Shown piece after piece: positions 1 to 64,000 of a stretch of 64,000 nt of DNA. Numbering within the stretch: position 1 is the stretch's first letter; each line of letters opens with the position of its first letter. The notes beneath the pieces are model-generated. The model was given only the letters and a program-made list of their open reading frames with translations. It was not told the DNA's origin and did not search any database. Position numbers and translations under genes: made by a program. This DNA is from Candidatus Woesebacteria bacterium (GTDB lineage: Bacteria > Patescibacteriota > Saccharimonadia > Saccharimonadales > EFPC-124): contig JASFQB010000003.1 in NCBI GenBank assembly GCA_050115675.1, positions 98,673 to 162,672 of the forward strand, read 5' to 3'.

Positions 1-478
1 CTATCTTGCAGGACTTTTGTTCTTTTGGAGTAAAAGCTGTAGTGATTTTTTGTGTAAAAATCTAGCGACATTTCTTTTAGGCTTACAAAAATACCCAGCA
101 TCCCACCAACGCTGGCTGTAACTCCGCCCGTTATTAAACCTGCACCTGCACCAAGTAGCCAACGTTTAAGAGTTTTGTTTGCCAGTCCTTTAACGGCGCC
201 GCTTGTTTTGCCGCCCGCGTAAAATCCTTGAGGTTGGGCCTCTCTACTTTGAAGATTGTCTGCGTTGGCGGTTTTTTGTTTTGGAGCAGTTGCTTCTGCT
301 GCGGCGTCTTCGTCCGAGCGCAACCTAGCTTTGGCTTGATCTATCGCTCCTTCTTCTGACGCAATGCCCTCGTTTAACGTAGGTCTGTTGCCAAAATCAC
401 GCTCAAACTTAGCTGCGTAATCAGATTGCGCTGGATTGAGCTGGTCTTGATCTTGGTCTGGCCTAGTTTGGGTTGACA
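1..478 (-). CDS. hypothetical protein with glycine-rich TM segment; 3' end runs off the window
   Basis: Hand translation of minus strand from ATG at 478-476 (MSTQTRPDQDQDQLNPAQSDYAAKFERDF...LGAGAGLITGGVTASVGGMLGIFVSL...) stays open to nt 1. A 3-nt gap after the VirB4-like stop suggests the same operon. Absent from ORF track because there is no in-window stop. Confidence 0.5.
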
Positions 479-481
479 TTA

Positions 482-2437
482 TTAACCTTGTAAGTTAGTG
501 TACTCATTTGGTAGTTGTTGCGGGGACATATCGGCAGCAGGTGCGGTAATGTTTTGCATTTGGTCAGGTGTTGGCGCTGGTGCTGGTGCTGGTGCTGGCT
601 GCTGCTGAAAAGCTTGCATTTGCATCAACTGTTGAGGGTTGGTTGTTATCAAAGATGTTTCTGTTGGCGAGGCAATAACCTGCAAATGCACGTGGCTTTG
701 GCCGGCAAAGAACAGCCCTTGGCCTATTGGGAACTGAGCTAAACGTTTGCGCTCTTCTTCTGTTAACTTAAATACTTCTGCTAAAACATCAACTGCGGAT
801 GTTGACTGCTTTAATAGTATTTGCAGCGAAGAGTTTGCCACAATGGCGCGGCCCATCTTGCTGCTCATAAAGTCCTCTACGTCCTGAGTAATTGTAGTTA
901 GCCCAAGGTAGTATTTACGAGCTCGTTTTGCCAAGCTAAACAAAAAGTTAGCAGAGTCATCGTACTTCATAAGCTGCCAAGCCTCGTCAACAATTAGCAT
1001 GCGCTTTCGTTGGTCGGATCTGGTTTTGTTCCAGATATAGCTAAGTACAATGTACATTGCAACTGGACGTAGTTCGTCTTCTAGGTCGCGAATGTTAAAT
1101 ACAACCATCTGATTGTTGATATTTACGTTGGACTGCTGGCTAAAAATGCCTGCAAATGTGCCAGTGGTGTATTTGCGAAGTCGTTGAGCTAACTGCGGAC
1201 CAGTGCCGCCCATATGTAGTAGCGTTTCGTACAGGTCTATAATTGTTGGCGGCGTAGAATTGTGTGTCAGCGGATCGCTGGTAATTCCTGCTCTGGCGTA
1301 CGTGTCAATTAAAGCTTGATCAAGGTCGGCTTCTTCTACAGGGCTAAGCGCAGGCATGGCAATGCCGTTGGCGGCAAGCTGTGCGCCACCCATCATTTGT
1401 CGTAGTAGTCCGTGCAAGGTAATTAAGTTTGCTCGCAGTGCGTCTTCGGCGTCTTCGCTTTCTATAACTCTTGGTAAGTCAAAGGGGTTTATTCGTGTTT
1501 CGGAGCTTAGCGACAAGCGCACGTAACTACCGCCCACTGCTTCGCATAGGCGCTGGTATTCGTTTTCTGGGTCGATAATTATAACCTCTGCACCTATCAT
1601 CATGCTGCGCAAAGCTTCTAACTTAACAGTAAACGATTTACCGGCACCGGCTTTGGCAAACACTACCATGTTGGCGTTTTCTAGGCTGTAACGGTCAAAA
1701 ATAACCAGGCCATTGTTGTGCATGTTTATGCCGTATAAAATGCCATTATCTTGCGTAAGGTCGGCACTGGTAAACGGGAAGCTAGTGCTTAGTGCGCCAG
1801 TGTTCATGTTGTGTCTAATTTGAAGTTGGTCGGTCATTTGTGGAATTGTTGAATTTAGCCCTTGCTCCATTTGACTGCTAGCGATCTTGCTAAATACTAA
1901 TTGTTGCCCCAAAATAGTTTCGATTTTGTGTTGTACAAACTGAAGCTCGTCCAGGCTGTCTCCATAAACTGTAATATACAGGCCAAATCTGAAAAAGCGC
2001 TCAGCACCAACCTGAAGTTGGTCTCGCAGTTCTTCGGCGTCTTGTATTGCCGCTTCAAGCCCTGGGTCACGAACCTTGCCTTTTTCGGCGTTGATAGAAA
2101 CACTGGCCTCAAGCTGACCTACTTTTTTGCGCAGGTTGTTTAGCACGATCTGACTTTCGACAGGATACATAAACATCGAAATATCAATAACTTCGTCTAT
2201 GTTAACGATTGGGCTTAACCAGCCAGTATAAATTTGGCGAGGATAGCCATAAACATAGATTGTTCGTGCGTAGCGTGTGCCAATTCTAAAATATGATGCC
2301 TGAATTTCTAGCGAGCTTGGCGCAATAATGTCACGTAAAGTGGTAATGCTGCGCAAAAATTCTTGCTCGATTTCTCGTTGCTCGCGCCTTCGCTGTTGTT
2401 CGGCTATGTCAATAGGATCAGTTTTTTTCTTTGCCAT
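482..2437 (-). CDS. virB4: VirB4-like T4SS ATPase (Gram-positive TraE/PrgJ-type)
   Basis: 651 aa. Walker A VFAKAGAGKSFT, Walker B MLIVDEAWQL. N-terminal block IAPSSLEI..YFRIG..YARTIYVYGYPRQIYTGWL is typical of VirB4-family proteins. PAPAPAPAP low-complexity tail. Confidence 0.85.
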   Translation of the reverse strand: MAKKKTDPIDIAEQQRRREQREIEQEFLRSITTLRDIIAPSSLEIQASYFRIGTRYARTIYVYGYPRQIYTGWLSPIVNIDEVIDISMFMYPVESQIVLNNLRKKVGQLEASVSINAEKGKVRDPGLEAAIQDAEELRDQLQVGAERFFRFGLYITVYGDSLDELQFVQHKIETILGQQLVFSKIASSQMEQGLNSTIPQMTDQLQIRHNMNTGALSTSFPFTSADLTQDNGILYGINMHNNGLVIFDRYSLENANMVVFAKAGAGKSFTVKLEALRSMMIGAEVIIIDPENEYQRLCEAVGGSYVRLSLSSETRINPFDLPRVIESEDAEDALRANLITLHGLLRQMMGGAQLAANGIAMPALSPVEEADLDQALIDTYARAGITSDPLTHNSTPPTIIDLYETLLHMGGTGPQLAQRLRKYTTGTFAGIFSQQSNVNINNQMVVFNIRDLEDELRPVAMYIVLSYIWNKTRSDQRKRMLIVDEAWQLMKYDDSANFLFSLAKRARKYYLGLTTITQDVEDFMSSKMGRAIVANSSLQILLKQSTSAVDVLAEVFKLTEEERKRLAQFPIGQGLFFAGQSHVHLQVIASPTETSLITTNPQQLMQMQAFQQQPAPAPAPAPTPDQMQNITAPAADMSPQQLPNEYTNLQG

Positions 2438-2439
2438 TG

Positions 2440-3360
2440 TTAAAATCCCCCCTGAAGGTTAGATTTTGGTGCTTCGCCCTGCCCTTTTGTTATCACAGAT
2501 GCAGTTAAAGCTTCAAAGTTGCCTAGCGGCTGTCGTACGGCAGTATCTGGGTTGTAAACGTTGTAGTAAAGCTCCCCAAGTTCTTTTGTGCTAAGCGCTG
2601 TGCTGTGAATGCCAATTTGCATCAAACCGTTAATTACGGTAGATACCCTGTTACGCAGTTCGTCTTTGGCTTTGTTAAATGTTGCTTCGTCTATCCTGAT
2701 TCGCTGTTGAGACTGGGGCGCAAATAAGTTGGATAGTAAGTTTTTGCTTGTGTTTACTGCGCTATCCATGTTGCCACTTGGGTAATATGGCACAACAATA
2801 AAGAAACTTTTGTCCATGATGTTTGTTTCTTGCGAGATAGCCGAAATAAAGTCAATGTAATCTTCCATTAATACCCCAAGAAGCATGTTGTCTTGCTCTC
2901 GACGTAACTTAACAAGTTTATCTAGATATGGGCCAATGTCAACTCGTTGTGACCTGATTAACACTTGTATTGGGAAGTATAGCGAGTTTAAAAAGTTTTG
3001 GTAAGAATACTCAACTGCCTCGCGCTCGCGAGAGCTCATAAGATCAAAGTTTATTGACCGGCAAGTTACTACCGCGCGCATGCTGCCATCGTTCATAATT
3101 GCAAGGTTGTCGCGAATTTCAGACAAAAGCAAGGCGTTTTGCGTGCTATTAGGGTTGCGTTTTGTAGGAGGTTGCACATTGTTTGCCTGGGCTTGTTTTG
3201 GTTGTATTGGTCGAGCTGTCTGGGCTTGCTGAATGGGCTTTCCTGGAGCTAGAGCTGGGCCATTGGGTGGTAAAGGCTGTATCATTGGCCCTACTGGCGC
3301 ACCAGAGGTCTGACCATTAGATGGCTGTTGCGGAAATTGTGGTGTTTGGTTTGGTGGCAT
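2440..3360 (-). CDS. T4SS-associated protein, Pro/Gln-rich N-terminus, possible VirB4 N-domain-like fold
   Basis: 306 aa, 2-nt gap to VirB4-like gene. The block DGSMRAVVTCRSINFDLMSSREREAVEYSYQNFLNSLYFPIQVLIRSQRVD resembles the N-terminal region pattern of VirB4/TraC proteins (by eye only). Confidence 0.45.
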   Translation of the reverse strand: MPPNQTPQFPQQPSNGQTSGAPVGPMIQPLPPNGPALAPGKPIQQAQTARPIQPKQAQANNVQPPTKRNPNSTQNALLLSEIRDNLAIMNDGSMRAVVTCRSINFDLMSSREREAVEYSYQNFLNSLYFPIQVLIRSQRVDIGPYLDKLVKLRREQDNMLLGVLMEDYIDFISAISQETNIMDKSFFIVVPYYPSGNMDSAVNTSKNLLSNLFAPQSQQRIRIDEATFNKAKDELRNRVSTVINGLMQIGIHSTALSTKELGELYYNVYNPDTAVRQPLGNFEALTASVITKGQGEAPKSNLQGGF

Positions 3361-3380
3361 GATTATATTTCTCTACAAAT

Positions 3381-4355
3381 TTAGTGCAATGATATGACCA
3401 CTTCTCCCTCGTCCCCTTCTTGAAGGCGATGAGCTTCGCGAGCAATCGCGCTAATGCTCAGGTCATTATTATTAGCTAGTCTCATTATATCAGGCGAGAC
3501 GGGTGCAGGTATAGCGCTTGTGCTTTGGTCTTGTGTCTTTGCAGGGGCTTGCGCGATGGTAGGTTGTTCGCCATTTGGACTAATGACTTTTTGATGAATT
3601 GTTGGGTATGGGTTGTATCTTGGGGTGGTAAGTGGTTCGCTTGGTGTAGTCGCTGCTGGTTGTGGTGCAAATTGTTTTTCAAGAACATCCTCGTATGGGT
3701 TAACTGTAAAATGAGGGGCTTGTTGCTGAGATGTTGGGGCTGGCGTGCCTGCTGTGGGTCGTGGTGCTGGCTGCTGCATTCTTGCCATTGCTTCTTCTCT
3801 TTGTTGTTGATTCTTTTTTGCAATAAGTCCGTCAAAAGATTTTGCAAGATCAGCGTGGTCGTCCAAAATGTCAAAAGCATTTGCAGCTTCGTCTGCAACG
3901 TTAGGCATAACTGCTGCCTCGGCCTTGTTTACTCCTTTTAGTGCCCAGCCGCGACTGTCCATAACGCGTGCTAAATAGTCTAGTCGTTGCTCGGCCACCT
4001 CTTGACTAAAAGTCTTTGTTAGCTGCTGCTCTACTACCTTTGGAGCAGTAATTTCAACATATGTAATTGTGCCGTCAGGATTCCACAGGCGTTTGCGTGG
4101 CTTTATCATAAAACGAACAATCGCTAAAAGATATGTTTCCATGGGCTGATCTTTGCGAAGTGGCAAAGCAAGAACGCCAAAAAATATAATTACTGGAATT
4201 GGTATAAACATTAAAAACGGAGAAAGCTGAAACAAAAAGAAAGCAACAAAAGCTCCCCCAGCTGCAATCATAAGATATATAAACTGCCTAAAACTAAAAG
4301 GGCCAATTAGTTTGTCTTCTGCCTCAACGTCTTGTGGAACTTTATAAACCGCCAT
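3381..4355 (-). CDS. PrgI-family (VirB3-analogue) T4SS membrane protein with long disordered C-terminus
   Basis: N-terminus MAVYKVPQDVEAEDKLIGPFSFRQFIYLMIAAGGAF plus two TM helices matches the PrgI-family signature. It lies upstream of the VirB4-like gene, as in Gram-positive T4SS. Confidence 0.6.
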   Translation of the reverse strand: MAVYKVPQDVEAEDKLIGPFSFRQFIYLMIAAGGAFVAFFLFQLSPFLMFIPIPVIIFFGVLALPLRKDQPMETYLLAIVRFMIKPRKRLWNPDGTITYVEITAPKVVEQQLTKTFSQEVAEQRLDYLARVMDSRGWALKGVNKAEAAVMPNVADEAANAFDILDDHADLAKSFDGLIAKKNQQQREEAMARMQQPAPRPTAGTPAPTSQQQAPHFTVNPYEDVLEKQFAPQPAATTPSEPLTTPRYNPYPTIHQKVISPNGEQPTIAQAPAKTQDQSTSAIPAPVSPDIMRLANNNDLSISAIAREAHRLQEGDEGEVVISLH

Positions 4356-4399
4356 TGATTCTATTATGAACGAATATGCGTTTTAATTAAAGTTTAAAA

Positions 4400-4429
4400 C
4401 CGCGCATGTCGGGTTAATGACATGCGCGG
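4400..4429 (-). terminator. rho-independent terminator of 4435-5388 gene
   Basis: 11-bp stem CCGCGCATGTC / GACATGCGCGG with 8-nt loop, followed on the minus strand by TTTTAAAC. Confidence 0.6.
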
Positions 4430-4434
4430 CGCGA

Positions 4435-5388
4435 TCAAGAGCAGATATCGTCTTGGTCGGACAGAATTGGCGGAATGCCGTTTGTGTTAATGTATCGCAG
4501 AGTGGCGGCAAGCAAAGTGACTAGGTCAACCTGCAAGTCACCATCTTGTGCAAACGTAAAACGTCCGTCAATTAATAAAACGCGATGACTGGCAAAAATG
4601 GCGGTGCTGATCTTGCTGGCCTTTTCTTGAAGGGTGATTCCGCTTTTTTGCACAGAGTCATCACTAAGCATATGAACGTATTCGCCACTGTCTTCGACAA
4701 AAAGCGTAGAAAAAAGCTCGCTACCCTTGTAGGATGAATTATATCCGTACAACAGCAAGGGGCAAGCTCGAGCGTCAGAGGTATTGCTTTCAAACGGCAG
4801 ACTGTCACCAAGCGTGGCGGCTGCCTCAAACAAAAAGTTATCTGTAACATCTTCAACGCTTTTGGCACCACGTGCAGTAATTAGCTCGATGTACGGCTTA
4901 AGGTCTTGTTCGGGCGCAATATTATGCGCAATTCCCTCTTTGGGCTTATTGTTGGACTTTTTGCGCTTCTTTTTACCGTCGTTAAACAACCACCATGCAA
5001 TGCCAGCAGAAGCAAACGCCCCCAAGATGGCTCCGTTAAGTGACCAGCTGTATACGTGGGTAGTTATATCTACAGCTTTATGCACCTCTGTGTGTCCGCA
5101 CAAAAAGCTAGCCACAAACGGCAAGAAAAAGGCAGCGGCATACAGCATGCCAGTCTTTTTAAACAAATCTTTAAAAATAAAGACATTGGCCAAAATTGCC
5201 AAAACAATACCAAACCAAACGCTGGGTGTAAAGTTGTGACTGGTTGTGAAAATTACGTTACACTTCTCTGCCGTTCCGATAGTTGTGCACTTTTTGTCAC
5301 CCGCAGCTAAGGGGCATAAGATGGGTAGAAATACAGTTCCCAGGGCAGCAGTGGTCTTTGATTTGACCAGCTGGTTTAGAAGTGACAT
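4435..5388 (-). CDS. hypothetical polytopic membrane protein with cytoplasmic C-domain
   Basis: 317-aa ORF with several hydrophobic helices in the N-terminal half and a KKKRKKSNNK linker. GGAGG lies 9 nt upstream of the ATG. Confidence 0.5.
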   Translation of the reverse strand: MSLLNQLVKSKTTAALGTVFLPILCPLAAGDKKCTTIGTAEKCNVIFTTSHNFTPSVWFGIVLAILANVFIFKDLFKKTGMLYAAAFFLPFVASFLCGHTEVHKAVDITTHVYSWSLNGAILGAFASAGIAWWLFNDGKKKRKKSNNKPKEGIAHNIAPEQDLKPYIELITARGAKSVEDVTDNFLFEAAATLGDSLPFESNTSDARACPLLLYGYNSSYKGSELFSTLFVEDSGEYVHMLSDDSVQKSGITLQEKASKISTAIFASHRVLLIDGRFTFAQDGDLQVDLVTLLAATLRYINTNGIPPILSDQDDICS

Positions 5389-5446
5389 AGCTTGCTACCT
5401 CCAAGGTTCTCTTGCTTTATGTCAACAAGCTGAAACATTTATAACA

Positions 5447-5454
5447 TAATTTTA
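5447..5454. repeat. left target-site duplication TAATTTTA
   Basis: Identical 8-mer abuts the other transposon end at 12356-12363. Confidence 0.8.
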
Positions 5455-5478
5455 GGCAATTATATACTTGACGTTACC
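5455..5478. repeat. IRL GGCAATTATATACTTGACGTTACC
   Basis: The reverse complement of 12332-12355 is GGCAATTATATACTTGATGTTACC (one C/T mismatch). Confidence 0.85.
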
Positions 5479-5496
5479 GCCATACCCCTGTAGAAT
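5468..5496 (+). promoter_or_regulatory. candidate transposase promoter partly inside IRL
   Basis: TTGACG (5468-5473), 17 nt, TAGAAT (5491-5496), 6 nt before the ATG at 5503. Confidence 0.5.
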
Positions 5497-5502
5497 AAGA
5501 GT

Positions 5503-6429
5503 ATGAATGCAACAAATCTCATCGACTTCTACAATGAATTTGCAACCGAAGAAAAATGCGCCGACTTCCTAGCAAAGCAACGTTGGGGAGATAAGATTAT
5601 TTGCCAAAAATGCGGCGTAATTGGCGTTAAAGTTTACAAGCTTGCAAGTGGCCGTCTTAAATGTGCCGAGTGCCGCTCCACTTTTACTGTACGTATGGGC
5701 AGCGTTTTTGAAGACAGCAAAATCCCTCTGCAAAAATGGTTCTTCGCAATTTACCTATGCACAAGCCTCAAAAAAGGCGTGTCATCCATCCAGCTTGCTA
5801 AGTATCTAGGTGTAACCCAAAAGACAAGCTGGTTCATGCTGCAACGCATCCGCTATGTATTTGAAAACGGCACCTTTGAAAAGCTCAAAAACCAGGTTGA
5901 AGTAGACGAAACATACATGGGCGGCCGAGAATCCAACAAACACGCCAGCAAACGAACCAAAGGTACGCAAGGCTTTGGTAGCGCCAAAACAAAAGCACCT
6001 GTTGTTGGCATGGTTGAACGCGGCGGCAATATCCACGCTGTGGCAACAACCGATACCGGCAAGGCCACACTCATGAGCTTAATTCGCAAACATGTAGGCA
6101 TTGACGCAACTGTATATACCGACGAACATAGGCCATACAGAAACCTTCCTAAAATCGGCTACAAACACGAGAGCGTCAACCACGGCGTTAAAGAGTTTGT
6201 AAATGGCATGGCCAATACAAACACGGCGGAGTCATTTTGGTCGCATCTCAAGCGTGGGGTTAACGGCATTTACCACCACGTCAGCGCGAAACACTTGCAG
6301 CGGTACTGCGATGAATACAGCTATCGCTGGAACACCAAGGACATGACCGATGGTGAGCGATTTGAGGACTGGTTTACCAACCTGAATGGTAGGCGTTTGA
6401 CCTACAAGACCCTTATAGATAAAGCTTAG
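5503..6429 (+). CDS. IS1595-family (ISXO2-like) transposase
   Basis: 308 aa. N-terminal zinc-ribbon CQKCG...CAEC, then the EVDETYMGG block and C-terminal NTAESFWSHLKR, which is characteristic of IS1595/ISXO2-like DDE transposases. Confidence 0.9.
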   Translation: MNATNLIDFYNEFATEEKCADFLAKQRWGDKIICQKCGVIGVKVYKLASGRLKCAECRSTFTVRMGSVFEDSKIPLQKWFFAIYLCTSLKKGVSSIQLAKYLGVTQKTSWFMLQRIRYVFENGTFEKLKNQVEVDETYMGGRESNKHASKRTKGTQGFGSAKTKAPVVGMVERGGNIHAVATTDTGKATLMSLIRKHVGIDATVYTDEHRPYRNLPKIGYKHESVNHGVKEFVNGMANTNTAESFWSHLKRGVNGIYHHVSAKHLQRYCDEYSYRWNTKDMTDGERFEDWFTNLNGRRLTYKTLIDKA

Positions 6430-6628
6430 AACTATACAAAAAGTTATCCCCCGACACCCAACCTTTCTAACTTCTCTTTACCTGTTTTTTCTCTCTTTCT
6501 TTTCTCATTTTTTACCTATATAAATATAGGAGTAGGAGGGTTTGGCAAAATAACTATAGTCATATAACCAATCCTTTCAATAAATACCTACATCAAGATC
6601 AAAACTAACAACCAGTAACAATAAATCC

Positions 6629-7498
6629 ATGTCAGATAATCCAGCAATAACTACCAATAATCCAAAATACCGTAAACAACTAAATACAGAACAAGTAGAA
6701 GTACTACATATACTGTATACATTCAGATTTGCTAGCAGTGAACAAATAGCTAAGTACCAAGCAAAACCTAATCCTAAAGCCATACAAAAACGTCTTAAAA
6801 TCCTCGAAGACCAAGACCTAATCGCCAAACGCTACGACAAGTCATATAAGCTCCAAGGCAAACCAGCAGCATATTACCTAACCGCACAAGGCGCACGAAT
6901 ACTAACCAAGCTTGGCAATCGCCCGGCAGATGAGCCAATAAACGTTAAGCTTACCTACAAAAGCAAGGATGCCTCCGAAGGCTTTATTGAGCATTGCAAA
7001 CACATTCTGAACACATATTTGGCGCTATATACTATTCACGGCAGTAAACTAGATTTCTTCACCAAAAGCGATCTTAACTACGAGCAGTACGAATACTACC
7101 CGAAGCCACTACCTGACGCCCATATATGCGTCAAAACCAGCAAAGGCGATAGAAACTTCTTCCTAGATATCTTTGAAGATAAAGACCCGTTTTTCATTAT
7201 GGTAAGGCGTATTAAACGCTACCTAAAATATGCAGAGAGCGGCGACTGGGAGGAAACAGCCCCTACAGTCCTCATGGTCGTACCAAACAAAGCAATACAC
7301 AAACGCTTGCGCAAGCGTATTGCCTACGAACTGAAAGAAAGCTACGAAGACGACATGCGGTTTGCCACAACACGGCTTGAATATGCCATAGCCAAAGACG
7401 ATAACGGTAGAATATGGTTTGCGATTGATGAGGACTATGACCCTGATGAGCCGCAAAAACCTACGACGTTGAACAGATTACCGTGGGGCGATAGTTAG
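6629..7498 (+). CDS. replication-relaxation family protein (putative plasmid/ICE relaxase-like wHTH)
   Basis: N-terminus LNTEQVEVLHILYTFRFASSEQIAKY...RLKILEDQDLIAKRYD matches the Replic_Relax family pattern. Confidence 0.65.
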   Translation: MSDNPAITTNNPKYRKQLNTEQVEVLHILYTFRFASSEQIAKYQAKPNPKAIQKRLKILEDQDLIAKRYDKSYKLQGKPAAYYLTAQGARILTKLGNRPADEPINVKLTYKSKDASEGFIEHCKHILNTYLALYTIHGSKLDFFTKSDLNYEQYEYYPKPLPDAHICVKTSKGDRNFFLDIFEDKDPFFIMVRRIKRYLKYAESGDWEETAPTVLMVVPNKAIHKRLRKRIAYELKESYEDDMRFATTRLEYAIAKDDNGRIWFAIDEDYDPDEPQKPTTLNRLPWGDS

Positions 7499-7500
7499 AA

Positions 7501-7526
7501 CTCCCCATTTGTAACCAAATGGGGAG
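7501..7526 (+). terminator. hairpin terminator after 6629-7498
   Basis: 10-bp stem CTCCCCATTT / AAATGGGGAG, 6-nt loop, starting 3 nt after the stop codon. Confidence 0.55.
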
Positions 7527-7589
7527 TCGCCTGTTTCCGGAGGAAATAGGCTATGTTAGCTAGCCTGAATCACTCGTTTTATGACACTT

Positions 7590-8222
7590 CTAGCTACCAA
7601 AACCAGCGGCTGTCAACATAGCCTCTGGTCTAAGTACCAGTTCATCATGCGCACCAGGCAGCCTAACGAAGCCAACCCCAGCAGATTGAGCAATTAGTGC
7701 ATGTTCTTCTGTCGGCTGAAAAAACTCATCGCCATGCGTATATATCAGGGATATTGGCGTGCCGTTTTGCGTTGCCGTAATCGCGGCAGCCACCGCATCA
7801 AACCTAGAAATCTTGCCAAGTCGTCCGAAATTGTCTAGCGGGTTAATAAGCAACTCAGCGCAAGAACTAGATTCATATAACCTGACTGTTGCAATATCAT
7901 CTGATGATTGCACGCCGATACCCGGCTTGTGCATATTCAGTGTTTTTGTTGCAGTCCTGCCAATAAATTGACGAACGGGCGTTGGGATTGGGGCTCCAAA
8001 TGCCGTAATTCTATTCGGAGCAGTTCCTATGACCGCTAGTAATCCGGCTGAGTGCGTTATTGCGTCGGCTCCGCACAACGCCTCACGTACTTCATCACGA
8101 TGACTCATGGCATACGAGAAGGTATACGGAGTGACATCCGAGTAGTGTTTTCGTAGCGCTAAAGCAACACGCTCTGCGCACTGCCTACCATTACCAAAAC
8201 CGCCAACGTAAACTGCTCTCAT
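7590..8222 (-). CDS. alpha/beta-hydrolase-fold serine hydrolase (putative)
   Basis: 210 aa. Nucleophile-elbow-like ITHSAGL and C-terminal GAHDEL (candidate His). Assignment by motif only. Confidence 0.45.
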   Translation of the reverse strand: MRAVYVGGFGNGRQCAERVALALRKHYSDVTPYTFSYAMSHRDEVREALCGADAITHSAGLLAVIGTAPNRITAFGAPIPTPVRQFIGRTATKTLNMHKPGIGVQSSDDIATVRLYESSSCAELLINPLDNFGRLGKISRFDAVAAAITATQNGTPISLIYTHGDEFFQPTEEHALIAQSAGVGFVRLPGAHDELVLRPEAMLTAAGFGS

Positions 8223-8278
8223 GAAAATATATTATAACATCATCTGCTAATTAACGCAGTTCACGCCAGAGCTAGCGA

Positions 8279-8512
8279 CTAGTTCTTCAGACCTCGAAAC
8301 AAATCTTCGACGTTCACTTTCAAACACTTTGCGATTCTGTGAAGTGTTAATAATCTTGGCCAACGCCGACCTGTTTCAAGATATGTTATCGAAACGGCGC
8401 TAATGTCGAGCATCTCGGCCAGGCCTTCTTGCGTTAGCCCACGGCTTTTGCGAACTTCTGCCAATCTTTTACCAAATGCTTGTAGATATTTCTTTTCTTG
8501 CGAATTCATCAT
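8279..8512 (-). CDS. XRE-family HTH regulator (ETG[KR]RWPR subfamily)
   Basis: 77 aa. FGKRLAEVRKSRGLTQEGLAEMLDISAVSITYLETGRRWPR. Paralogous to 48632-48955 and 52139-52414. Confidence 0.85.
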   Translation of the reverse strand: MMNSQEKKYLQAFGKRLAEVRKSRGLTQEGLAEMLDISAVSITYLETGRRWPRLLTLHRIAKCLKVNVEDLFRGLKN

Positions 8513-8531
8513 ACTTCTAGCGTAGGTAATA

Positions 8532-8612
8532 TTGACAGATTGTTACACAAACAACTTGTCAAACTTTTGGACTTTATGTATTATTCTTACAGAGTAAGGT
8601 TTTACAAGTTGT
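8532..8612. promoter_or_regulatory. candidate operator/promoter region of the divergent XRE module
   Basis: Imperfect palindrome TTGACAGATTGTT (8532-8544) / AACAACTTGTCAA (8550-8562). The 9-bp palindromic core ACAACTTGT (8551-8559) recurs as ACAAGTTGT (8604-8612). TTGTCA-17-TATTAT (8556-8584) faces the + genes. Confidence 0.35.
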
Positions 8613-8625
8613 TAAGATTATAATT

Positions 8626-8895
8626 ATGGCGATCACTAAACTCCCCGACTTTATTGCTCCACCGCAAACCTGCGCAATATGCGGCGTTCCCTTGTCGCTC
8701 AGCAAAGCAACCGCAGGATTGTTCGACTGTCGCGGCCACCAAACCTTCGCCTGCGTTTCGCATTTATCCGAAGTAGAAAAGCTTATCGTTGGCTGGGCAG
8801 ATTTTACGGCTATTCAGCGCCGCAAATTCATGGACTTAGGGCGAGAGCCAAACAACTTAATCTACGGTGGACGCAATGCGAGATTTAATCCTTGA
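8626..8895 (+). CDS. small Cys-rich (zinc-ribbon-like) protein
   Basis: 89 aa, CAICG...C..H...CVSH. First gene divergent from the XRE gene. Overlaps the next ORF by 29 nt. Confidence 0.4.
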   Translation: MAITKLPDFIAPPQTCAICGVPLSLSKATAGLFDCRGHQTFACVSHLSEVEKLIVGWADFTAIQRRKFMDLGREPNNLIYGGRNARFNP

Positions 8896-9328
8896 GGAAT
8901 ACTCTTTTGGTGCAAATCCAGGTACAAAAGACTTGGTACGGCACATGTATACCAGAACGGCCTGCGGCAAGGTTGTTATTATCGCGGATAATCCGACAGC
9001 TTTGTTATCTCCACTACGCAAGCAATGGCTCAAGCTCATGCGTAAAGTACAAAAAGAAGCCGCCAAGACGCTTAATGCCACACGGATTTACGAGTTTGGC
9101 CAAGTTGTAATACGAATGCAAACACTGCAGTTCTCTTACAAATGGTCAGCAGACATATATCCAGCGGATATTTGCCTTGCCACGCCAGAACAATTGCTAC
9201 AATGGGCGCCGGAATGCCGGACGCTTTATGTGACGTGTGAGATCAAGCGAGAGGATTTGTATGTTATTACAGCTTTGATGCCGAAGGGGGCGTTGGTGGT
9301 GATGTGTAAGATAAACTCCAGGTCATAG
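8867..9328 (+). CDS. member 1 of recurrent ~150-aa XRE-associated protein family
   Basis: Shares the blocks K[VI]x[VI]IAxxPxxL[LM]Sxx[RK]K, [DN][IV]C[LF]xxP, LYVT and [DE]LY with 52783-53250 and 55420-56004. The exact start is uncertain (alternative Met codons downstream). Confidence 0.5.
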   Translation: MDAMRDLILEEYSFGANPGTKDLVRHMYTRTACGKVVIIADNPTALLSPLRKQWLKLMRKVQKEAAKTLNATRIYEFGQVVIRMQTLQFSYKWSADIYPADICLATPEQLLQWAPECRTLYVTCEIKREDLYVITALMPKGALVVMCKINSRS

Positions 9329-9370
9329 ATTGCGACCCACTTTTGCATCTTTTAGGATATAATAAACTGT

Positions 9371-10570
9371 ATGATAACTAGGATAAAGATAGAAAACTAT
9401 AAGAGCATCGAGGAAGTAACCCTTGACCTCAAGGGTATGAATGCGTTCATCGGCAAAAATGGCGCTGGCAAAACGACATTTATATCTATCTTCAATCTTT
9501 TGAAGCACCTTGCTTCTGGCGATAAGCTCGAACATGCCGTCGAGTATATTGCTCCTCTTGGGTTCGATCTTTTTAATTTCAACCGAACAAGTAATTCAGC
9601 CAAACTTCGCATAACAGTTCAGGCTGAAACCAACCTTTACGAGCTAGCCTTTACTATAAGCTATAACGACTTACGCGGACGATCTTTTGTTATTAGTGAA
9701 GAAAGTCTTACCAAACTTGGGGGTGACCGAGGCCAGTTAATCTATCGGCGAAATAATGAAAGCGGCACCTTAGAAGTCAGCCATGGAGATACTATTGCTG
9801 GTTTGCCATTGAAAATTGAAGGCAACAAGTTAGCGCTAAGCTCGTATTCAAATGAAGATGCGCGCATAGTCGCAGAGACTCTGAGCACATATACTATCAT
9901 TTGGCTTGATAGCGTCCACCGTGACAGCGAAGGTTATAGTTTCGTAAGGGGCGATAATCCTAATCTAAACACTATCGATGGTGTGGCCGTTGATCTATAT
10001 AAGCGTGATCCTGATCGTTTCAAAGAAGCAATATCTGCAATAAAGAAGATAATACCCGATCTCGTTGAACCTAGGATCGTAAGCTTGGATGAAGCTTTCC
10101 GCGACAACCGTGTTGCCGCAAACATAAAAGCAAACAACGAAAAGAAAATAGATAATTATGCCGTAACTTGGTCTGACAATACGTATTCACGCAATATAAC
10201 TAGATTGTCATTGTCGGGTGGTAATGCAAGGGTAATCTATCTTATTTTATCTTTGTTTAATACACGAACTAAATCCTGCTTCGTGGCAGAGGAGATTGAA
10301 AACGGCCTGCACACTAGCCGAATCGGAAAGCTTATTGACGAGTTGCGTACTATCGTAAAAATAAACAAAATACAACTAATCTTCACGACTCATAATTATC
10401 AAATACTGGATAAGTTATTGCCTGATGAAGTAGTGTTTTGTCAGCTTGGGAATAAAGGGTCTACCTACAAGCGCGTGAATGAAACCAAGGAATATCAATT
10501 GATAAAGGAACAGTTAGGTAGCGAGCCTACTAGTTCTGATGTAGTTAACTCGGGGCTCCTTTACGATTAG
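9371..10570 (+). CDS. ABC/SMC-like AAA ATPase (AAA_15/21-type, defence-associated class)
   Basis: 399 aa. MITRIKIENYKSI, Walker A GKNGAGKTT, LSLSGGNARV, Walker B-like CFVAEEIENGLH, FTTHNYQ. Confidence 0.85.
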   Translation: MITRIKIENYKSIEEVTLDLKGMNAFIGKNGAGKTTFISIFNLLKHLASGDKLEHAVEYIAPLGFDLFNFNRTSNSAKLRITVQAETNLYELAFTISYNDLRGRSFVISEESLTKLGGDRGQLIYRRNNESGTLEVSHGDTIAGLPLKIEGNKLALSSYSNEDARIVAETLSTYTIIWLDSVHRDSEGYSFVRGDNPNLNTIDGVAVDLYKRDPDRFKEAISAIKKIIPDLVEPRIVSLDEAFRDNRVAANIKANNEKKIDNYAVTWSDNTYSRNITRLSLSGGNARVIYLILSLFNTRTKSCFVAEEIENGLHTSRIGKLIDELRTIVKINKIQLIFTTHNYQILDKLLPDEVVFCQLGNKGSTYKRVNETKEYQLIKEQLGSEPTSSDVVNSGLLYD

Positions 10571-10579
10571 GCGCTATCT

Positions 10580-11185
10580 ATGAGAAAGATTCATGTTGGC
10601 ATAGCATATGAGGGCAGCGCAGACATAGATGCGCTTAAGATTATAGTCAGAAGAATATTGAATATCTGTGATCTTGATTTCGAGCCGGATACCGTCCACC
10701 CAGAGACTCCAGGCTCTGGTATCATCGGTTATATTGAGGCTTATGCGCAACGCTTCACCGATGCAGATGTTGCGCTGCCTATATATTGCACCGATCAAGA
10801 CAAAGACAAGAAAAGCCGCCGTGAAATAATTATCGCAAAATTAAAAAAGGCAACACCTAACACTGTAGACGTGTCCGCCATCGGTGTATCGATACCACAC
10901 TTTGAAGCGTGGTTAATTACAGACGAGGATGCAGTTAAGAATACTATAGGGCTACCAGGCGGTGAGCCGCTCCCTTTGTCTAACCTACAGCCTAAGGATA
11001 GGCTTATCTCGTTGTATCAAAACTACTATGAGGGCGATCTTTCCGTGGCAGATATTCGCTGCCGACTCGCCAGCATTATGGATTTGGGTCAGGTTCAGCG
11101 CAACAAGGACGATTTCAACCACTTTGTTAATGACATAAAACGTGCCGCGAACATCATAAAAAACAACCACAGGGCGGAGCGCTGA
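10580..11185 (+). CDS. Toprim-like small protein (DUF4276/DUF4435/RloB-like partner of the ATPase)
   Basis: 201 aa, 9 nt after the ATPase stop. N-terminal strand plus EG (HVGIAYEGSADIDAL) and acidic CTDQDKD motif in Toprim-like spacing. Family call is by motif only. Confidence 0.55.
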   Translation: MRKIHVGIAYEGSADIDALKIIVRRILNICDLDFEPDTVHPETPGSGIIGYIEAYAQRFTDADVALPIYCTDQDKDKKSRREIIIAKLKKATPNTVDVSAIGVSIPHFEAWLITDEDAVKNTIGLPGGEPLPLSNLQPKDRLISLYQNYYEGDLSVADIRCRLASIMDLGQVQRNKDDFNHFVNDIKRAANIIKNNHRAER

Positions 11186-11186
11186 C

Positions 11187-12110
11187 TTGACGAATGCTAA
11201 AAAGCTTGATGTGTCACTTTATAGCTTAGTTATTTACCAGAATGACTCATTTGTAGACGGCTTGTATCAATCTATGTGCGGCGGAAAGATTGACACGAGC
11301 ACGCAGGAAGATGGGAGTGCAAATAAGAAGGCTGGTTCCGTTAAAGCTTCTGGGGGCGCAAATTTCACTATCCTTAGTAAAGGCGCAAAAGCTGATGTGT
11401 CAGGATCGGGGAACCTCGAGACAAACAAGAACAGTAGAACGACTCATGTGATGAGTTACACGCAGTCATATTATCTTCATAAAGTCAGAGAAAAATTCTA
11501 TCAAGGCAGTGGGGTCAAAAAACTCAACGTAGCCGGTGATTTTAATGGATTGATTGGTAGTGATTTTGTAGAATTCAAAGCAACTTTTGAGAAGAATGAC
11601 ATTGTTAATGTTTTAGATATGATTACTCCGCAGCTTGGTGGTGTTATAGGTTATAACCTATACGCAAAAGGTAAGAGCGATGCCGATTTTAGTCAAAATC
11701 AAGCAACAGGACAATTTGAACTCGGAAAATCAATTGTAGAAGCCTTGCAAAAAGAATTCAGAAATGAAACCAGCTCAGAATTTTATGGGAAAATTATTGA
11801 TAGGGCTAGTAAACCAATCGGAGTAACTGCTGTTTTAATTTGCGATAAGCAATTCTTCGCAAATGCGGATGACGACCGTATACTTGACGGTGAGTTCACG
11901 GTGTTTGGCAAAGTTGTAGCAAAAAGTAACGAAGGTTTGTCAAAGTTCGAGAGGAACAAGCTGTTAAAACGCATAAAAACCAAAGGCAAAGAATGGCTTG
12001 TTAATAAAATTGCGGAGCAAAAAAATATAGGACAATACGTAGACACTTCGGTAGAGCTAGATATAAAGGGAAACGTTATTAAGATCATTCCAATCGCTAT
12101 TTATACATAG
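11187..12110 (+). CDS. hypothetical protein, third gene of the ATPase operon
   Basis: 307-aa ORF. TTG start lies 1 nt after the previous stop, with GGCGGAG upstream (first in-frame ATG at 11274). No recognisable motif. G/S/A/K-rich alternating N-terminal third. Confidence 0.55.
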   Translation: MTNAKKLDVSLYSLVIYQNDSFVDGLYQSMCGGKIDTSTQEDGSANKKAGSVKASGGANFTILSKGAKADVSGSGNLETNKNSRTTHVMSYTQSYYLHKVREKFYQGSGVKKLNVAGDFNGLIGSDFVEFKATFEKNDIVNVLDMITPQLGGVIGYNLYAKGKSDADFSQNQATGQFELGKSIVEALQKEFRNETSSEFYGKIIDRASKPIGVTAVLICDKQFFANADDDRILDGEFTVFGKVVAKSNEGLSKFERNKLLKRIKTKGKEWLVNKIAEQKNIGQYVDTSVELDIKGNVIKIIPIAIYT

Positions 12111-12150
12111 TTTTCTAGCTTATGGGCTACGGAGAAAGGACGGTAGTTTT

Positions 12151-12315
12151 ATGCGTAAACCAACAACAAGACAGATCAAGGATTTAACAAAGAGCATAGA
12201 AAAAGATCAACTGAAAATGAAGCCTGCGGAGAAGAGGGTTAAAATCGATATGACTTTTAATAAAGCTGTTATGAAAATGGGGCAAACTCCGCCGCCTAAA
12301 AAAGAGGCTAAATAA
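12151..12315 (+). CDS. possible 54-aa basic small protein
   Basis: Hand-found ORF below the track cutoff: MRKPTTRQIKDLTKSIEKDQLKMKPAEKRVKIDMTFNKAVMKMGQTPPPKKEAK. GGAGAAAGGA lies ~11 nt upstream. Last ORF before IRR. Confidence 0.3.
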   Translation: MRKPTTRQIKDLTKSIEKDQLKMKPAEKRVKIDMTFNKAVMKMGQTPPPKKEAK

Positions 12316-12331
12316 TTCTCTTTTCCAAATT

Positions 12332-12355
12332 GGTAACATCAAGTATATAATTGCC
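12332..12355. repeat. IRR of the IS1595-family transposon
   Basis: GGTAACATCAAGTATATAATTGCC is the reverse complement of IRL with one mismatch. Confidence 0.85.
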
Positions 12356-12363
12356 TAATTTTA
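12356..12363. repeat. right target-site duplication TAATTTTA
   Basis: Identical to 5447-5454. Confidence 0.8.
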
Positions 12364-12381
12364 TATACTAAACAAGAAAAA

Positions 12382-12410
12382 CCCGCGCATGCCGTGGGGC
12401 GAAGCGCGGG
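12382..12410 (-). terminator. terminator of 12427-13263 gene
   Basis: Stem CCCGCGC / GCGCGGG, followed on the minus strand by TTTTTCTTGTT. Confidence 0.55.
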
Positions 12411-12426
12411 CGAGGCAATGATCGTG

Positions 12427-13263
12427 TCAAAGCCTTGGAAGGTCGTCGATCGCATTGGGTGCGTGACTTTTTAGTAAGCCAACAATCAGCTTACGAACTG
12501 CAATGTAAGTCTGAGTTGATGTGGCGTTATTCGATTTGCTCTCGTAGCATCCTCCCAATTGTGCATCGTAAATCATTTCTACCTCAACGTTAGCAGCCAC
12601 CTCTGTAACGGTAGTAACCAAGAAGTTGGCATTGTCTGTACCACAGCTCCAACGGCACCATTTGGGCATGCTAGTGGCTTTCGCAATGCGATATGTCCCT
12701 CCGTAGCCCCATTCGCCGTTCGTGTCAATGTACGCGTAGTGATCTGCACTGCTTTTTGGCATCCACCATCCTGGATTTGGCCCAAATCCGAGTGTCTTGG
12801 CGACCTCTGTGTTGAGTCCGGGCTGGTTGATGCTAGACATTTTTTGCCAAAAATAGAGAACCATGTCTTCGATTACAGCGTAGATTGCCTCTTGCCTGTC
12901 TAGATAGTTGGCTACTTGCTCATCGCTTGGTTGCTGGTATTGTTCTGAAACTCGAATACTTTGATGACTCAAATTACCATCTTTTTTGCGCCATTTTTTC
13001 AGTTCGTCTCTGAGTTTGCGAATCTCCTCCTTGCTGCTGCTATAGATGATATGCGCCCAGAACAGCGACAATGCTGCAAAAATCGCAATAAGAATCAAGC
13101 TCCAGTTCCACACATCTTTTGCTCCCCTGCTCTCGTTGTATTCTATGCAGTTTTGACCAGCAAAATACATAAGCATCGCTGGCACAGCTACGACAAAAGC
13201 AATTAAGATGATAGCGCGTATTGCTTTGTTGCGCGACTCCCTTTTGCTGAGCTCACCGTACAT
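12427..13263 (-). CDS. hypothetical membrane-anchored protein (2 TM, coiled-coil, Trp/Cys-rich C-domain)
   Basis: The ORF track starts at 13335 (GTG). I prefer ATG 13263 (MYGELSKRES...), preceded by GGAGG 5 nt upstream. Confidence 0.55.
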   Translation of the reverse strand: MYGELSKRESRNKAIRAIILIAFVVAVPAMLMYFAGQNCIEYNESRGAKDVWNWSLILIAIFAALSLFWAHIIYSSSKEEIRKLRDELKKWRKKDGNLSHQSIRVSEQYQQPSDEQVANYLDRQEAIYAVIEDMVLYFWQKMSSINQPGLNTEVAKTLGFGPNPGWWMPKSSADHYAYIDTNGEWGYGGTYRIAKATSMPKWCRWSCGTDNANFLVTTVTEVAANVEVEMIYDAQLGGCYESKSNNATSTQTYIAVRKLIVGLLKSHAPNAIDDLPRL

Positions 13264-13467
13264 TTTTGCCTCCAAAAAAGTAGACTTACTCAAATTTACT
13301 ATAACATTAACTACAAGAACAGTCAACAATTCCACAAAGAACGAGCTTGATGCACTAATTAAGATCGCTCTATGAGATCCTTAGGGATGATAGGGCATAA
13401 TTCTGTTAGACAAAAAACACACAAACAGCCCCTTGCTTTCGGCAAAAACCAATAGTAAGGGGTATTT

Positions 13468-13503
13468 TTATGACCCGCGGTTGAGTTTAAATTCGTCTCG
13501 TAG
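13468..13503 (-). other. 36-bp remnant duplicating the 3' end of the VirB6-like gene
   Basis: Minus-strand reading LRDEFKLNRGS* versus the gene's own end LRDEFKLNRGA* (13738-13773). An in-frame stop lies immediately upstream of the remnant. Confidence 0.6.
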
Positions 13504-13603
13504 TCGCTATGTCAAGCCGCAAAGAGTTCGGGGCTGTTGGTCGTGTCAAACTTAAAAAATAATTTGCCTGTAAATGTAAAGTATCATGTTGTATTAAGTT
13601 AAA

Positions 13604-13640
13604 TGCCCACCTTCGTTGACCTGTAGCAACGAAGGTGGCA
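13604..13640 (-). terminator. hairpin downstream of the VirB6-like gene
   Basis: 11-bp stem CACCTTCGTTG / CAACGAAGGTG, plus GCC/GGC with one bulge. Confidence 0.5.
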
Positions 13641-13737
13641 AGCAGTCATTCTGAAATCATGTTCGATATTCCGATGTGCTCCACTCTTATTGTGCAAGAA
13701 CGTTCTAACAAATAAATCTCAATCTGTAAATAGCGGC

Positions 13738-16700
13738 TTACGCTCCGCGGTTAAGCTTAAATTCGTCGCGCAACTCCTGAATAATGTTGTCTCGTGTATA
13801 GTATCTAGTTGGTGTGCCTGCAGGTGTACCCATAGGTGCCGGTCTTGCCTGGTCTGCAAGCTCGTTTCGGATAGATCTGATAATTTTTTCTTTTGCACGA
13901 ACGTCTTGTATGTCGTCAAGTCCAGAGATAACTGTGCGCAAATTCTCTCGTCCTGTTCTTGGGTCAGTTATGTAGGCGCGTAAACTAGCTTCGCCAGAAG
14001 AAATTGCTCTGCGTTGTGTATGGTTGGCTGGGTCTGGGTCAGAGGTATCCATCACAGGTGTTCCATCTGGATTGAAGTAGAGATCAGCTTCCTCGTTAGC
14101 ATTAGCATAACGCACAAATTCTCCGGCACCATCTCCAATTGTAAATGGATGTCTGCTGTAGTTTTGCGGGGCCACCTCAGACCAGCCGTATTTTGTTTGG
14201 CCAGACGCGTTGGTTTCGGTGGCAGCAAAAGAATCCTCTCTTCTGGTGCCGCCTGCCTGCACTACAAGATCACCGCGACCCTTGCTGCGCCACGTACTAC
14301 GCGAATATTCCGCCAAACTCTGAATATCTTTGTTAGCGGTACCGGGACTGAGCTCTCGTACCTTGTCGTATGCTTGAAGTAGCATTTGTTTGTTGCCGCG
14401 GCCACTGTCCGCTACAAGCTGCTGGGCTGCGATAAACGAATCTGCAGAGCGGTCTCTACGGTCAAGCACCATTTGTCTGTAAACTTGCTTTTGAGCGTCA
14501 TTTAATTTATCAAATTGAGTCGTGTTAGTTTTACCTCCAGATTGAATCCAGGCCTCCGCAATTTCGTAGTCGCCGTTAAGCATCTTTTTAAAGCTGTCTT
14601 GTTCTTCGCGTTTTTGACGGTCAATGTCTAAAGCTCTGTTTGAGCCGTATCCGCCGGTAATTGCGTTAAATGGCCGACTAGTGTTCAATCCACGATTGAC
14701 CCAAGATTTCGCTCTTGCTCCAGGGTGTAAAATTCTTGAGCCACTGTAGTTGCCTGCTGCAATTTCTCTGTCTCGCTCTGCTTTTCGGTTTGCACGGAAT
14801 CTACCAAAACCTGAGTTTTCGTAAGCTTTGGTGGTGCTTTGTTTTAGGTTTTCTCCACCACGGCGAAGAGAGTTGGCTGCTTTGCTAATTAATGCCCCGC
14901 CGGCCATAAATGTTGCAGGTATTAATACGAGTGGTAATGCAGATGCAAATGTTACGGTTCCCATTTTAACGGCACTTGCCACCGTGTCTGACCCAGATTC
15001 GCCTGTAGAAAGCTGTAGGTCGCCACAGTTAATCAATGCGGCAATAATCTTTCCTAAAGCAAATAGCAAAACAATCATTGGATACATCATCAACAACTTA
15101 ATTAGAAGCTCGCGCCATTTAGAAAAGTACTGTTCTGTATTTGGCAGCAACCAGGCCACAAAAGCCAAAGGTGCAACTATAACAAGCAAAAGGATCAACA
15201 TTTGCCTTAATATAAGTGTCACAACGGCAACCAAGACAATTATAAATACGGTCCCCAAAAGGCTAAGTATTAGGCTTATTGCTGCTCCGCCTGTGCCAGT
15301 AACTGCCGCGCCAAGGCCGATAACCAGAAACGCCCAGAAATCTCCAGAGCTTCCACCAACTTGTCCTGCGCAGACGCCACTGCTATCTATCACCCCCATC
15401 ACCAACTGTGCTACTCCAGCTCCAAATACGTTAAACGCATCAATTATAAATGCGACTATATAGTAAGACAGATTTGTTCCTATGGCTACAAGTATTAATC
15501 TTGGCAGTAATTTTTTAATGCCGTAATTGCTTAACCCTATAGAGGTAGCCTGAGAAAATATAATTATAAAGAAGGCTACGATAAACAGTATGTTGGCTAT
15601 ATTGCGAATACTCTCCCAAAGTTTATATATGGCGTTATTTGAGTCTTGGCTTAAGGGAGAGACTGTTAGGTAGGGTGTGATTAAGTTATTTTGGATAAAC
15701 TCGGTAGAATTTATTATAAGTTCTGTAATTGGGCAAAGTATCCAAGATAACGCGCCGGCTAGGCCTTCCCCCGCGGAGCAAGTGGCGGTTTCGCTGTCGC
15801 TGGTAGCATCGTTTGCTGTAGATTCGTTAGATAGTGTTATTGCAGTGTCTTGGTTTGCATTTACAACGATATCCGACTGACTTACGGTAATGTTTGGATC
15901 GGCCCATTCTGCAATAATATTGTCTTCTGTTGCTGTGGCGCGATCGTTATAGTTTATGCTTAATCCGTAAGTGCCGGGTTCTAGGTTGGGTATTGTTAGT
16001 TGGCCATCCTTAAGGGTGTACCAGTCAGAAGTGTTATTGCCCGTTTTGCCGGATGGCCCGGTAAGGGTAATTGAGATAACTCCTTCTTTTTCTGCCGTGC
16101 CAGTTCTACGCGTATCGCCAACTGGAGCGTTGGGCCGTATGGTCGTGAAAGTTCCAACGATTCTTCCTTGCCCGCTTTGTGCGTTGCCCGTAAGCGAAGA
16201 TGCTTTGGTAACAGTCCAGTTACCGCTTTTAACTTCGCTACATGCGTTTACGTCAATATTTTGCTGTTGGCCATTTACCTTAACGGTTATTGTTACCTGG
16301 CTGTAGTTGTCACTAGTATTGCATGTTACTGCAGTTCCAGAAACCTGATACCCCAGTCCGCGGCTGTCTTTTTGACTGTAATATAGCGTGTCGTTACTTT
16401 TAGCAAAAGTAGACGGAAACCCACTTAATAGCTGGCCCTGGGCATTGCTTATGGTTATTTCTGCGTTGGATACTGGCTGACTAAAGGTCACTACAAACTC
16501 TACAAACGAAAGGTTTGCTTCTTCGCCAAGACATGCACCAGAATACGTAGATTTGTATCCTAGGCTATAGCCTTGGGCTAAACATGGTGTTTTTTCTGCT
16601 GCGGCTACGGGTTTAATCGTGTTAGACGCTACTAAAGTAATAAATCCAAGCGTTAGCAAAAAGGCAGCAAAAACAATGCCTCTTTTAGGCTTTAACTTCC

Positions 16701-16740
16701 CTAAAATGCTTTTTATAACACCACTCATCTTTGTGATCAT
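13738..16740 (-). CDS. VirB6/TrbL-like polytopic T4SS channel protein with large extracellular N-domain and charged C-domain
   Basis: 1000 aa. Signal/TM N-terminus, ~330-aa Cys-containing Ser/Thr/Asn-rich ectodomain, central block of multiple TM helices (aa ~370-620), long cytoplasmic tail. Divergent from the pilin array. Confidence 0.6.
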   Translation of the reverse strand: MITKMSGVIKSILGKLKPKRGIVFAAFLLTLGFITLVASNTIKPVAAAEKTPCLAQGYSLGYKSTYSGACLGEEANLSFVEFVVTFSQPVSNAEITISNAQGQLLSGFPSTFAKSNDTLYYSQKDSRGLGYQVSGTAVTCNTSDNYSQVTITVKVNGQQQNIDVNACSEVKSGNWTVTKASSLTGNAQSGQGRIVGTFTTIRPNAPVGDTRRTGTAEKEGVISITLTGPSGKTGNNTSDWYTLKDGQLTIPNLEPGTYGLSINYNDRATATEDNIIAEWADPNITVSQSDIVVNANQDTAITLSNESTANDATSDSETATCSAGEGLAGALSWILCPITELIINSTEFIQNNLITPYLTVSPLSQDSNNAIYKLWESIRNIANILFIVAFFIIIFSQATSIGLSNYGIKKLLPRLILVAIGTNLSYYIVAFIIDAFNVFGAGVAQLVMGVIDSSGVCAGQVGGSSGDFWAFLVIGLGAAVTGTGGAAISLILSLLGTVFIIVLVAVVTLILRQMLILLLVIVAPLAFVAWLLPNTEQYFSKWRELLIKLLMMYPMIVLLFALGKIIAALINCGDLQLSTGESGSDTVASAVKMGTVTFASALPLVLIPATFMAGGALISKAANSLRRGGENLKQSTTKAYENSGFGRFRANRKAERDREIAAGNYSGSRILHPGARAKSWVNRGLNTSRPFNAITGGYGSNRALDIDRQKREEQDSFKKMLNGDYEIAEAWIQSGGKTNTTQFDKLNDAQKQVYRQMVLDRRDRSADSFIAAQQLVADSGRGNKQMLLQAYDKVRELSPGTANKDIQSLAEYSRSTWRSKGRGDLVVQAGGTRREDSFAATETNASGQTKYGWSEVAPQNYSRHPFTIGDGAGEFVRYANANEEADLYFNPDGTPVMDTSDPDPANHTQRRAISSGEASLRAYITDPRTGRENLRTVISGLDDIQDVRAKEKIIRSIRNELADQARPAPMGTPAGTPTRYYTRDNIIQELRDEFKLNRGA

Positions 16741-16863
16741 TATAGTATATTTGGCGAAGCAATACCATTTTATGAATTAAAATATTTTTATGGTTAAAAA
16801 CAAGTAAAACAGGTATAGTGTATTTTGAAGAATCCTCAGTTTTGATATAATTTAAGTATAAAT

Positions 16864-17349
16864 ATGATAAACATCAAAAAAATAACCACCCCTTTAAGCA
16901 TAATTATTGTTTTGCTTGCGGTTTTGGGTGTAAATTTAGTTTTTTCTCCGTCTCCTGCCTATGCATGTGCGCAAAATGAGGTTTTAGAAAACGGCGAATG
17001 TGTAGAAAAATGCCCAGATGGGTACATATATACAACAATTGGAGTTGGCGCAAATCCAGACGACCCCTCTAGGCCAAATTGCATAAAAGCAGATACTGGT
17101 GGCGATGTTCAAAATAATATTATTGTTGTTTGGTTGAAAGCAATTTTGCGGTTTCTTGCTGGTGGTGTTGGGATAGCTGTAGTTGGCGGAATAGTCTATG
17201 GTGGAATTTTGCGTCTTACTGCTCAGGGAAACGCTGCTCAAGCGCAAAAGTCTACTACTGTTATTATTAACTCTGTAATCGCCTTGATACTGTTTATATT
17301 AATGTACGCCATATTAAACTGGGTAATTCCCGGGGGGATACTCTCGTAA
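16864..17349 (+). CDS. T4SS pilin-like protein, paralog 1 (TrbC/VirB2-type)
   Basis: Signal/TM, Cys-rich CAQNEVLENGECVEKCPDG region, and a C-terminal two-helix hairpin aligned with paralogs 2-6 (GGILRLTAQGNAAQAQKS). Confidence 0.6.
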   Translation: MINIKKITTPLSIIIVLLAVLGVNLVFSPSPAYACAQNEVLENGECVEKCPDGYIYTTIGVGANPDDPSRPNCIKADTGGDVQNNIIVVWLKAILRFLAGGVGIAVVGGIVYGGILRLTAQGNAAQAQKSTTVIINSVIALILFILMYAILNWVIPGGILS

Positions 17350-17768
17350 TGAAAAAAGCACTCATTGTATTATTAATGTTTTTAGCTTCGTTTGGCATGT
17401 CGGCTAGCCTTGTTGATCCTGTTGCAGCTGCACCAGTGCAAGCTCAGTTTGCGGTGTGTGCCAGTGGTGACTTTTTTGGCTTCCCGTCTTGGGATTCGTG
17501 CTTGCCTAAAAAAGCTGATGGCTCCCCTGCAATAAACAGCCTTTCGGACGTCTGGCTTATTGCCTTCCCCATTGTAGAATCAATAATCAGGGCGGCTGCA
17601 TATATTGCAGTAGGATTTATAATTTGGGGCGGCATAAAATTCATTAAAAGTCAGGGCGATCCAGGTGAAATTGCCCAGGCGCGTTTAATAATACAAAATG
17701 CAATTATTGGTTTAGTGATTTGTATACTATCAGTTACTGTAGTGCGATTTATCGCGGATAGATTTTAA
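17349..17768 (+). CDS. T4SS pilin-like protein, paralog 2
   Basis: TAATG overlap with paralog 1. Signal peptide. C-terminal hairpin WGGIKFIKSQGDPGEIAQARLIIQNAIIGLV. Confidence 0.6.
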   Translation: MKKALIVLLMFLASFGMSASLVDPVAAAPVQAQFAVCASGDFFGFPSWDSCLPKKADGSPAINSLSDVWLIAFPIVESIIRAAAYIAVGFIIWGGIKFIKSQGDPGEIAQARLIIQNAIIGLVICILSVTVVRFIADRF

Positions 17769-17773
17769 AAAAT

Positions 17774-18073
17774 ATGAACATGTTAAAGATACTGGCAACT
17801 GGAGTAACCGTACCAAGTCAAGATGTAGGCGTTCCGACGGTTAGTGCAAATGATGCTTTTATATCAATCGTTTTAAATATTGCCTTTACAGTTATCGGGG
17901 GCGTTGCGGTGCTCTTTTTGGTCATAGGTGCTTTTAGGTACATAATTAGTAATGGCGACCAATCGCAAATACAAAAAGCTAAAAATACCATAATGTATGC
18001 AGTTGTTGGGTTGGTGGTCACTTTGTTGGCGTTTACTATTGTACAATTTGTATTAGGAAGGATATACGGATGA
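17774..18073 (+). CDS. T4SS pilin-like protein, paralog 3
   Basis: GAFRYIISNGDQSQIQKAKNTIMYAVVGLVV core. Confidence 0.65.
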   Translation: MNMLKILATGVTVPSQDVGVPTVSANDAFISIVLNIAFTVIGGVAVLFLVIGAFRYIISNGDQSQIQKAKNTIMYAVVGLVVTLLAFTIVQFVLGRIYG

Positions 18074-18432
18074 AAAAAGCACTAGCAATATTTGCACTTA
18101 TTGTAACCTTAATGGTTCCCCTGCCAGCCGCAGCCCAGGTGGATGTATTTCCTCAATGTTCTACGAGCGGTTCGGACTCGGCTATTTGCAGGGGTGGAGA
18201 GTCGTTGTTCGGCCCAAGTAGTATTTGGAACAGAATATTAAATGCAATAACTTACGTTGCTGGTGCGGTTGCGGTTTTAATGATTATTGTGGGTGGGTTG
18301 CGGTACACTCTTTCTAACGGCGATCAAGCAGGAATAAACGCCGCAAAAAACACTATTCTCTACTCTGTAATTGGTTTGGTTTTAACGATAATGGCCAACG
18401 CAATAATCAATTTTGTACTGATAAACATTTAG
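18070..18432 (+). CDS. T4SS pilin-like protein, paralog 4
   Basis: ATGA overlap with paralog 3. Signal peptide, 2 Cys. GGLRYTLSNGDQAGINAAKNTILYSVIGLVL. Confidence 0.65.
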   Translation: MKKALAIFALIVTLMVPLPAAAQVDVFPQCSTSGSDSAICRGGESLFGPSSIWNRILNAITYVAGAVAVLMIIVGGLRYTLSNGDQAGINAAKNTILYSVIGLVLTIMANAIINFVLINI

Positions 18433-18439
18433 GAACAAT

Positions 18440-18826
18440 ATGAAAAGTATTTTATCTGCAATAAAAATTACAGCCAGCACGATATTTATGCTTTTACTGT
18501 TGGCTACTCCTGCTAGTGCACAAGTGAGTGAGCAGGCTATATGTGAGGGCTCAGGTGGTACGTATAGTGGTGGTAGATGTGTAACGGATGGGCGTACGGT
18601 AACAGGTACCATTCAACAAATTACAAACATTTTAGTCTTTATGGTTGGTGCGGTATCTGTAATAATGATTATTATTGGTGGCATTCGTTATGCTGTTTCA
18701 AACGGCGACCAATCAGCTGTTACGGGTGCAAAAAACACAATCTTGTATGCAGTAATTGGACTTGTGGTTGCGTTTATGGCTTATGCTATAGTTAATTTTG
18801 TACTTAATAGTTTGGGTGTAGGCTGA
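18440..18826 (+). CDS. T4SS pilin-like protein, paralog 5
   Basis: Signal peptide, 2 Cys. GGIRYAVSNGDQSAVTGAKNTILYAVIGLVV. Confidence 0.65.
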   Translation: MKSILSAIKITASTIFMLLLLATPASAQVSEQAICEGSGGTYSGGRCVTDGRTVTGTIQQITNILVFMVGAVSVIMIIIGGIRYAVSNGDQSAVTGAKNTILYAVIGLVVAFMAYAIVNFVLNSLGVG

Positions 18827-18885
18827 TGATAAAATAGCTCAATCATGATAAAATAACGGCATAGGAATTAAGGAGAAAAAATAAC

Positions 18886-19332
18886 ATGATTTCATTCATG
18901 AAAAAAGCATCGAAGAGCCTACTGCTAGTACCAGCGGTTGTTTTTGCACTTGCATTTTCGGCAACTCCGGTAAGTGCGGTAGATTGTTCTGACGCAACTG
19001 CGGGTGGGATTAGCGCTGGTGCAGAGTGCGCAGCTCCTAGTGACGCGGCACAAAACTTGTTTGGAGAAGATAGCATCTTTCAGATTATTACCAACATACT
19101 ATTGTTTTTGATTGGTGCGGTGTCTGTAATTATGTTAATCATTGGTGGTATTCGTTATGTTACATCAAATGGTGATCAAGCGGCCGTTACGGGTGCAAAA
19201 AACACCATTTTGTATGCAATTATCGGTGTTGTTGTCGCCTTCTTGGCATTTGCAGCAGTGCGATTTGTCACAGATCAGCTTCAAAAGAGCACTTATGAGC
19301 CAACCTCTTCGCAGCATGTAGCTTTACGATAA
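18886..19332 (+). CDS. T4SS pilin-like protein, paralog 6
   Basis: Signal peptide, 2 Cys. GGIRYVTSNGDQAAVTGAKNTILYAIIGVVV. AGGAG RBS upstream. Confidence 0.65.
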   Translation: MISFMKKASKSLLLVPAVVFALAFSATPVSAVDCSDATAGGISAGAECAAPSDAAQNLFGEDSIFQIITNILLFLIGAVSVIMLIIGGIRYVTSNGDQAAVTGAKNTILYAIIGVVVAFLAFAAVRFVTDQLQKSTYEPTSSQHVALR

Positions 19333-19351
19333 GGTGATAGAAATTTGTATC

Positions 19352-19380
19352 AAAAAATGCCAGACTGTCTGGCATTTTTT
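19352..19380 (+). terminator. terminator of the pilin operon
   Basis: AAAAAATGCCAGA-CTG-TCTGGCATTTTTT. Confidence 0.7.
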
Positions 19381-19424
19381 GATGGGGTGATTATTGCGAT
19401 TGTGCACGTAAATATTTATTAATC

Positions 19425-19454
19425 AAAAAACGACCCAAGCTTGGGTCGTTTTTT
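19425..19454. terminator. bidirectional terminator (serves hsp20)
   Basis: Palindrome CGACCCAAGCTTGGGTCG flanked by A6 and T6. Confidence 0.7.
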
Positions 19455-19472
19455 GATATACTTGTAAACACG

Positions 19473-19943
19473 CTACATAATTTGAATTTTGCGCGCTTGC
19501 TCTTGCTTGATTTTGGCAAAACTAATAGTTAAAACCCCGTCTTTTAGAACTGCTTCAACTTCCTCTTCTTTTACAGGTACTGGTAGCGCAATGGTCCTTG
19601 AAAATTCACCCCAGTAACATTCTTGAATATGCCACTGAGAAACGTCATCATCACCACTGCTCAAAGTGCCACTTATTGTAAGGATGCCATCAGAAATACT
19701 CACGTCTAGGTCTTGTTTGTTAATCCCCGCTGTGCGAGTTTTTACAACAAGCTTTTCGTTAGTTTCGTAAACATCAACTCCAAGCTGACCAGGCACAACT
19801 TCTTCATCCCAGGCTTGCTCGTCTGCAGTATCTGCTGTTTGATTGTTAGTGCCCACCACTTGAGAATCGTCGTCATTCAAGAATGCCGCCGCTAGTTCTT
19901 CCTCCATAAGGAGGTCGTCGTTTTGCTTCTGTCCCCGTGCCAT
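19473..19943 (-). CDS. Hsp20/alpha-crystallin small heat-shock protein
   Basis: 156 aa. DGILTISG...GEFSRTIALPVPVKEEEVEAVLKDGVLTISFAK. Confidence 0.9.
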   Translation of the reverse strand: MARGQKQNDDLLMEEELAAAFLNDDDSQVVGTNNQTADTADEQAWDEEVVPGQLGVDVYETNEKLVVKTRTAGINKQDLDVSISDGILTISGTLSSGDDDVSQWHIQECYWGEFSRTIALPVPVKEEEVEAVLKDGVLTISFAKIKQEQARKIQIM

Positions 19944-20055
19944 TCTCTTTTATCTATCCTCCACTTTTGTACTAGGCTTCACGCTAGGTCACGTATGATA
20001 TTATTATAGCGAAAGTGGGCAAACTATTGCAATATAATCATGCGAGGAAGTAAAA

Positions 20056-20751
20056 ATGACATCATTACCCGAGAAGCTTGTGGCAATAATAGCCCCACAT
20101 GCCTGTGTTTCATGTAGTAATTATAACAACGTGTTGTGCGACGAATGCGTATTGCAGATAGCGCCTGTGAATACAGAATTATGTTTTGCCTGTAACTCCC
20201 CTTGCTCGGCGTCAAATATCTGTAAGAAGTGTGCTGTAGAGTGTGGAGTAACGCAGGCATTTATAGGGGCAATGTACGATGGTGATGTGGTAAAAGTAAT
20301 AAAGATGCTCAAGTTTGAGCGTGCAAAGGCCGCTGCGAGTCCTCTTGCAAGAATTTTATGCAATCAGCTTCCTCTGTTCTGTGAAGACACTATAATTGTC
20401 CCCGTCCCCACCACTTCGTCGCGCGTGCGGCAACGTGGATATAACCAGTCTATGCTAATTGCTAAACACATCGGCAAAGAAAAGCAGCTTAAAGTGATTG
20501 ATGCACTTGGCAGAGACTCTTCTGTCAGGCAGCTGGGGGCATCGCGCCAAAAACGACATGAACAAATAAAAGATGCATTTTATTGCAAAAAACAAAGCAA
20601 GGTCGTTAATAGGGATATTTTGCTTATAGACGATGTTGTAACCACTGGTGCTACGTTAAAGGCTGCTGCAAAAATTCTTTATGCAAGCGGCGCAGCAAAC
20701 ATTTACGTGGCTACTGTTGCAAAAACTCCGCCAGCCTCTGTTAAGCAATAA
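20056..20751 (+). CDS. comF: ComF-family phosphoribosyltransferase
   Basis: N-terminal Cys4 zinc finger plus PRTase motif ILLIDDVVTTGATL. Confidence 0.85.
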   Translation: MTSLPEKLVAIIAPHACVSCSNYNNVLCDECVLQIAPVNTELCFACNSPCSASNICKKCAVECGVTQAFIGAMYDGDVVKVIKMLKFERAKAAASPLARILCNQLPLFCEDTIIVPVPTTSSRVRQRGYNQSMLIAKHIGKEKQLKVIDALGRDSSVRQLGASRQKRHEQIKDAFYCKKQSKVVNRDILLIDDVVTTGATLKAAAKILYASGAANIYVATVAKTPPASVKQ

Positions 20752-20779
20752 GTTTATGTGATATAATACCCCTGTTCGT

Positions 20780-20869
20780 GGAAGGGTGTCCGAGCGGTTT
20801 AAGGAACTGGTCTTGAAAACCAGCGTGCGGGCGACCGTACCGTGGGTTCGAATCCCACCCCTTCCGCCA
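20780..20869 (+). tRNA. tRNA-Ser(UGA)
   Basis: Acceptor GGAAGGG/CCCTTCC, anticodon arm CTGGT-CTTGAAA-ACCAG, long variable arm, GGTTCGAATCC T-loop, encoded CCA. Confidence 0.9.
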
Positions 20870-20911
20870 AGAAAAGTACTTGTTTTTGCAAGTGTTTTTC
20901 TTTTTGTTAAT

Positions 20912-22348
20912 TCATATTCCGCATTTTTGTTGGAGTTTTTCAACAGGAGCAAAATTATCTGTTAGTGTTTGGCCTTGACTAAGTTGCTGGCCATTTTTAA
21001 TCCAACTTAGTTCCTTATTGCTGTAGGTTGTAACAATATTTTGAGTTTGAGCTAGGTTTTGAGTGCTTTGCGGTAGTGCAGAGTGCCATTTAAACGAACT
21101 TGCATAAGATGTATGAATTGCACTAAGCAAGGGTCCGCAGGTATCGTTTTTGCCGCCAATTTGGTTAACTACTACTATCCCCTCGTCTGATAAAGATTTT
21201 TTAAGTTGCTCGGCGTATTCGGTTGTCGCTAAAGAAAAAGGCACGCTGACGTCACTGTAAACATCAACTAAAATAACATCATACTTTTGGTGGTTGGTGT
21301 TTAAAAATGCACGGGCGTCTTGGTTGATGATTTTTACGTTTCTATGCTCTTGGTAATTAAAATATTGCTTCGAGATGGCTAATAGCTCGGGGTCAATCTC
21401 TACTACGTCTATTGTGCTGCTTGTGCGCATAGCAAGGTAATTTGGTATGGTAAATGCTCCTCCACCCAGCATTAAAATATTTTGATTTTTTGGTGCAGCC
21501 AAAGCGATCTGCGCCATTTGCTTTGTGTAATTAAAAACAAGTTCAGAAGATCCGTTTGCAAACACTCCTGATTGTGAGCCTCCTGGGCCCATTGTTAAGG
21601 CAATAATTTCTTGGTTTGCGTAAGTGCTTTTTACTATCTGATAGTGTGAACTAGGCGTGTCAATTATTGCCAGTACGTACTTGTTATTTTTGGGCAAAAA
21701 ATGCACAACTATAACAATTAGTAAGACTAATGTTAAAAGGGCTCTTTTTTGCCAGTATTTTTGAGGGGCAATTATCCAACTAAAAACAGCAAGAGTTAGG
21801 CAAATTAAAGCCATAGTTTGCATTGCACCAATGTAGCCAAAAAATATGAAACCAACGCAAAAAGTACCAACAATTCCTCCTACTGCGTTGGCCGAGCTAA
21901 GAAGTGCAACTGAGGTTCCAGTTTGATTTAGCGCAGGTGTGCGCAGTCTGGCCAAGTATGGACTTAGCATGCCCAGAGCAAAGCTGGCTGGCATAAATAG
22001 TAAAAGCGATGCAAATACTCCTTGGATTCTTGGATCTTTTAGGTTCTCGAGCATTGTAAGTGTTCCCTCGGCAAAGACAAGAGTGATTGCCACTCCAAAA
22101 CTGCTGGCTAGCATTAGCCAGGCAATGTCGCAAGGTTTGGTGCGCTTGTCGGCTAGTACTCCCCCAGCCGTGTATCCTAGTGACAACGCTGCAATAATGA
22201 CTCCTATAACGCATGTCCAGACGTAAGTTGAACTACCAATGCTTGGTGCCAAAATGCGAGATGCTGCAAGTTCGTAGGCCATAAGTGCAAAGCCTGTTAC
22301 AAAAGCAATTATTTCGTAGCTGCGGATGTATTTTAGATATGAAAGCAT
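20912..22348 (-). CDS. fused multi-TM / spermidine-synthase-like aminopropyltransferase
   Basis: N-terminal ~200 aa with several TM helices. C-terminal MTase fold ILMLGGGAFTIP...VVEIDPEL...DVILVD. Confidence 0.7.
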   Translation of the reverse strand: MLSYLKYIRSYEIIAFVTGFALMAYELAASRILAPSIGSSTYVWTCVIGVIIAALSLGYTAGGVLADKRTKPCDIAWLMLASSFGVAITLVFAEGTLTMLENLKDPRIQGVFASLLLFMPASFALGMLSPYLARLRTPALNQTGTSVALLSSANAVGGIVGTFCVGFIFFGYIGAMQTMALICLTLAVFSWIIAPQKYWQKRALLTLVLLIVIVVHFLPKNNKYVLAIIDTPSSHYQIVKSTYANQEIIALTMGPGGSQSGVFANGSSELVFNYTKQMAQIALAAPKNQNILMLGGGAFTIPNYLAMRTSSTIDVVEIDPELLAISKQYFNYQEHRNVKIINQDARAFLNTNHQKYDVILVDVYSDVSVPFSLATTEYAEQLKKSLSDEGIVVVNQIGGKNDTCGPLLSAIHTSYASSFKWHSALPQSTQNLAQTQNIVTTYSNKELSWIKNGQQLSQGQTLTDNFAPVEKLQQKCGI

Positions 22349-22402
22349 ACGTACTATTATACGGCAGTTGCATAGTTATGGATAATATTATATTATGTAG
22401 AA

Positions 22403-23290
22403 ATGTCGAAAAGCCGCCTGCCTACGGTAGGATCAGCGTATCGTTCGCTTCGAAGGAATGGGAGCTATTTGGATGACGACAAGCACAGAGCAATAACCAG
22501 TTTGCCCGATGTTCAGTATGTTCATCCAAGGCATGGCGTAGTTTGTGCTAGGTGTGATGAGGTTGCGCTAAAAGCATCTGGCCGTGTTTTTGCAAGTGCC
22601 AGTGTTGGCCAATCGTTAGCACATATAAGGCACGTAGAATCGCTTTACGGTGCAGCAAGAATCATTGGAAACACCATGTTTGGACGGCGTCTGATCTGGG
22701 GTGTTTCTGGTTTTGCGGCTCGTGGTTATGAGCTGAACGCTGAAGCTAAAGGCATGTCCAGAGTGTTCAACCATCTTGCCAGGTCTAACGAACGGCCAGC
22801 ACTTATCGTTGACGGAGGCTCTAGCCAAAGCGTATTGGGGTTGAGCGGCATTCTTGCTAAAAAGCACAGCTTTACTTCGGTGGGGTTTACTGCCCTGCAA
22901 GGCATGGCAAGCATGGCGCCGCGTGATTTGATGGTTTTTTCGGGCACTACATATCAGAGCCGCGAAGAACTAATTGGACTGACGGCAGACATTTTGCTGT
23001 GTTTTGGTGGAGGAGAGGGCACTAGACGCGAATGCCTCGCAAATTTGTACTATGGTGGCGTTAGCGTGGTGTTTGCGCTCAAAGACTATCCAGCAGATAT
23101 GTTTGCGGGTGAATATCGAAATCGCACAGATAAAACCGAAGAGGAATTGGATGGGCGCCTGATTATTTGTCGTTCGGTGCGGGATATTCCACACTGTCTA
23201 GACGCAGCAATCCAAAAAAGCTGGCAAATCAGAAATGGGGTCAAGTCGCACAAGACAAATAGGCTTAATGAGATTTTGCTTAACGAATAA
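22403..23290 (+). CDS. SLOG/LOG-like (TIGR00725-type) Rossmannoid protein with N-terminal extension
   Basis: LIVDGGSSQSVLG... and LLCFGGGEGTRRE, which resembles the PGGxGTxxE motif of LOG-family proteins. Confidence 0.45.
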   Translation: MSKSRLPTVGSAYRSLRRNGSYLDDDKHRAITSLPDVQYVHPRHGVVCARCDEVALKASGRVFASASVGQSLAHIRHVESLYGAARIIGNTMFGRRLIWGVSGFAARGYELNAEAKGMSRVFNHLARSNERPALIVDGGSSQSVLGLSGILAKKHSFTSVGFTALQGMASMAPRDLMVFSGTTYQSREELIGLTADILLCFGGGEGTRRECLANLYYGGVSVVFALKDYPADMFAGEYRNRTDKTEEELDGRLIICRSVRDIPHCLDAAIQKSWQIRNGVKSHKTNRLNEILLNE

Positions 23291-23369
23291 ATGACTGGCC
23301 GCTCAGAATTTTAAATTTTGGGCGGCTTTTTAAAAATAAAAAAACACAACATAAGTTGTGCTCTTTACT

Positions 23370-23462
23370 TGGCGGAGGAGGAGGGATTCGAACCCTCGCT
23401 GGAGATTGCTCCCCACTAACAATTTAGCAAACTGTCCCCTTCAGCCACTTGGGTACTCCTCC
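23370..23462 (-). tRNA. tRNA-Ser(GCU)
   Basis: Reverse complement GGAGGAGTACCCAAGTGGCTGAAGGGGACAGTTTGCTAAATTGT...GGTTCGAATCCCTCCTCCTCCGCCA. Anticodon loop TTGCTAA, long variable arm. Confidence 0.9.
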
Positions 23463-23604
23463 GTACAGTGGCTTAACTTTTGTTATTGTACTACATCTTT
23501 AATCTGTTGGCGATAGTTTTTGGTAAAAAATACTGTTTATAATGTGCAAAATGCATATTTTTTGTTATTATGTTTTGGGTTTGTTTGCTGACCATGGAGG
23601 AAAA

Positions 23605-24114
23605 ATGCGTGCATTTCTTTCACAGGGTGACGCCGAGCATTTAACGGCCCTTGGATTTAAGCCTGGGATTTTATATTGTACCCAAAGCGCAACACTAAGA
23701 GTTAATGATCTTTTGCGACATGGGCGGTCGGTCATACGAGGAGACTATCCTACTGCCGAGCCACCACGTGCAGCTGTCTTGGTGGTGGATATTTACCAAA
23801 GTGGCTTGGTACAAAAGGATGAAGATTGGCAAATCTCAACGCGCTGGGGTCAAACATTTGATGCAAGTAATCTGCTTGGCGTGGTGGCTAAGGCGCGCCT
23901 GGTCGCCTTTTCGCCAAATCTTACGCAAACACCAGTTGTGTTAGCTAGGCAGTCGCAAGTTAGAATTTTTGCCTACGTACCTTTGCTTGGTCGGCCGGTA
24001 ATTACACCGGAAACGGTTTGCGAAGGCGTAACATTTCAAAAAATTGGCGTAAGACCAGTTGCAAAAAATCCAAAAACCTTCTTTGAGGCAGATGACATGG
24101 ATATTGTCAGTTAA
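23605..24114 (+). CDS. hypothetical protein
   Basis: I prefer the ATG at 23605, preceded by GGAGG (the track starts at 23542). Followed by hairpin CCCGCAG...CTGCGGG at ~24122-24145. Confidence 0.5.
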   Translation: MRAFLSQGDAEHLTALGFKPGILYCTQSATLRVNDLLRHGRSVIRGDYPTAEPPRAAVLVVDIYQSGLVQKDEDWQISTRWGQTFDASNLLGVVAKARLVAFSPNLTQTPVVLARQSQVRIFAYVPLLGRPVITPETVCEGVTFQKIGVRPVAKNPKTFFEADDMDIVS

Positions 24115-24201
24115 TCATGCGCCCGCAGTCCTAGGTGGCTGCGGGTTTTAATTTGATAATATACTTTGGTGCAACCAGTAGCACTTTGGTATACTGTAAA
24201 T

Positions 24202-24798
24202 ATGAATGACCAGTCAAATAATGACCAAGATGCCAAGCAGAATACTGAGCCAGGTTCTTTTTATCAGCCTCAGCCTTCTGTCCAGCCGCAGTTTGAGTCA
24301 ACCAGGGCTGTGCATAATGCAGGATCTCAAAAAGCAGACAGCAACAAAAGCCTTGCGTGGAGTGCGCCAGAATACGTGCATAATGACAAGGGTTTTGGTT
24401 GGCTCGTTGGTTTGTTTATAACCGCGGTAGTTATAGTGGCGGTTGCAGTTTGGCTGCAGGTGTGGACCTTTGTGGTTCTTGCGGTGGTTATGACGATAGC
24501 TTTTGGTGTTGTAGCTTTTCGTCCGCCAAAAACGCTTAATTACATCCTTGATTCCAAAGGAGTACAGGTTGATAAAAAGTTGTATGTCTTTTCGGATTTT
24601 AGAGCGTTTGGTGTTTTAGGAGAAGGCTCGTTTTATACTGTTATGCTTATACCAACCAAGCGTTTTATGCCCTCGCTAGGTATTCATTTTTCTGAAGATT
24701 TGGGCGAAAAAATAGTTGACATCATTGGCGCTCAGCTACCGCAAGAAGAGCTCCACTATGATGTTGTAGAAAAAACTATGCGAAGATTGCACTTTTAG
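24202..24798 (+). CDS. hypothetical membrane protein (2 TM, PH-like C-domain?)
   Basis: ATG at 24202 preferred over the TTG at 24166. Q/N-rich N-terminus, two adjacent TM helices. Confidence 0.5.
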   Translation: MNDQSNNDQDAKQNTEPGSFYQPQPSVQPQFESTRAVHNAGSQKADSNKSLAWSAPEYVHNDKGFGWLVGLFITAVVIVAVAVWLQVWTFVVLAVVMTIAFGVVAFRPPKTLNYILDSKGVQVDKKLYVFSDFRAFGVLGEGSFYTVMLIPTKRFMPSLGIHFSEDLGEKIVDIIGAQLPQEELHYDVVEKTMRRLHF

Positions 24799-24905
24799 CT
24801 GCAAACCTCTTTGCTAAGTCGCGTTTGTGTGATATAGTTTTATCTGTTCTGTATCTGTTGCAGGAAGCACTTTCTAGTTCAAGAGCGGCTGCAAAGCCGC
24901 TGTAT

Positions 24906-24982
24906 GCACCTGTAGCTCAGCTGGATAGAGCGTTGGCTTGCGGAGCCAAAGGTCGTAAGTTCGAATCTTGCCAGGTGTACCA
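24906..24982 (+). tRNA. tRNA-Arg(GCG)
   Basis: GCACCTGTAGCTCAGCTGGATAGAGC, anticodon arm TTGGC-TTGCGGA-GCCAA, T-arm GTAAG-TTCGAAT-CTTGC, CCA encoded. G1-U72 wobble noted. Confidence 0.85.
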
Positions 24983-25037
24983 AAGAAAATCCCCCATTAA
25001 TGTTGGGGGATTTTCTTTGGTAAAATATAAAACTATT

Positions 25038-26144
25038 TTATTGGCTTGTTGTTGGTGGTGTTTGTTTCTTGCTAGCATCATCTAGACTGTCATTATCGTT
25101 AGTTGTGCTGGGCTTTTCTGAACTATTTACTCTGGCCTCTGCTTTTTGCTGTGTCATTTTTTTGCCTTGACCTTCGTTATTCTTTTTAAACCAAGCATTA
25201 AATCCTGCCCAAATAGCAATTCCTGCTGCGGTAAATATGCCCCCAAAAATGAGCAATTGCAAGCCAACGAGTTTTAAGAGTAATTGCATTATCGGTATAA
25301 CAACGTTTGCCATCGAAATTTCAGAGGTCTCCATTCCTGGCAGCCCATCGGGCAATGAGCCTAGCCAAAACATCGCCACGCCAAAACAAAACGGCACAAG
25401 TGCGCCAGTAAATAATTTGCGACCAAAAATTGATGTAGATTTAATTTTTTCTGTTGAAATAACTAGCATAACAATATACGAAACAACTGCTAAAGCGGCC
25501 AGGATAATTACCGACCAGCGCAAGATCGTAAGGTACTGTGGTAATTGTGCAAATGGTGAAGATTCTGAACTAATATTTAGAGAATCGCTTGTAATTGGCT
25601 CAGAAGCAAACCCCGAACTGTTAATAGCTTGCGCTGCAAGCGTCTTTGCAAACTCCTCGCTTGTCATGTTTGCTGGTATGCATAAGTTTTGGGTGCTAAC
25701 CTGACTAAGGGCTGTGCAAGTTTGCAATTGGCCAAGCTCTGGCTCAATTTGCGTGGCTAATTCGTTAACGAGTACGTCGCGATTTTCGTCTACAGGAATG
25801 TTAAAATTTATTTCACTAGAGTCGCCGTCAATCCAGCTGTATGTGCTGTCAAGAACTGCCTCAGCTTGGGTTTGTATATAATCGCTTGTATAGGTGTTAG
25901 TCAGTGCGTCTGCTAGCGCGTCGCTTGTTAATATTGTTTCTGCCTGTGCTGCGGCTTGTGTTTGCAGTATTTCTGATAGTCCAGTGGTGAATGTATTGTA
26001 AACTCCACTATCGCTTAATCCTTGTTTCACGACAGATTCGTTAAAAATTGATGTTTGCAAAGCAAGTGCCCAAATAAGTATTGTTATGCATGTTGCACTA
26101 ATAAAACTAGCTAAAGATACAAAAAAAGAACGAAAAGACATCAT
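25038..26144 (-). CDS. hypothetical membrane protein
   Basis: 368 aa. N-terminal TM, ~200-aa ectodomain, three C-terminal TM helices, charged tail. Confidence 0.55.
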   Translation of the reverse strand: MMSFRSFFVSLASFISATCITILIWALALQTSIFNESVVKQGLSDSGVYNTFTTGLSEILQTQAAAQAETILTSDALADALTNTYTSDYIQTQAEAVLDSTYSWIDGDSSEINFNIPVDENRDVLVNELATQIEPELGQLQTCTALSQVSTQNLCIPANMTSEEFAKTLAAQAINSSGFASEPITSDSLNISSESSPFAQLPQYLTILRWSVIILAALAVVSYIVMLVISTEKIKSTSIFGRKLFTGALVPFCFGVAMFWLGSLPDGLPGMETSEISMANVVIPIMQLLLKLVGLQLLIFGGIFTAAGIAIWAGFNAWFKKNNEGQGKKMTQQKAEARVNSSEKPSTTNDNDSLDDASKKQTPPTTSQ

Positions 26145-26244
26145 AAAACCATTGTACGTTAAACATAAACACTATACAATTAATTGTTTGACTACTGTAA
26201 AAGTCGGTGAATAATGATATAATACCTGCGTTACAACCATAAAT

Positions 26245-26336
<92 letters not shown>

Positions 26337-26389
26337 AAATAGCATTCTGCTTTACCAGGATGCTATTTTTGATTTGGTCAAAAAAAACT

Positions 26390-26436
26390 GGGCCTCGCCC
26401 AACTTGCCAAAAAAATGGAAAGTTGGGGCGAGGCCC
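26390..26436 (-). terminator. terminator of islet-A membrane gene
   Basis: 15/16-bp stem GGGCCTCGCCCAACT / AGTTGGGGCGAGGCCC, followed on the minus strand by a T7 run. Confidence 0.6.
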
Positions 26437-26442
26437 GTCGCA

Positions 26443-26802
26443 TCAGCTCTTGTTGCTCTCGTTCGGGTCAGTGTTTTTGCTTGTGGTCATGGTTTCTTTC
26501 CTCTTGGAGAAGAACGCCCACAGGGACATGCCCATAAGAATGGCGATGCCGGCGATGAAGTTCAGCGCGATGGTGGTGCAGATTGCTCCCCCAAGACTCG
26601 CAAAAAACCACCCTATCTTGCCGGTGGTCTGCGAGCCATCACTCATGAACGAGGTGATGGCCGCGTCGCCCAGCAGGTACTGAACAGCGGTAAGGACGAC
26701 GATCAAGATCGTGTCCAGCACGGCAATGGTCTTGGCGATCAGCTTGAAGCCCCTGCGGGCGTCGGCCTTGCTGCCAGGCTGCTGTGCGCCATCGTTGGTC
26801 AT
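26443..26802 (-). CDS. small 3-TM membrane protein (GC-rich islet A)
   Basis: 119 aa with clear TM helices. It has its own promoter (26840-26868) and terminator. The overlapping + strand ORFs start inside the tRNA and are rejected. Confidence 0.5.
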   Translation of the reverse strand: MTNDGAQQPGSKADARRGFKLIAKTIAVLDTILIVVLTAVQYLLGDAAITSFMSDGSQTTGKIGWFFASLGGAICTTIALNFIAGIAILMGMSLWAFFSKRKETMTTSKNTDPNESNKS

Positions 26803-26839
26803 GATGAATCCCTTCGTGACTTCCTGATGTGACTTTTAA

Positions 26840-26868
26840 ACTATACACTATTCAATATAATATGTCAA
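26840..26868 (-). promoter_or_regulatory. sigma70-type promoter for 26443-26802
   Basis: Minus strand: TTGACA (26868-26863), 17 nt, TATAGT (26845-26840). Confidence 0.5.
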
Positions 26869-26887
26869 TACACATATTATAATAAAC

Positions 26888-26915
26888 CTTGACTTTTTAA
26901 GTGCATGTGCTAATA
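26888..26915 (+). promoter_or_regulatory. promoter for 26949-27260
   Basis: TTGACT, 16 nt, TAATAT. Confidence 0.45.
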
Positions 26916-26948
26916 TATGCGTTAGTCATCGCAGATTGGAGCAAGTCA

Positions 26949-27260
26949 ATGACAACCTTCACAGGCTTCCATGTCAGTGCTCCCTTTGCCCATATCAGTA
27001 TGGCAAGAATCATCGAACGTCTTACTATCGGAACTGCAAATAATATCATGTTCCTGTGCAACACACCAGAAGGCGAGATTTGGCTGCAAGATCCCGACGC
27101 AAGCCAGCTTGTGAGGCGTGCTTCCATTTATGACCGCCACGTTGTCATTGCTGTGTGTTTTGACCACGAAGACGACACCAAGATTGCCGCGGCGCTGCAA
27201 GAGTTGGGCCATGACGGGATCCCATGCACCGAACTGCGCACTTGCGCGGAAGTTGGTTGA
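26949..27260 (+). CDS. hypothetical protein (GC-rich islet A)
   Basis: ATG 26949 preferred (MTTFTGFHV...). No motif recognised. Confidence 0.4.
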   Translation: MTTFTGFHVSAPFAHISMARIIERLTIGTANNIMFLCNTPEGEIWLQDPDASQLVRRASIYDRHVVIAVCFDHEDDTKIAAALQELGHDGIPCTELRTCAEVG

Positions 27261-27317
27261 TTTTTTGGCCTCAGTGCGTATATGCGTTCTGGGGCCTTTG
27301 TATGCTATACTAAAAAT

Positions 27318-27710
27318 ATGGATAGCATTTTTACTAAAATTATCAAAGGCGAAATACCCGCCTACAAAATTTACGAAAACGATAAAACCCTGGCTTTTTT
27401 AGATATCTATCCCGCACAACCAGGCCACACTCTGATCGTGCCAAAAAATCAGGTTGACCGATTAGAGAATTTGCCAAATGATGATTATTTGGCGCTTATG
27501 CAAACTGTTAAAAAAGTAATGCATCGTGTTGTAGAGGTGTTTGGCCAAGAATATCGTGCTTGCCTTAAATTGGAGGGCTTTGATGTAGCTCATGCACACG
27601 TGCACGTTATCCCCTGTCGTACGGCCATAGATTTTTGGGCCAAGCAGCGTATGAACGAGACGCCAGATGCGTTAGCGCTAGAGGAAGTCACTAAAAGGCT
27701 TAAGTTTTAA
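27318..27710 (+). CDS. HIT-family nucleotide hydrolase/transferase
   Basis: MDSIFTKIIKGEIPAYKIYENDKTLAFLDI...HAHVHVIP histidine triad. Confidence 0.85.
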   Translation: MDSIFTKIIKGEIPAYKIYENDKTLAFLDIYPAQPGHTLIVPKNQVDRLENLPNDDYLALMQTVKKVMHRVVEVFGQEYRACLKLEGFDVAHAHVHVIPCRTAIDFWAKQRMNETPDALALEEVTKRLKF

Positions 27711-28178
27711 ATGAAAATTTTACTACTTGCGATCGGCAAGCAGCATGATTCTGCGCTTGCAAATGCAATAAACAGCTATACCACGCGGCTGCAACACTAC
27801 TGTCAGCCCTCCTGGAGGCTTGTAGGCGCCGCAAAAGGCAAAATAGCACTGGATGTAGCAAGAAAGCTCGAAAGTGATACCATACGCGCCGAAATCGCAC
27901 CAAGCGACTACGTAGTGTTATTAGATGAGCGAGGCAAGCAGATTAGCTCGCCAGAACTCGCAAAATTACTTGAAGCGCGCCAGCAGCAAACCTCAAAACG
28001 GGTTGTCATAATAATAGGCGGCGCATACGGAGTTGACGATGATCTTCGAAAACGTGCAGACTTTGTTTGGTCTTTGTCTAGGCTTGTTTTTCCTCATCAG
28101 CTGGTTAGGCTAATTTTGGCCGAGCAGCTATATAGGACATTTAGCATAATTAAGGGCGAACCATACCATCATCAGTAG
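27711..28178 (+). CDS. rlmH: 23S rRNA (pseudouridine1915-N3)-methyltransferase RlmH
   Basis: 155-aa SPOUT fold. VVIIIGGAYGV...LSLSRLVFPHQLVRLILAEQLYR. Confidence 0.85.
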   Translation: MKILLLAIGKQHDSALANAINSYTTRLQHYCQPSWRLVGAAKGKIALDVARKLESDTIRAEIAPSDYVVLLDERGKQISSPELAKLLEARQQQTSKRVVIIIGGAYGVDDDLRKRADFVWSLSRLVFPHQLVRLILAEQLYRTFSIIKGEPYHHQ

Positions 28179-28228
28179 TGCAAAAAACAAAAAAGCTGGC
28201 TGCAAGTTTTACTTACAGCCAGCGGGTG

Positions 28229-28717
28229 TCACGGCTTCAAAACCATGTCTAGGGTGCTGGTGACAATTTTATGGACTGGTGTATCTGCAAAGGCTCCCCA
28301 AATGGTAAGTTTAACTTCGCCACAAGGGGTGACATTTCGTGATGAAGAATGTGTTGCGCGGGCACCGCTAACTACATTGTTATCTCCTGTAACGACTACA
28401 CTGCCGCCGCTTACGTTTCCGACGCTTCTGTCGCCAGTGGTTGCAGCGTGGATGCGGCTAAATACCAAGGCGTCACCCTCTGTTGTTACTTCAAGGTGGC
28501 GCATCACATCTTTGTCTCCCGTGATCTTGTAGCGCCTCTCGGGGCTAACTATCAGGGTAATATCAAACGTAAAACCTGTCCCTTCAATCTTTGTTATCGC
28601 AGATCCAATTGACCCGCTGATTGATTTGCGCGTAAGTGCCGGAATCAAGATTGCGGCAAGGCAAATTCCAGCCAGTACGCCAGTAAGCACTGCAATCAAA
28701 GCGCTTGACAATTGCAT
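28229..28717 (-). CDS. membrane-anchored beta-rich protein (DUF2807/head-GIN-like?)
   Basis: N-terminal TM. Repetitive beta pattern GGSVVVTGDNNVVSG. The family guess is weak. Confidence 0.45.
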   Translation of the reverse strand: MQLSSALIAVLTGVLAGICLAAILIPALTRKSISGSIGSAITKIEGTGFTFDITLIVSPERRYKITGDKDVMRHLEVTTEGDALVFSRIHAATTGDRSVGNVSGGSVVVTGDNNVVSGARATHSSSRNVTPCGEVKLTIWGAFADTPVHKIVTSTLDMVLKP

Positions 28718-28819
28718 TGCAAATCCAATCTCTTAGACTAATAGTAAAATATATCATATTTATACACTATTTGCAAAGTACAAAGAGTGCATGCGTGGAA
28801 GTTGAGTACAATGGCATTA

Positions 28820-28848
28820 TTGACATAAGCGCAAATAAGTGCTAATAT
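28820..28848 (+). promoter_or_regulatory. promoter for 28876-29205
   Basis: TTGACA, 17 nt, TAATAT. Confidence 0.5.
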
Positions 28849-28875
28849 CAATTCATAAACATAAGCAAAACAAAA

Positions 28876-29205
28876 ATGTCACGTAAAATATTTGCAGTTT
28901 CAATCTCAGCGTTTTGTCTACTTATAGGCATGACTGTCGTTTTGTGCGGAATGCAGGCAAAAGAAGTTGCCGCAATCGTGCGCGAAAGCGCAGACGCCGC
29001 ACCTGCGCAGACGTACTCTCCTGTTAAAGTTACCCCAGAATTGCATAATCATATAGAAAAAGTTAGTGCAAAAACTTTTGCAAAAAACATAGATACAATT
29101 CATGCTAGTAGCAGATCGTTAAAAATGCTGCACAAAACCAAAAAGACCGCAAATAATAACAGTCACGATTGGTCGTTGCGCCACCTTGTGCACTACTTTG
29201 CCTAA
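28876..29205 (+). CDS. hypothetical membrane-anchored protein
   Basis: 109 aa with an N-terminal TM. Good promoter upstream. Confidence 0.4.
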   Translation: MSRKIFAVSISAFCLLIGMTVVLCGMQAKEVAAIVRESADAAPAQTYSPVKVTPELHNHIEKVSAKTFAKNIDTIHASSRSLKMLHKTKKTANNNSHDWSLRHLVHYFA

Positions 29206-29206
29206 T

Positions 29207-31750
29207 TTAACTAATAACCTCAAGCTCGCGCTGCAAGCGTGTTTGCAGAGCTTTTTGCTCGGCTAATTGGTCGCGTGTTTGCTGAACAACATTTTCTGGT
29301 GCGCTTTTTACATAGCCTTCATTAGAAAGTCGGGCGTTTAGCCTAATGATATGCTCGTCGCAATCGCTAAGGCGATTTTCTAACTTAGCTTTGTGCTTTG
29401 CTAATGTATTGGCATCTACATCAATCCAAGCCTCATGATGTATTGTTGCTAGTCTTAAGCCACGCGGGCTGTCAATTTTTTCTATCTTCTTGAGGCGCGC
29501 AAGGTGCTGAACAAGCTCTGGGTTGTCTTGCAGTATATCATCTTTGATATAAACCAGACTTTGTTTGCCCTGCCCAAGCTCGTTGGCAATGTAGCGAGCT
29601 TCTACAATAAGCTCTTGTAGATTATTGAATCTTTTTGCCATTTTTACGTCATAATTGTCGATTATTTTTGGCCATTCGCTAGTTATTAGTTGGCCATCTT
29701 CCCATTTTAGGGTTTGCCAAATAGTCTCTGTAACAAATGGTGCAAACGGATGTGCTATTTTAAGAATTGTTTCTAAAACATAGGCCAAAAGCGGCTTGTT
29801 TAGCGAAGTTTTAGAGGATTCTAAGTACCAGTCTGCAACATCGTCCCAAATTAGGTGATAAAGTACCTCATAAGCTTCGTTAAACCTGTATAACTCGATT
29901 TGTTTGCAGATTTGACTATTTGCTTTGTCGATTTTTTGCAATATCCAGTGGTCGGCGGTGCTTTGTGGTTTTGGAGCGCGCTGTTTGTAGTCGTCCCCTA
30001 TTTTGTCTTCGATGAAGCGCGCCATGTTCCAAAGTTTGTTGCAAAAGTTACGGGCGGCAACAGCAGACGCCTCGCTAAAGGCTTGGTTCATGCCCGCGCT
30101 ACGGTTGGCAATAAGCCCCATACGTAGTGCGTCTGATCCGTGTTTTTTAACGAAGTCCTGAGGGTTAACAACGTTACCCTTGCTTTTGCTCATTTTTTGA
30201 CCGTGAGGGTCTAAAACAAGCCCGTGCAAGTAGACGTCTTTAAAAGGCGCTTTTTTGGTAACGTAAATGCCAAGCATAATCATGCGACAAACCCAGCTGT
30301 ATAAGATATCGTGGCCAGTCTCCATGACGGAGTTGGGGTAAAATTCAGAAAAATCACCACCTGGGTTGTTTTGAGTGGTTATAAAAGGCCACTGACCAGA
30401 ACTAAACCATGTATCAAGCGTGTCTTGGTCGCGCTGATAGGTTTTGCCGTCAACAATTATGGTTTGCTCCCCTACTCTGGTGTCAAAAATCCAATCGTTG
30501 GGGTCGTTAATATTTTGAAACATAGGAACGGGTATTCCCCAGGGAATTTGACGGCTAATATTCCAGTCTTTTATGCCCTTTAGGTAATTAAGGGCAGCCT
30601 TGCCTTTGCTGGCAGGGTAAATTTTTACATTCCCCTTCTCTAGTTCGGTAATTGCTGGTTTTGCCAGAGGTGGCATTTGTATAAACCACTGATCAAGTAA
30701 CATTGGCTCAATAACAGTTTTACACTTGTAGCAAACGCCAACGCGGTTTTTGTAATTTTCGTCAACCTTAATTAAGAGCCCCTTCTCTTTAAGAGCTTCT
30801 ACGACGGCTTTACGTGCTTCTAAAACGGTCATGCCTTCGTATGGGCCGGCTTTTTCGGTCATTCTACCGTTTAAATCAATAACCTGGATGGCTTCAAGGC
30901 CATGAGTCTCCCCCATCTCCCAGTCGTTAAAATCGTGAGCTGGCGTAACCTTGACTACCCCTGTTCCAAACGTTGGGTCAACGTGGTTATCGGCAACAAC
31001 CTTAACCTTAAATGTGCCGTTTGCACCCTCGATATCAAGAGTTTTACCAACGTATTTTTTGTAACGTTCGTCATCTGGATGAACGGCTACGCCAGTGTCG
31101 CCAAATTTTGTTTCTGGGCGAGTTGTGGCCAAGATAAATGGACCGTATTTCATGTAGTATAAAGGTGTTTTGCGATCTTCGTACTCTACCTCTATGTCAG
31201 AAAACCCCGTGTGGTGTTTTGTGCAGTAGTTTACTAGTCTTTTGCCTCTGTAAATTAGGCCGTCATTCCACATTTTTTCGAACGTTTGATAGGCGCGTTC
31301 GATAACGTTTTTATCGAGTGTAAATACGAGTTTACTCCAGTCGCAGCTGGCGCCTAGCTCGCGTAGCTGAATCTCCATATTTCCGCGCTGGCTGGCAACA
31401 AAGTTCCAAACCATGTCGTAAAGTTCTTCTCGTGAATAGTCAAAGCGACTTTTACCCTGTTTTTCTAGCTCGCGCTCAAAAACAACCCAAGTTTCAAAAC
31501 CTGCGTGATCTGCACCAGGAATATATAAAGTTGGTCTCCCCTGTAATCTGTAGTATCGAGTTAAAACATCCTCAAGAGCAGTCATTAAAGCATGCCCAAT
31601 GTGCAGATTGCCATTAGCGTTTGGTGGTGGCATCACAACGCAGTAAGGGTCTTTTTTGCTGGGTTTTGGCGCAAAAGATGCGGCAGTTTCCCATAAGGTA
31701 TAAATATTTGGCTCGTACTGCTGCGGCTCGTATGTTTTAGCTAGTTTCAT
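29207..31750 (-). CDS. valS: valine--tRNA ligase
   Basis: PPPNANGNLHIGHAL (HIGH), KMSKSKGN (KMSKS), C-terminal coiled coil. ATG 31750 (MKLAKTYEPQQYE) preferred over 31807. Confidence 0.95.
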   Translation of the reverse strand: MKLAKTYEPQQYEPNIYTLWETAASFAPKPSKKDPYCVVMPPPNANGNLHIGHALMTALEDVLTRYYRLQGRPTLYIPGADHAGFETWVVFERELEKQGKSRFDYSREELYDMVWNFVASQRGNMEIQLRELGASCDWSKLVFTLDKNVIERAYQTFEKMWNDGLIYRGKRLVNYCTKHHTGFSDIEVEYEDRKTPLYYMKYGPFILATTRPETKFGDTGVAVHPDDERYKKYVGKTLDIEGANGTFKVKVVADNHVDPTFGTGVVKVTPAHDFNDWEMGETHGLEAIQVIDLNGRMTEKAGPYEGMTVLEARKAVVEALKEKGLLIKVDENYKNRVGVCYKCKTVIEPMLLDQWFIQMPPLAKPAITELEKGNVKIYPASKGKAALNYLKGIKDWNISRQIPWGIPVPMFQNINDPNDWIFDTRVGEQTIIVDGKTYQRDQDTLDTWFSSGQWPFITTQNNPGGDFSEFYPNSVMETGHDILYSWVCRMIMLGIYVTKKAPFKDVYLHGLVLDPHGQKMSKSKGNVVNPQDFVKKHGSDALRMGLIANRSAGMNQAFSEASAVAARNFCNKLWNMARFIEDKIGDDYKQRAPKPQSTADHWILQKIDKANSQICKQIELYRFNEAYEVLYHLIWDDVADWYLESSKTSLNKPLLAYVLETILKIAHPFAPFVTETIWQTLKWEDGQLITSEWPKIIDNYDVKMAKRFNNLQELIVEARYIANELGQGKQSLVYIKDDILQDNPELVQHLARLKKIEKIDSPRGLRLATIHHEAWIDVDANTLAKHKAKLENRLSDCDEHIIRLNARLSNEGYVKSAPENVVQQTRDQLAEQKALQTRLQRELEVIS

Positions 31751-31904
31751 GTTTATAATTCCTAAAAAAATTTCACGCGAAATACAATCAGACCAGATGG
31801 TGTTCACCTCTGACTTTAATCAAAACCTCCAATGATATTTGATTGTCTTTGTTTTCAGTGTAAGTATAACATATGTTAATAGGTAAGGGTAGGGTAATAA
31901 AAAC

Positions 31905-31925
31905 GGGCGAGGTAAAACCTCGCCC
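31905..31925 (-). terminator. terminator of islet-B gene
   Basis: GGGCGAGG-TAAAA-CCTCGCCC, then a T-run on the minus strand. Confidence 0.6.
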
Positions 31926-31940
31926 ATGTAGCCAGATGCC

Positions 31941-32381
31941 CTATGTCATGTCGGTAAAATGTGCCTGCAACTGCTGAGGATCTGTCCCAAGCATATTGGC
32001 AATTCTTGCTAGCAGAGTAATTTCTGGCCGTCCGCTAATCGCGCGTTGGCAGATTCGTTTAGTTGGCTCGCTTTGCGCTGAAGGGTCGCCGGGGTTGCAA
32101 CCAAAAAGCGGAATATCCTCCGCAAGTTCAGCATTTTGACGCCTGTCGTCGTCGTTGCGTCTGTCCATTGCTTCTGCAAACTTTAGGCATGCAAGAGCTG
32201 CCTTGTAAAGTGCTTTTCGCAGCTCGCGAAGCTGATCTTCTGTCGCTGTGGTTGAGTCGAATGCATTTAAGATTGCTCCAATCTCATCAAGTCTAGATGG
32301 CTTGAAATTGCCAATTTCTGTTTCATCGTAGAACAAGGCAACGGCTTCAGAAAGCTTTGCAATGGCGGTCGCATTACACAT
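31941..32381 (-). CDS. hypothetical protein (GC-rich islet B), possible degenerate HTH at C-terminus
   Basis: 146 aa. The C-terminal ICQRAISGRPEITLLARIANMLGTDPQQL resembles an XRE helix-turn-helix. TTGCAT-17-TATAAT lies upstream on the minus strand. Confidence 0.4.
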   Translation of the reverse strand: MCNATAIAKLSEAVALFYDETEIGNFKPSRLDEIGAILNAFDSTTATEDQLRELRKALYKAALACLKFAEAMDRRNDDDRRQNAELAEDIPLFGCNPGDPSAQSEPTKRICQRAISGRPEITLLARIANMLGTDPQQLQAHFTDMT

Positions 32382-32489
32382 TTATGCCTCTACAGTGTGC
32401 GTACGCGTGTTATTATAAAAGATACCACACAAATATGCAAATATTTTTAGGCAGAGTAGTTCCTGGTGCTGCTTCAAGTCAAGATGTGC

Positions 32490-33518
32490 TTATATGGCTA
32501 AGCTTGGATTGACCTCTAATTTATACGGGTCGCATGGTTTTTGCTTTTGCGCTTGATAGTATGCTAGGGCTGCAATCATTGCGGCGTTGTCTGTGCACAG
32601 AGCAGGGGAGAGATAATCAACATTTATTGGTAGCCTTTGCTGAAGTTGTTTGCGCAATTCTTGGTTTGCGGCAACTCCGCCTGCAATAACAACGGATGTG
32701 GGTGCAAAATTTTGGTAAGCTTTAACGGTTTTGTCTACTAAAGTTTCTGCGGCAATGCGCTGAAAGCTAGCAGCTAGGTCATTGCGCTGTGGCGCGTTTA
32801 AAAGCTCTGCAAGCCCAGCTGACGGAAAATCGTATTCTTTACCACAAAGCTGCTGAATACGTCTTAAAACGGCTGTCTTAAGGCCAGAGAAGCTAAAATC
32901 ATAGGCACCTTGCATGTGGGCCTTTGGAAAATCAAAAGCGCGGTCGTTGCCGTCTTGCGCAGCCTTTGCGATTGACGGGCCGCCTGGGTAGGGGAGTCCA
33001 ATAATTTTGGCAACTTTGTCAAAGGCTTCGCCAACAGCGTCATCTTGAGTTTGGCCCAAAAGCTGGTATTTGCCGTGATTTTCAAATAAAACCAATTGAC
33101 TGTGTCCGCCACTTACAATTAGCGCCAGCATGGGGAATTTTGGCGGGTTTGGCATTAAAAAGTTGGCGTAAACGTGACCCTCTACATGATGAATGGGGTA
33201 GAGCGGTTTATTTTTGATAATAGCAATAGTGCGCGCGGTCAGCACGCCAATTAAAAGCGAGCCAACAAGTCCCGGCGCATAGGTTACGCCAATGGCGTCT
33301 ATGTCGCTCCAGGTTAAGTTGGACTGCTGCAATGCTTGTTCTAAAACAGGCAGCATTACCTCTATATGGCTGCGAGCGGCTATCTCTGGAATAACGCCGC
33401 CAAAAGCTTTGTGTATATCTATTTGACTTTGAACCACATTGCTAAGAATTTGGTGGCCATCTTTAACAATGGCAACGGCGGTTTCGTCGCAACTGGTTTC
33501 GATTCCCAAAACAATCAT
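32490..33518 (-). CDS. tsaD: tRNA N6-adenosine threonylcarbamoyltransferase TsaD
   Basis: MIVLGIETSCDETAVAIV...HVEGHVYAN...SGGHSQL. Confidence 0.9.
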   Translation of the reverse strand: MIVLGIETSCDETAVAIVKDGHQILSNVVQSQIDIHKAFGGVIPEIAARSHIEVMLPVLEQALQQSNLTWSDIDAIGVTYAPGLVGSLLIGVLTARTIAIIKNKPLYPIHHVEGHVYANFLMPNPPKFPMLALIVSGGHSQLVLFENHGKYQLLGQTQDDAVGEAFDKVAKIIGLPYPGGPSIAKAAQDGNDRAFDFPKAHMQGAYDFSFSGLKTAVLRRIQQLCGKEYDFPSAGLAELLNAPQRNDLAASFQRIAAETLVDKTVKAYQNFAPTSVVIAGGVAANQELRKQLQQRLPINVDYLSPALCTDNAAMIAALAYYQAQKQKPCDPYKLEVNPSLAI

Positions 33519-33643
33519 ATAGGGGTAGTGTAGTTTAAAAATGTTGTTGTGTCGAGTTGTTTGTCGATGGATGCTTTTAGAAAAATATAAGCCTCGCTGG
33601 CTGCGAGGCTATTTGCAGAATTGCAAGATGTATGTTGGACGGA

Positions 33644-33886
33644 TTATTCGGATTCGCTGATGAACTGTGTTGTAAAAAAGTCTCGTGGAATAATCACATT
33701 AGTGCCGACTGCAAGCTGGCCGGTCGATTGTTTGGTGACTGTCACATAAACGATGTAACCATTTTGATCAAGTACTACAAATTCCGATCCTAGAATTTTG
33801 TCAAAATTCGCATCAGTATGGCCACCTTTTTTGGTGCTGTTGCGTGTATAAACGCGAGAAATTTTGGGCTCGATCACAGTATTCAT
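33644..33886 (-). CDS. hypothetical small protein
   Basis: 80-aa ORF, no motif. Confidence 0.35.
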   Translation of the reverse strand: MNTVIEPKISRVYTRNSTKKGGHTDANFDKILGSEFVVLDQNGYIVYVTVTKQSTGQLAVGTNVIIPRDFFTTQFISESE

Positions 33887-34024
33887 CGTTTCTCCCAGAG
33901 TAAGTAGCAGGGCAGAGGCTGTGGTCTCAGCCTAAAATACTATAAATTAATTGGGCTGGTATTGTCAAGATATAAACAATAGTGTATAAAATACAAAGAT
34001 ACTTTTCTAATTAAGGGGTGAAAA

Positions 34025-34486
34025 GTGGAACGCTTGCGCGTTACAATTTTTCAGATTATGTGGTTTGGCACGCTGACCTACACAGGTGCAGCACTGTCGC
34101 TTTACTACTTTTTGCATAACCTCAACGAAACATGGAACAAGTACCCGTGGTATAAGCTGCTTTACATGCTGCCATGGGAAGCTCTGACGGGTGGTACGGT
34201 TAGTCTACTAATCACAGCAGGGGCAATGATTTTGGGACTGCTTATTGTTGGCTTTTTGAGCGTTAGGTATAAGCGCTGGATTCTTAAAAAGATCGAATAC
34301 ACCAAGGGCTTGCCTGACAACAAGGTTCAGATGCTTTTGGAGCGCAGGATTATTACAGATGAGCAGGCCGATCTCTTGATACGAGCACTTGCACAGGGTC
34401 TTGGAGTTAGGCTCGCTAACGTTTCAAGAAAAAATCGGCGAATTATCAACGAAGAACTACCCGGAAAAGACATCACTTTTTGGTAG
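34025..34486 (+). CDS. hypothetical membrane protein
   Basis: 153 aa, 3 predicted TM helices. TTGTCA-17-TATAAA upstream. Confidence 0.4.
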   Translation: MERLRVTIFQIMWFGTLTYTGAALSLYYFLHNLNETWNKYPWYKLLYMLPWEALTGGTVSLLITAGAMILGLLIVGFLSVRYKRWILKKIEYTKGLPDNKVQMLLERRIITDEQADLLIRALAQGLGVRLANVSRKNRRIINEELPGKDITFW

Positions 34487-34590
34487 GCGTTTGGGCCAGA
34501 ACGTTGTGTTCTGGCCTGTTTTTTTACTACAACATGCCGCCTGGGCGTTATTCGTGTATGATAAAAATAGCGTTATTTATGGAGTTTGGA

Positions 34591-35868
34591 ATGAAACAAT
34601 TGCTAAAAAGTTTGCTGCCGCATTCGTTGCTAGAAAAAATGCTTAATCCTTATCATTTGGTCGAGTCCGTATTGGCCAACATACGTTATGGTTTTCCTGC
34701 AAAAAAAATGTACGTTATACAAATTACCGGTACAAATGGCAAAACTACAACTGCAAGCTACTTGGCAAGTATTCTTAGTCAAACAGGGGCAAAAGTTGGC
34801 GTTTGTAGCACCGCATATTTTGAGATTGCTGGCGAGCGAATTGCAAACGACTTAAACTTTACCGTATCTAACCCCTTTAAGTTGCAGTCAATTTTGGCCC
34901 AAATGAAGCGTGCAAAAGTTACACATTTAATACTAGAAGTAACAAGCCACGCAATAGAGCAGCATCGCGCTTGGGGTGTGCCTTGCGATTTGGCTTTAAT
35001 AACCAATCTTACTCAAGATCATCTTGACTACCACAAAACAATGCAAAATTACGCCGCGGCCAAGGGTAAGCTTTTTGCAAACAAAGTGCCGCTAATAGTG
35101 CTAAATCGCGATGACGAGTGGTTTGAGTTCTTCAATAAGTTTGAGGCTTTAGAACAAAAAATCACCTACGGAACTCACGAAGACGCAGATTGTCAAATAA
35201 CAGGGGTAAAATTACACAAAGCAGGCAGCGACGTTAAATTGCTGGTTGATCACCAAACCAAAATTAATTTTGCAACGCAACTTCCTGGCAAGTTTAATGT
35301 TTACAACGCAACGGCGGCTGCGGCTGCGGCCTATTTGTTGCATGTTGATATTGATCAAATAGAGAAGGGGATTGAAGAGTTGGAAAACGTGCCAGGCAGG
35401 CTAGAGCGCGTCTCTACCAGTGAGCAGCCATTTGAAGTTTTTGTAGATTATGCACACACGCCAGACGCCTTGCAAAACGTGCTTGAGACTCTAAAGCACC
35501 TAACAAAACATCGTTTAATTTTGGTTTTTGGCGCAACGGGCGATCGTGATCGCGCTAAGCGTCCAATTATGGGCGAAATTGCCGCAAAATTGGCCGACAG
35601 AATTTACGTAACAGATGACGAAACATACACAGAAGACGGTGCAAGCATCAGGCAAATGATAACCGACGGCATAAAAACTGGTGGTGGCGAAGCCAAAACC
35701 GAAGAAATTGCCGACAGAGGCGAGGCAATTCGCAAGGCATTAAGTATAGCGCGCCGCGACGACATTGTGATTGTAACCGGAATTGGCCACGAGCAATACC
35801 GAATAATGGGCGACCAACGCATGCCATGGAACGAAGTAAAAATAATTAAAGAAATGTTAGAAAAATAG
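34591..35868 (+). CDS. murE: UDP-N-acetylmuramoyl-L-alanyl-D-glutamate--2,6-diaminopimelate (or L-Lys) ligase MurE
   Basis: ITGTNGKTTT P-loop, DYAHTPDAL, GDRDRAKRP. ATG 34591 (MKQLLKSLLP) preferred. Confidence 0.85.
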   Translation: MKQLLKSLLPHSLLEKMLNPYHLVESVLANIRYGFPAKKMYVIQITGTNGKTTTASYLASILSQTGAKVGVCSTAYFEIAGERIANDLNFTVSNPFKLQSILAQMKRAKVTHLILEVTSHAIEQHRAWGVPCDLALITNLTQDHLDYHKTMQNYAAAKGKLFANKVPLIVLNRDDEWFEFFNKFEALEQKITYGTHEDADCQITGVKLHKAGSDVKLLVDHQTKINFATQLPGKFNVYNATAAAAAAYLLHVDIDQIEKGIEELENVPGRLERVSTSEQPFEVFVDYAHTPDALQNVLETLKHLTKHRLILVFGATGDRDRAKRPIMGEIAAKLADRIYVTDDETYTEDGASIRQMITDGIKTGGGEAKTEEIADRGEAIRKALSIARRDDIVIVTGIGHEQYRIMGDQRMPWNEVKIIKEMLEK

Positions 35869-35927
35869 AGGATTGTATAAATTAAATCGTGCCTGGGCAA
35901 GAAACCCAGGCACTTGTGCATTCTTGT

Positions 35928-36692
35928 CTAGGGACTTACAAGAGCGATATCTCCAAAACCAAAATTGCAGTTTGTCTCAGACGGTTCGCTGCTAATGTAG
36001 TTGACCAGCAGCTTAATGCGCAGACCACCGTTGATCCGAGCATCAAGGGGGGCCTCCTGGCCAAAAGCCATGTCTTGGCTAAAAACTGCCATGCCGTCAA
36101 TCTGCACTGTAGCCTTTAGGCTGCATGTACTTCCGGACTTATCGGTGTGTCCCAGTGTGCCGATAACCCTAGTGTATCTAGTGTATCCAGAAGTAATATT
36201 AAACTCTGCCCAGGATTCCTTTGTGTAATTGCTTGCAGAGATTGCGGTAGATTTAGGATAGTGCTTTTGGTTAATGACAATGTCTGTTCCTGAGTGTACG
36301 GCATTGTTGCCGCTTATGATGTCTAGCTCAGATACGTACAGAATCGAACTTGCGCTTGTGCTGACGCTTGGCGAACTCGTTGCGCTGATAGAGGCGCTGG
36401 GAGAGACGCTAGGTGAGGCAGTGGCGCTTGTACTAGAAGTGTAGGTGGAGCTCATGCTAGGTGTAGGGCTCATTGTGCACGAGTTTGACTCTTCGCACGA
36501 TGCCGTGGTGCTTGATTTTGCGCTAACAACAAACATTACCGCTGATAAAACGGCCACAAGTAGGCCACTTACGATGATGACTGTTGTGCGCTTTTTAGTT
36601 GCTGGACCTGGAGTTTGAAGCTTTGCGCCAAATATGGCAACAGCAATAGCCAGAACCCCGGTAGTAAAACCGCCAATCCACAAGTTGTACAT
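35928..36692 (-). CDS. membrane-anchored Ser/Thr-rich surface protein with NPCBM/discoidin-like C-domain (tentative)
   Basis: Two N-terminal TM helices, a poly-S/T linker (SPSVSPSASISATSSPSVSTSASS), and a beta-rich C-domain. Confidence 0.5.
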   Translation of the reverse strand: MYNLWIGGFTTGVLAIAVAIFGAKLQTPGPATKKRTTVIIVSGLLVAVLSAVMFVVSAKSSTTASCEESNSCTMSPTPSMSSTYTSSTSATASPSVSPSASISATSSPSVSTSASSILYVSELDIISGNNAVHSGTDIVINQKHYPKSTAISASNYTKESWAEFNITSGYTRYTRVIGTLGHTDKSGSTCSLKATVQIDGMAVFSQDMAFGQEAPLDARINGGLRIKLLVNYISSEPSETNCNFGFGDIALVSP

Positions 36693-36817
36693 CAGGCCTC
36701 CCTAAAACTACCACCCCTACAAGGGCGTAGAGGCTAGATAGTATTAAACATTAAGTTTGCATAATTATCAATTATTTTTTGACAATAATGTATTTTTTAC
36801 ACTAATAAGGGTATATG

Positions 36818-37804
36818 TTATTTGGCGAGTTTGGCTAAGATTCTATATGTTTTGTAAGAAATTTGCTTAACTCCTGCTTCCCAGGTTCCGTGGCGATCTA
36901 TCTCTGTTCCACCAAAAGATTTTTTAAATTTGGTAAAACCCATCCAGCGATGATTTGGCTGATTTGGTGGTGCTATTCCGTAAAAATCAAAGGCTTTTTT
37001 GCCTTGTTTTTTGGCGTCAAAAATCATGTAGCTAACAAGAGGGGTGCCAGGGGTAATTTTTTTGTATTCTGCGTGTGATGCGGCATGAGCGTAATATCTG
37101 GTGTTTTCATCTTCAAAAACCAGGCTGCTAGCTGCGGGTTTGCCGTTTACCTCCGCAATAAACATTTTTAATGCTCCAAGCGGCATTAGCGTTTGGCACA
37201 TAGTTTTGTAATAGTTGTCGGCATGAATCGTAATGTCGTTGCGTCCAGCAACTTCGTGCATCATCTTTAAAAAGATTTTTACATCAGATGGGTTTGCGCT
37301 TTGTTTAAAAGAGATACCTTTTTTGCCAGCCGTGCGCCATAAATTGCGGTTAGTGGCGGTCATTTCTGATAAAAGTTCGTCATCTGTTTGGTCAAGATTT
37401 TTTACAAAGGTATAACGTGGCTGGATGGTGCGGTGAGCTTGCAGTAAACCCGCCTTAAGTAGCGCAGAATCGCTAAATGGGCCCTGAGGCTCTATTCGCA
37501 CATACATAGCATTTTGCTGCCTTGCACAGGCTTTTAAGGTTATTAGAGCGTATTTTAAAGCCGATATACTGCTTGCAGTCGGCCCAAATGGACAATAAAG
37601 TCGCGTGCCAAATTTTGCGTGCTCTAAAATAGCCATCCAGCTCCAGTCATTATCGTGGGCGTAAAACACCTTCCGCCCCAAAGAATGCTGAAATCCGCCC
37701 CAAGCAGATTGCTGTAAAAAGTGAGCACCAAGCTTGTTTTGTATAACCTGCCAATCTGTTGGCATAGAATTTTGACAGTTTGTCATATGCTTTAAGCGTA
37801 GCAC
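36818..37804 (-). CDS. FemAB-family peptidoglycan aminoacyltransferase
   Basis: FLQQSAWGGFQ... and length ~320 aa, typical of the FemAB family. Start ambiguous (GTG 37804, ATG 37786 or 37765). 12 nt downstream of the GT4 gene. Confidence 0.7.
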   Translation of the reverse strand: MLRLKHMTNCQNSMPTDWQVIQNKLGAHFLQQSAWGGFQHSLGRKVFYAHDNDWSWMAILEHAKFGTRLYCPFGPTASSISALKYALITLKACARQQNAMYVRIEPQGPFSDSALLKAGLLQAHRTIQPRYTFVKNLDQTDDELLSEMTATNRNLWRTAGKKGISFKQSANPSDVKIFLKMMHEVAGRNDITIHADNYYKTMCQTLMPLGALKMFIAEVNGKPAASSLVFEDENTRYYAHAASHAEYKKITPGTPLVSYMIFDAKKQGKKAFDFYGIAPPNQPNHRWMGFTKFKKSFGGTEIDRHGTWEAGVKQISYKTYRILAKLAK

Positions 37805-37816
37805 AAAAATTGGATT

Positions 37817-38920
37817 TTATTTGGCTGGCTTTTTTGTGTTTGCTTTGATGATTTTTTTAAAGACTTCTTCGTATCTGTCTACCATTAACTCAATAGAGAA
37901 GTGTTTTTTGGCGTGTTCGTGGCATTTTGTGCGGTCAATTTTGTCGATTTTTTTAACTGCGGCTACCATGTCGGTGATGCTGTCAACAATGTAGCCAGTG
38001 GTGCCATTTTTAACAACTTCGCTAATTGCACCGCGCCGAGTGGCGATTACAGGGGTACCGCAAGCCATAGATTCGATCATTGTTAGGCCAAATGGTTCTT
38101 CCCATTGGACGGGCATTAATAAAGCACAGGCTTTTTGGAAGTATTTTGCCATTTGCAAGTGCTCAATGTAGCCCAAATACAATATTTTGTCGCTTAAATG
38201 AGGTTTAATGCATTGGTCAAAGTACCATTCGTGGTCGGGGTAGGTTGGGCCGATTATTAGCAGTCGTTTATTTGTTTCTTGGGCAACCTGAATGGCCTCT
38301 TTTACGCCTTTTTCGGGCACAATTCGGCCTGCAAACAATAGGTAATCTTCGGCCTCTGCGCAAAACGGAAAATCGTCCAAATTTATGCCATTGTAAACAG
38401 TTGCCGCATATTGTAAATCGGGCGCATCGCGCCTTTGGTTGTCTGATATAGAAATTACATGTTGGTTTGGACTTTGATAAAGTTCATAAATTTCTTTATA
38501 CCAGTTAAACAAGGGGTCGTGTTGAGTGTAAGTTACGGGAATGTCTTGATTTAGACTTGCACTCGACAGGGCCATTTCTGCGTGGTTGAAGTGCAGCAGA
38601 TCGTAGTCACCCTTTGCTGCGCGAGAAAACATTTCGTTCACAAAATACTGATCCCACAAGGCGGGCAGATAGTGATTAAGCTTTGACATGTCATGCATTA
38701 GCTCTACAAATGATTTACTATCTGTTGCAAGAGGGCGCAAGTTCATAGACACCACGTTGGCATGCCTTAAAGTGCTGCCCAGAGGTGCGTAGAAGTCTAC
38801 CTGGTGGCCGCGCTGAGCCAAACCTTCTGCTAAGGCTATAGATAAATCTATAGGCGCATAAACCATATCAACTGGCCGAGGTACTGGCAAATAGCCGCGC
38901 ACCGTCATGGCAATTTTCAT
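37817..38920 (-). CDS. GT4-family glycosyltransferase
   Basis: EPFGLTMIESMACGTPVIATRRGAISEVV, the E-x7-E region of GT-B retaining transferases. Confidence 0.85.
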   Translation of the reverse strand: MKIAMTVRGYLPVPRPVDMVYAPIDLSIALAEGLAQRGHQVDFYAPLGSTLRHANVVSMNLRPLATDSKSFVELMHDMSKLNHYLPALWDQYFVNEMFSRAAKGDYDLLHFNHAEMALSSASLNQDIPVTYTQHDPLFNWYKEIYELYQSPNQHVISISDNQRRDAPDLQYAATVYNGINLDDFPFCAEAEDYLLFAGRIVPEKGVKEAIQVAQETNKRLLIIGPTYPDHEWYFDQCIKPHLSDKILYLGYIEHLQMAKYFQKACALLMPVQWEEPFGLTMIESMACGTPVIATRRGAISEVVKNGTTGYIVDSITDMVAAVKKIDKIDRTKCHEHAKKHFSIELMVDRYEEVFKKIIKANTKKPAK

Positions 38921-39023
38921 AACTCACACCTCTCTTATCTACCACGATTTAAGCACTAAACGATGTTTAGTGCAAATTTGTGTGCTTGCTACCACTGTTA
39001 AAAATAAGAACAAAAAAGGAAAA

Positions 39024-39044
39024 GCCCCAAGCAATGCTTGGGGC
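39024..39044 (-). terminator. terminator of islet-C operon
   Basis: GCCCCAAGC-AAT-GCTTGGGGC, then a T-rich run on the minus strand. Confidence 0.6.
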
Positions 39045-39078
39045 CGGGCCGCAATGGCCTATCCCTTGAAAAGAAAAT

Positions 39079-39315
39079 CTAGCTTGCGATTCGCTCGCGC
39101 ACCCACAGTGCACCCTCAGCGTCATCATTGAAGAAACTGGGGTCGTGGGGCGTGAGCAACTCGGGGGCTGCCATGTAGAACATCCCCGGCGTGCAGGAAA
39201 TGATTTCCTCCCTGGCATCGCCGGTCGTGGGGTCCTCGAACGTGACCATCCAGGTCTGAGTGACCGTGGGACGTGCGGGACGTGCGGGACGGACCATGAT
39301 GCTGCTGCTTGCCAC
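39079..39315 (-). CDS. hypothetical protein (GC-rich islet C, gene 2)
   Basis: 78 aa. GTG start with AAGGAGG 8 nt upstream. Chosen over four overlapping alternative-frame ORFs. Confidence 0.45.
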   Translation of the reverse strand: MASSSIMVRPARPARPTVTQTWMVTFEDPTTGDAREEIISCTPGMFYMAAPELLTPHDPSFFNDDAEGALWVRERIAS

Positions 39316-39335
39316 TTTGTTGTCCTCCTTGGACG

Positions 39336-39656
39336 TCAGAACTTGAACCTAATAGTTGCTGTGCCGATGTAGGTTGCTTCGGGCCCTGGATTGATAGTGA
39401 AGTGGAATCTTCCTCCGCTGCCCAGCCTGCCATCGATACCGAGGGCGCCTGTCTTAGGATTGTGATCCACGTACTCAACGCTTACCACGGTTTCTTCCAC
39501 CGTGGAGCTATCATGCAGGTCTTCGAGCGTAACTTGAAATGGCGTACCAGATCGTTGACACTCAAAAACCCTGTTCAGCACAGAAATTTGGGGGTCGCCC
39601 AAAATTCTGTAACCAAACAGCATGGGTCCACTCAGTTCTGGCGGCAAACTGGACAT
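39336..39656 (-). CDS. hypothetical protein (GC-rich islet C, gene 1)
   Basis: 106 aa from ATG 39656 (MSSLPPELSG...), with AGGAGG 10 nt upstream. Beta-rich sequence. Confidence 0.45.
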   Translation of the reverse strand: MSSLPPELSGPMLFGYRILGDPQISVLNRVFECQRSGTPFQVTLEDLHDSSTVEETVVSVEYVDHNPKTGALGIDGRLGSGGRFHFTINPGPEATYIGTATIRFKF

Positions 39657-39688
39657 TGTAGGTGCACCTCCTCTCAAAGGTTAAATAT

Positions 39689-39717
39689 ATAATAACACAG
39701 CGCGCTAAGTATGTCAA
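39689..39717 (-). promoter_or_regulatory. promoter of islet-C operon
   Basis: Minus strand: TTGACA, 17 nt, TATTAT. Confidence 0.5.
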
Positions 39718-39758
39718 TAGAATATAATATAAATAGCACTAACTGAGGTGAATTTGAA

Positions 39759-41099
39759 ATGATAAGGGATATTTTTAAAGCTTATGATGTGCGCGGCAAG
39801 GTGGGAACCGAGCTTACGCCAGAGGTGGCTAATAATATCGCAAAGGCATTTGCTGACTGGCTGCCAACCGACGGAATTATTGCAGTTGGGCGCGACATGA
39901 GGCCAGATTCTGCCGACTTAGCAGATGCGGTTATCAAAGGGCTAACAGATCAAGGACGAGACGTTTGGGATATTGGTTTGGTAACCAGCGACATGATTTA
40001 CTACGCTGTTGGTAGGTTTGGTTTATCTGGGGGTGTTGTAGTGACTGCAAGCCACAATCCGGGCGAATATAACGGCATAAAGCTGTATCGCGACCAAGTT
40101 ATACCCGTTGGACTAGACTCAGGGTTAAGTAAAATCCGCGACGCTGTTTTAAGCAAAACTTTTAAACCCGCTGCAACAGAGGCGGGAAATGTCGAAAAGC
40201 GCAGCATTACAGATGGCTGGATTAAGCATTGTTTGAGTTTTATCACAAAACTTAAGCCGTATCATATAGCAATTGACGCCGGAAACGGCATGGCGGGTGC
40301 AATCTTGCCATCTTTGTTGCCAAGATTACCTCTAAAAGTAGAAAAAATGTACTTTGACATTGACGGGACTTTTCCTAATCACGAGGCAAATCCAACAAAA
40401 CCAGAAAATTTAACAGATTTAATTGCAAAAGTTAAGGAAAATAAACTAGACTTTGGCATTGCTTTTGACGGAGACGGCGACAGAGCAGGATTTGTAGACG
40501 ACAGGGGCAGAGTAGTATCTGGTAGTGATTTGGTATCTATTGCTGCTCGCTACTATTTAGACAAAAAACCTGGCGCTAAAGTTGTTTGCGATGTGCGTAT
40601 GAGTCACAGCGTGACCGAATTAGTGCAAAAATGGGGTGGAAGCACAGTAACATGTAAAGCTGGCCGTGTAAATATTGGGCCAAAAATGCGCGAAGTAGGG
40701 GCGGTTTTTGGCGGCGAAACATCTGGACACTTCTTTTTTCACGAGAATTACGATGCCGACAGTGGCTTAATTGGTGCACTTGTAGTAATGCAAGCCATTA
40801 GTAACAGCGGCAAAAAACTCAGTCAATTGGTAGACGAATATCATTTGCACGCCATGGGCCCAGAGCAAAACTTTACTGTAAGCGACCAAAATGCGGTTTT
40901 TGCGCGCTTAAAAAGCGAATTTACAGACGGCAAGCAAAGCCAGCTAGATGGATTGACTGTTGAATACTCTGATAAATGGTTTAATATCAGAGCAAGTAAC
41001 ACCGAGCCGTTAATAAGACTAAACGCCGAAGCCGCTACTCAAACAGAGTTAGATAAATTCGTAGACCGCATTACTAAAGTAATACAAAATCAGGAGTAA
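39759..41099 (+). CDS. phosphomannomutase/phosphoglucomutase (alpha-D-phosphohexomutase)
   Basis: TASHNPGEYNGIK active-site loop, FDGDGDR metal loop, GGETSGH sugar loop. Confidence 0.9.
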   Translation: MIRDIFKAYDVRGKVGTELTPEVANNIAKAFADWLPTDGIIAVGRDMRPDSADLADAVIKGLTDQGRDVWDIGLVTSDMIYYAVGRFGLSGGVVVTASHNPGEYNGIKLYRDQVIPVGLDSGLSKIRDAVLSKTFKPAATEAGNVEKRSITDGWIKHCLSFITKLKPYHIAIDAGNGMAGAILPSLLPRLPLKVEKMYFDIDGTFPNHEANPTKPENLTDLIAKVKENKLDFGIAFDGDGDRAGFVDDRGRVVSGSDLVSIAARYYLDKKPGAKVVCDVRMSHSVTELVQKWGGSTVTCKAGRVNIGPKMREVGAVFGGETSGHFFFHENYDADSGLIGALVVMQAISNSGKKLSQLVDEYHLHAMGPEQNFTVSDQNAVFARLKSEFTDGKQSQLDGLTVEYSDKWFNIRASNTEPLIRLNAEAATQTELDKFVDRITKVIQNQE

Positions 41100-41101
41100 C
41101 T

Positions 41102-42634
41102 ATGACAACTCTTTTGCAATCACTTAATTACCAGCCAACAGAGTTAAAATTTGGCACCTCTGGCCTAAGAGGTTTAGTAGCAGACATGACAGATTTAGAA
41201 TGCTACATAAATGCTGTTGGGTTTTTGGAGTTTTTGGCCAAAGCACAGGGATTAAAATCGGGCGACAACGTTTATTTGGCAGGGGATTTGCGCCAGAGCA
41301 CGCCGCGAATTATGCATGCAATGCACCAAGCAATAACAGATAGCGGTTATACCACGGTAAACTGTGGCTTTATACCAACTCCGGCCGTGGCATGTATCGC
41401 AGTTAAAAACAATGCGCCGTGCATTATGGTTACGGGTAGCCATATTCCGGCTGATCGCAATGGTATAAAGTTTTACAAAAAAGACGGAGAAGTGCTAAAA
41501 GTAGACGAAGGCGCAATTAAGCAATCTGTATATACCGCGCGCGAGGAACTGTATCAGCAAAAAGCAGCAAAATTTGATCAAACGGGCATGTTGCAACAGG
41601 CAGCGGAACTTCCAGAGGTAGACAATAAGGCCACAGAACTTTATATGCAAAGATACATCTCCGTATTTGCTGATTCGTTAATAGGTAAAAAAGTGGTTTT
41701 TTACCAACACTCTGCCGTTGGTCGCGATTTGTTGGTAAAAATGCTGCAAAATTTGGGTGCAGAAGTAGTGACTGTTGGGCGATCTGACGAATTTATACCA
41801 ATAGATAGCGAAAACGTGACCCCCGAAGATCATGAATATTTTAAACAGTTGGCCAGCGAAAATCCAGACGCTTACGCCATTGTCTCAACTGATGGAGACA
41901 GCGACAGACCCTTTGTAATAGATGAGAAAGGCGCATTTCACAGAGGTGATGAACTGGGCGCAATTGTGGCAAATTGGCTAAAAGCTGACTTTGCGGCCCT
42001 ACCTGTAAGCTCTAGCGACGCCGTAGACGAGTTTTTGACTCAAAAGGGCGTAAAATACGAACATACCAAAATTGGCTCGCCCTACGTTATTTTAGCTATG
42101 CAAAAAGCGGCTCAAAAAGGCGAACAGCGCATTGTTGGCTGGGAAGTTAATGGTGGCTTTTTATTGGGCTGTGAGCTTGATATTGAGGGCAAAAAATTAG
42201 CGTCGTTAGCCACCAGAGACGCAATCTTTCCTATAATTGTTGCGCTTTTGGCTGGCAAAAGTTCGTCTGCTTCGGCTGCTTTTGGCAATTTGCCCAAAAG
42301 ATTTGCCAGTTCAGGTTTAATTAATGAGTTTGCAACCAAAGTTTCGCAAAAAATTGTTGCAAAGTTTAACGGTGACACTCCAGAGGTGCACAAAGAGCTA
42401 GAAAGATACTTTGGGCCAGATAAAAGTTTTGGATCTGTTCAAAAAATTGATGTTTTAGACGGGATAAGAATATTTTTTGATAACGGTGATATTGCGCATT
42501 TGCGACCCTCTAACAATGCCCCGCAACTTAGGATTTATAGCGTTGCAAACACGCAAGAAAGAGCAGACGAAATTGTTGCAATGGCAATAAACGAGCCAAA
42601 CGGAATATTTAGACAAATAGAAAAATCTTTGTAA
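41102..42634 (+). CDS. second alpha-D-phosphohexomutase-family enzyme
   Basis: TGSHIPADRNGIKFY, STDGDSDRP. 2-nt gap to the previous gene. Confidence 0.8.
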   Translation: MTTLLQSLNYQPTELKFGTSGLRGLVADMTDLECYINAVGFLEFLAKAQGLKSGDNVYLAGDLRQSTPRIMHAMHQAITDSGYTTVNCGFIPTPAVACIAVKNNAPCIMVTGSHIPADRNGIKFYKKDGEVLKVDEGAIKQSVYTAREELYQQKAAKFDQTGMLQQAAELPEVDNKATELYMQRYISVFADSLIGKKVVFYQHSAVGRDLLVKMLQNLGAEVVTVGRSDEFIPIDSENVTPEDHEYFKQLASENPDAYAIVSTDGDSDRPFVIDEKGAFHRGDELGAIVANWLKADFAALPVSSSDAVDEFLTQKGVKYEHTKIGSPYVILAMQKAAQKGEQRIVGWEVNGGFLLGCELDIEGKKLASLATRDAIFPIIVALLAGKSSSASAAFGNLPKRFASSGLINEFATKVSQKIVAKFNGDTPEVHKELERYFGPDKSFGSVQKIDVLDGIRIFFDNGDIAHLRPSNNAPQLRIYSVANTQERADEIVAMAINEPNGIFRQIEKSL

Positions 42635-42671
42635 AACAAAAAAACGACCGTTTGGTCGTGTAAAAAACTTC

Positions 42672-42717
42672 TTGCCAGGGTGCAAGCGCGACTAATCGCA
42701 AACTTGCACCCTGGCAA
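42672..42717 (-). terminator. terminator of islet-D gene
   Basis: Perfect 15-bp stem TTGCCAGGGTGCAAG / CTTGCACCCTGGCAA, followed by a T6 run on the minus strand. Confidence 0.7.
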
Positions 42718-42721
42718 CTAC

Positions 42722-43669
42722 CTAGGCGGCAGCCTCAAGATCGGGCTCCCTGGTCGCTGCGGCGACGTCGGAGACATTCAGCTGGACGGTGTCGTCCTGC
42801 TGACCGGTCTCGGCCGGCGGCCTGGTGCTCGCCACGTTGTTCTCGCGAGCACGCCGCCTGGCGTTCGCGCTCCTGCGGCGGGCGAGGATTGCGTGCCCGT
42901 CCATGAGAGCGTCATCCCACCAATCGTACCGACTGAAGAACTCGTGGCCACCTAGCTTCAGAAGGCCTGCTGTGCGGACGCACTCCGCGGCCACGATGTT
43001 CTGCACGTCGCTGGCGAGCGTAGCGGCCAGTCGAGGAGCTTCCTCTGTTCCTTCGGTTCCGTCAAAGATCGCCTTGATGTAAGTCTCGACGACCTCGATG
43101 GTCTCGTCGCTCCAGCGCTGGCTGGTCTTTGGCGGCCTGTTGCCCTTGCTCTTGCGTGTGATCTTGGTGCGTCCGTGCTTGGACGCCTGATGAATCGCAC
43201 GGTTGAGGGCAGTGTCCAGCAGCCGGTCAAAAACAGTCTCCTCAAGCTCTTCCAGGTTGTCGCCCTGGGCGAAATTGAGGGTGACGTCCATGTCGGCTGC
43301 GTTGGTGATCGCGTGGTGCGTGACCTCGCCTCGAACCTTGTCGTCGAGGTTCTGGCCAAAATCGTCACGCTCCCGCAGCTCGAAGATTTCCTCGGCAAAA
43401 TGCTTTGCCGCGGAGAGGGTTTCTCCGTCCCACGGGTCGTCTTTGCGACCCGCCACGAACTCGAGTGCCCTCAGGGTGTGTCCGCAGGCGCGGTGCATCA
43501 GAGCGTTGCGTCGTCTCTCGGCGGCGCGTCCGGACCGGTCAGCCCGAATATCGCTGAACAGGTTGCCCATTCGCTGTCCGCCGTTACTGCCCCTTCTGCG
43601 ATTCTTGCTGAGCGCCTTCGCAGCAGCGTGATCGGCTGGGGACAGCATGACGGAGATTCCCTTGGCCAT
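42722..43669 (-). CDS. hypothetical protein (GC-rich islet D), Arg-rich termini
   Basis: 315 aa from ATG 43669 (MAKGISVMLSPADH...), with AGGAAGAGGAAG RBS. Promoter and terminator are oriented for the minus strand. Confidence 0.5.
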   Translation of the reverse strand: MAKGISVMLSPADHAAAKALSKNRRRGSNGGQRMGNLFSDIRADRSGRAAERRRNALMHRACGHTLRALEFVAGRKDDPWDGETLSAAKHFAEEIFELRERDDFGQNLDDKVRGEVTHHAITNAADMDVTLNFAQGDNLEELEETVFDRLLDTALNRAIHQASKHGRTKITRKSKGNRPPKTSQRWSDETIEVVETYIKAIFDGTEGTEEAPRLAATLASDVQNIVAAECVRTAGLLKLGGHEFFSRYDWWDDALMDGHAILARRRSANARRRARENNVASTRPPAETGQQDDTVQLNVSDVAAATREPDLEAAA

Positions 43670-43746
43670 GATCTTCCTCTTCCTAGGTGTTGTAATGTGG
43701 TGTACTGTGTTACGCAAACGAACTGTAGCGCAACAGACTAAAAAGC

Positions 43747-43775
43747 ATTATATAACAGCCAATAAGATATGTCAA
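43747..43775 (-). promoter_or_regulatory. promoter of islet-D gene
   Basis: Minus strand: TTGACA, 17 nt, TATAAT (consensus). Confidence 0.55.
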
Positions 43776-43829
43776 TAGTTTGTGGTGTATTTATATAAAA
43801 TTATCGCAAAAACTACAACGTGATATCAC

Positions 43830-43856
43830 TTGGCACTCGCTATGCTAGAGTGCTAA
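43830..43856. promoter_or_regulatory. CIRCE (HrcA operator) upstream of groES-groEL
   Basis: TTGGCACTC-N9-GAGTGCTAA versus consensus TTAGCACTC-N9-GAGTGCTAA. 52 nt upstream of groES. Confidence 0.8.
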
Positions 43857-43907
43857 TATTAAATTAGCCCAATGGGCAATAATTAAAGTTAAATGGATTA
43901 AAGCATT

Positions 43908-44174
43908 ATGGCTACACCTATCAAACCACTTGCAGATCGCATTGTAGCGGTTAAGCAAGAAGCAAAAAATAAAACCGCTTCTGGCTTATTTTTGCCAGAC
44001 AGCGCAAAAGAAAAGTCTGCCATTGCCGAGGTTAAGGCTGTTGGTGCAGATGTTAAAGAAGTAAAAATTGGCGATAAAATAATTTACAAAGAATACTCTA
44101 CAACAGAGGTCAAGATTGACGGAACAGAGTATCTGCTAGTTCGCGAAGAAGACGTACTGGCTAAAATTGCTTAA
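43908..44174 (+). CDS. groES: co-chaperonin GroES
   Basis: 88 aa. IKPLADRIVAV...SGLFLPDSAKEK...YLLVREEDVLA. Confidence 0.95.
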   Translation: MATPIKPLADRIVAVKQEAKNKTASGLFLPDSAKEKSAIAEVKAVGADVKEVKIGDKIIYKEYSTTEVKIDGTEYLLVREEDVLAKIA

Positions 44175-44194
44175 CTAATTAGAAAGATAACATT

Positions 44195-45841
44195 ATGGCA
44201 AAAAAAGTATTCTACGATGACGACGCCCGCCAGCGCGTGCTGGGCGGTGCAAAAGCACTTTACGACGCAGTTAAAGTAACAATGGGGCCAAAAGGCCGCA
44301 ACGTTATTATTGGTAAAAGCTACGGCGCTCCAACTGTTACTCACGACGGTGTAACAGTGGCTAAAGGTGTTGACCTACCAGAGGATGACGACGAAACTTT
44401 AGGCTACAAAGTTGGTGCAGAGCTTATTAAGCAAGCTGCAAACAAAATGAACGACGTTGCAGGCGACGGTACAACTACTGTAACTGTTTTAACTTACAGT
44501 ATTTTAAACGAGGCCAACCGCCTAATTGCTGCTGGACACAACCCAATGGAGCTTAAAAAAGGTGTAGAGCAGGCAGGCGCCGAGGTTTTGGCTAAGCTTG
44601 CCGAAATGGCCGAAGAAATCGGCAGTAAAAAAGAGCGTGTTGCCGAAGTTGCAACAATTAGCGCTGGCGATGCCGAAATTGGCAAACTAATTGCCGATGT
44701 TATTAGCAAAGTTGGCAAAGACGGTGTAGTAACCGTAGAAGAAGGCCAAGGACTGCATCTTGAATCTGAGGTAGTAGAAGGCTTTACCATGGATCGTGGT
44801 TTTGTAAGTGCCTACATGGTTACAGATACAGGCCGCATGGAAGCCGTTTACGACAAGCCTGCAATTGTTGTTACCGACAAAAAGATCAGCAGTGTGCAAG
44901 AATTTTTGCCAATGCTAGAAAAACTAGCTCAAGCTGGCAAAAAAGACCTTGTGCTAATTGCCGAAGACGTAGAAGGTGAAGTGCTTGGCACTTTAATCTT
45001 AAACAAGCTAAAAGGTGTATTTAACACCGTAGCGGTTAAAGCTCCTGCCTTTGGCGACCGCCGCAAAGAGGTTTTGCAAGATATTGCAACCTTAACTGGC
45101 GCAACTGTAATTACAGATGACCAAGGTTACAGCTTTGAAAACGCTGAGCTTTCTATGGTTGGCTCTGCCCGCAAAGTAATTGTAACTAAAGACCAAACCA
45201 CAATTATTGAGGGGATTGGTTCGCAAAAAGAGGTAAATGCCCGAATTGCGCAAATTAGAACTCAGGCAGAAAGTGCCAGTAGCGAGTACGACAAAGAAAA
45301 CTACGAAAAACGTGCAGCTGCACTAAGTGGTAAGGTTGCTGTAATCAAAGTTGGTGGTGCAACAGAGCCAGAGATTGAAGAAAAGAAATTCCGCGTGGAT
45401 GACGCCGTTGCTGCAACCAAAGCTGCTTTGGCTGAGGGTATTGTGTCAGGTGGTGGTGTAACTCCTGTAGATTTAAGCAAAAGTCTAGAAGTTAAGGGCA
45501 ACGACAGCGTTGCCGCTGGCCGACAGCTGCTTAAAAACGCACTTGTGCAGCCATTCTTGCAGCTAATGGGTAATGCAGGCGTAAACGCCGAAGTTAAGCT
45601 AGAAAAAGTGCTAGAGAGCAAAAAAGCTGGTCAGGGCTACGACGTTAACAAAGCCGACGCTTTGGTTGATCTAAAAGCCAAAGGCATTGTTGACCCAGCC
45701 CGCGTAACTAAAGAGGCTATTCAAAACGCCGTGTCTATTGCTGCAACAGCCATGACAATGGGCGCTTTGGTGGTAGAGATTCCAGAAAAAGAAGCTCCTG
45801 CTGCACCTGGTGGTATGCCGGGTGGGATGGGGATGATGTAG
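44195..45841 (+). CDS. groEL: chaperonin GroEL
   Basis: 548 aa. AGDGTTTVTVL, C-terminal GGMPGGMGMM. Confidence 0.97.
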   Translation: MAKKVFYDDDARQRVLGGAKALYDAVKVTMGPKGRNVIIGKSYGAPTVTHDGVTVAKGVDLPEDDDETLGYKVGAELIKQAANKMNDVAGDGTTTVTVLTYSILNEANRLIAAGHNPMELKKGVEQAGAEVLAKLAEMAEEIGSKKERVAEVATISAGDAEIGKLIADVISKVGKDGVVTVEEGQGLHLESEVVEGFTMDRGFVSAYMVTDTGRMEAVYDKPAIVVTDKKISSVQEFLPMLEKLAQAGKKDLVLIAEDVEGEVLGTLILNKLKGVFNTVAVKAPAFGDRRKEVLQDIATLTGATVITDDQGYSFENAELSMVGSARKVIVTKDQTTIIEGIGSQKEVNARIAQIRTQAESASSEYDKENYEKRAAALSGKVAVIKVGGATEPEIEEKKFRVDDAVAATKAALAEGIVSGGGVTPVDLSKSLEVKGNDSVAAGRQLLKNALVQPFLQLMGNAGVNAEVKLEKVLESKKAGQGYDVNKADALVDLKAKGIVDPARVTKEAIQNAVSIAATAMTMGALVVEIPEKEAPAAPGGMPGGMGMM

Positions 45842-45985
45842 AAAAATCTGCATCTGCCGCAAAAACACCCTGGTTTTGCTGGGGTGTTTTTTTGTGTTGC
45901 ATATTTTATGGGCAACGAAGGATTGCTTGGTGCACAAAAACAAAAACCGCCATTTAATAGCGGTTTTTGTTGTAAAAAATTTATG

Positions 45986-46525
45986 TTATTGTTGTGGTTG
46001 AGGCTGATTAAAGTAGTCAATCTCTTTAATGACATCAAGTAGGGCTTGGGCTCTTTTGCCTTCGTCTTGAATGGACTTAGCAGCTTCGTGGGCACCTGGC
46101 AATAAGCTTTGGTCATCTGTTGAGCGTATAATTAGTAAAAGCGTGTCAAATTTTTCTTCTGGAGGCAAGTTTAGCTTGTCTACAAGGGGTCGTAGTTCTT
46201 CTAGTGCGCTACGTTTGATGTCGTCTAGGCCAGAGCCTGTAGTAGCAGTAGGTGCTTGCTCGACTACAGGTGCAGCGGGAGCGGGTGCTGAGGCTGGTTC
46301 CTCAACAGGTGAAGCAGCGGGCGCAACAGTCTGAGCAGTTGCTGGTTGTGCTGCCGTTTGCGATTGGGGCTGTGCCCCAGGAATAGGAGTTTCTTCAAAT
46401 TGAAGCCCAGCTGCAGCAGCAGGGCTTTGTGCTTGTTGATTTGGGTCGTCACTGACGCCCGCAAGTACTTTGGCTAATTCGTCATCACCAGCCATATCCT
46501 GGTGTTGAGGAGGATTAACGTCCAT
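45986..46525 (-). CDS. hypothetical Ala/Pro/Gln-rich protein with structured C-domain
   Basis: 179-aa ORF with a low-complexity central region. Two hairpin terminators lie between it and groEL. Confidence 0.5.
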   Translation of the reverse strand: MDVNPPQHQDMAGDDELAKVLAGVSDDPNQQAQSPAAAAGLQFEETPIPGAQPQSQTAAQPATAQTVAPAASPVEEPASAPAPAAPVVEQAPTATTGSGLDDIKRSALEELRPLVDKLNLPPEEKFDTLLLIIRSTDDQSLLPGAHEAAKSIQDEGKRAQALLDVIKEIDYFNQPQPQQ

Positions 46526-46586
46526 TATTGCCCACCTTTATAATAATTATGCTATTACCTAATACTGTATCATAATGGTTATGTAA

Positions 46587-47192
46587 ATGAAAAGTAACAC
46601 ATATATTTTAAACGATGATAAATTTATAAAGCGCTTTGGTTTGCGTGATTTTTTTGATAATTTGCCTGGCCAGATACCAAAAATTGCTGCCAGTCTTGGT
46701 ATTTTGCCAGACGATGATGTGGTAAAAGTTGCATCTACCTGGGTAAAAATGTGGCGCGAGGACGTGAACTTTTTAAACAATCAGGCCAAAAAGTGCGCTG
46801 ATTATATTGTAGGTAAAACAGTCATAATAAATTGTGATAAAACTATGCTGCCAGCTGCGACAAGCTGGAGGTTTGATTTAAATGTAATTTCAAAAAATCT
46901 TGCTTGGGTCGATATGGCCTCTGATATGACAACTAGGGAATTATCTGCTTGGTCGGGGTACCCAGTAGAGAAGCCTTTTGCGATATTTAATATATTGTCA
47001 GATTTTGACAGCCAGCAAACTCGAGATGTGTTTGAATTTGCAGATAAAAAGCTGTCTGGGCATCAGCCAAAAGCGATTTTGGTTAATGCGGCTGGCAACT
47101 CTCTGCTAGAACAACAATTGTACATCGCAATCTTTGGCAGGTGTGTGGCAGGATATTTGGCAGCATTAAATGGGGTGGGGTGCAAATTATAA
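46587..47192 (+). CDS. possible bifunctional PGI/PMI C-terminal-domain-like protein
   Basis: 201 aa. Weak by-eye resemblance only. Confidence 0.35.
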   Translation: MKSNTYILNDDKFIKRFGLRDFFDNLPGQIPKIAASLGILPDDDVVKVASTWVKMWREDVNFLNNQAKKCADYIVGKTVIINCDKTMLPAATSWRFDLNVISKNLAWVDMASDMTTRELSAWSGYPVEKPFAIFNILSDFDSQQTRDVFEFADKKLSGHQPKAILVNAAGNSLLEQQLYIAIFGRCVAGYLAALNGVGCKL

Positions 47193-47372
47193 ATTGACGC
47201 AAGTGCAAGACATGCCACTGGTTATGGTTTTTGCCGCAAAAAACGAGGTAGTCGTAGCTGGTGTTTCTTTACTCTGATCGCCATGCAATACTGAAGAAGA
47301 ACAGCGCTATGATATTATCAGCAAATTAGTATAAAAACCATTTTTATATACTAAAGTTCCCCATATATAAAA

Positions 47373-47401
47373 GGTGCCCGCCGCTGACGCAGCGAGGCAC
47401 C
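47373..47401 (-). terminator. hairpin downstream of islet-E gene
   Basis: GGTGCC...GGCACC outer stem with inner CGC/GCG. Confidence 0.45.
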
Positions 47402-47418
47402 ATATCACTTGCGACTGA

Positions 47419-47727
47419 TCAGTCCAGTGGATACGAGCGCACGGATGTCACGCTTCTAGGCAGACTATTCGCGATACGGTCATCCACTAGGAGTCGGTAT
47501 CTTTGCATCCCGTCCGCAGTACTCACAGGCGGCCTGTTGTGCGCCACTGTCAGCAACGGATTGCCTTGTCTGTCCAAACCACAAACGATCCGAAGCGGTA
47601 GAGCGATCTGTTCCTGAGACAGTGCCTCCCGCAGAGCTGCGCTGATCCTGCTTGCTTCACTCGGAGCGAGCGACCTGCTCAGCTTGTAAACGACCACGCT
47701 CTCCTGGCATGGAGTTTGCGACGACAT
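47419..47727 (-). CDS. hypothetical protein (GC-rich islet E)
   Basis: 102-aa ORF, no motif. Confidence 0.4.
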   Translation of the reverse strand: MSSQTPCQESVVVYKLSRSLAPSEASRISAALREALSQEQIALPLRIVCGLDRQGNPLLTVAHNRPPVSTADGMQRYRLLVDDRIANSLPRSVTSVRSYPLD

Positions 47728-47877
47728 GCTCTAATCCTTCCATCGGATGTCTGGGAGTGATTTCAGGCGGAAATTATACATTACTTCGTGCAGTAATGCA
47801 AGTCTAAACAATTGATTTTAATTAATTATCCCAAAAACAAATGTCTTAGAGCTGGATAAAAAGAGTCTACGGGCGTA

Positions 47878-47906
47878 TTGACAAAGTGTTACAATAGATA
47901 TACAAT
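47878..47906 (+). promoter_or_regulatory. promoter of dinJ/relE-like operon (very short leader)
   Basis: TTGACA, 17 nt, TACAAT. The -10 ends 9 nt before the ATG at 47916. Confidence 0.55.
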
Positions 47907-47915
47907 GTATATACT

Positions 47916-48197
47916 ATGAGCACAATACTCAACATTAGAACGGACGCACAAACTAAAAGTGAAATAACAAATTTTGCTTCATCTATTGGCTTATCAGCCA
48001 GTGCTTTTGTGCTAGCCGTGGTAAAACAGGCGGTTAGGGAAAAACAAGTAGTATTAAGGCCTTCTTTGGAGCCTACACCGCAACTAGAGAAGATTATGCG
48101 CGAAGCCGACGCAGATATTAAAGCAGGCAACAATATATCTAAGGCCTACAGCAATGTCGAGGATCTTTTTGCTGATCTTGATAAAAATAACGACTAA
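47916..48197 (+). CDS. RelB/DinJ-family type II antitoxin
   Basis: MSTILNIRTDAQTKSEITNFASSIGLSASAFVLAVVKQAVRE matches the DinJ-type RHH pattern. Confidence 0.75.
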   Translation: MSTILNIRTDAQTKSEITNFASSIGLSASAFVLAVVKQAVREKQVVLRPSLEPTPQLEKIMREADADIKAGNNISKAYSNVEDLFADLDKNND

Positions 48198-48199
48198 TT

Positions 48200-48457
48200 A
48201 TGCAAGTGCGTCTTCATAAAACATTCAGCAAACAGTACGCAAACCTAAAACCAACACAACAAAAACGTCTCAAACAAGCATTTGAGCTATTTATGGTAGA
48301 CCCTTTTCATCCAGACCTATACAATCACCCGCTGTCTGGGGAGTGGACAGGCTATCGCTCGATAGCTTTTGGTGGCGATTGGCGGGCGCATTATAAACAG
48401 ACTGATGATACGGCAATTTTTGTTGCGGTCGGTACGCATAGTCAGCTTTATAAATAG
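48200..48457 (+). CDS. RelE/YafQ-family type II toxin (mRNA interferase)
   Basis: 85 aa. HPLSGEWTGYRS...DWR..Y...GTHSQLY. 2-nt gap after the antitoxin. Confidence 0.8.
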   Translation: MQVRLHKTFSKQYANLKPTQQKRLKQAFELFMVDPFHPDLYNHPLSGEWTGYRSIAFGGDWRAHYKQTDDTAIFVAVGTHSQLYK

Positions 48458-48594
48458 TGTGCGGCCGCTCGCGCCAGACGAGGTTGAGCGAATTGTCAAC
48501 GCGCAAGTCCACCCCGAGCAACGTAAAAAGATTGAAGAAGTATAGAATGTTACACCAACTTGCTATAAAATAACTACCAGTAATTTTCTATTAC

Positions 48595-48904
48595 TACTTT
48601 GGCACAATAACACCACCCTGTCTGGGTGGTGCTATTTCAACAAACTCGTCCGCCCAACGCAAACTTGAGGCTGCTGTATGGTTGTATTATCCTCAAACAA
48701 CTCCCCAACAGGCATCTGCAAGGCGTTTGCAAGTCTGTAAATAGTTGCAGGCCTTGGCCATCTTTTACCAGTCTCTATAAAAGCAATAGAGCCATGACTA
48801 ATACCCAATAGGTCAGCTAGTTCTTGCTGAGTTAGCTTACGGCTTTTACGAACACGCGCAAGTCTTTTGCCGAATTGTTTTAGGTAGATGTCTTCGGTGT
48901 TGGT
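48595..48904. repeat. 310-bp direct repeat, copy 1 (XRE gene body plus its terminator hairpin)
   Basis: Base-for-base identical by eye to 52102-52411 (offset 3,507 bp). Confidence 0.9.
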
Positions 48905-48955
48905 TACAAAATTATAATCCTTGTTTATTGTAGGGTATTGTTTGGTGTGGTGCAA
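48632..48955 (-). CDS. XRE-family HTH regulator, repeat copy 1 (with 16-aa N-terminal extension)
   Basis: The last 90 aa are identical to 52139-52414. LTQQELADLLGISHGSIAFIETGKRWPR. Confidence 0.8.
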   Translation of the reverse strand: MHHTKQYPTINKDYNFVTNTEDIYLKQFGKRLARVRKSRKLTQQELADLLGISHGSIAFIETGKRWPRPATIYRLANALQMPVGELFEDNTTIQQPQVCVGRTSLLK

Positions 48956-48981
48956 CTTAGCACAAAACTATCATTTTTAGA

Positions 48982-49029
48982 CTAAGTTTGACAAGCATAG
49001 CTAGCTTTGTGTTTTACTGTGGCTATGAG
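48982..49029. repeat. 48-bp junction repeat, copy 1
   Basis: CTAAGTTTGACAAGCATAGCTAGCTTTGTGTTTTACTGTGGCTATGAG is identical at 53228-53275. It ends with the ATG-AG of the downstream cargo gene. Confidence 0.9.
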
Positions 49030-49969
49030 AGAGATTATCGCAAACATTCTAGCGGTGGCTTTTTTAGCTGGTATTGTTCTATTTGTCCTAACCCTCAAAA
49101 ACCCCAATCGTCGTTTTAACCAAGCTTTGTTTAAGACTGGTGACAAAAAGAAGTTAGTTGGCCGTTATATCGTTGTGCTGTTGGTGCTGTTTTTTGGCAT
49201 AGGTATTGCAACACCAAGCAAAACAGCACAGCCAGAGGCAGTTACTAGTAGCCAACAGCAAGAACAGCCAACCGAAGACAAAACTCAACTCTCTGACCTG
49301 TATGACGTTATAGAAGTGGTAGACGGCGACACAATCAAAGTAAATATAGATGGCAAAACAGAGACGTTGCGCTTAATAGGCATAGATACACCTGAAACAG
49401 TAGACCCCGGCAAACCAGTGCAATGTTATGGCAAAGAAGCTAGTGATAACGCAAAATCACTGCTTACAGGTAAAAAAGTGCGCCTAGAGAGCGATGATAC
49501 TCAAGAAGACCGCGACAAATACGACCGATTACTGCGTTACGTTTACTTTGAAGACGGCACAATGTACAACAAACAGGTAGTTGCTGACGGCTATGCTCAC
49601 GAATACACTTACAGTACCGCATACAAATACCAATCTGATTTTAAGCAAGCACAAAGCGACGCAGACGCGGCCAACAAGGGTTTTTGGTCGCCAAACACAT
49701 GCAATGGAGATACTGAGCAAGCCGTAAAACAAGAAGATAGCGCGGCCAACGTCGAAGCCGTAACGGAAACCCAAACAACGGCACCAGCAAACACAACCAC
49801 TTCCGAAGCACCGCAAAACACCACAACACCAGTGACGAGCGAGAGTACATCTGTTTATTATGCTGACTGCACAGCAGCTAGAGAGGCTGGTGTTGTGCCA
49901 ATATACTCTGGGCAACCTGGGTACAGTAGTAAATTGGATAGGGATGGGGATGGGATTGCTTGTGAATGA
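49025..49969 (+). CDS. membrane-anchored thermonuclease (SNase-like) with C-terminal excalibur Ca-binding domain
   Basis: VVDGDTIKV...LRLIGIDTPE (SNase motif). C-terminal YYADCTAAREAG...DRDGDGIACE (excalibur). Confidence 0.85.
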   Translation: MREIIANILAVAFLAGIVLFVLTLKNPNRRFNQALFKTGDKKKLVGRYIVVLLVLFFGIGIATPSKTAQPEAVTSSQQQEQPTEDKTQLSDLYDVIEVVDGDTIKVNIDGKTETLRLIGIDTPETVDPGKPVQCYGKEASDNAKSLLTGKKVRLESDDTQEDRDKYDRLLRYVYFEDGTMYNKQVVADGYAHEYTYSTAYKYQSDFKQAQSDADAANKGFWSPNTCNGDTEQAVKQEDSAANVEAVTETQTTAPANTTTSEAPQNTTTPVTSESTSVYYADCTAAREAGVVPIYSGQPGYSSKLDRDGDGIACE

Positions 49970-50125
49970 GAGTAATTCAACAAACAAAGAGAGCCGCAAA
50001 TTGTTGATGTGTCTATCCATGTTGGCGAGATAAATGTCGAACAATTAAAAGAAGATGCTTAAGATACTTGATTATACTTTCACTATTTGATATACTTTCA
50101 GTGTACATTGAAAGAAGTAGTTACA

Positions 50126-51184
50126 ATGAAAGAACAAGAACTTATTACCCAATTAGAACAATGGCTACCAGAAGCTCTTCCTGGCTTTAAGATAAGTTCG
50201 TTGCGCACTATAGCAAAAACAGCGTCAGAAAGCCGTGTGGACATTCTTGCGTCGCTTGAAATTCCTGCTACAAATAAGCAATTACAACTAGCTATCGCGG
50301 CTAATAATACGAGCAGGTTATTTTCATTGTTGGGCGAAGCATATTCAGCAAAAACGTTCGCACAGGTGACAGGTGCGGTGCCTGTTGTTGCAGCAATATT
50401 TTTAGGAAAACGTGTAAGGGAAGCGCTAAAAAAGGAAGGTGTTGGCTATCTTGACCTTGCGGGCAACTTCTACCTAAATATTCCTGGCGTGTATGCCGAA
50501 AGAATTATCGACAAGAACCCATTCAGCAGCACGCCACCCCTTAAAAACATCTTCTCGCCCATCTCTAGCCGTATTACAAGGGCGTTGCTCGAAGATCCAA
50601 AAAAAGAGTGGAGCATAAGCGATTTGTCGACAACTACTGGCGTAAGTTTGGGGCAGACCTATAACGTACTCAAAGCAATGTCAGATGAGGCATTTGTCCG
50701 TAAAGTTGATGATAGGTGGCAACTCAGCAACCCCACGGCGCTATTAGACGCGTGGAAAGAGTTTTACCCGAAGTATCAAAGTCGTAAGTACACATTCTTT
50801 AGCTACGCACCTAATGCCGTACCGAGCATGGTGCGCGATGCGGCGGAGCGTACGAAACTACCGTATGCACTCGGCTTCTTTAGTGGCGCTGATATGGTCG
50901 CGCCGTTCATTCGCGGCATGAATAAGGTGCAATTCTACACCGACCAAGAGTCAGTCGAAAAATGGCGCGATGCCCTCCAGTTGAAAGAAGTACAAAGCGG
51001 GGGTAATGTTGAAATATATGTGCCTTATGATGAGGGCGTGTTTTACGGCAAGCAACTATTGCCGCCGGGTGCGGAGGATACACCAGTTGTAAGTAATATT
51101 CAGTTGTACATGGATTTATTCAACAACCCAGCGCGCGGCGAAGAAGCGGCCGAATATCTGAGAAAGGAAAGAATAGGTTTCTAA
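50126..51184 (+). CDS. AbiEi-like putative antitoxin/transcriptional regulator (wHTH)
   Basis: 353 aa. Internal wHTH-like WSISDLSTTTGVSLGQTYNVLKAMSDEAFVRK. 1-nt gap to the nucleotidyltransferase gene. Confidence 0.45.
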   Translation: MKEQELITQLEQWLPEALPGFKISSLRTIAKTASESRVDILASLEIPATNKQLQLAIAANNTSRLFSLLGEAYSAKTFAQVTGAVPVVAAIFLGKRVREALKKEGVGYLDLAGNFYLNIPGVYAERIIDKNPFSSTPPLKNIFSPISSRITRALLEDPKKEWSISDLSTTTGVSLGQTYNVLKAMSDEAFVRKVDDRWQLSNPTALLDAWKEFYPKYQSRKYTFFSYAPNAVPSMVRDAAERTKLPYALGFFSGADMVAPFIRGMNKVQFYTDQESVEKWRDALQLKEVQSGGNVEIYVPYDEGVFYGKQLLPPGAEDTPVVSNIQLYMDLFNNPARGEEAAEYLRKERIGF

Positions 51185-51185
51185 T

Positions 51186-52052
51186 ATGACCCAAGACCCA
51201 CAAAACGTACGCACACAAGTATCTTTTAGTGACGACATTGCGCAAATATCGCTGTCGCACGTGCTTGAGATTATGAAAGCGTTGCAATCATACAAAGAGG
51301 GACTTTCTATTGTTGGTGGTTGGGCGCCGTACTTCTTACTACGACAATACCAACACGACGACAACGACTTTGAGCACGTCGGCTCGATAGACATTGATAT
51401 TGCTGTAAACCCCGAAGTTATCAACGAAACACAGTATGCTCAGCTCGAAGAGCTTTTGCGCGGACGCGGCTACGAGCCACACCCTAAAATTGAGTATTCG
51501 TATTACAAGAATGTGAAGACAAGTGACGGCCGCGAAGTGGAAATAAGGATAGACTTTTTGGCACCTGAATATGGCGGCACAGGCCGGGCGCACCGCAATC
51601 AGCGCGTGCAAAATGACTTCTTGGCACGCAAGGCAAAGGGTGCGGATTTGGCTTTTGAACACCGTTTCGAGTTTACGCTAAACGATCGGCTGCCAAACGG
51701 GGCAGATGCCAGCGTAAGCTTTTACGTTGCCGACATCGTGGCCATGATTGCGATGAAGAGCTATGTACTTGGCCACCGCTACAAGGAGAAAGACGCCTAC
51801 GACATCTTTAGCCTAGTACTGCACTACAAAGACGGCGTAGAATCCGTTGCGGCAGAAGTGAAGCCATTTATTGCTGACATACCATTGCCGGAGGGCATCG
51901 ACAACCTTAAAGAGCAGTTTGCGACGCAGAGCTCACAAGGCCCCGCATCTGTGGCCGATTTCCACCGTGATGAGGGTGAAAGCCGCGAGCAGCGCACACA
52001 ACAAGCATATTTGCAGATTCAACGTCTACTTGAATTATTAGAGAACGGCTAG
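51186..52052 (+). CDS. AbiEii/AbiGii-like nucleotidyltransferase (type IV TA toxin-like)
   Basis: Pol-beta NTase signature IVGGWAPYFLL...GSIDIDIAV, further acidic DFLAP. Confidence 0.55.
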   Translation: MTQDPQNVRTQVSFSDDIAQISLSHVLEIMKALQSYKEGLSIVGGWAPYFLLRQYQHDDNDFEHVGSIDIDIAVNPEVINETQYAQLEELLRGRGYEPHPKIEYSYYKNVKTSDGREVEIRIDFLAPEYGGTGRAHRNQRVQNDFLARKAKGADLAFEHRFEFTLNDRLPNGADASVSFYVADIVAMIAMKSYVLGHRYKEKDAYDIFSLVLHYKDGVESVAAEVKPFIADIPLPEGIDNLKEQFATQSSQGPASVADFHRDEGESREQRTQQAYLQIQRLLELLENG

Positions 52053-52101
52053 GCTTGCCCAAACACCCAACACAAAGTACAATAAACCTGTAATTTTTCG
52101 T

Positions 52102-52411
52102 TACTTTGGCACAATAACACCACCCTGTCTGGGTGGTGCTATTTCAACAAACTCGTCCGCCCAACGCAAACTTGAGGCTGCTGTATGGTTGTATTATCCT
52201 CAAACAACTCCCCAACAGGCATCTGCAAGGCGTTTGCAAGTCTGTAAATAGTTGCAGGCCTTGGCCATCTTTTACCAGTCTCTATAAAAGCAATAGAGCC
52301 ATGACTAATACCCAATAGGTCAGCTAGTTCTTGCTGAGTTAGCTTACGGCTTTTACGAACACGCGCAAGTCTTTTGCCGAATTGTTTTAGGTAGATGTCT
52401 TCGGTGTTGGT
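52102..52411. repeat. 310-bp direct repeat, copy 2
   Basis: Identical to 48595-48904. Confidence 0.9.
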
Positions 52412-52414
52412 CAT
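52139..52414 (-). CDS. XRE-family HTH regulator, repeat copy 2
   Basis: 91 aa. ETGKRWPR subfamily. Downstream gene of a two-XRE operon. Confidence 0.85.
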   Translation of the reverse strand: MTNTEDIYLKQFGKRLARVRKSRKLTQQELADLLGISHGSIAFIETGKRWPRPATIYRLANALQMPVGELFEDNTTIQQPQVCVGRTSLLK

Positions 52415-52418
52415 ATGG

Positions 52419-52679
52419 TTATAAATCCTCTGTGATGTCCTTAATTTTAATACCTAGCGCATTAGCTATGCGCCAGATGGTGTGCATGCTAGGGGAGCGT
52501 GTGCTGTTCTCTATGTGGCCTATAAAAGTACGGTAATAACCTGCTTTTTCGGACAGTTGTTCTTGGCTAATATTACGCTCAATCCTGATTTTGTGTAGCC
52601 TTTGGCCAATTAGTTTGGCAAATTCTTTCTTTTCTGCATCTTTTGAATGCCTGTCATCTAGGTTGTAATCTGGTTTCAT
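52419..52679 (-). CDS. XRE-family HTH regulator (second subfamily)
   Basis: IGQRLHKIRIERNISQEQLSEKAGYYRTFIGHIENSTRSPS. Confidence 0.85.
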   Translation of the reverse strand: MKPDYNLDDRHSKDAEKKEFAKLIGQRLHKIRIERNISQEQLSEKAGYYRTFIGHIENSTRSPSMHTIWRIANALGIKIKDITEDL

Positions 52680-52782
52680 TGTATTTATTGCAGAGCAGAC
52701 ACCACTGCTAGTCCACTCACGTATAGTGGTGCTAACTCAATTATTCTGCTATATTTACCTTAAAAAAGGAGAGCAGGGAACA

Positions 52783-53250
52783 ATGGTAACAGTCAAGTGT
52801 ATACCTAAAACAGCAATTGCAAAAGACTTAGCAACCCAGTTGGTTAAAGATGCAGGTCAAAGCAAAATAATTGTTATTGCCTCTTGTCCTCATGTACTAA
52901 TGTCTTGTACAAAAAAGCACTGGCACAAACAAATGGCAATGTTAAGGCGTAAAATATCCTCAACTCTTGATCTAAACAAAAAAGAGCAAATACAAAACAC
53001 AATAACCGCACTACAACAACAAACATTTATATCTAACAAAAGCGGTCAACTGGTACAAGGCTATGACGTATGCTTTATAGCTCCACAAGCAGCAACAAAA
53101 GAACTGACAGAATACGCCAAGCTGTATGTTACGGTTCAGACAGTACCTAGTGAATTATACAGGTTGGTGAGCTGGGCTGAAGGAGGGCTGGAGGTTGTGG
53201 TGTATGAGTCGAGGAGGGTATTTTTGGCTAAGTTTGACAAGCATAGCTAG
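52783..53250 (+). CDS. member 2 of recurrent ~150-aa XRE-associated protein family
   Basis: ATG 52783 with AGGAGAG RBS. SKIIVIASCPHVLMSCTKK...YDVCFIAPQ...LYVTVQTVPSELY...VVVYE. Confidence 0.55.
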   Translation: MVTVKCIPKTAIAKDLATQLVKDAGQSKIIVIASCPHVLMSCTKKHWHKQMAMLRRKISSTLDLNKKEQIQNTITALQQQTFISNKSGQLVQGYDVCFIAPQAATKELTEYAKLYVTVQTVPSELYRLVSWAEGGLEVVVYESRRVFLAKFDKHS

Positions 53251-53275
53251 CTTTGTGTTTTACTGTGGCTATGAG
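53228..53275. repeat. 48-bp junction repeat, copy 2
   Basis: Identical to 48982-49029. Here it overlaps the last 7 codons and stop of 52783-53250 and the start of 53271-53960. Confidence 0.9.
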
Positions 53276-53960
53276 TACTGAGACGGAAGTATCATCTTAC
53301 AAGGAACGTATGCAGCTCCTTATCTCGTTAGACGAATTGTGCCAAGACATAGGCAAAAACTTGATCCATAACGAACCGGAATCACCCACGGGTGACTACT
53401 GCAAACAACTGATCTGGACTATTGGCCCAGCAACAAGAATGCTTGTATGGGGCTTAGAGAACGCCCAGAAAATGGCAGCCATGAATGGCTTGAGGACGCT
53501 GCTAGAAAATTGGGCAAATGCCAACTATGTTTTTCGCGCAGGGAAAAGAGGTAAGGAATATTACATTGAGGGAATGGGCGCTACAGCACACCAGTACAGA
53601 GATGCCTTTCACGAGCTGCGCGATGACTCGTCTCAAGGAATAAAAAAGCTGACGAGAATACCAAAATGGACTGGCTGCGGCCTGACAGATAGGATTAAAA
53701 AACTTGGAGATGGGCCTGAGTTCCAATACGAGTATCTGAGCCGCTATGTTCACGCCGACGTATGGGCGACGTTGAACGAGTTCGACATCAAAGACCAAGC
53801 ATACATGAGAGGTGAGCTACTCGGTTGGGGTATTGAGTTTATAAACCATACTTTATGGCTTATGAGTGAAGAGAATCTAATTGGCGATGATTTGCAATCT
53901 AAGATAGGAAGCATGAATGATCGGGTATCAGAGATAATTGCGAACGAGGGCAAAGAATAG
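53271..53960 (+). CDS. hypothetical all-helical protein (cargo of XRE module ii)
   Basis: 229 aa from ATG 53271. No catalytic motif recognised (YLSRYVHADVWA block). Confidence 0.5.
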   Translation: MSTETEVSSYKERMQLLISLDELCQDIGKNLIHNEPESPTGDYCKQLIWTIGPATRMLVWGLENAQKMAAMNGLRTLLENWANANYVFRAGKRGKEYYIEGMGATAHQYRDAFHELRDDSSQGIKKLTRIPKWTGCGLTDRIKKLGDGPEFQYEYLSRYVHADVWATLNEFDIKDQAYMRGELLGWGIEFINHTLWLMSEENLIGDDLQSKIGSMNDRVSEIIANEGKE

Positions 53961-54003
53961 AGCTTTCAATCTTTGTCTCAAAAACCACGGTTTTTGGCGC
54001 AAT

Positions 54004-54225
54004 ATGGTTGCGATTCGTTGGTGGGGGCTTGGCGCTAGTATCTTGTCGTTGTCTACAGCTGTGGCAGCAGTTGCAATGATGGCAAGCAAAATCTTGCCAG
54101 TAATAGCAGTTGGGGTGGCGTTGCTGGTGTGTGCGTATTGGTCTTTTGTCGTCCATAACGAGCGTGTGCTCACTGCGGCAGAACGATACAAGGAACAATT
54201 CTTTAAATCAATGACTCTTTTTTAG
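54004..54225 (+). CDS. small 2-TM membrane protein
   Basis: 73 aa from ATG 54004 (MVAIRWWGLGASILSLSTAVAAVAMM...). Preceded by hairpin CAAAAACC-AC-GGTTTTTG. Confidence 0.35.
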   Translation: MVAIRWWGLGASILSLSTAVAAVAMMASKILPVIAVGVALLVCAYWSFVVHNERVLTAAERYKEQFFKSMTLF

Positions 54226-54232
54226 TAGGTCG

Positions 54233-54261
54233 TTGACAATTACATATAAATTACATACAAT
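54233..54261 (+). promoter_or_regulatory. promoter of RHH/PIN operon
   Basis: TTGACA, 17 nt, TACAAT. Confidence 0.55.
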
Positions 54262-54289
54262 ATTTATATAAGATCAATATAGGATTTAT

Positions 54290-54556
54290 ATGTCTACACA
54301 AGTAATAAACCTTTCATTACCAAAAGAATTAGTAGAAAAAATTGACCAAGCTGCAAAAGGCGAATACGCAAGTCGTAGTGAATACATACGACAAGCTGTT
54401 GTAAGCCGCCTGAAAGGGCAGGAGGGCGATTTATGGGCAGCTCTTCTTTCTGGCGCTGATGAAGTAAGAGAGAGCGCACGACAAGCTGGCTATACGTCAG
54501 ACGAAGACTATGCGCGTGCGGCAAAAGAAGTCCGTAGCGAAGACCGAAAGCAATAA
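54290..54556 (+). CDS. ribbon-helix-helix (CopG/MetJ-type) antitoxin
   Basis: INLSLPKELVEKIDQAAKGEYASRSEYIRQAVVSRL. Confidence 0.7.
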   Translation: MSTQVINLSLPKELVEKIDQAAKGEYASRSEYIRQAVVSRLKGQEGDLWAALLSGADEVRESARQAGYTSDEDYARAAKEVRSEDRKQ

Positions 54557-54559
54557 GCT

Positions 54560-54959
54560 ATGCGGGTTGTTTATGATACCAGCGTACTTGCAACCATATT
54601 GTCGCGCAGAGATTTAATACTAAATCTTCAAAAAGATTTATCACGTGGCGCAGTGGTTTTGATCTCCTCCCAGTTTATCTTAAACGAGCTTGAAAGAGTG
54701 CTTTCAGGCAAGTTTGGCTTAACAAAACAGGGAGCAAAAACCAGAGTTCGATTGTTAGGGCGTGTTGCAGAGATTGTGAAGCCAAAAGACGTACAAAGAA
54801 TCGTGCGTGACGCAAATTGACCCTATAATTGCTGCCGCCGTTGTGAGTGGCGCAAAGTATATTGTTACGCTAGATAATGACCTCTTGGTGATAGGGGAGC
54901 ATAATGGTATTGCAATTGTTGAGCCAGAGAAGTTTAAAGAAGAGTTGGCGAAACAATAG
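54560..54959 (+). pseudogene. PIN-domain toxin disrupted by a frameshift at ~54818
   Basis: Frame 1 MRVVYDTSVLATIL...RIVRDAN stops at 54818-54820. The reading frame shifted by +1 from 54819 continues DPIIAAAVVSGAKYIVTLDNDLLVIGEHNGIAIVEPEKF to TAG 54957-54959. Together these give a canonical PIN layout. Confidence 0.65.
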
Positions 54960-54973
54960 GGTATTTAATACAC

Positions 54974-55252
54974 ATGAAAGATTTTTTATTCAGCATTAAA
55001 AACAAATACGTTCGTTGTTTGGTGGCTTGTGCGATTTTGGCTGTAGTGGTTTTATTGGCGGTGTTCGAGGCATATATACCGCTGCAAAAGCTCGGGTTTT
55101 CTTATTTTGAAACAACGTTTTTTCTCTTTATGTTTATACTTGCGATCGACCGTGTGCGCTTGTTTATAAAAGATGCTGAGCGCGAGCAAAGTTACAAAAA
55201 CCTAATAGTAAAAAAGCGTTCCGCACTAGCAATGAAAACAACGGCAGAATAG
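54974..55252 (+). CDS. hypothetical 2-TM membrane protein
   Basis: 92-aa ORF. Confidence 0.4.
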   Translation: MKDFLFSIKNKYVRCLVACAILAVVVLLAVFEAYIPLQKLGFSYFETTFFLFMFILAIDRVRLFIKDAEREQSYKNLIVKKRSALAMKTTAE

Positions 55253-55260
55253 CAGTAAGA

Positions 55261-55304
55261 TGTATACGTTTACGTACACGTATACGTAGATGTAAACGTA
55301 TACA
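55261..55304. repeat. nested palindrome rich in ACGT/GTATAC
   Basis: 13-bp arms TGTATACGTTTAC (55261-55273) / GTAAACGTATACA (55292-55304) flank an 18-nt spacer containing the perfect palindrome ACGTATACGT. Confidence 0.7.
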
Positions 55305-55307
55305 ACG

Positions 55308-55430
55308 TCACTCGAAAAACTGCCCCACTGTAACACCCAAATTGCCTGCCAATCGGTGCAGAGTGCTTGGCCTTGGCCACCGCTTCCCAGTCTCAATAAA
55401 CGTAATAGAAGCATGACTAATGCCAAGAGA
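55308..55430 (-). pseudogene. 5'-truncated remnant of an ETGKRWPR-type XRE gene
   Basis: Only the C-terminal LGISHASITFIETGKRWPRPSTLHRLAGNLGVTVGQFFE is homologous to the intact copies. The upstream part of the ORF is unrelated and lies antisense to the start of 55420-56004. Confidence 0.55.
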
Positions 55431-56004
55431 ATTGGCAGAGCAGCTTGTGGGCGACGTAGGCGAAACTAAGATAGCAATAATTGCAACAAATCCTTTGGCA
55501 CTGTTATCGAGCATCCGAAAGTTCTACAAACAGCAGATCACGCGGTTTAAGCGCGAGCTGTCATCGACAATGGATTACGACAAGCGTACTAGATTGAATA
55601 ATATAATTACTACGCTGCAAAAACAGCGTTTTACAGCCCGTCCGCAGGGCTTGTTTGAGGGGTATAATGTGTGTTTTATGTTGCCAGAGGTCGCGCTGAA
55701 AGAGCCGCCAATATGCAATAAACTGTATGTTACTTGCCAGATGACAACCACGGAATTATACATGGTTACAAGCTGGATGTCTTGGGGTATGGAGGCGGTG
55801 ATTTATGAGGGTAGGAATCGTTGTGAGCGAAAAAGGCAGTGTTTTGTAGCTGGATTGGAAGCTAAGAGGCAGAGCTCACGAATGTCGATTCAGGCATTTA
55901 GCAACAAAGAACACTTGACGGCACTGTTGACATTTAATATAATTTATTTTGTCGATAGGTATAGACAACCTTTTGGAGAGAGTCATGCAAACGGCAGTCA
56001 ATAG
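55420..56004 (+). CDS. member 3 of recurrent XRE-associated family (N-terminally shortened, C-terminal run-on)
   Basis: TKIAIIATNPLALLSSIRK...YNVCFMLPE...LYVTCQMTTTELY...AVIYE. Family similarity ends at about nt 55819. The remaining ~60 codons run over the radical SAM promoter and start. Confidence 0.45.
   Translation: MPRELAEQLVGDVGETKIAIIATNPLALLSSIRKFYKQQITRFKRELSSTMDYDKRTRLNNIITTLQKQRFTARPQGLFEGYNVCFMLPEVALKEPPICNKLYVTCQMTTTELYMVTSWMSWGMEAVIYEGRNRCERKRQCFVAGLEAKRQSSRMSIQAFSNKEHLTALLTFNIIYFVDRYRQPFGESHANGSQ
55915..55943 (+). promoter_or_regulatory. promoter of the radical SAM gene
   Basis: TTGACG, 17 nt, TATAAT. Confidence 0.55.
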
Positions 56005-56887
56005 CGCTCTGCGCGTTCGTGTTACGCCGATGTGTAACATGTCGTGTGTGTTTTGCCATGAAGAAGGCGGAGATCGATCTGCTTTGCTGAGCACTAGCCA
56101 AACTACTGAGTTGGCTGAGTTTGCCAGAGAACACAGTTTTACTAAGTTTCATTTGACTGGAGGCGAACCAACGCTTCATCCTGAGCTGTCCAGCTTGGTG
56201 CGAGTGATATCGGATGCAGGGTTTCCTTGTAACCTGACTACAAACGGTCAATTCCGCTCGACGCTTCTTTGGAGACTAAGGGATGCTTGTGTCGGTAGCA
56301 TGAATTTTTCGATTCATACTGTCGATCCTGCTGCTTGGTCAAAATTGCAGCATCGTGGTAGCCTTCGAGTCGCCGAAATGCAGATTGCCAGGGCATCGAC
56401 GAATATTCAGGAAGCGGTTTTACTTGGCATCAAAACAAAAGTCAACATTGTAGTAGGCGATAACCCCACTCTTGCCGTAGGGGTTGTAGAGCACTTCCGC
56501 AACTCAGGTGTCGATTTTCGGTTGCTGAACGTGCTGGGTTCTGAGCAGTCACTAGCTAGCATCGATCAAGTCTTGAAGCACTATTCAGCCAAGGTTGTTG
56601 CAGAGACGCAGATTCTTGGTTCGAGCCAATTTCGAACAAGCTATAGCAGCTCTGTCGGCGATTTGGTAGTAAAACAGATTCGTGACTACCGCGAGCCTAG
56701 TGTGTGCGCTGGTTGCAAAACAAAGTGTGACGAAGGCTTTTATGGCGTGCGCATTGTGCCTATGCAGGGCAGGCTGTACGCACGGCTTTGTCTGCATCAT
56801 ACTTCCGAATCGACCCTCCTCCCATTGGCAGTATTTCGTAGAAGCCCTCAACTTGCTGCAATCAAAAAGCAAAGTGGGCTTATCTAA
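55985..56887 (+). CDS. MoaA-like radical SAM enzyme with C-terminal auxiliary-cluster (twitch-like) Cys motif
   Basis: ATG 55985 with GGAGAG RBS. LRVRVTPMCNMSCVFCHEEGG (CX3CX2C), FHLTGGEPTL, NLTTNGQF, SMNFSIHTVDP. C-terminal CAGCKTKC...GRLYARLCL parallels the MoaA C-x2-C...C GTP-binding cluster region. Confidence 0.8.
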   Translation: MQTAVNSALRVRVTPMCNMSCVFCHEEGGDRSALLSTSQTTELAEFAREHSFTKFHLTGGEPTLHPELSSLVRVISDAGFPCNLTTNGQFRSTLLWRLRDACVGSMNFSIHTVDPAAWSKLQHRGSLRVAEMQIARASTNIQEAVLLGIKTKVNIVVGDNPTLAVGVVEHFRNSGVDFRLLNVLGSEQSLASIDQVLKHYSAKVVAETQILGSSQFRTSYSSSVGDLVVKQIRDYREPSVCAGCKTKCDEGFYGVRIVPMQGRLYARLCLHHTSESTLLPLAVFRRSPQLAAIKKQSGLI

Positions 56888-56900
56888 CGATGAGCCGTCG

Positions 56901-56936
56901 TGGTAGCCCAGTCGCATTTGGTTGGCTGGGCTACCA
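56901..56936 (+). other. 11-bp-stem hairpin between the radical SAM and CYTH genes
   Basis: TGGTAGCCCAG / CTGGGCTACCA with a 14-nt loop and no T-run. TATAAT at 56955-56960 follows. Confidence 0.5.
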
Positions 56937-56970
56937 AGCTGAATAAAATCATAGTATAATATAACTAATT

Positions 56971-57462
56971 ATGAACACCGAACTAGAGAAGAAATTTAAA
57001 ATCGCAAGCCCTGATAAAGCAAAGCAAGAGTTAACCGAACTAGGAGCCCAGTTTGTTGGCGAAACCCACGACGTAGATATTTATTTTAAAGTCCCACAAG
57101 AAAAACCCAATACACTCTATTTGCGTATACGAACGCGTGGCAACAAAAGTACCCTGGCGTTTCATGAGGTTGTTGACGATTTAGAGACTAAAGAGTGGGA
57201 AACCGAAGTAGCCAGCGGCCAAACCACTCAAGATATTATTACCAAACTCGGATTTGAAGTTGATGTTACTGTTGATAAAACAAGACAAAAATACAGTTTT
57301 GATAACTCAGAAATATTGCTTGATAACATTGCAGGCCTAGGCTATTTTATTGAAATCGAATCGCCAAATGAACAAGAGTTGGATAATATTGCAGCCAAGT
57401 TTACTCTTGGTGAGAGAATAACCGGTAAAGGCTACCCAGATTTGTTAAAAGAAAAGGCCTAA
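56971..57462 (+). CDS. CYTH-domain protein (CyaB-like class IV adenylyl cyclase / triphosphate tunnel metalloenzyme)
   Basis: 163 aa. N-terminal ELEKKF (EXEXK signature), later YLRIR, KTRQKY, YFIEIE strands typical of CYTH. Confidence 0.8.
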   Translation: MNTELEKKFKIASPDKAKQELTELGAQFVGETHDVDIYFKVPQEKPNTLYLRIRTRGNKSTLAFHEVVDDLETKEWETEVASGQTTQDIITKLGFEVDVTVDKTRQKYSFDNSEILLDNIAGLGYFIEIESPNEQELDNIAAKFTLGERITGKGYPDLLKEKA

Positions 57463-57493
57463 GTTAGGCCAATAATAGTATATATTTTGTTTT

Positions 57494-57546
57494 CGAGTGC
57501 CCACCCGCACAGCAGACTCATGGCTGGAATGCTGGTGGGCACTTCG
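57494..57546. terminator. convergent-gene hairpin (CYTH / GreA-like)
   Basis: GTGCCCACC / GGTGGGCAC core stem with extension. T-rich on both sides. Confidence 0.5.
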
Positions 57547-57560
57547 CTTTCGGAATGAGC

Positions 57561-58073
57561 CTAGCGCGGCAACGTGATCTCGAGCACCTTTAGCTGCATG
57601 ACGCGAGTGATGACGCCCTTATCATCGCGAAATTCAGCGGTTGCTATATCTCCAACTCGGCAGTTAAGCAACGCACATCCGAGGGGTGAGCCAGCCGTGG
57701 CGACATCAATGCCTGAAGCAGTATTGCGCCGTCGATCACCTATCTGCATATAGCTGCCAATTTGAATTGTATCAACAAAGTTTGTTGATGCGTTGCTATA
57801 TGTGACAATGTTTCCGATTTGCACAATCTCAGTTTGGCTTGTCGACCGCACAACTACGGCCTCCTGAAATATTGCACGGATACGCGTTAGCTGATTCTGC
57901 CACATTTTGGCGAGCTGATGAACTTCGTCAAACATGGGATTGTCATGCCAGGTCTCGCTGGACTGCTCGGTTGAAGCACCAATATTTGCGAGTGCCTCAG
58001 ACCTCCTGCCCTCAAGCTCGGCAACAACCAGCTGAAGTCGGTCATAGTCTTCTTGCAAGAATGGGTAGTGCAC
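57561..58073 (-). CDS. GreA/GreB-family (Rnk-like) protein
   Basis: N-terminal coiled coil with ETWHDNPMFDEV (compare GreA DLSENAEYHAAK). C-terminal GSPLGCALLNCRVGDIA matches the GreA C-domain SPxGxALxGxxVGD. Confidence 0.6.
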   Translation of the reverse strand: MHYPFLQEDYDRLQLVVAELEGRRSEALANIGASTEQSSETWHDNPMFDEVHQLAKMWQNQLTRIRAIFQEAVVVRSTSQTEIVQIGNIVTYSNASTNFVDTIQIGSYMQIGDRRRNTASGIDVATAGSPLGCALLNCRVGDIATAEFRDDKGVITRVMQLKVLEITLPR

Positions 58074-58363
58074 GTTTTTACCCCTAGTCTACTCTGAAAG
58101 AGATGGCTAAACTATTTTACCATAAAAGCTGGTGCGTGTATAGTGTCTCAAAAACCACCGTTTTTAAGACAAATAATTCCGTGCTGCGTAAACCTAGCCT
58201 GTAATCTGTAGCAACAAGTGCTGAAACTCATTTCAAAATCTAAGTATAGATATTCGATAATGGGTGGCGTTTTAGATTGCAGAGTAGAAATCGTTGACAG
58301 CTTTTTAAGATGATGATTAAATATCCATGTTAGATACTTTCTGCGCGTCTGTTTGGAGGGGTT

Positions 58364-59146
58364 GTGCAGACTACATTGAGCGGTCAGCATTCTTACGCAG
58401 TTTTTACAATTAACAGGTGTAATGTAACTGCTGGAGCGGATCTTTGCGTGTGTAGAATGAGGAGCGGTGCTAGCGTAAACGTTTTGGCCTTGGGGGAGCC
58501 CCATCTTTGCAGACCAGTTTTTGTACCTGTCGGTGGAGTTAGTCGCAATACTCCATGTCCACGCAGGTCACACGGGTATAGTTGGCCGGTACTGCACAGG
58601 TGGTATTGTCCGCAGTGTGGGATTGATCTTATGACCAGGCTAAAGAAGTCGCTTGGGTCAAGAAAATATTTGCATCCAGACGCTGGGCTTGTGCCAGATA
58701 AGCTGATTGCTGCCAGTGTCGTTGAGGGCACGGGCAGGCTGAAGCTAGTCTCTGATGACTCTCCAAGTGCAAATTGTAAAGCTATTGTTGTTTTTAAAAA
58801 TCGCATTTGCAAAAGTGGTACGGGCTCGTATATGGGCGATACTATTGGTTGGTATTGTTCTGAATGTGGCAAAAAAGAATATGCTCCAAGGCCAGATCAA
58901 TGTCCAGATTGCGCTGCCGAAGCAAAACCCTTGATAATGCCATTTCCGGGAAGAATTCTTGCAGAATGCAACATTACATCTCCCTACAGTGGCAGGCATT
59001 TGATCGCTTTGGTTGATGTTGGGCAAGTTTTTCAAACAAGCTTTAATGACGAGCGTGGCGAAAAGATCGTTCAATATTTTATGTGGGACGGACGCGATTT
59101 GTTAAGCGCAAGTCCGTCTGAGCGTGAACGAGATGATTGTTTTTAG
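58364..59146 (+). CDS. Cys-rich protein with two zinc-ribbon motifs
   Basis: GTG start with GGAGG 4-5 nt upstream. WYCPQCG and WYCSECG...CPDC. No other motif. Confidence 0.45.
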   Translation: MQTTLSGQHSYAVFTINRCNVTAGADLCVCRMRSGASVNVLALGEPHLCRPVFVPVGGVSRNTPCPRRSHGYSWPVLHRWYCPQCGIDLMTRLKKSLGSRKYLHPDAGLVPDKLIAASVVEGTGRLKLVSDDSPSANCKAIVVFKNRICKSGTGSYMGDTIGWYCSECGKKEYAPRPDQCPDCAAEAKPLIMPFPGRILAECNITSPYSGRHLIALVDVGQVFQTSFNDERGEKIVQYFMWDGRDLLSASPSERERDDCF

Positions 59147-59190
59147 ATGCATTAGCTACAGGGTTCGCCTTAATTGGCGAACCCAATTTT

Positions 59191-60414
59191 TTATTGAAAA
59201 AATCGCAGTGCGTCTATTGGGTTTTTGCGTGCGGCTTTTATTGCTGGTACAATGCCAAAAATTACGCCAACCAATGTGGCTATCCCAAGCGAGATCGCAA
59301 CAATTTGAACTGTAATTACGGGGGTAATTTCTAGTAGTGTGCCCGCTAAAAAGGCAAGCCCGTAAGCGATTGCAATACCAAAAAGGCCCCCAACTAAGCT
59401 CATAAACAAGGCTTCTATTAGAAATTGGCGCAAAATTTGCATATTTGTAGCCCCAACTGCCTTGCGAATGCCAATTTCGCGCGTGCGTTCTGTAACAGAA
59501 ACTAACATTATATTCATAATGCCAATTCCACCAACAATTAACGATATAGAAGCAACAGCCGTAGTCAGGGCTGTAATAATTTGCAACCAAGTGTCAGTGA
59601 TTTGAATTGTTTGCTCGGGACGCAAAACGGCAAAATCCTCTTGATTGCCGTGGTTTTTTAATACTTGCTGGTTAAGCTGCTGAGCTACATCTTTTATGTT
59701 GTTGTCTGTGCGCACGTTAATTAGCTGAATTTGAGCAATCCCTTGATTAAATGCCTTTCCGGCGTCAAGCGGTATGAAGGCCGTTCGGTTGTAATCAAAC
59801 AGATTACTAAAGCTTGTGCGCACCTCGTATGGTGCAAGAATGCCAATTACTGTAAATGTCTTCCCTCTTAAAAATATTTGCTGGCCTAAGACTTGATCTG
59901 TGCCGAGTAGCTCTATTGCTAAATCGTGACCCAAAATGACTGTCTCGCGGTTGGTGATATCATTAATAAACTCGCCGCTTCGAATTTTAAAGTTTAAAAC
60001 CTTCTCGCAGCTGCTATCTGTAGCGATAATTGATGTATTAGTGATGGGTTTGTGATTGTTGTCGGCTACTGTCCCCGTAATTGCCATTATAGGGGCGGCC
60101 CCGGTAATGTTTGGATTTTTTTTGACCGTATCTAGGTCGTATTCGCTAATGGTAGATGACCCAAGGGCTGCAAAAAGGTTATAGCCTGTAACGTTTCCGT
60201 TGCTGTCTTGCGTAATTTGGCCAGGGCGAATTGTAATTAGGTTTGTACCCATGTAATCAACCTGGTCGCGAATTTTTTGTTTTGCTCCTTCGCCAAGTGA
60301 CATAACAATGGTTACTGAGGCTACTCCAATAATAATTCCCAACATGGTTAGTCCGGTACGTAATTTTGTGGCGCGCAATGATTTTATTGCGATTTTTGCA
60401 TCAGTTAGGGCCAT
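59191..60414 (-). CDS. MacB/FtsX-type ABC transporter permease
   Basis: 407 aa. N-terminal TM, large periplasmic-type domain, C-terminal FtsX block ERTREIGIRKAVGA. Confidence 0.85.
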   Translation of the reverse strand: MALTDAKIAIKSLRATKLRTGLTMLGIIIGVASVTIVMSLGEGAKQKIRDQVDYMGTNLITIRPGQITQDSNGNVTGYNLFAALGSSTISEYDLDTVKKNPNITGAAPIMAITGTVADNNHKPITNTSIIATDSSCEKVLNFKIRSGEFINDITNRETVILGHDLAIELLGTDQVLGQQIFLRGKTFTVIGILAPYEVRTSFSNLFDYNRTAFIPLDAGKAFNQGIAQIQLINVRTDNNIKDVAQQLNQQVLKNHGNQEDFAVLRPEQTIQITDTWLQIITALTTAVASISLIVGGIGIMNIMLVSVTERTREIGIRKAVGATNMQILRQFLIEALFMSLVGGLFGIAIAYGLAFLAGTLLEITPVITVQIVAISLGIATLVGVIFGIVPAIKAARKNPIDALRFFQ

Positions 60415-61229
60415 TATCGTTTACTCCCGCGTTTTTTGGTGGGTTTTTTACTTTTCTCTTTCTTTTTATTGCGTGCAGTAACGGTTTCGGCCACTTTGCG
60501 GTAAGCGCTTAGGGCACGTTTTTTAGCAGGATCAAGCTCTTTTTCTGGCTCTTTAGTGTCGCTGGCGATTTTTCCGTCAATCATTTGGATAATTCGATCT
60601 GCATACAATGCAATTTCGGGGTTGTGTGTAACCATAATAATAGTGTTGCCCTTAAGATGTAGCTCTGTTAATTCTTGCATAATTATATCGCTGGACTTTG
60701 AGTCTAGGCTGCCTGTTGGTTCGTCGGCCAGAATAATTGCCGGGCGATTAACCAATGCACGAGCAATGGCAACGCGCTGCAGTTGACCGCCAGAGAGTTG
60801 ATTTGGCATGTAGTATTCACGCTCTTGTAGCCCAAAAGTGTCAAGCAGCTTGCTAGCGTGTTTTAGACGCTTTGAATGAAACATCCCTTTGTATGTTAAA
60901 GGAAGGGCGACATTATCAATAACATTGGTACGACTTAGCAAATTAAAGTTTTGAAAAATCATGCCAATTTTATCACGCCTAATTTTTGCGCGGCGTCTTT
61001 GGCTAAGTTCTGCCACTTGTTTGGACTCAAGAAAGTATTCGCCATTGGTAGAGGAATCAAGAAGTCCAATTATGTTCATTAAGGTGGTTTTGCCTGAGCC
61101 AGACGGACCCATAATGCAAACAAATTCACCCTTGTCTATTCTTAAAGTGATGCTATCTAGCGCAACCGTGGTTGCGTCGCCAATGCCAAACATTTTGCTT
61201 AGGCTGTAAATTTCTATTACTGGTTCCAT
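60414..61229 (-). CDS. ABC transporter ATP-binding protein (MacB/LolD-type) with Lys-rich tail
   Basis: GPSGSGKTT, LSGGQLQRVAIARAL, ILADEPTGSLD. Confidence 0.9.
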   Translation of the reverse strand: MEPVIEIYSLSKMFGIGDATTVALDSITLRIDKGEFVCIMGPSGSGKTTLMNIIGLLDSSTNGEYFLESKQVAELSQRRRAKIRRDKIGMIFQNFNLLSRTNVIDNVALPLTYKGMFHSKRLKHASKLLDTFGLQEREYYMPNQLSGGQLQRVAIARALVNRPAIILADEPTGSLDSKSSDIIMQELTELHLKGNTIIMVTHNPEIALYADRIIQMIDGKIASDTKEPEKELDPAKKRALSAYRKVAETVTARNKKKEKSKKPTKKRGSKR

Positions 61230-61348
61230 ACTTTATGTAATTTTCTCTACCCTTATTATAGGCGTCGTGCAAGGTTAAATAATAGTTGAATTTTCACAAC
61301 AACTTTGTTGTCTTTTATTGACTTTTTAGTTAGGTAAATATTTAATTT

Positions 61349-61558
61349 ATGAGTTCGTGTCAATTGATTGGAGACAAAATGAAGATTGGTCTGGCGGTCT
61401 ACGCGGTCTTTCTGCTGCTTGGATTCGCTGCTGTCGGTATTGTTCTGCACGTATACGATGAGCCCTGGACTTGGGTTTATGTCGTGTATGTCGCTCTTGC
61501 CTGCTCCATCCCAGCAGCAGCAATTTATGGATTTGTAAGAGAAAGCAATAAAAAATAG
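61349..61558 (+). CDS. possible small 2-TM protein
   Basis: 69-aa ORF with two hydrophobic helices. No strong RBS. Confidence 0.3.
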   Translation: MSSCQLIGDKMKIGLAVYAVFLLLGFAAVGIVLHVYDEPWTWVYVVYVALACSIPAAAIYGFVRESNKK

Positions 61559-61645
61559 CCAATTTGTTGAAGAATCGCATGAACAGGCAGTCTGCGCACA
61601 GCCCTGTGTAGACTGCCAAATATCTTGATATAATGTTTAAGACGT

Positions 61646-61737
61646 GGAGAGGTGGCCGAGTGGTCGAAGGCGCACGCCTGGAAAGTGTGTATGCGGGGCA
61701 ACTCGCATCAAGGGTTCGAATCCCTTCCTCTCCGCCA
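61646..61737 (+). tRNA. tRNA-Ser(GGA)
   Basis: GGAGAGG acceptor, anticodon loop CTGGAAA, long variable arm, GGTTCGAATCC, CCA encoded. Confidence 0.9.
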
Positions 61738-61809
61738 AACGTACTTGACATTATTTTTAGAATTATTATAATGTTTTTTTAGCCTACGCTGCTTTCGATT
61801 GGGGATGTC

Positions 61810-62001
61810 ATGTTCGGTTTTGTGATTAAGCTGTTTTTAAGAACGACCTTAGCAATAGCTGTGTGTTACGCTGTACATAAGGTGCTTTCTGAAAATCATT
61901 GCCTGGGCAGAGATTGGCCTATGTGGCAGCTTGCTGTGCTTATTTTAGCTATCCTGGCTGAGAGCACTTGGGAACTTAGGCAAAAGAGGATTGGGACGTA
62001 G
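61810..62001 (+). CDS. possible small 2-TM protein
   Basis: 63-aa ORF. Confidence 0.3.
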   Translation: MFGFVIKLFLRTTLAIAVCYAVHKVLSENHCLGRDWPMWQLAVLILAILAESTWELRQKRIGT

Positions 62002-62107
62002 TGCTACCTATTAGACGCGTCTATGTTATAATAAATTGGGGTTGGTCGCCTTGCGGCCAACTCCACCAATTTTTGAATTTTACTACTTGATATTTTTGGA
62101 GGTGTGT

Positions 62108-62785
62108 ATGCCCATTAAGGCCGAATCCGTTGTTAAAGTATACGGTAAAAAGCCCAACGCCTTCACAGCATTAAGAGGTGTTACTTTAAGTATTAAAGAT
62201 GGCGAAAGCATTGCTATTATTGGCAAGTCTGGCTCTGGAAAGTCAACGTTAATGCATATTTTGGCAACGTTAGACGTGCCAGACGAAGGCACCGTTGCTT
62301 TTGGTAGTGGCGATCTAGCTAATGCCAAGCAGCAAAAATTAGACAAATTGCGCAATAAAGAATTTGGTTTTATTTTTCAACAGTTCTTTTTGAACGGCCG
62401 CGAAACAGCTCTAGAGAATGTTATGCTGCCTCTTAAAATTTCTGGCACAAAAATGCGATCTCGTAAAAATCTGGCGCTAAAGGCTCTAGAAGAAGTTGAC
62501 TTAGTAGATAAGGCAAAAAATAAAGCAACAGATCTTTCGGGCGGTCAAAAACAGCGCGTATGTATTGCGCGAGCTTTAGTTAACGATCCTTCGATAATTT
62601 TTGCCGATGAGCCAACAGGCAATCTTGACAGCGAAAACGGCAAACGAATTACAGAGCTGCTGTTTAAGCTAAACAAAGATAAAAATATTACGCTAATAGT
62701 TGTAACGCATGATGAAGAACTAGCATCTTTGTGCGATCGCAGATTTAGAATGAAAGACGGTTTACTTACTGAGGAGAAGAAATAA
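62108..62785 (+). CDS. ABC transporter ATP-binding protein
   Basis: ATG 62108 with GGAGG RBS. GKSGSGKST, LSGGQKQRVCIARAL, IFADEPTGNLD. Confidence 0.9.
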   Translation: MPIKAESVVKVYGKKPNAFTALRGVTLSIKDGESIAIIGKSGSGKSTLMHILATLDVPDEGTVAFGSGDLANAKQQKLDKLRNKEFGFIFQQFFLNGRETALENVMLPLKISGTKMRSRKNLALKALEEVDLVDKAKNKATDLSGGQKQRVCIARALVNDPSIIFADEPTGNLDSENGKRITELLFKLNKDKNITLIVVTHDEELASLCDRRFRMKDGLLTEEKK

Positions 62786-64000
62786 TGAGAATTTTAGATG
62801 TAGTTCAATCAGCAAACCGTAATTTAATGCACTCAAAATTGCGTACTTTTTTAACTATCTCGGCAATTTTTGTAGGCGCTTTTACGCTGTCGCTAACAAA
62901 TGCCTTGGGTGAGGGTGCGCAAAAGTACCTAGAACGTCAGCTGGGCAACGTAACTGCACCAGGTGTGTTTTTTGTTCGGGCTGCAACTGAGAGCAATCCC
63001 TTTTCGAGCGACGAGCCTAAAGAGTACGATCCAAATCAGCGACAAGGCACTGCTAGCCAAGTAAAAATGAACGACGATGACCTAAAAAAGCTACAACAAA
63101 TTGATGGCGTAGAATCCGTACGTCCTTACGTTGTGGCGGGCACGCAGTATATTGTGCGCGATGATCAAGATGCAAAAAAATATTCGCTTTCTGCTGTAAA
63201 TCCCCATATGTCGCTTAAATTAGACCTATCTGCTGGCGAGCTGATACAGGATGATGAAAAAAACGTTGCGGTATTGCCAGAAGAATATCTGTCTGTTCTT
63301 GGTTATGCAAATCCACAAGATGCCATAGGTCAAACTGTTAAAATTGGATACGCAAATGTGCAAGGACAAACAAAAGAACAAAGTGTAAAAATTGTTGGTG
63401 TAATGAAAAAAAGTTTTGTTACGCAAGGCGAGTTTTATGTTGACGACTCATTGCTGCAGCAGATCAATAAAGACCAAGGAACAGACGCAACCAAAAAGTT
63501 TGCAGCTGCAATAGTAAAGTTTAAAGATATAAACCCAGATAGCGAGTCACAACAAAAAGAGCTTTTGACCGCGCCTGGCGACTACGTTGCAGTGTCATTA
63601 AAAGAGCAGATTTCTACAATAAACACTATTGTTGGCGCAATTACCTCTGGGCTTAACATGGTAGGCTTAATCGCATTACTTGCAGCCAGCTTTGGTATAA
63701 TTAATACGCTTTTGATGAGCGTATATGAGCGAACTCAAGAAGTTGGCCTAATGAAAGCTTTAGGGATGCGTCGTCGTGCAGTATTTAGCTTGTTTGCTAT
63801 AGAGGCGATGCTTGTAGGTTTTTGGGGCTCAGTAGTGGCTGTAATTGCAGCTTTGGGCGCAAGTCAGCTTATAAACAATTTTGCTTCACAGAGCTTTTTA
63901 AAGGATTTTGAAGGTTTTACGCTGCTTGTAGTAACTCCGCTTAATACGCTAGTTGTTGTTGGGCTAATAATGCTAATAGCCTTCTTGGCTGGAACCTTAC
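62785..64000 (+). CDS. MacB/FtsX-type ABC permease, 3' end beyond window
   Basis: TAATG overlap with the ATPase gene. Hand translation MRILDVVQSANRNLMHSKLRTFLTISAIFVGAF...ERTQEVGLMKALGMRRR stays open to nt 64000. Confidence 0.8.
   Translation, partial: MRILDVVQSANRNLMHSKLRTFLTISAIFVGAFTLSLTNALGEGAQKYLERQLGNVTAPGVFFVRAATESNPFSSDEPKEYDPNQRQGTASQVKMNDDDLKKLQQIDGVESVRPYVVAGTQYIVRDDQDAKKYSLSAVNPHMSLKLDLSAGELIQDDEKNVAVLPEEYLSVLGYANPQDAIGQTVKIGYANVQGQTKEQSVKIVGVMKKSFVTQGEFYVDDSLLQQINKDQGTDATKKFAAAIVKFKDINPDSESQQKELLTAPGDYVAVSLKEQISTINTIVGAITSGLNMVGLIALLAASFGIINTLLMSVYERTQEVGLMKALGMRRRAVFSLFAIEAMLVGFWGSVVAVIAALGASQLINNFASQSFLKDFEGFTLLVVTPLNTLVVVGLIMLIAFLAGTL

Follow-up and report, generated by a model that had tools for sequence, protein, structure and literature searches.

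How did two stretches of DNA, identical base for base, come to bracket a nuclease gene and an AbiE-like gene pair in a genome of uncultured Candidatus Woesebacteria, and what do they imply for the stability of the genes between them? The window analysed here is a stretch of 64,000 nucleotides from contig JASFQB010000003.1 (assembly GCA_050115675.1). The two repeats are:

48595..48904, no strand: repeat copy X1, 310 bp, 100% identical to X2
52102..52411, no strand: repeat copy X2, 310 bp

On base-by-base extension, X1 and X2 match in a single unbroken run of 310 bp at an offset of 3,507 bp. A repeat search and self-BLAST gave the same 310-bp pair, and a similar repeat was absent elsewhere in the window. 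The perfect direct repeats reported in a preliminary description of this DNA are therefore borne out, and so is its reading of their content: both X1 and X2 hold a gene of the XRE family from codon 2 to the stop codon together with a hairpin. The 37 non-coding bases of the core are identical as well. The following elements belong to or adjoin the repeats:

48632..48955, minus strand: XRE copy 1 as annotated, 107 aa, TTG start (NCBI MGD8373803.1)
52139..52414, minus strand: XRE copy 2, 91 aa, ATG start (MGD8373807.1), HTH_3 57.5 bits
52419..52679, minus strand: XRE', 86 aa, a second, different HTH_3 regulator immediately upstream of copy 2 and in the same operon
48606..48636, minus strand: hairpin with a 13-bp stem that follows the XRE stop directly; repeated at 52113-52143

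The HTH_3 domain of XRE (PF01381) scores far above the Pfam cut-off of 23 bits. The hairpin has a folding energy of -21.3 kcal/mol (z = -5.4) and is retained in the ortholog of the relative L026 via a compensatory C-G to U-A change. Copy 2 is indeed the distal gene of an XRE'-XRE pair, with stop and ATG 4 nt apart, an arrangement that is kept in L026. At codon 1, copy 2 has ATG and copy 1 has GTA (native start site 48905-48907); the ancestral AAGGA ribosome-binding site is still present in copy 1, but the ancestral ATG has been changed. The N-terminal extension of 16 aa ascribed to copy 1 exists in the annotation, yet it is not a true gain, since it results from loss of the native ATG and runs to the next in-frame start, a TTG. 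As this TTG has no Shine-Dalgarno sequence, copy 1 may be poorly or not translated and may thus be a non-translated or weakly translated relic. With the XRE protein as query, GTDB genomes and JGI metagenomes yielded only relatives of at most 58% identity, in unrelated contexts. The XRE of L033 (56% identical) is surrounded by housekeeping genes and is uninformative. Exact-product look-ups with the 91-aa XRE, a 90-aa repeat-only fragment and the GTG-start ORF174 gave no match, which reflects limits of the index or of start-codon choice and not absence.

The flanks of the repeats had been described as diverging immediately, and this does not hold. In gapped self-BLAST the alignment widens to 48566-48921 versus 52078-52429 (357 columns, 95.5%), so that about 47 more aligned columns are still homologous at roughly 66% identity. 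Non-matching columns number 16 of 47 in the flanks against 0 of 310 in the core (Fisher p = 6e-16); a 47-column alignment is short and only moderately secure, and it is backed by 15 of 15 matches to L026 in each flank of copy 1. Because the orthologous locus of L026 agrees at every position with the 15 nt next to X1 on either side, the homology of copy 1 must reach past the perfect tract. Taken together, the flank homology and these matches indicate a duplicated segment of about 357 bp or more, of which the core alone is perfect:

48566..48921, no strand: extended homology of copy 1, X1 plus diverged flanks of 29 nt and 17 nt

Comparison of the 70 bp to the right of copy 1 with the 809 bp to the right of copy 2, past the initial 17 nt, gave a score of 20, not significant against shuffles (17.5 +/- 2.1).

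L026 and the window share about 86% nucleotide identity from GroEL to PGI_C. Its gene order is TA module, XRE, XRE', and the nuclease and AbiE genes are absent from the locus, which is a cassette-free 'empty site'. It has one XRE, 91.3% identical to the core (27 of 310 positions differ; 13 codons differ synonymously), whereas X1 and X2 differ at 0 of 310. Two features of the window are compared with it:

52050..52497, no strand: copy 2 and flanks, collinear with the single-copy locus of L026 (86% over 454 nt)
47916..48457, plus strand: RelB-like antitoxin and YafQ/RelE-type toxin pair, left of X1

On one side, copy 2 is flanked by the spacer up to the stop of the nucleotidyltransferase (NTase) gene, and on the other by the 3' end of XRE'; copy 2 occupies the ancestral position (spacer, XRE, then XRE'). 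In place of the RelB-like and YafQ/RelE-type pair to the left of X1, L026 has a Gp49(HigB)/HTH pair.

The DNA between the repeats had been called a 3.2-kb cassette. It is not one unit: it consists of two unrelated modules, and the AbiEi_2/NTase pair recurs on other contigs without the nuclease or XRE. The genes are:

49025..49969, plus strand: membrane-anchored SNase + Excalibur thermonuclease, 314 aa
50126..51184, plus strand: AbiEi_2-domain protein, 352 aa
51186..52052, plus strand: DUF1814/AbiEii-like nucleotidyltransferase, 288 aa

The thermonuclease has an SNase domain (88 bits), a C-terminal Excalibur domain (57 bits) and hydrophobic anchors at the N-terminus, from which an extracytoplasmic nuclease is predicted. 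It has these domains and the N-terminal anchors in common with staphylococcal-type thermonucleases that carry Excalibur (NucI-like), but its score of 141.5 falls short of the NucI equivalog cut-off of 250. Nutrient scavenging and defence are candidate roles for such an enzyme in a CPR bacterium. The AbiEi_2 protein reaches 39.9 bits with PF09952 (cut-off 21), and 1 nt separates its stop at 51184 from the NTase start at 51186. The same pair is found in L028, L030 and one JGI contig in other contexts, where nucleotide homology is confined to 50077-52044, a self-contained module.

As in the AbiE type IV toxin-antitoxin/abortive infection systems, a regulator-like gene with AbiEi_2 above cut-off lies directly 5' of the NTase gene. 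The NTase itself did not hit PF08843; its best Pfam match was PF12281 (23 bits, below the cut-off of 26.3), and the PADLOC AbiEii model gave E = 0.007. PF08843 was detected in 8 of 26 NTase homologs and PF12281 in 18. Residues G44 G45, D69-I-D71, K191...R198 and K202-D-A-Y-D206 are invariant in all 26. AbiEii proteins carry motifs I-IV, comprising hG[GS]...DhD, a K-containing motif III and +DxxD (PMC3985639), and the window NTase family resembles them in its GG...DxD, K...R and invariant KDAYD (+DxxD) pentad. It differs in a motif I-II spacing of 23 residues instead of 15 and in a His in place of the motif II Arg. A structure model of the NTase (pLDDT 90.6) yielded weak Pol-beta-superfamily matches in Foldseek against the PDB (best E = 1.4e-3, TM 0.35), with no AbiEii or MenT among the 50 matches listed, and a profile search of PDB sequences gave no match.

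A second direct repeat, D2, which the preliminary description does not mention, occurs in the same order as X1 and X2, its copies (48975-49029 and 53221-53275) sharing 55 bp with 2 mismatches and 48 bp of exact match. Nearby lies a decayed third XRE copy:

48975..49029, plus strand: repeat D2a, containing TTGACA, a 14-bp near-palindrome (CATAGCTAGCTTTG) and the nuclease ATG
53221..53275, plus strand: repeat D2b, overlapping the last 9 codons of ORF155 and supplying the ATG of a DUF5677-like gene
52783..53250, plus strand: ORF155, divergent partner of the XRE'-XRE operon, of an uncharacterised family
55308..55424, minus strand: X3, decayed third XRE copy with the C-terminal ~40 aa left (about 70% aa identity; 82% nt over 56 nt)

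No Pfam family was found for homologs of ORF155. X3 lies directly against ORF194, a paralog of ORF155 with a shortened N-terminus, and this position shows that the XRE module had been duplicated earlier in the island. Scans of viral contigs for D2 and for the XRE motif gave 0 matches. One may speculate that, through the 55-bp, promoter-like D2, a single repressor (possibly this XRE) controls both the nuclease operon and the DUF5677-like gene. The promoter pattern was counted at 19 sites against 15 +/- 4 expected and terminator patterns are likewise at chance level, so promoter assignments are speculative.

The island is bordered by conserved PGI_C and GroEL on the left and by a MacB/FtsX ABC transporter on the right, and its content varies among relatives, with RelBE replaced by HigBA and, in L032, an AbiE pair directly beside MacB. 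It resembles variable defence/TA islands (integration hotspots) in that conserved core genes frame differing content, and differs from them in that no recombinase was found within it and no tRNA gene borders it. Among the island ORFs scanned with Pfam (47.4 to 59.1 kb), none gave a match to an integrase, transposase or recombinase family, and 0 pairs of inverted repeats occur in 46000-55000. A transposon or integron reading was rejected because neither feature occurs in these stretches. The X1/X2 repeat is a whole gene and not an att site. Repeated regulator genes appear to supply the homology on which island turnover depends.

Given these observations, we regard it as probable that X1 and X2 arose by ordinary duplication of an XRE gene and its terminator within a hypervariable TA/defence island, that the core was homogenised by conversion or recombination, and that 3,507 bp can be deleted. 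On this view, X1 and X2 are paralogs, each holding the same small repressor gene of the XRE family plus terminator. Copy 1 would be an incomplete duplicate, at least about 357 bp long and comprising the last XRE' codons, the ribosome-binding site, XRE, the terminator and about 29 nt of spacer. It lies beside a stretch absent from the L026 locus that consists of two independent cargo modules, the thermonuclease, secreted or anchored in the membrane, and the AbiE-like pair. The perfect core within flanks diverged by roughly 34% points to a gene-conversion or homologous-recombination tract that homogenised the two copies. Very recent duplication or gene conversion had been proposed from the start; conversion or recent recombination fits, but a simple, very recent duplication of exactly 310 bp is disfavoured, since the diverged flanks argue for the homogenisation of an older or foreign duplicate. 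The identity of X1 to X2 exceeds that to the ortholog, and homology continues past the tract at much lower identity, which is how conversion between paralogs is recognised. RecA-type recombination between X1 and X2 would remove 3,507 bp (a single X copy plus the nuclease and AbiE genes) and bring back the TA-XRE-XRE' order of L026. The earlier suggestion that the block is deletable by homologous recombination thus stands as a prediction, whereas inversion is ruled out: repeats in direct orientation lead to deletion or duplication.

Bacterial paralogs undergo concerted evolution via RecA-dependent gene conversion, as in tufA/tufB of Salmonella. Like these genes, the copies in the window are closer to each other (100%) than to the ortholog (91%), and the tract has abrupt edges. 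In contrast to tufA/tufB, X1 and X2 are direct repeats just 3.5 kb apart, one of them partial and without a start codon, and they are known here from a metagenome assembly.

A less likely origin is a very recent duplication by Campbell-type integration with no later conversion, in which circular or linear DNA of the structure X-R1-D2-nuclease-AbiE-spacer, from a strain with an already identical XRE allele, recombined once in the chromosomal XRE. The single crossover would leave two identical hybrid XRE copies, and the repeat would be the footprint of integration. The sharp ends of perfect identity, the missing cargo at the L026 orthologous locus and the duplication of D2 in the same order all agree with this, and the near flanks of copy 1, L026-like and unlike those of copy 2, fit a donor and a recipient origin. 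However, the donor must share an identical 310-bp core and yet differ by about 34% in the adjoining 15-30 nt, which again implies earlier homogenisation or exchange. Moreover, the analysis revealed neither a circular form nor an integrase or plasmid function, and the viral contig collection yielded nothing related.

Somewhat more doubtful still is an effect of assembly, a caveat that the preliminary description had raised and that is real. The source is a short-read metagenome assembly in which near-identical copies collapse to one graph node, so that the 100% identity of X1 and X2 can be inflated and a few real differences could be hidden. The repeat might then reflect imperfect copies that were collapsed, or a single RelE-X-XRE' chromosome together with an X-nuclease-AbiE segment of 3,507 bp, present as an excised circle, a tandem amplification or a strain variant, that the assembler threaded into the chromosome. 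Copy 1 is spanned in two assemblies. Copy 2 is spanned in the 180,506-bp NCBI/JGI contig, but JGI assembly 3300042731 breaks exactly at this copy, with the NTase gene at the end of one contig and XRE' at the start of the next. Logan contigs (k=31) end 30 nt inside X1, X2 and D2, which indicates branching of the assembly graph at these points and permits alternative traversals. The lengths 150,786 and 29,435 sum to 180,221, 285 bp under the 180,506-bp contig, a shortfall suggesting that the latter represents the same data with the repeat bridged. The 3.5-kb segment may be unstable or mis-joined in the assembly. Against an assembly effect, the JGI contig of 150,786 bp is continuous through copy 1 (RelE-X-nuclease-AbiE), with XRE1 lying between RelE (left) and the nuclease (right). 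In an independent build from the SRR11713588 reads, contigs agree with the window at 100% and include each left junction (RelE-side|X, NTase-side|X). The copies carry distinct, diverged remnants of ancestral flanks, as expected of two genuine copies and not of one in two contexts. In addition, copies several percent apart would remain separate in a de Bruijn graph, and the 3.5-kb segment encodes no replication or recombination protein and so could not persist as a replicon.

Selection for two functional repressors, through XRE dosage or XRE control of the cargo, with purifying selection alone preserving identity, is highly improbable: the near-palindrome-bearing D2, which separates copy 1 from the nuclease and recurs ahead of the DUF5677-like gene, and a weak minus-strand promoter-like site facing copy 1, speak for it, but protein-level selection cannot hold synonymous sites and 37 non-coding bases when the ortholog differs at 13 synonymous codons, copy 1 lacks an ATG and a Shine-Dalgarno sequence for its TTG, and promoter matches stand at the chance level given above.

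A wider reading would make the conserved repressor gene a portable homology anchor in these small CPR genomes, in which mobile-element machinery is not seen here, the XRE and D2 copies letting nuclease, AbiE and ORF155-family cargo come, swap and go by homologous recombination alone, with the 3.5-kb block reversibly excisable in the population and three XRE generations within 7 kb as traces; we consider this a long shot. The X1/X2 finding opens no new mechanism. Its value lies mainly in a caution and in a small case study of how the content of a Woesebacteria defence/TA island shifts between relatives without a nearby recombinase. Should reads show the population to be mixed for the block, the locus would be a tidy case of homologous recombination adding and removing an AbiE-like system and an extracellular nuclease in a CPR bacterium.

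The two direct repeats reported by eye in the preliminary description are exact. Base-by-base extension gave a single unbroken identical run of exactly 310 bp (48595-48904 and 52102-52411, offset 3,507), and a repeat search and self-BLAST of the window agreed. As also described, each copy carries codon 2 through the stop codon of an XRE/HTH_3 gene (PF01381, 57.5 bits) and a hairpin with a 13-bp stem starting at the XRE stop codon (dG -21.3 kcal/mol, z = -5.4). The copies and the genes between them are:

48595-48904, repeat copy 1 with minus-strand XRE gene; annotated protein of 107 aa (NCBI MGD8373803.1)
49025-49969, SNase and Excalibur gene (SNase 88 bits, Excalibur 57 bits); two N-terminal hydrophobic segments
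50126-51184, AbiEi_2-domain gene (AbiEi_2 above threshold)
51186-52052, NTase gene of a large family (471 hits)
52102-52411, repeat copy 2 with minus-strand XRE gene; protein of 91 aa (NCBI MGD8373807.1)

As assembled, the repeat is genuine and free of mismatches. Both XRE proteins come from a 180,506-bp Candidatus Woesebacteria MAG contig, which JGI/IMG also lists. JGI metagenome 3300042731 divides the region between a 150,786-bp contig, with GroEL, RelBE, XRE (107 aa), nuclease, AbiEi_2 and NTase genes and no later gene call, and a 29,435-bp contig with nothing past XRE', the second, different HTH_3 regulator directly upstream of copy 2. This assembly therefore reads across copy 1 but is interrupted at copy 2. 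Together the two contigs amount to 180,221 bp, and the shortfall of 285 bp fits a long contig built from the same data by bridging the repeat. Two Logan contigs of SRR11713588 match the window at 100%. The first stops at 48624, 30 nt inside copy 1, and the second covers 49000-52131, from 30 nt before the end of a shorter repeat, D2 (see below), to 30 nt inside copy 2. These are the ends expected from branching of a k=31 graph at the 310-bp repeat and at D2, and they show that both left junctions of the long repeat are present in the reads; the Logan contigs bear on these left junctions only, the repeat interior and the pairing of left with right flanks lying outside their reach.

A related locus for comparison was provided by L026, a 5,062-bp Logan contig from SRR28814854 that carries a 91-aa XRE variant (P0006) and is about 86% identical to the window over GroES, GroEL and PGI_C. 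Read in window orientation, L026 runs from GroEL and PGI_C through an 80-aa gene, a Gp49(HigB)/HTH pair and a spacer to XRE and the 3' end of XRE'; nuclease and AbiE genes are absent from this locus on the 5,062-bp contig. Copy 2 with both flanks (52050-52497) is collinear with L026 (86% over 454 nt), the homology ending at the NTase stop codon in the window and at the HTH gene stop in L026. This collinearity argues that copy 2 occupies the ancestral position and that L026 represents the 'empty site'. The toxin-antitoxin module between PGI_C and XRE has been swapped as a whole, being of RelB/YafQ type in the window (47362-48565) and of Gp49(HigB)/HTH (HigBA) type in L026 (468-1480).

Copy 2 was correctly recognized as the distal gene of a two-XRE operon: it starts 4 nt past the XRE' stop, is preceded by AGAGGA and keeps this arrangement in L026. 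Copy 1 reads GTAACC where copy 2 and L026 read ATGACC. The 16-aa N-terminal extension ascribed to copy 1 is indeed annotated, giving the 107-aa protein, but it amounts to reading back from the altered ATG (now GTA) to the next in-frame TTG at 48955, upstream of which no Shine-Dalgarno-like sequence was found. A minus-strand promoter-like site is present at 48994-48967, but the region has such sites at chance frequency (19 found, 15 +/- 4 expected).

The preliminary description had the flanks diverging immediately, which does not hold. With gaps allowed, BLAST aligns the two copies over 48566-48921 and 52078-52429 (357 columns, 95.5%), and all 16 non-matching columns fall within the 47 flanking ones (Fisher p = 6e-16). 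In a three-way alignment, the 15 nt that precede copy 1 (AAGGATTATAATTTT) take in the last part of XRE', the ribosome-binding site and the nucleotides up to the start codon; they are identical to L026, as are the 15 nt downstream of the copy 1 repeat (GTAATAGAAAATTAC); the copy 2 counterparts carry several substitutions and small indels. Flank homology and the match to L026 suggest that the duplicated segment was at least about 357 bp long and is perfect only in its central 310 bp. Against L026 the core shows 27 changes in 310 positions, and since 13 synonymous codons are among these changes, protein-level selection cannot account for the absence of any core difference between the copies. From the alignments we infer that a perfect core in diverged flanks fits a gene-conversion or recombination tract that would have been overlaid on an older or foreign duplicate. 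Alternatively, one crossover with an allele that was identical beforehand may have brought about the integration, or the copies may truly differ at a few positions that the assembler merged.

The intervening block had been viewed as one nuclease and AbiE-like cassette. Its gene contents stand, its unity does not: the AbiEi_2/NTase pair is also found beside different neighbours on other contigs, and the nucleotide homology of these contigs to the window is limited to 50077-52044, which rules out a three-gene cassette and points to two independent modules. The SNase-Excalibur protein, scoring below the NucI equivalog cut-off, is read as a putative extracytoplasmic thermonuclease. Members of the NTase family match PF12281 (18 of 26) or PF08843 AbiEii (8 of 26) weakly. 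Residues invariant in 26 homologs (G44 G45, D69-x-D71, K191...R198 and K202-D-A-Y-D206) correspond to AbiEii motifs I-IV (PMC3985639), although the spacing between motifs I and II is longer than in AbiEii. The predicted structure is confident (pLDDT 90.6); the 50 PDB matches listed for it include only weak Pol-beta-superfamily matches and no AbiEii/MenT toxin structure.

D2, missed by the preliminary description, is a 55-bp pair (48975-49029 and 53221-53275; 2 mismatches, 48 bp exact) in the same order as the XRE copies. Its elements are the hexamer TTGACA, a 14-bp near-palindrome (CATAGCTAGCTTTG) and the start codon (ATG) of the gene that follows, which is the nuclease gene in one copy and an unrelated DUF5677-like gene in the other. 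D2 may be a promoter/operator shared by both genes, with little or no leader. Its second copy overlaps the final nine codons of ORF155, the divergent partner of the XRE'-XRE operon, suggesting a further recombination junction there. ORF155 (52783-53250) is one of a small family of ~150-aa proteins for which neither Pfam nor NCBIfam has a model; its residues 115-140 also match a short motif that recurs many times within proteins of 1,000-3,800 aa.

A third XRE fragment (55308-55424, minus strand) is reduced to the C-terminal ~40 residues (about 70% amino acid identity) and is fused head-to-head with ORF194 (55420-56004, plus strand), which is 43% identical to ORF155 and lacks its first ~12 residues. 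The two look like the scar of an older XRE/XRE'/ORF155 copy, and their adjacency argues for earlier duplication and decay of this module. Directly downstream of the remnant lies a tandem array (55262-55303; period 18 or 12, GTATACGTAGACGTAAAC-like, about 2.3-3.2 copies). In L032, a contig of another relative, an AbiE-like NTase gene directly adjoins a MacB/FtsX gene homologous to window 59191-60414 (L032 1048-2028). Roughly 7 kb of the window, from the XRE pair to the CYTH gene and beyond, are thus missing between them, and the entire 47.3-59.1 kb stretch varies among relatives. Among the ORFs scanned within this stretch, none matched an integrase, transposase or recombinase family in Pfam, and a search around the block yielded no inverted repeats.

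The stretch also holds an RHH (CopG) antitoxin gene and, after it, a PIN-domain gene apparently split into two overlapping ORFs (54290-54959; PIN ORFs 54560-54820 and 54807-54959), probably a frameshifted VapC. At 55949-57462 a radical-SAM protein matching PADLOC prokaryotic viperin models (pVip, E = 3e-18; 195 aa in the JGI call, 312 aa as ORF) is followed by a CYTH-domain protein, and the two may be a candidate defence pair. Elsewhere in the window, 18261-19253 contains a set of three direct repeats (about 160 bp each, 70-78% identical, about 400-470 bp apart) that have diverged and may represent small paralogous genes or domains in tandem. Four tRNA-Ser genes (anticodons tga, gct, cga and gga) and one tRNA-Arg gene lie in 20780-26336 and 61646-61737.

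An identical direct repeat of 310 bases is an adequate substrate for homologous recombination. The block had been proposed to be deletable or invertible; deletion agrees with such a repeat, whereas inversion is ruled out because the repeats are direct. Recombination between the copies would produce a 3,507-bp deletion and a circle without replication function, and the deletion would leave RelBE-XRE(ATG)-XRE', restoring the arrangement of L026. Among the assembled contigs, the material covered here, no variant carrying this deletion was seen. The phenomenon and every component are of known kinds, and the best account of the locus is that a regulator gene was duplicated and its core homogenised by recombination, the copies now bracketing two cargo modules in a variable toxin-antitoxin/defence island.
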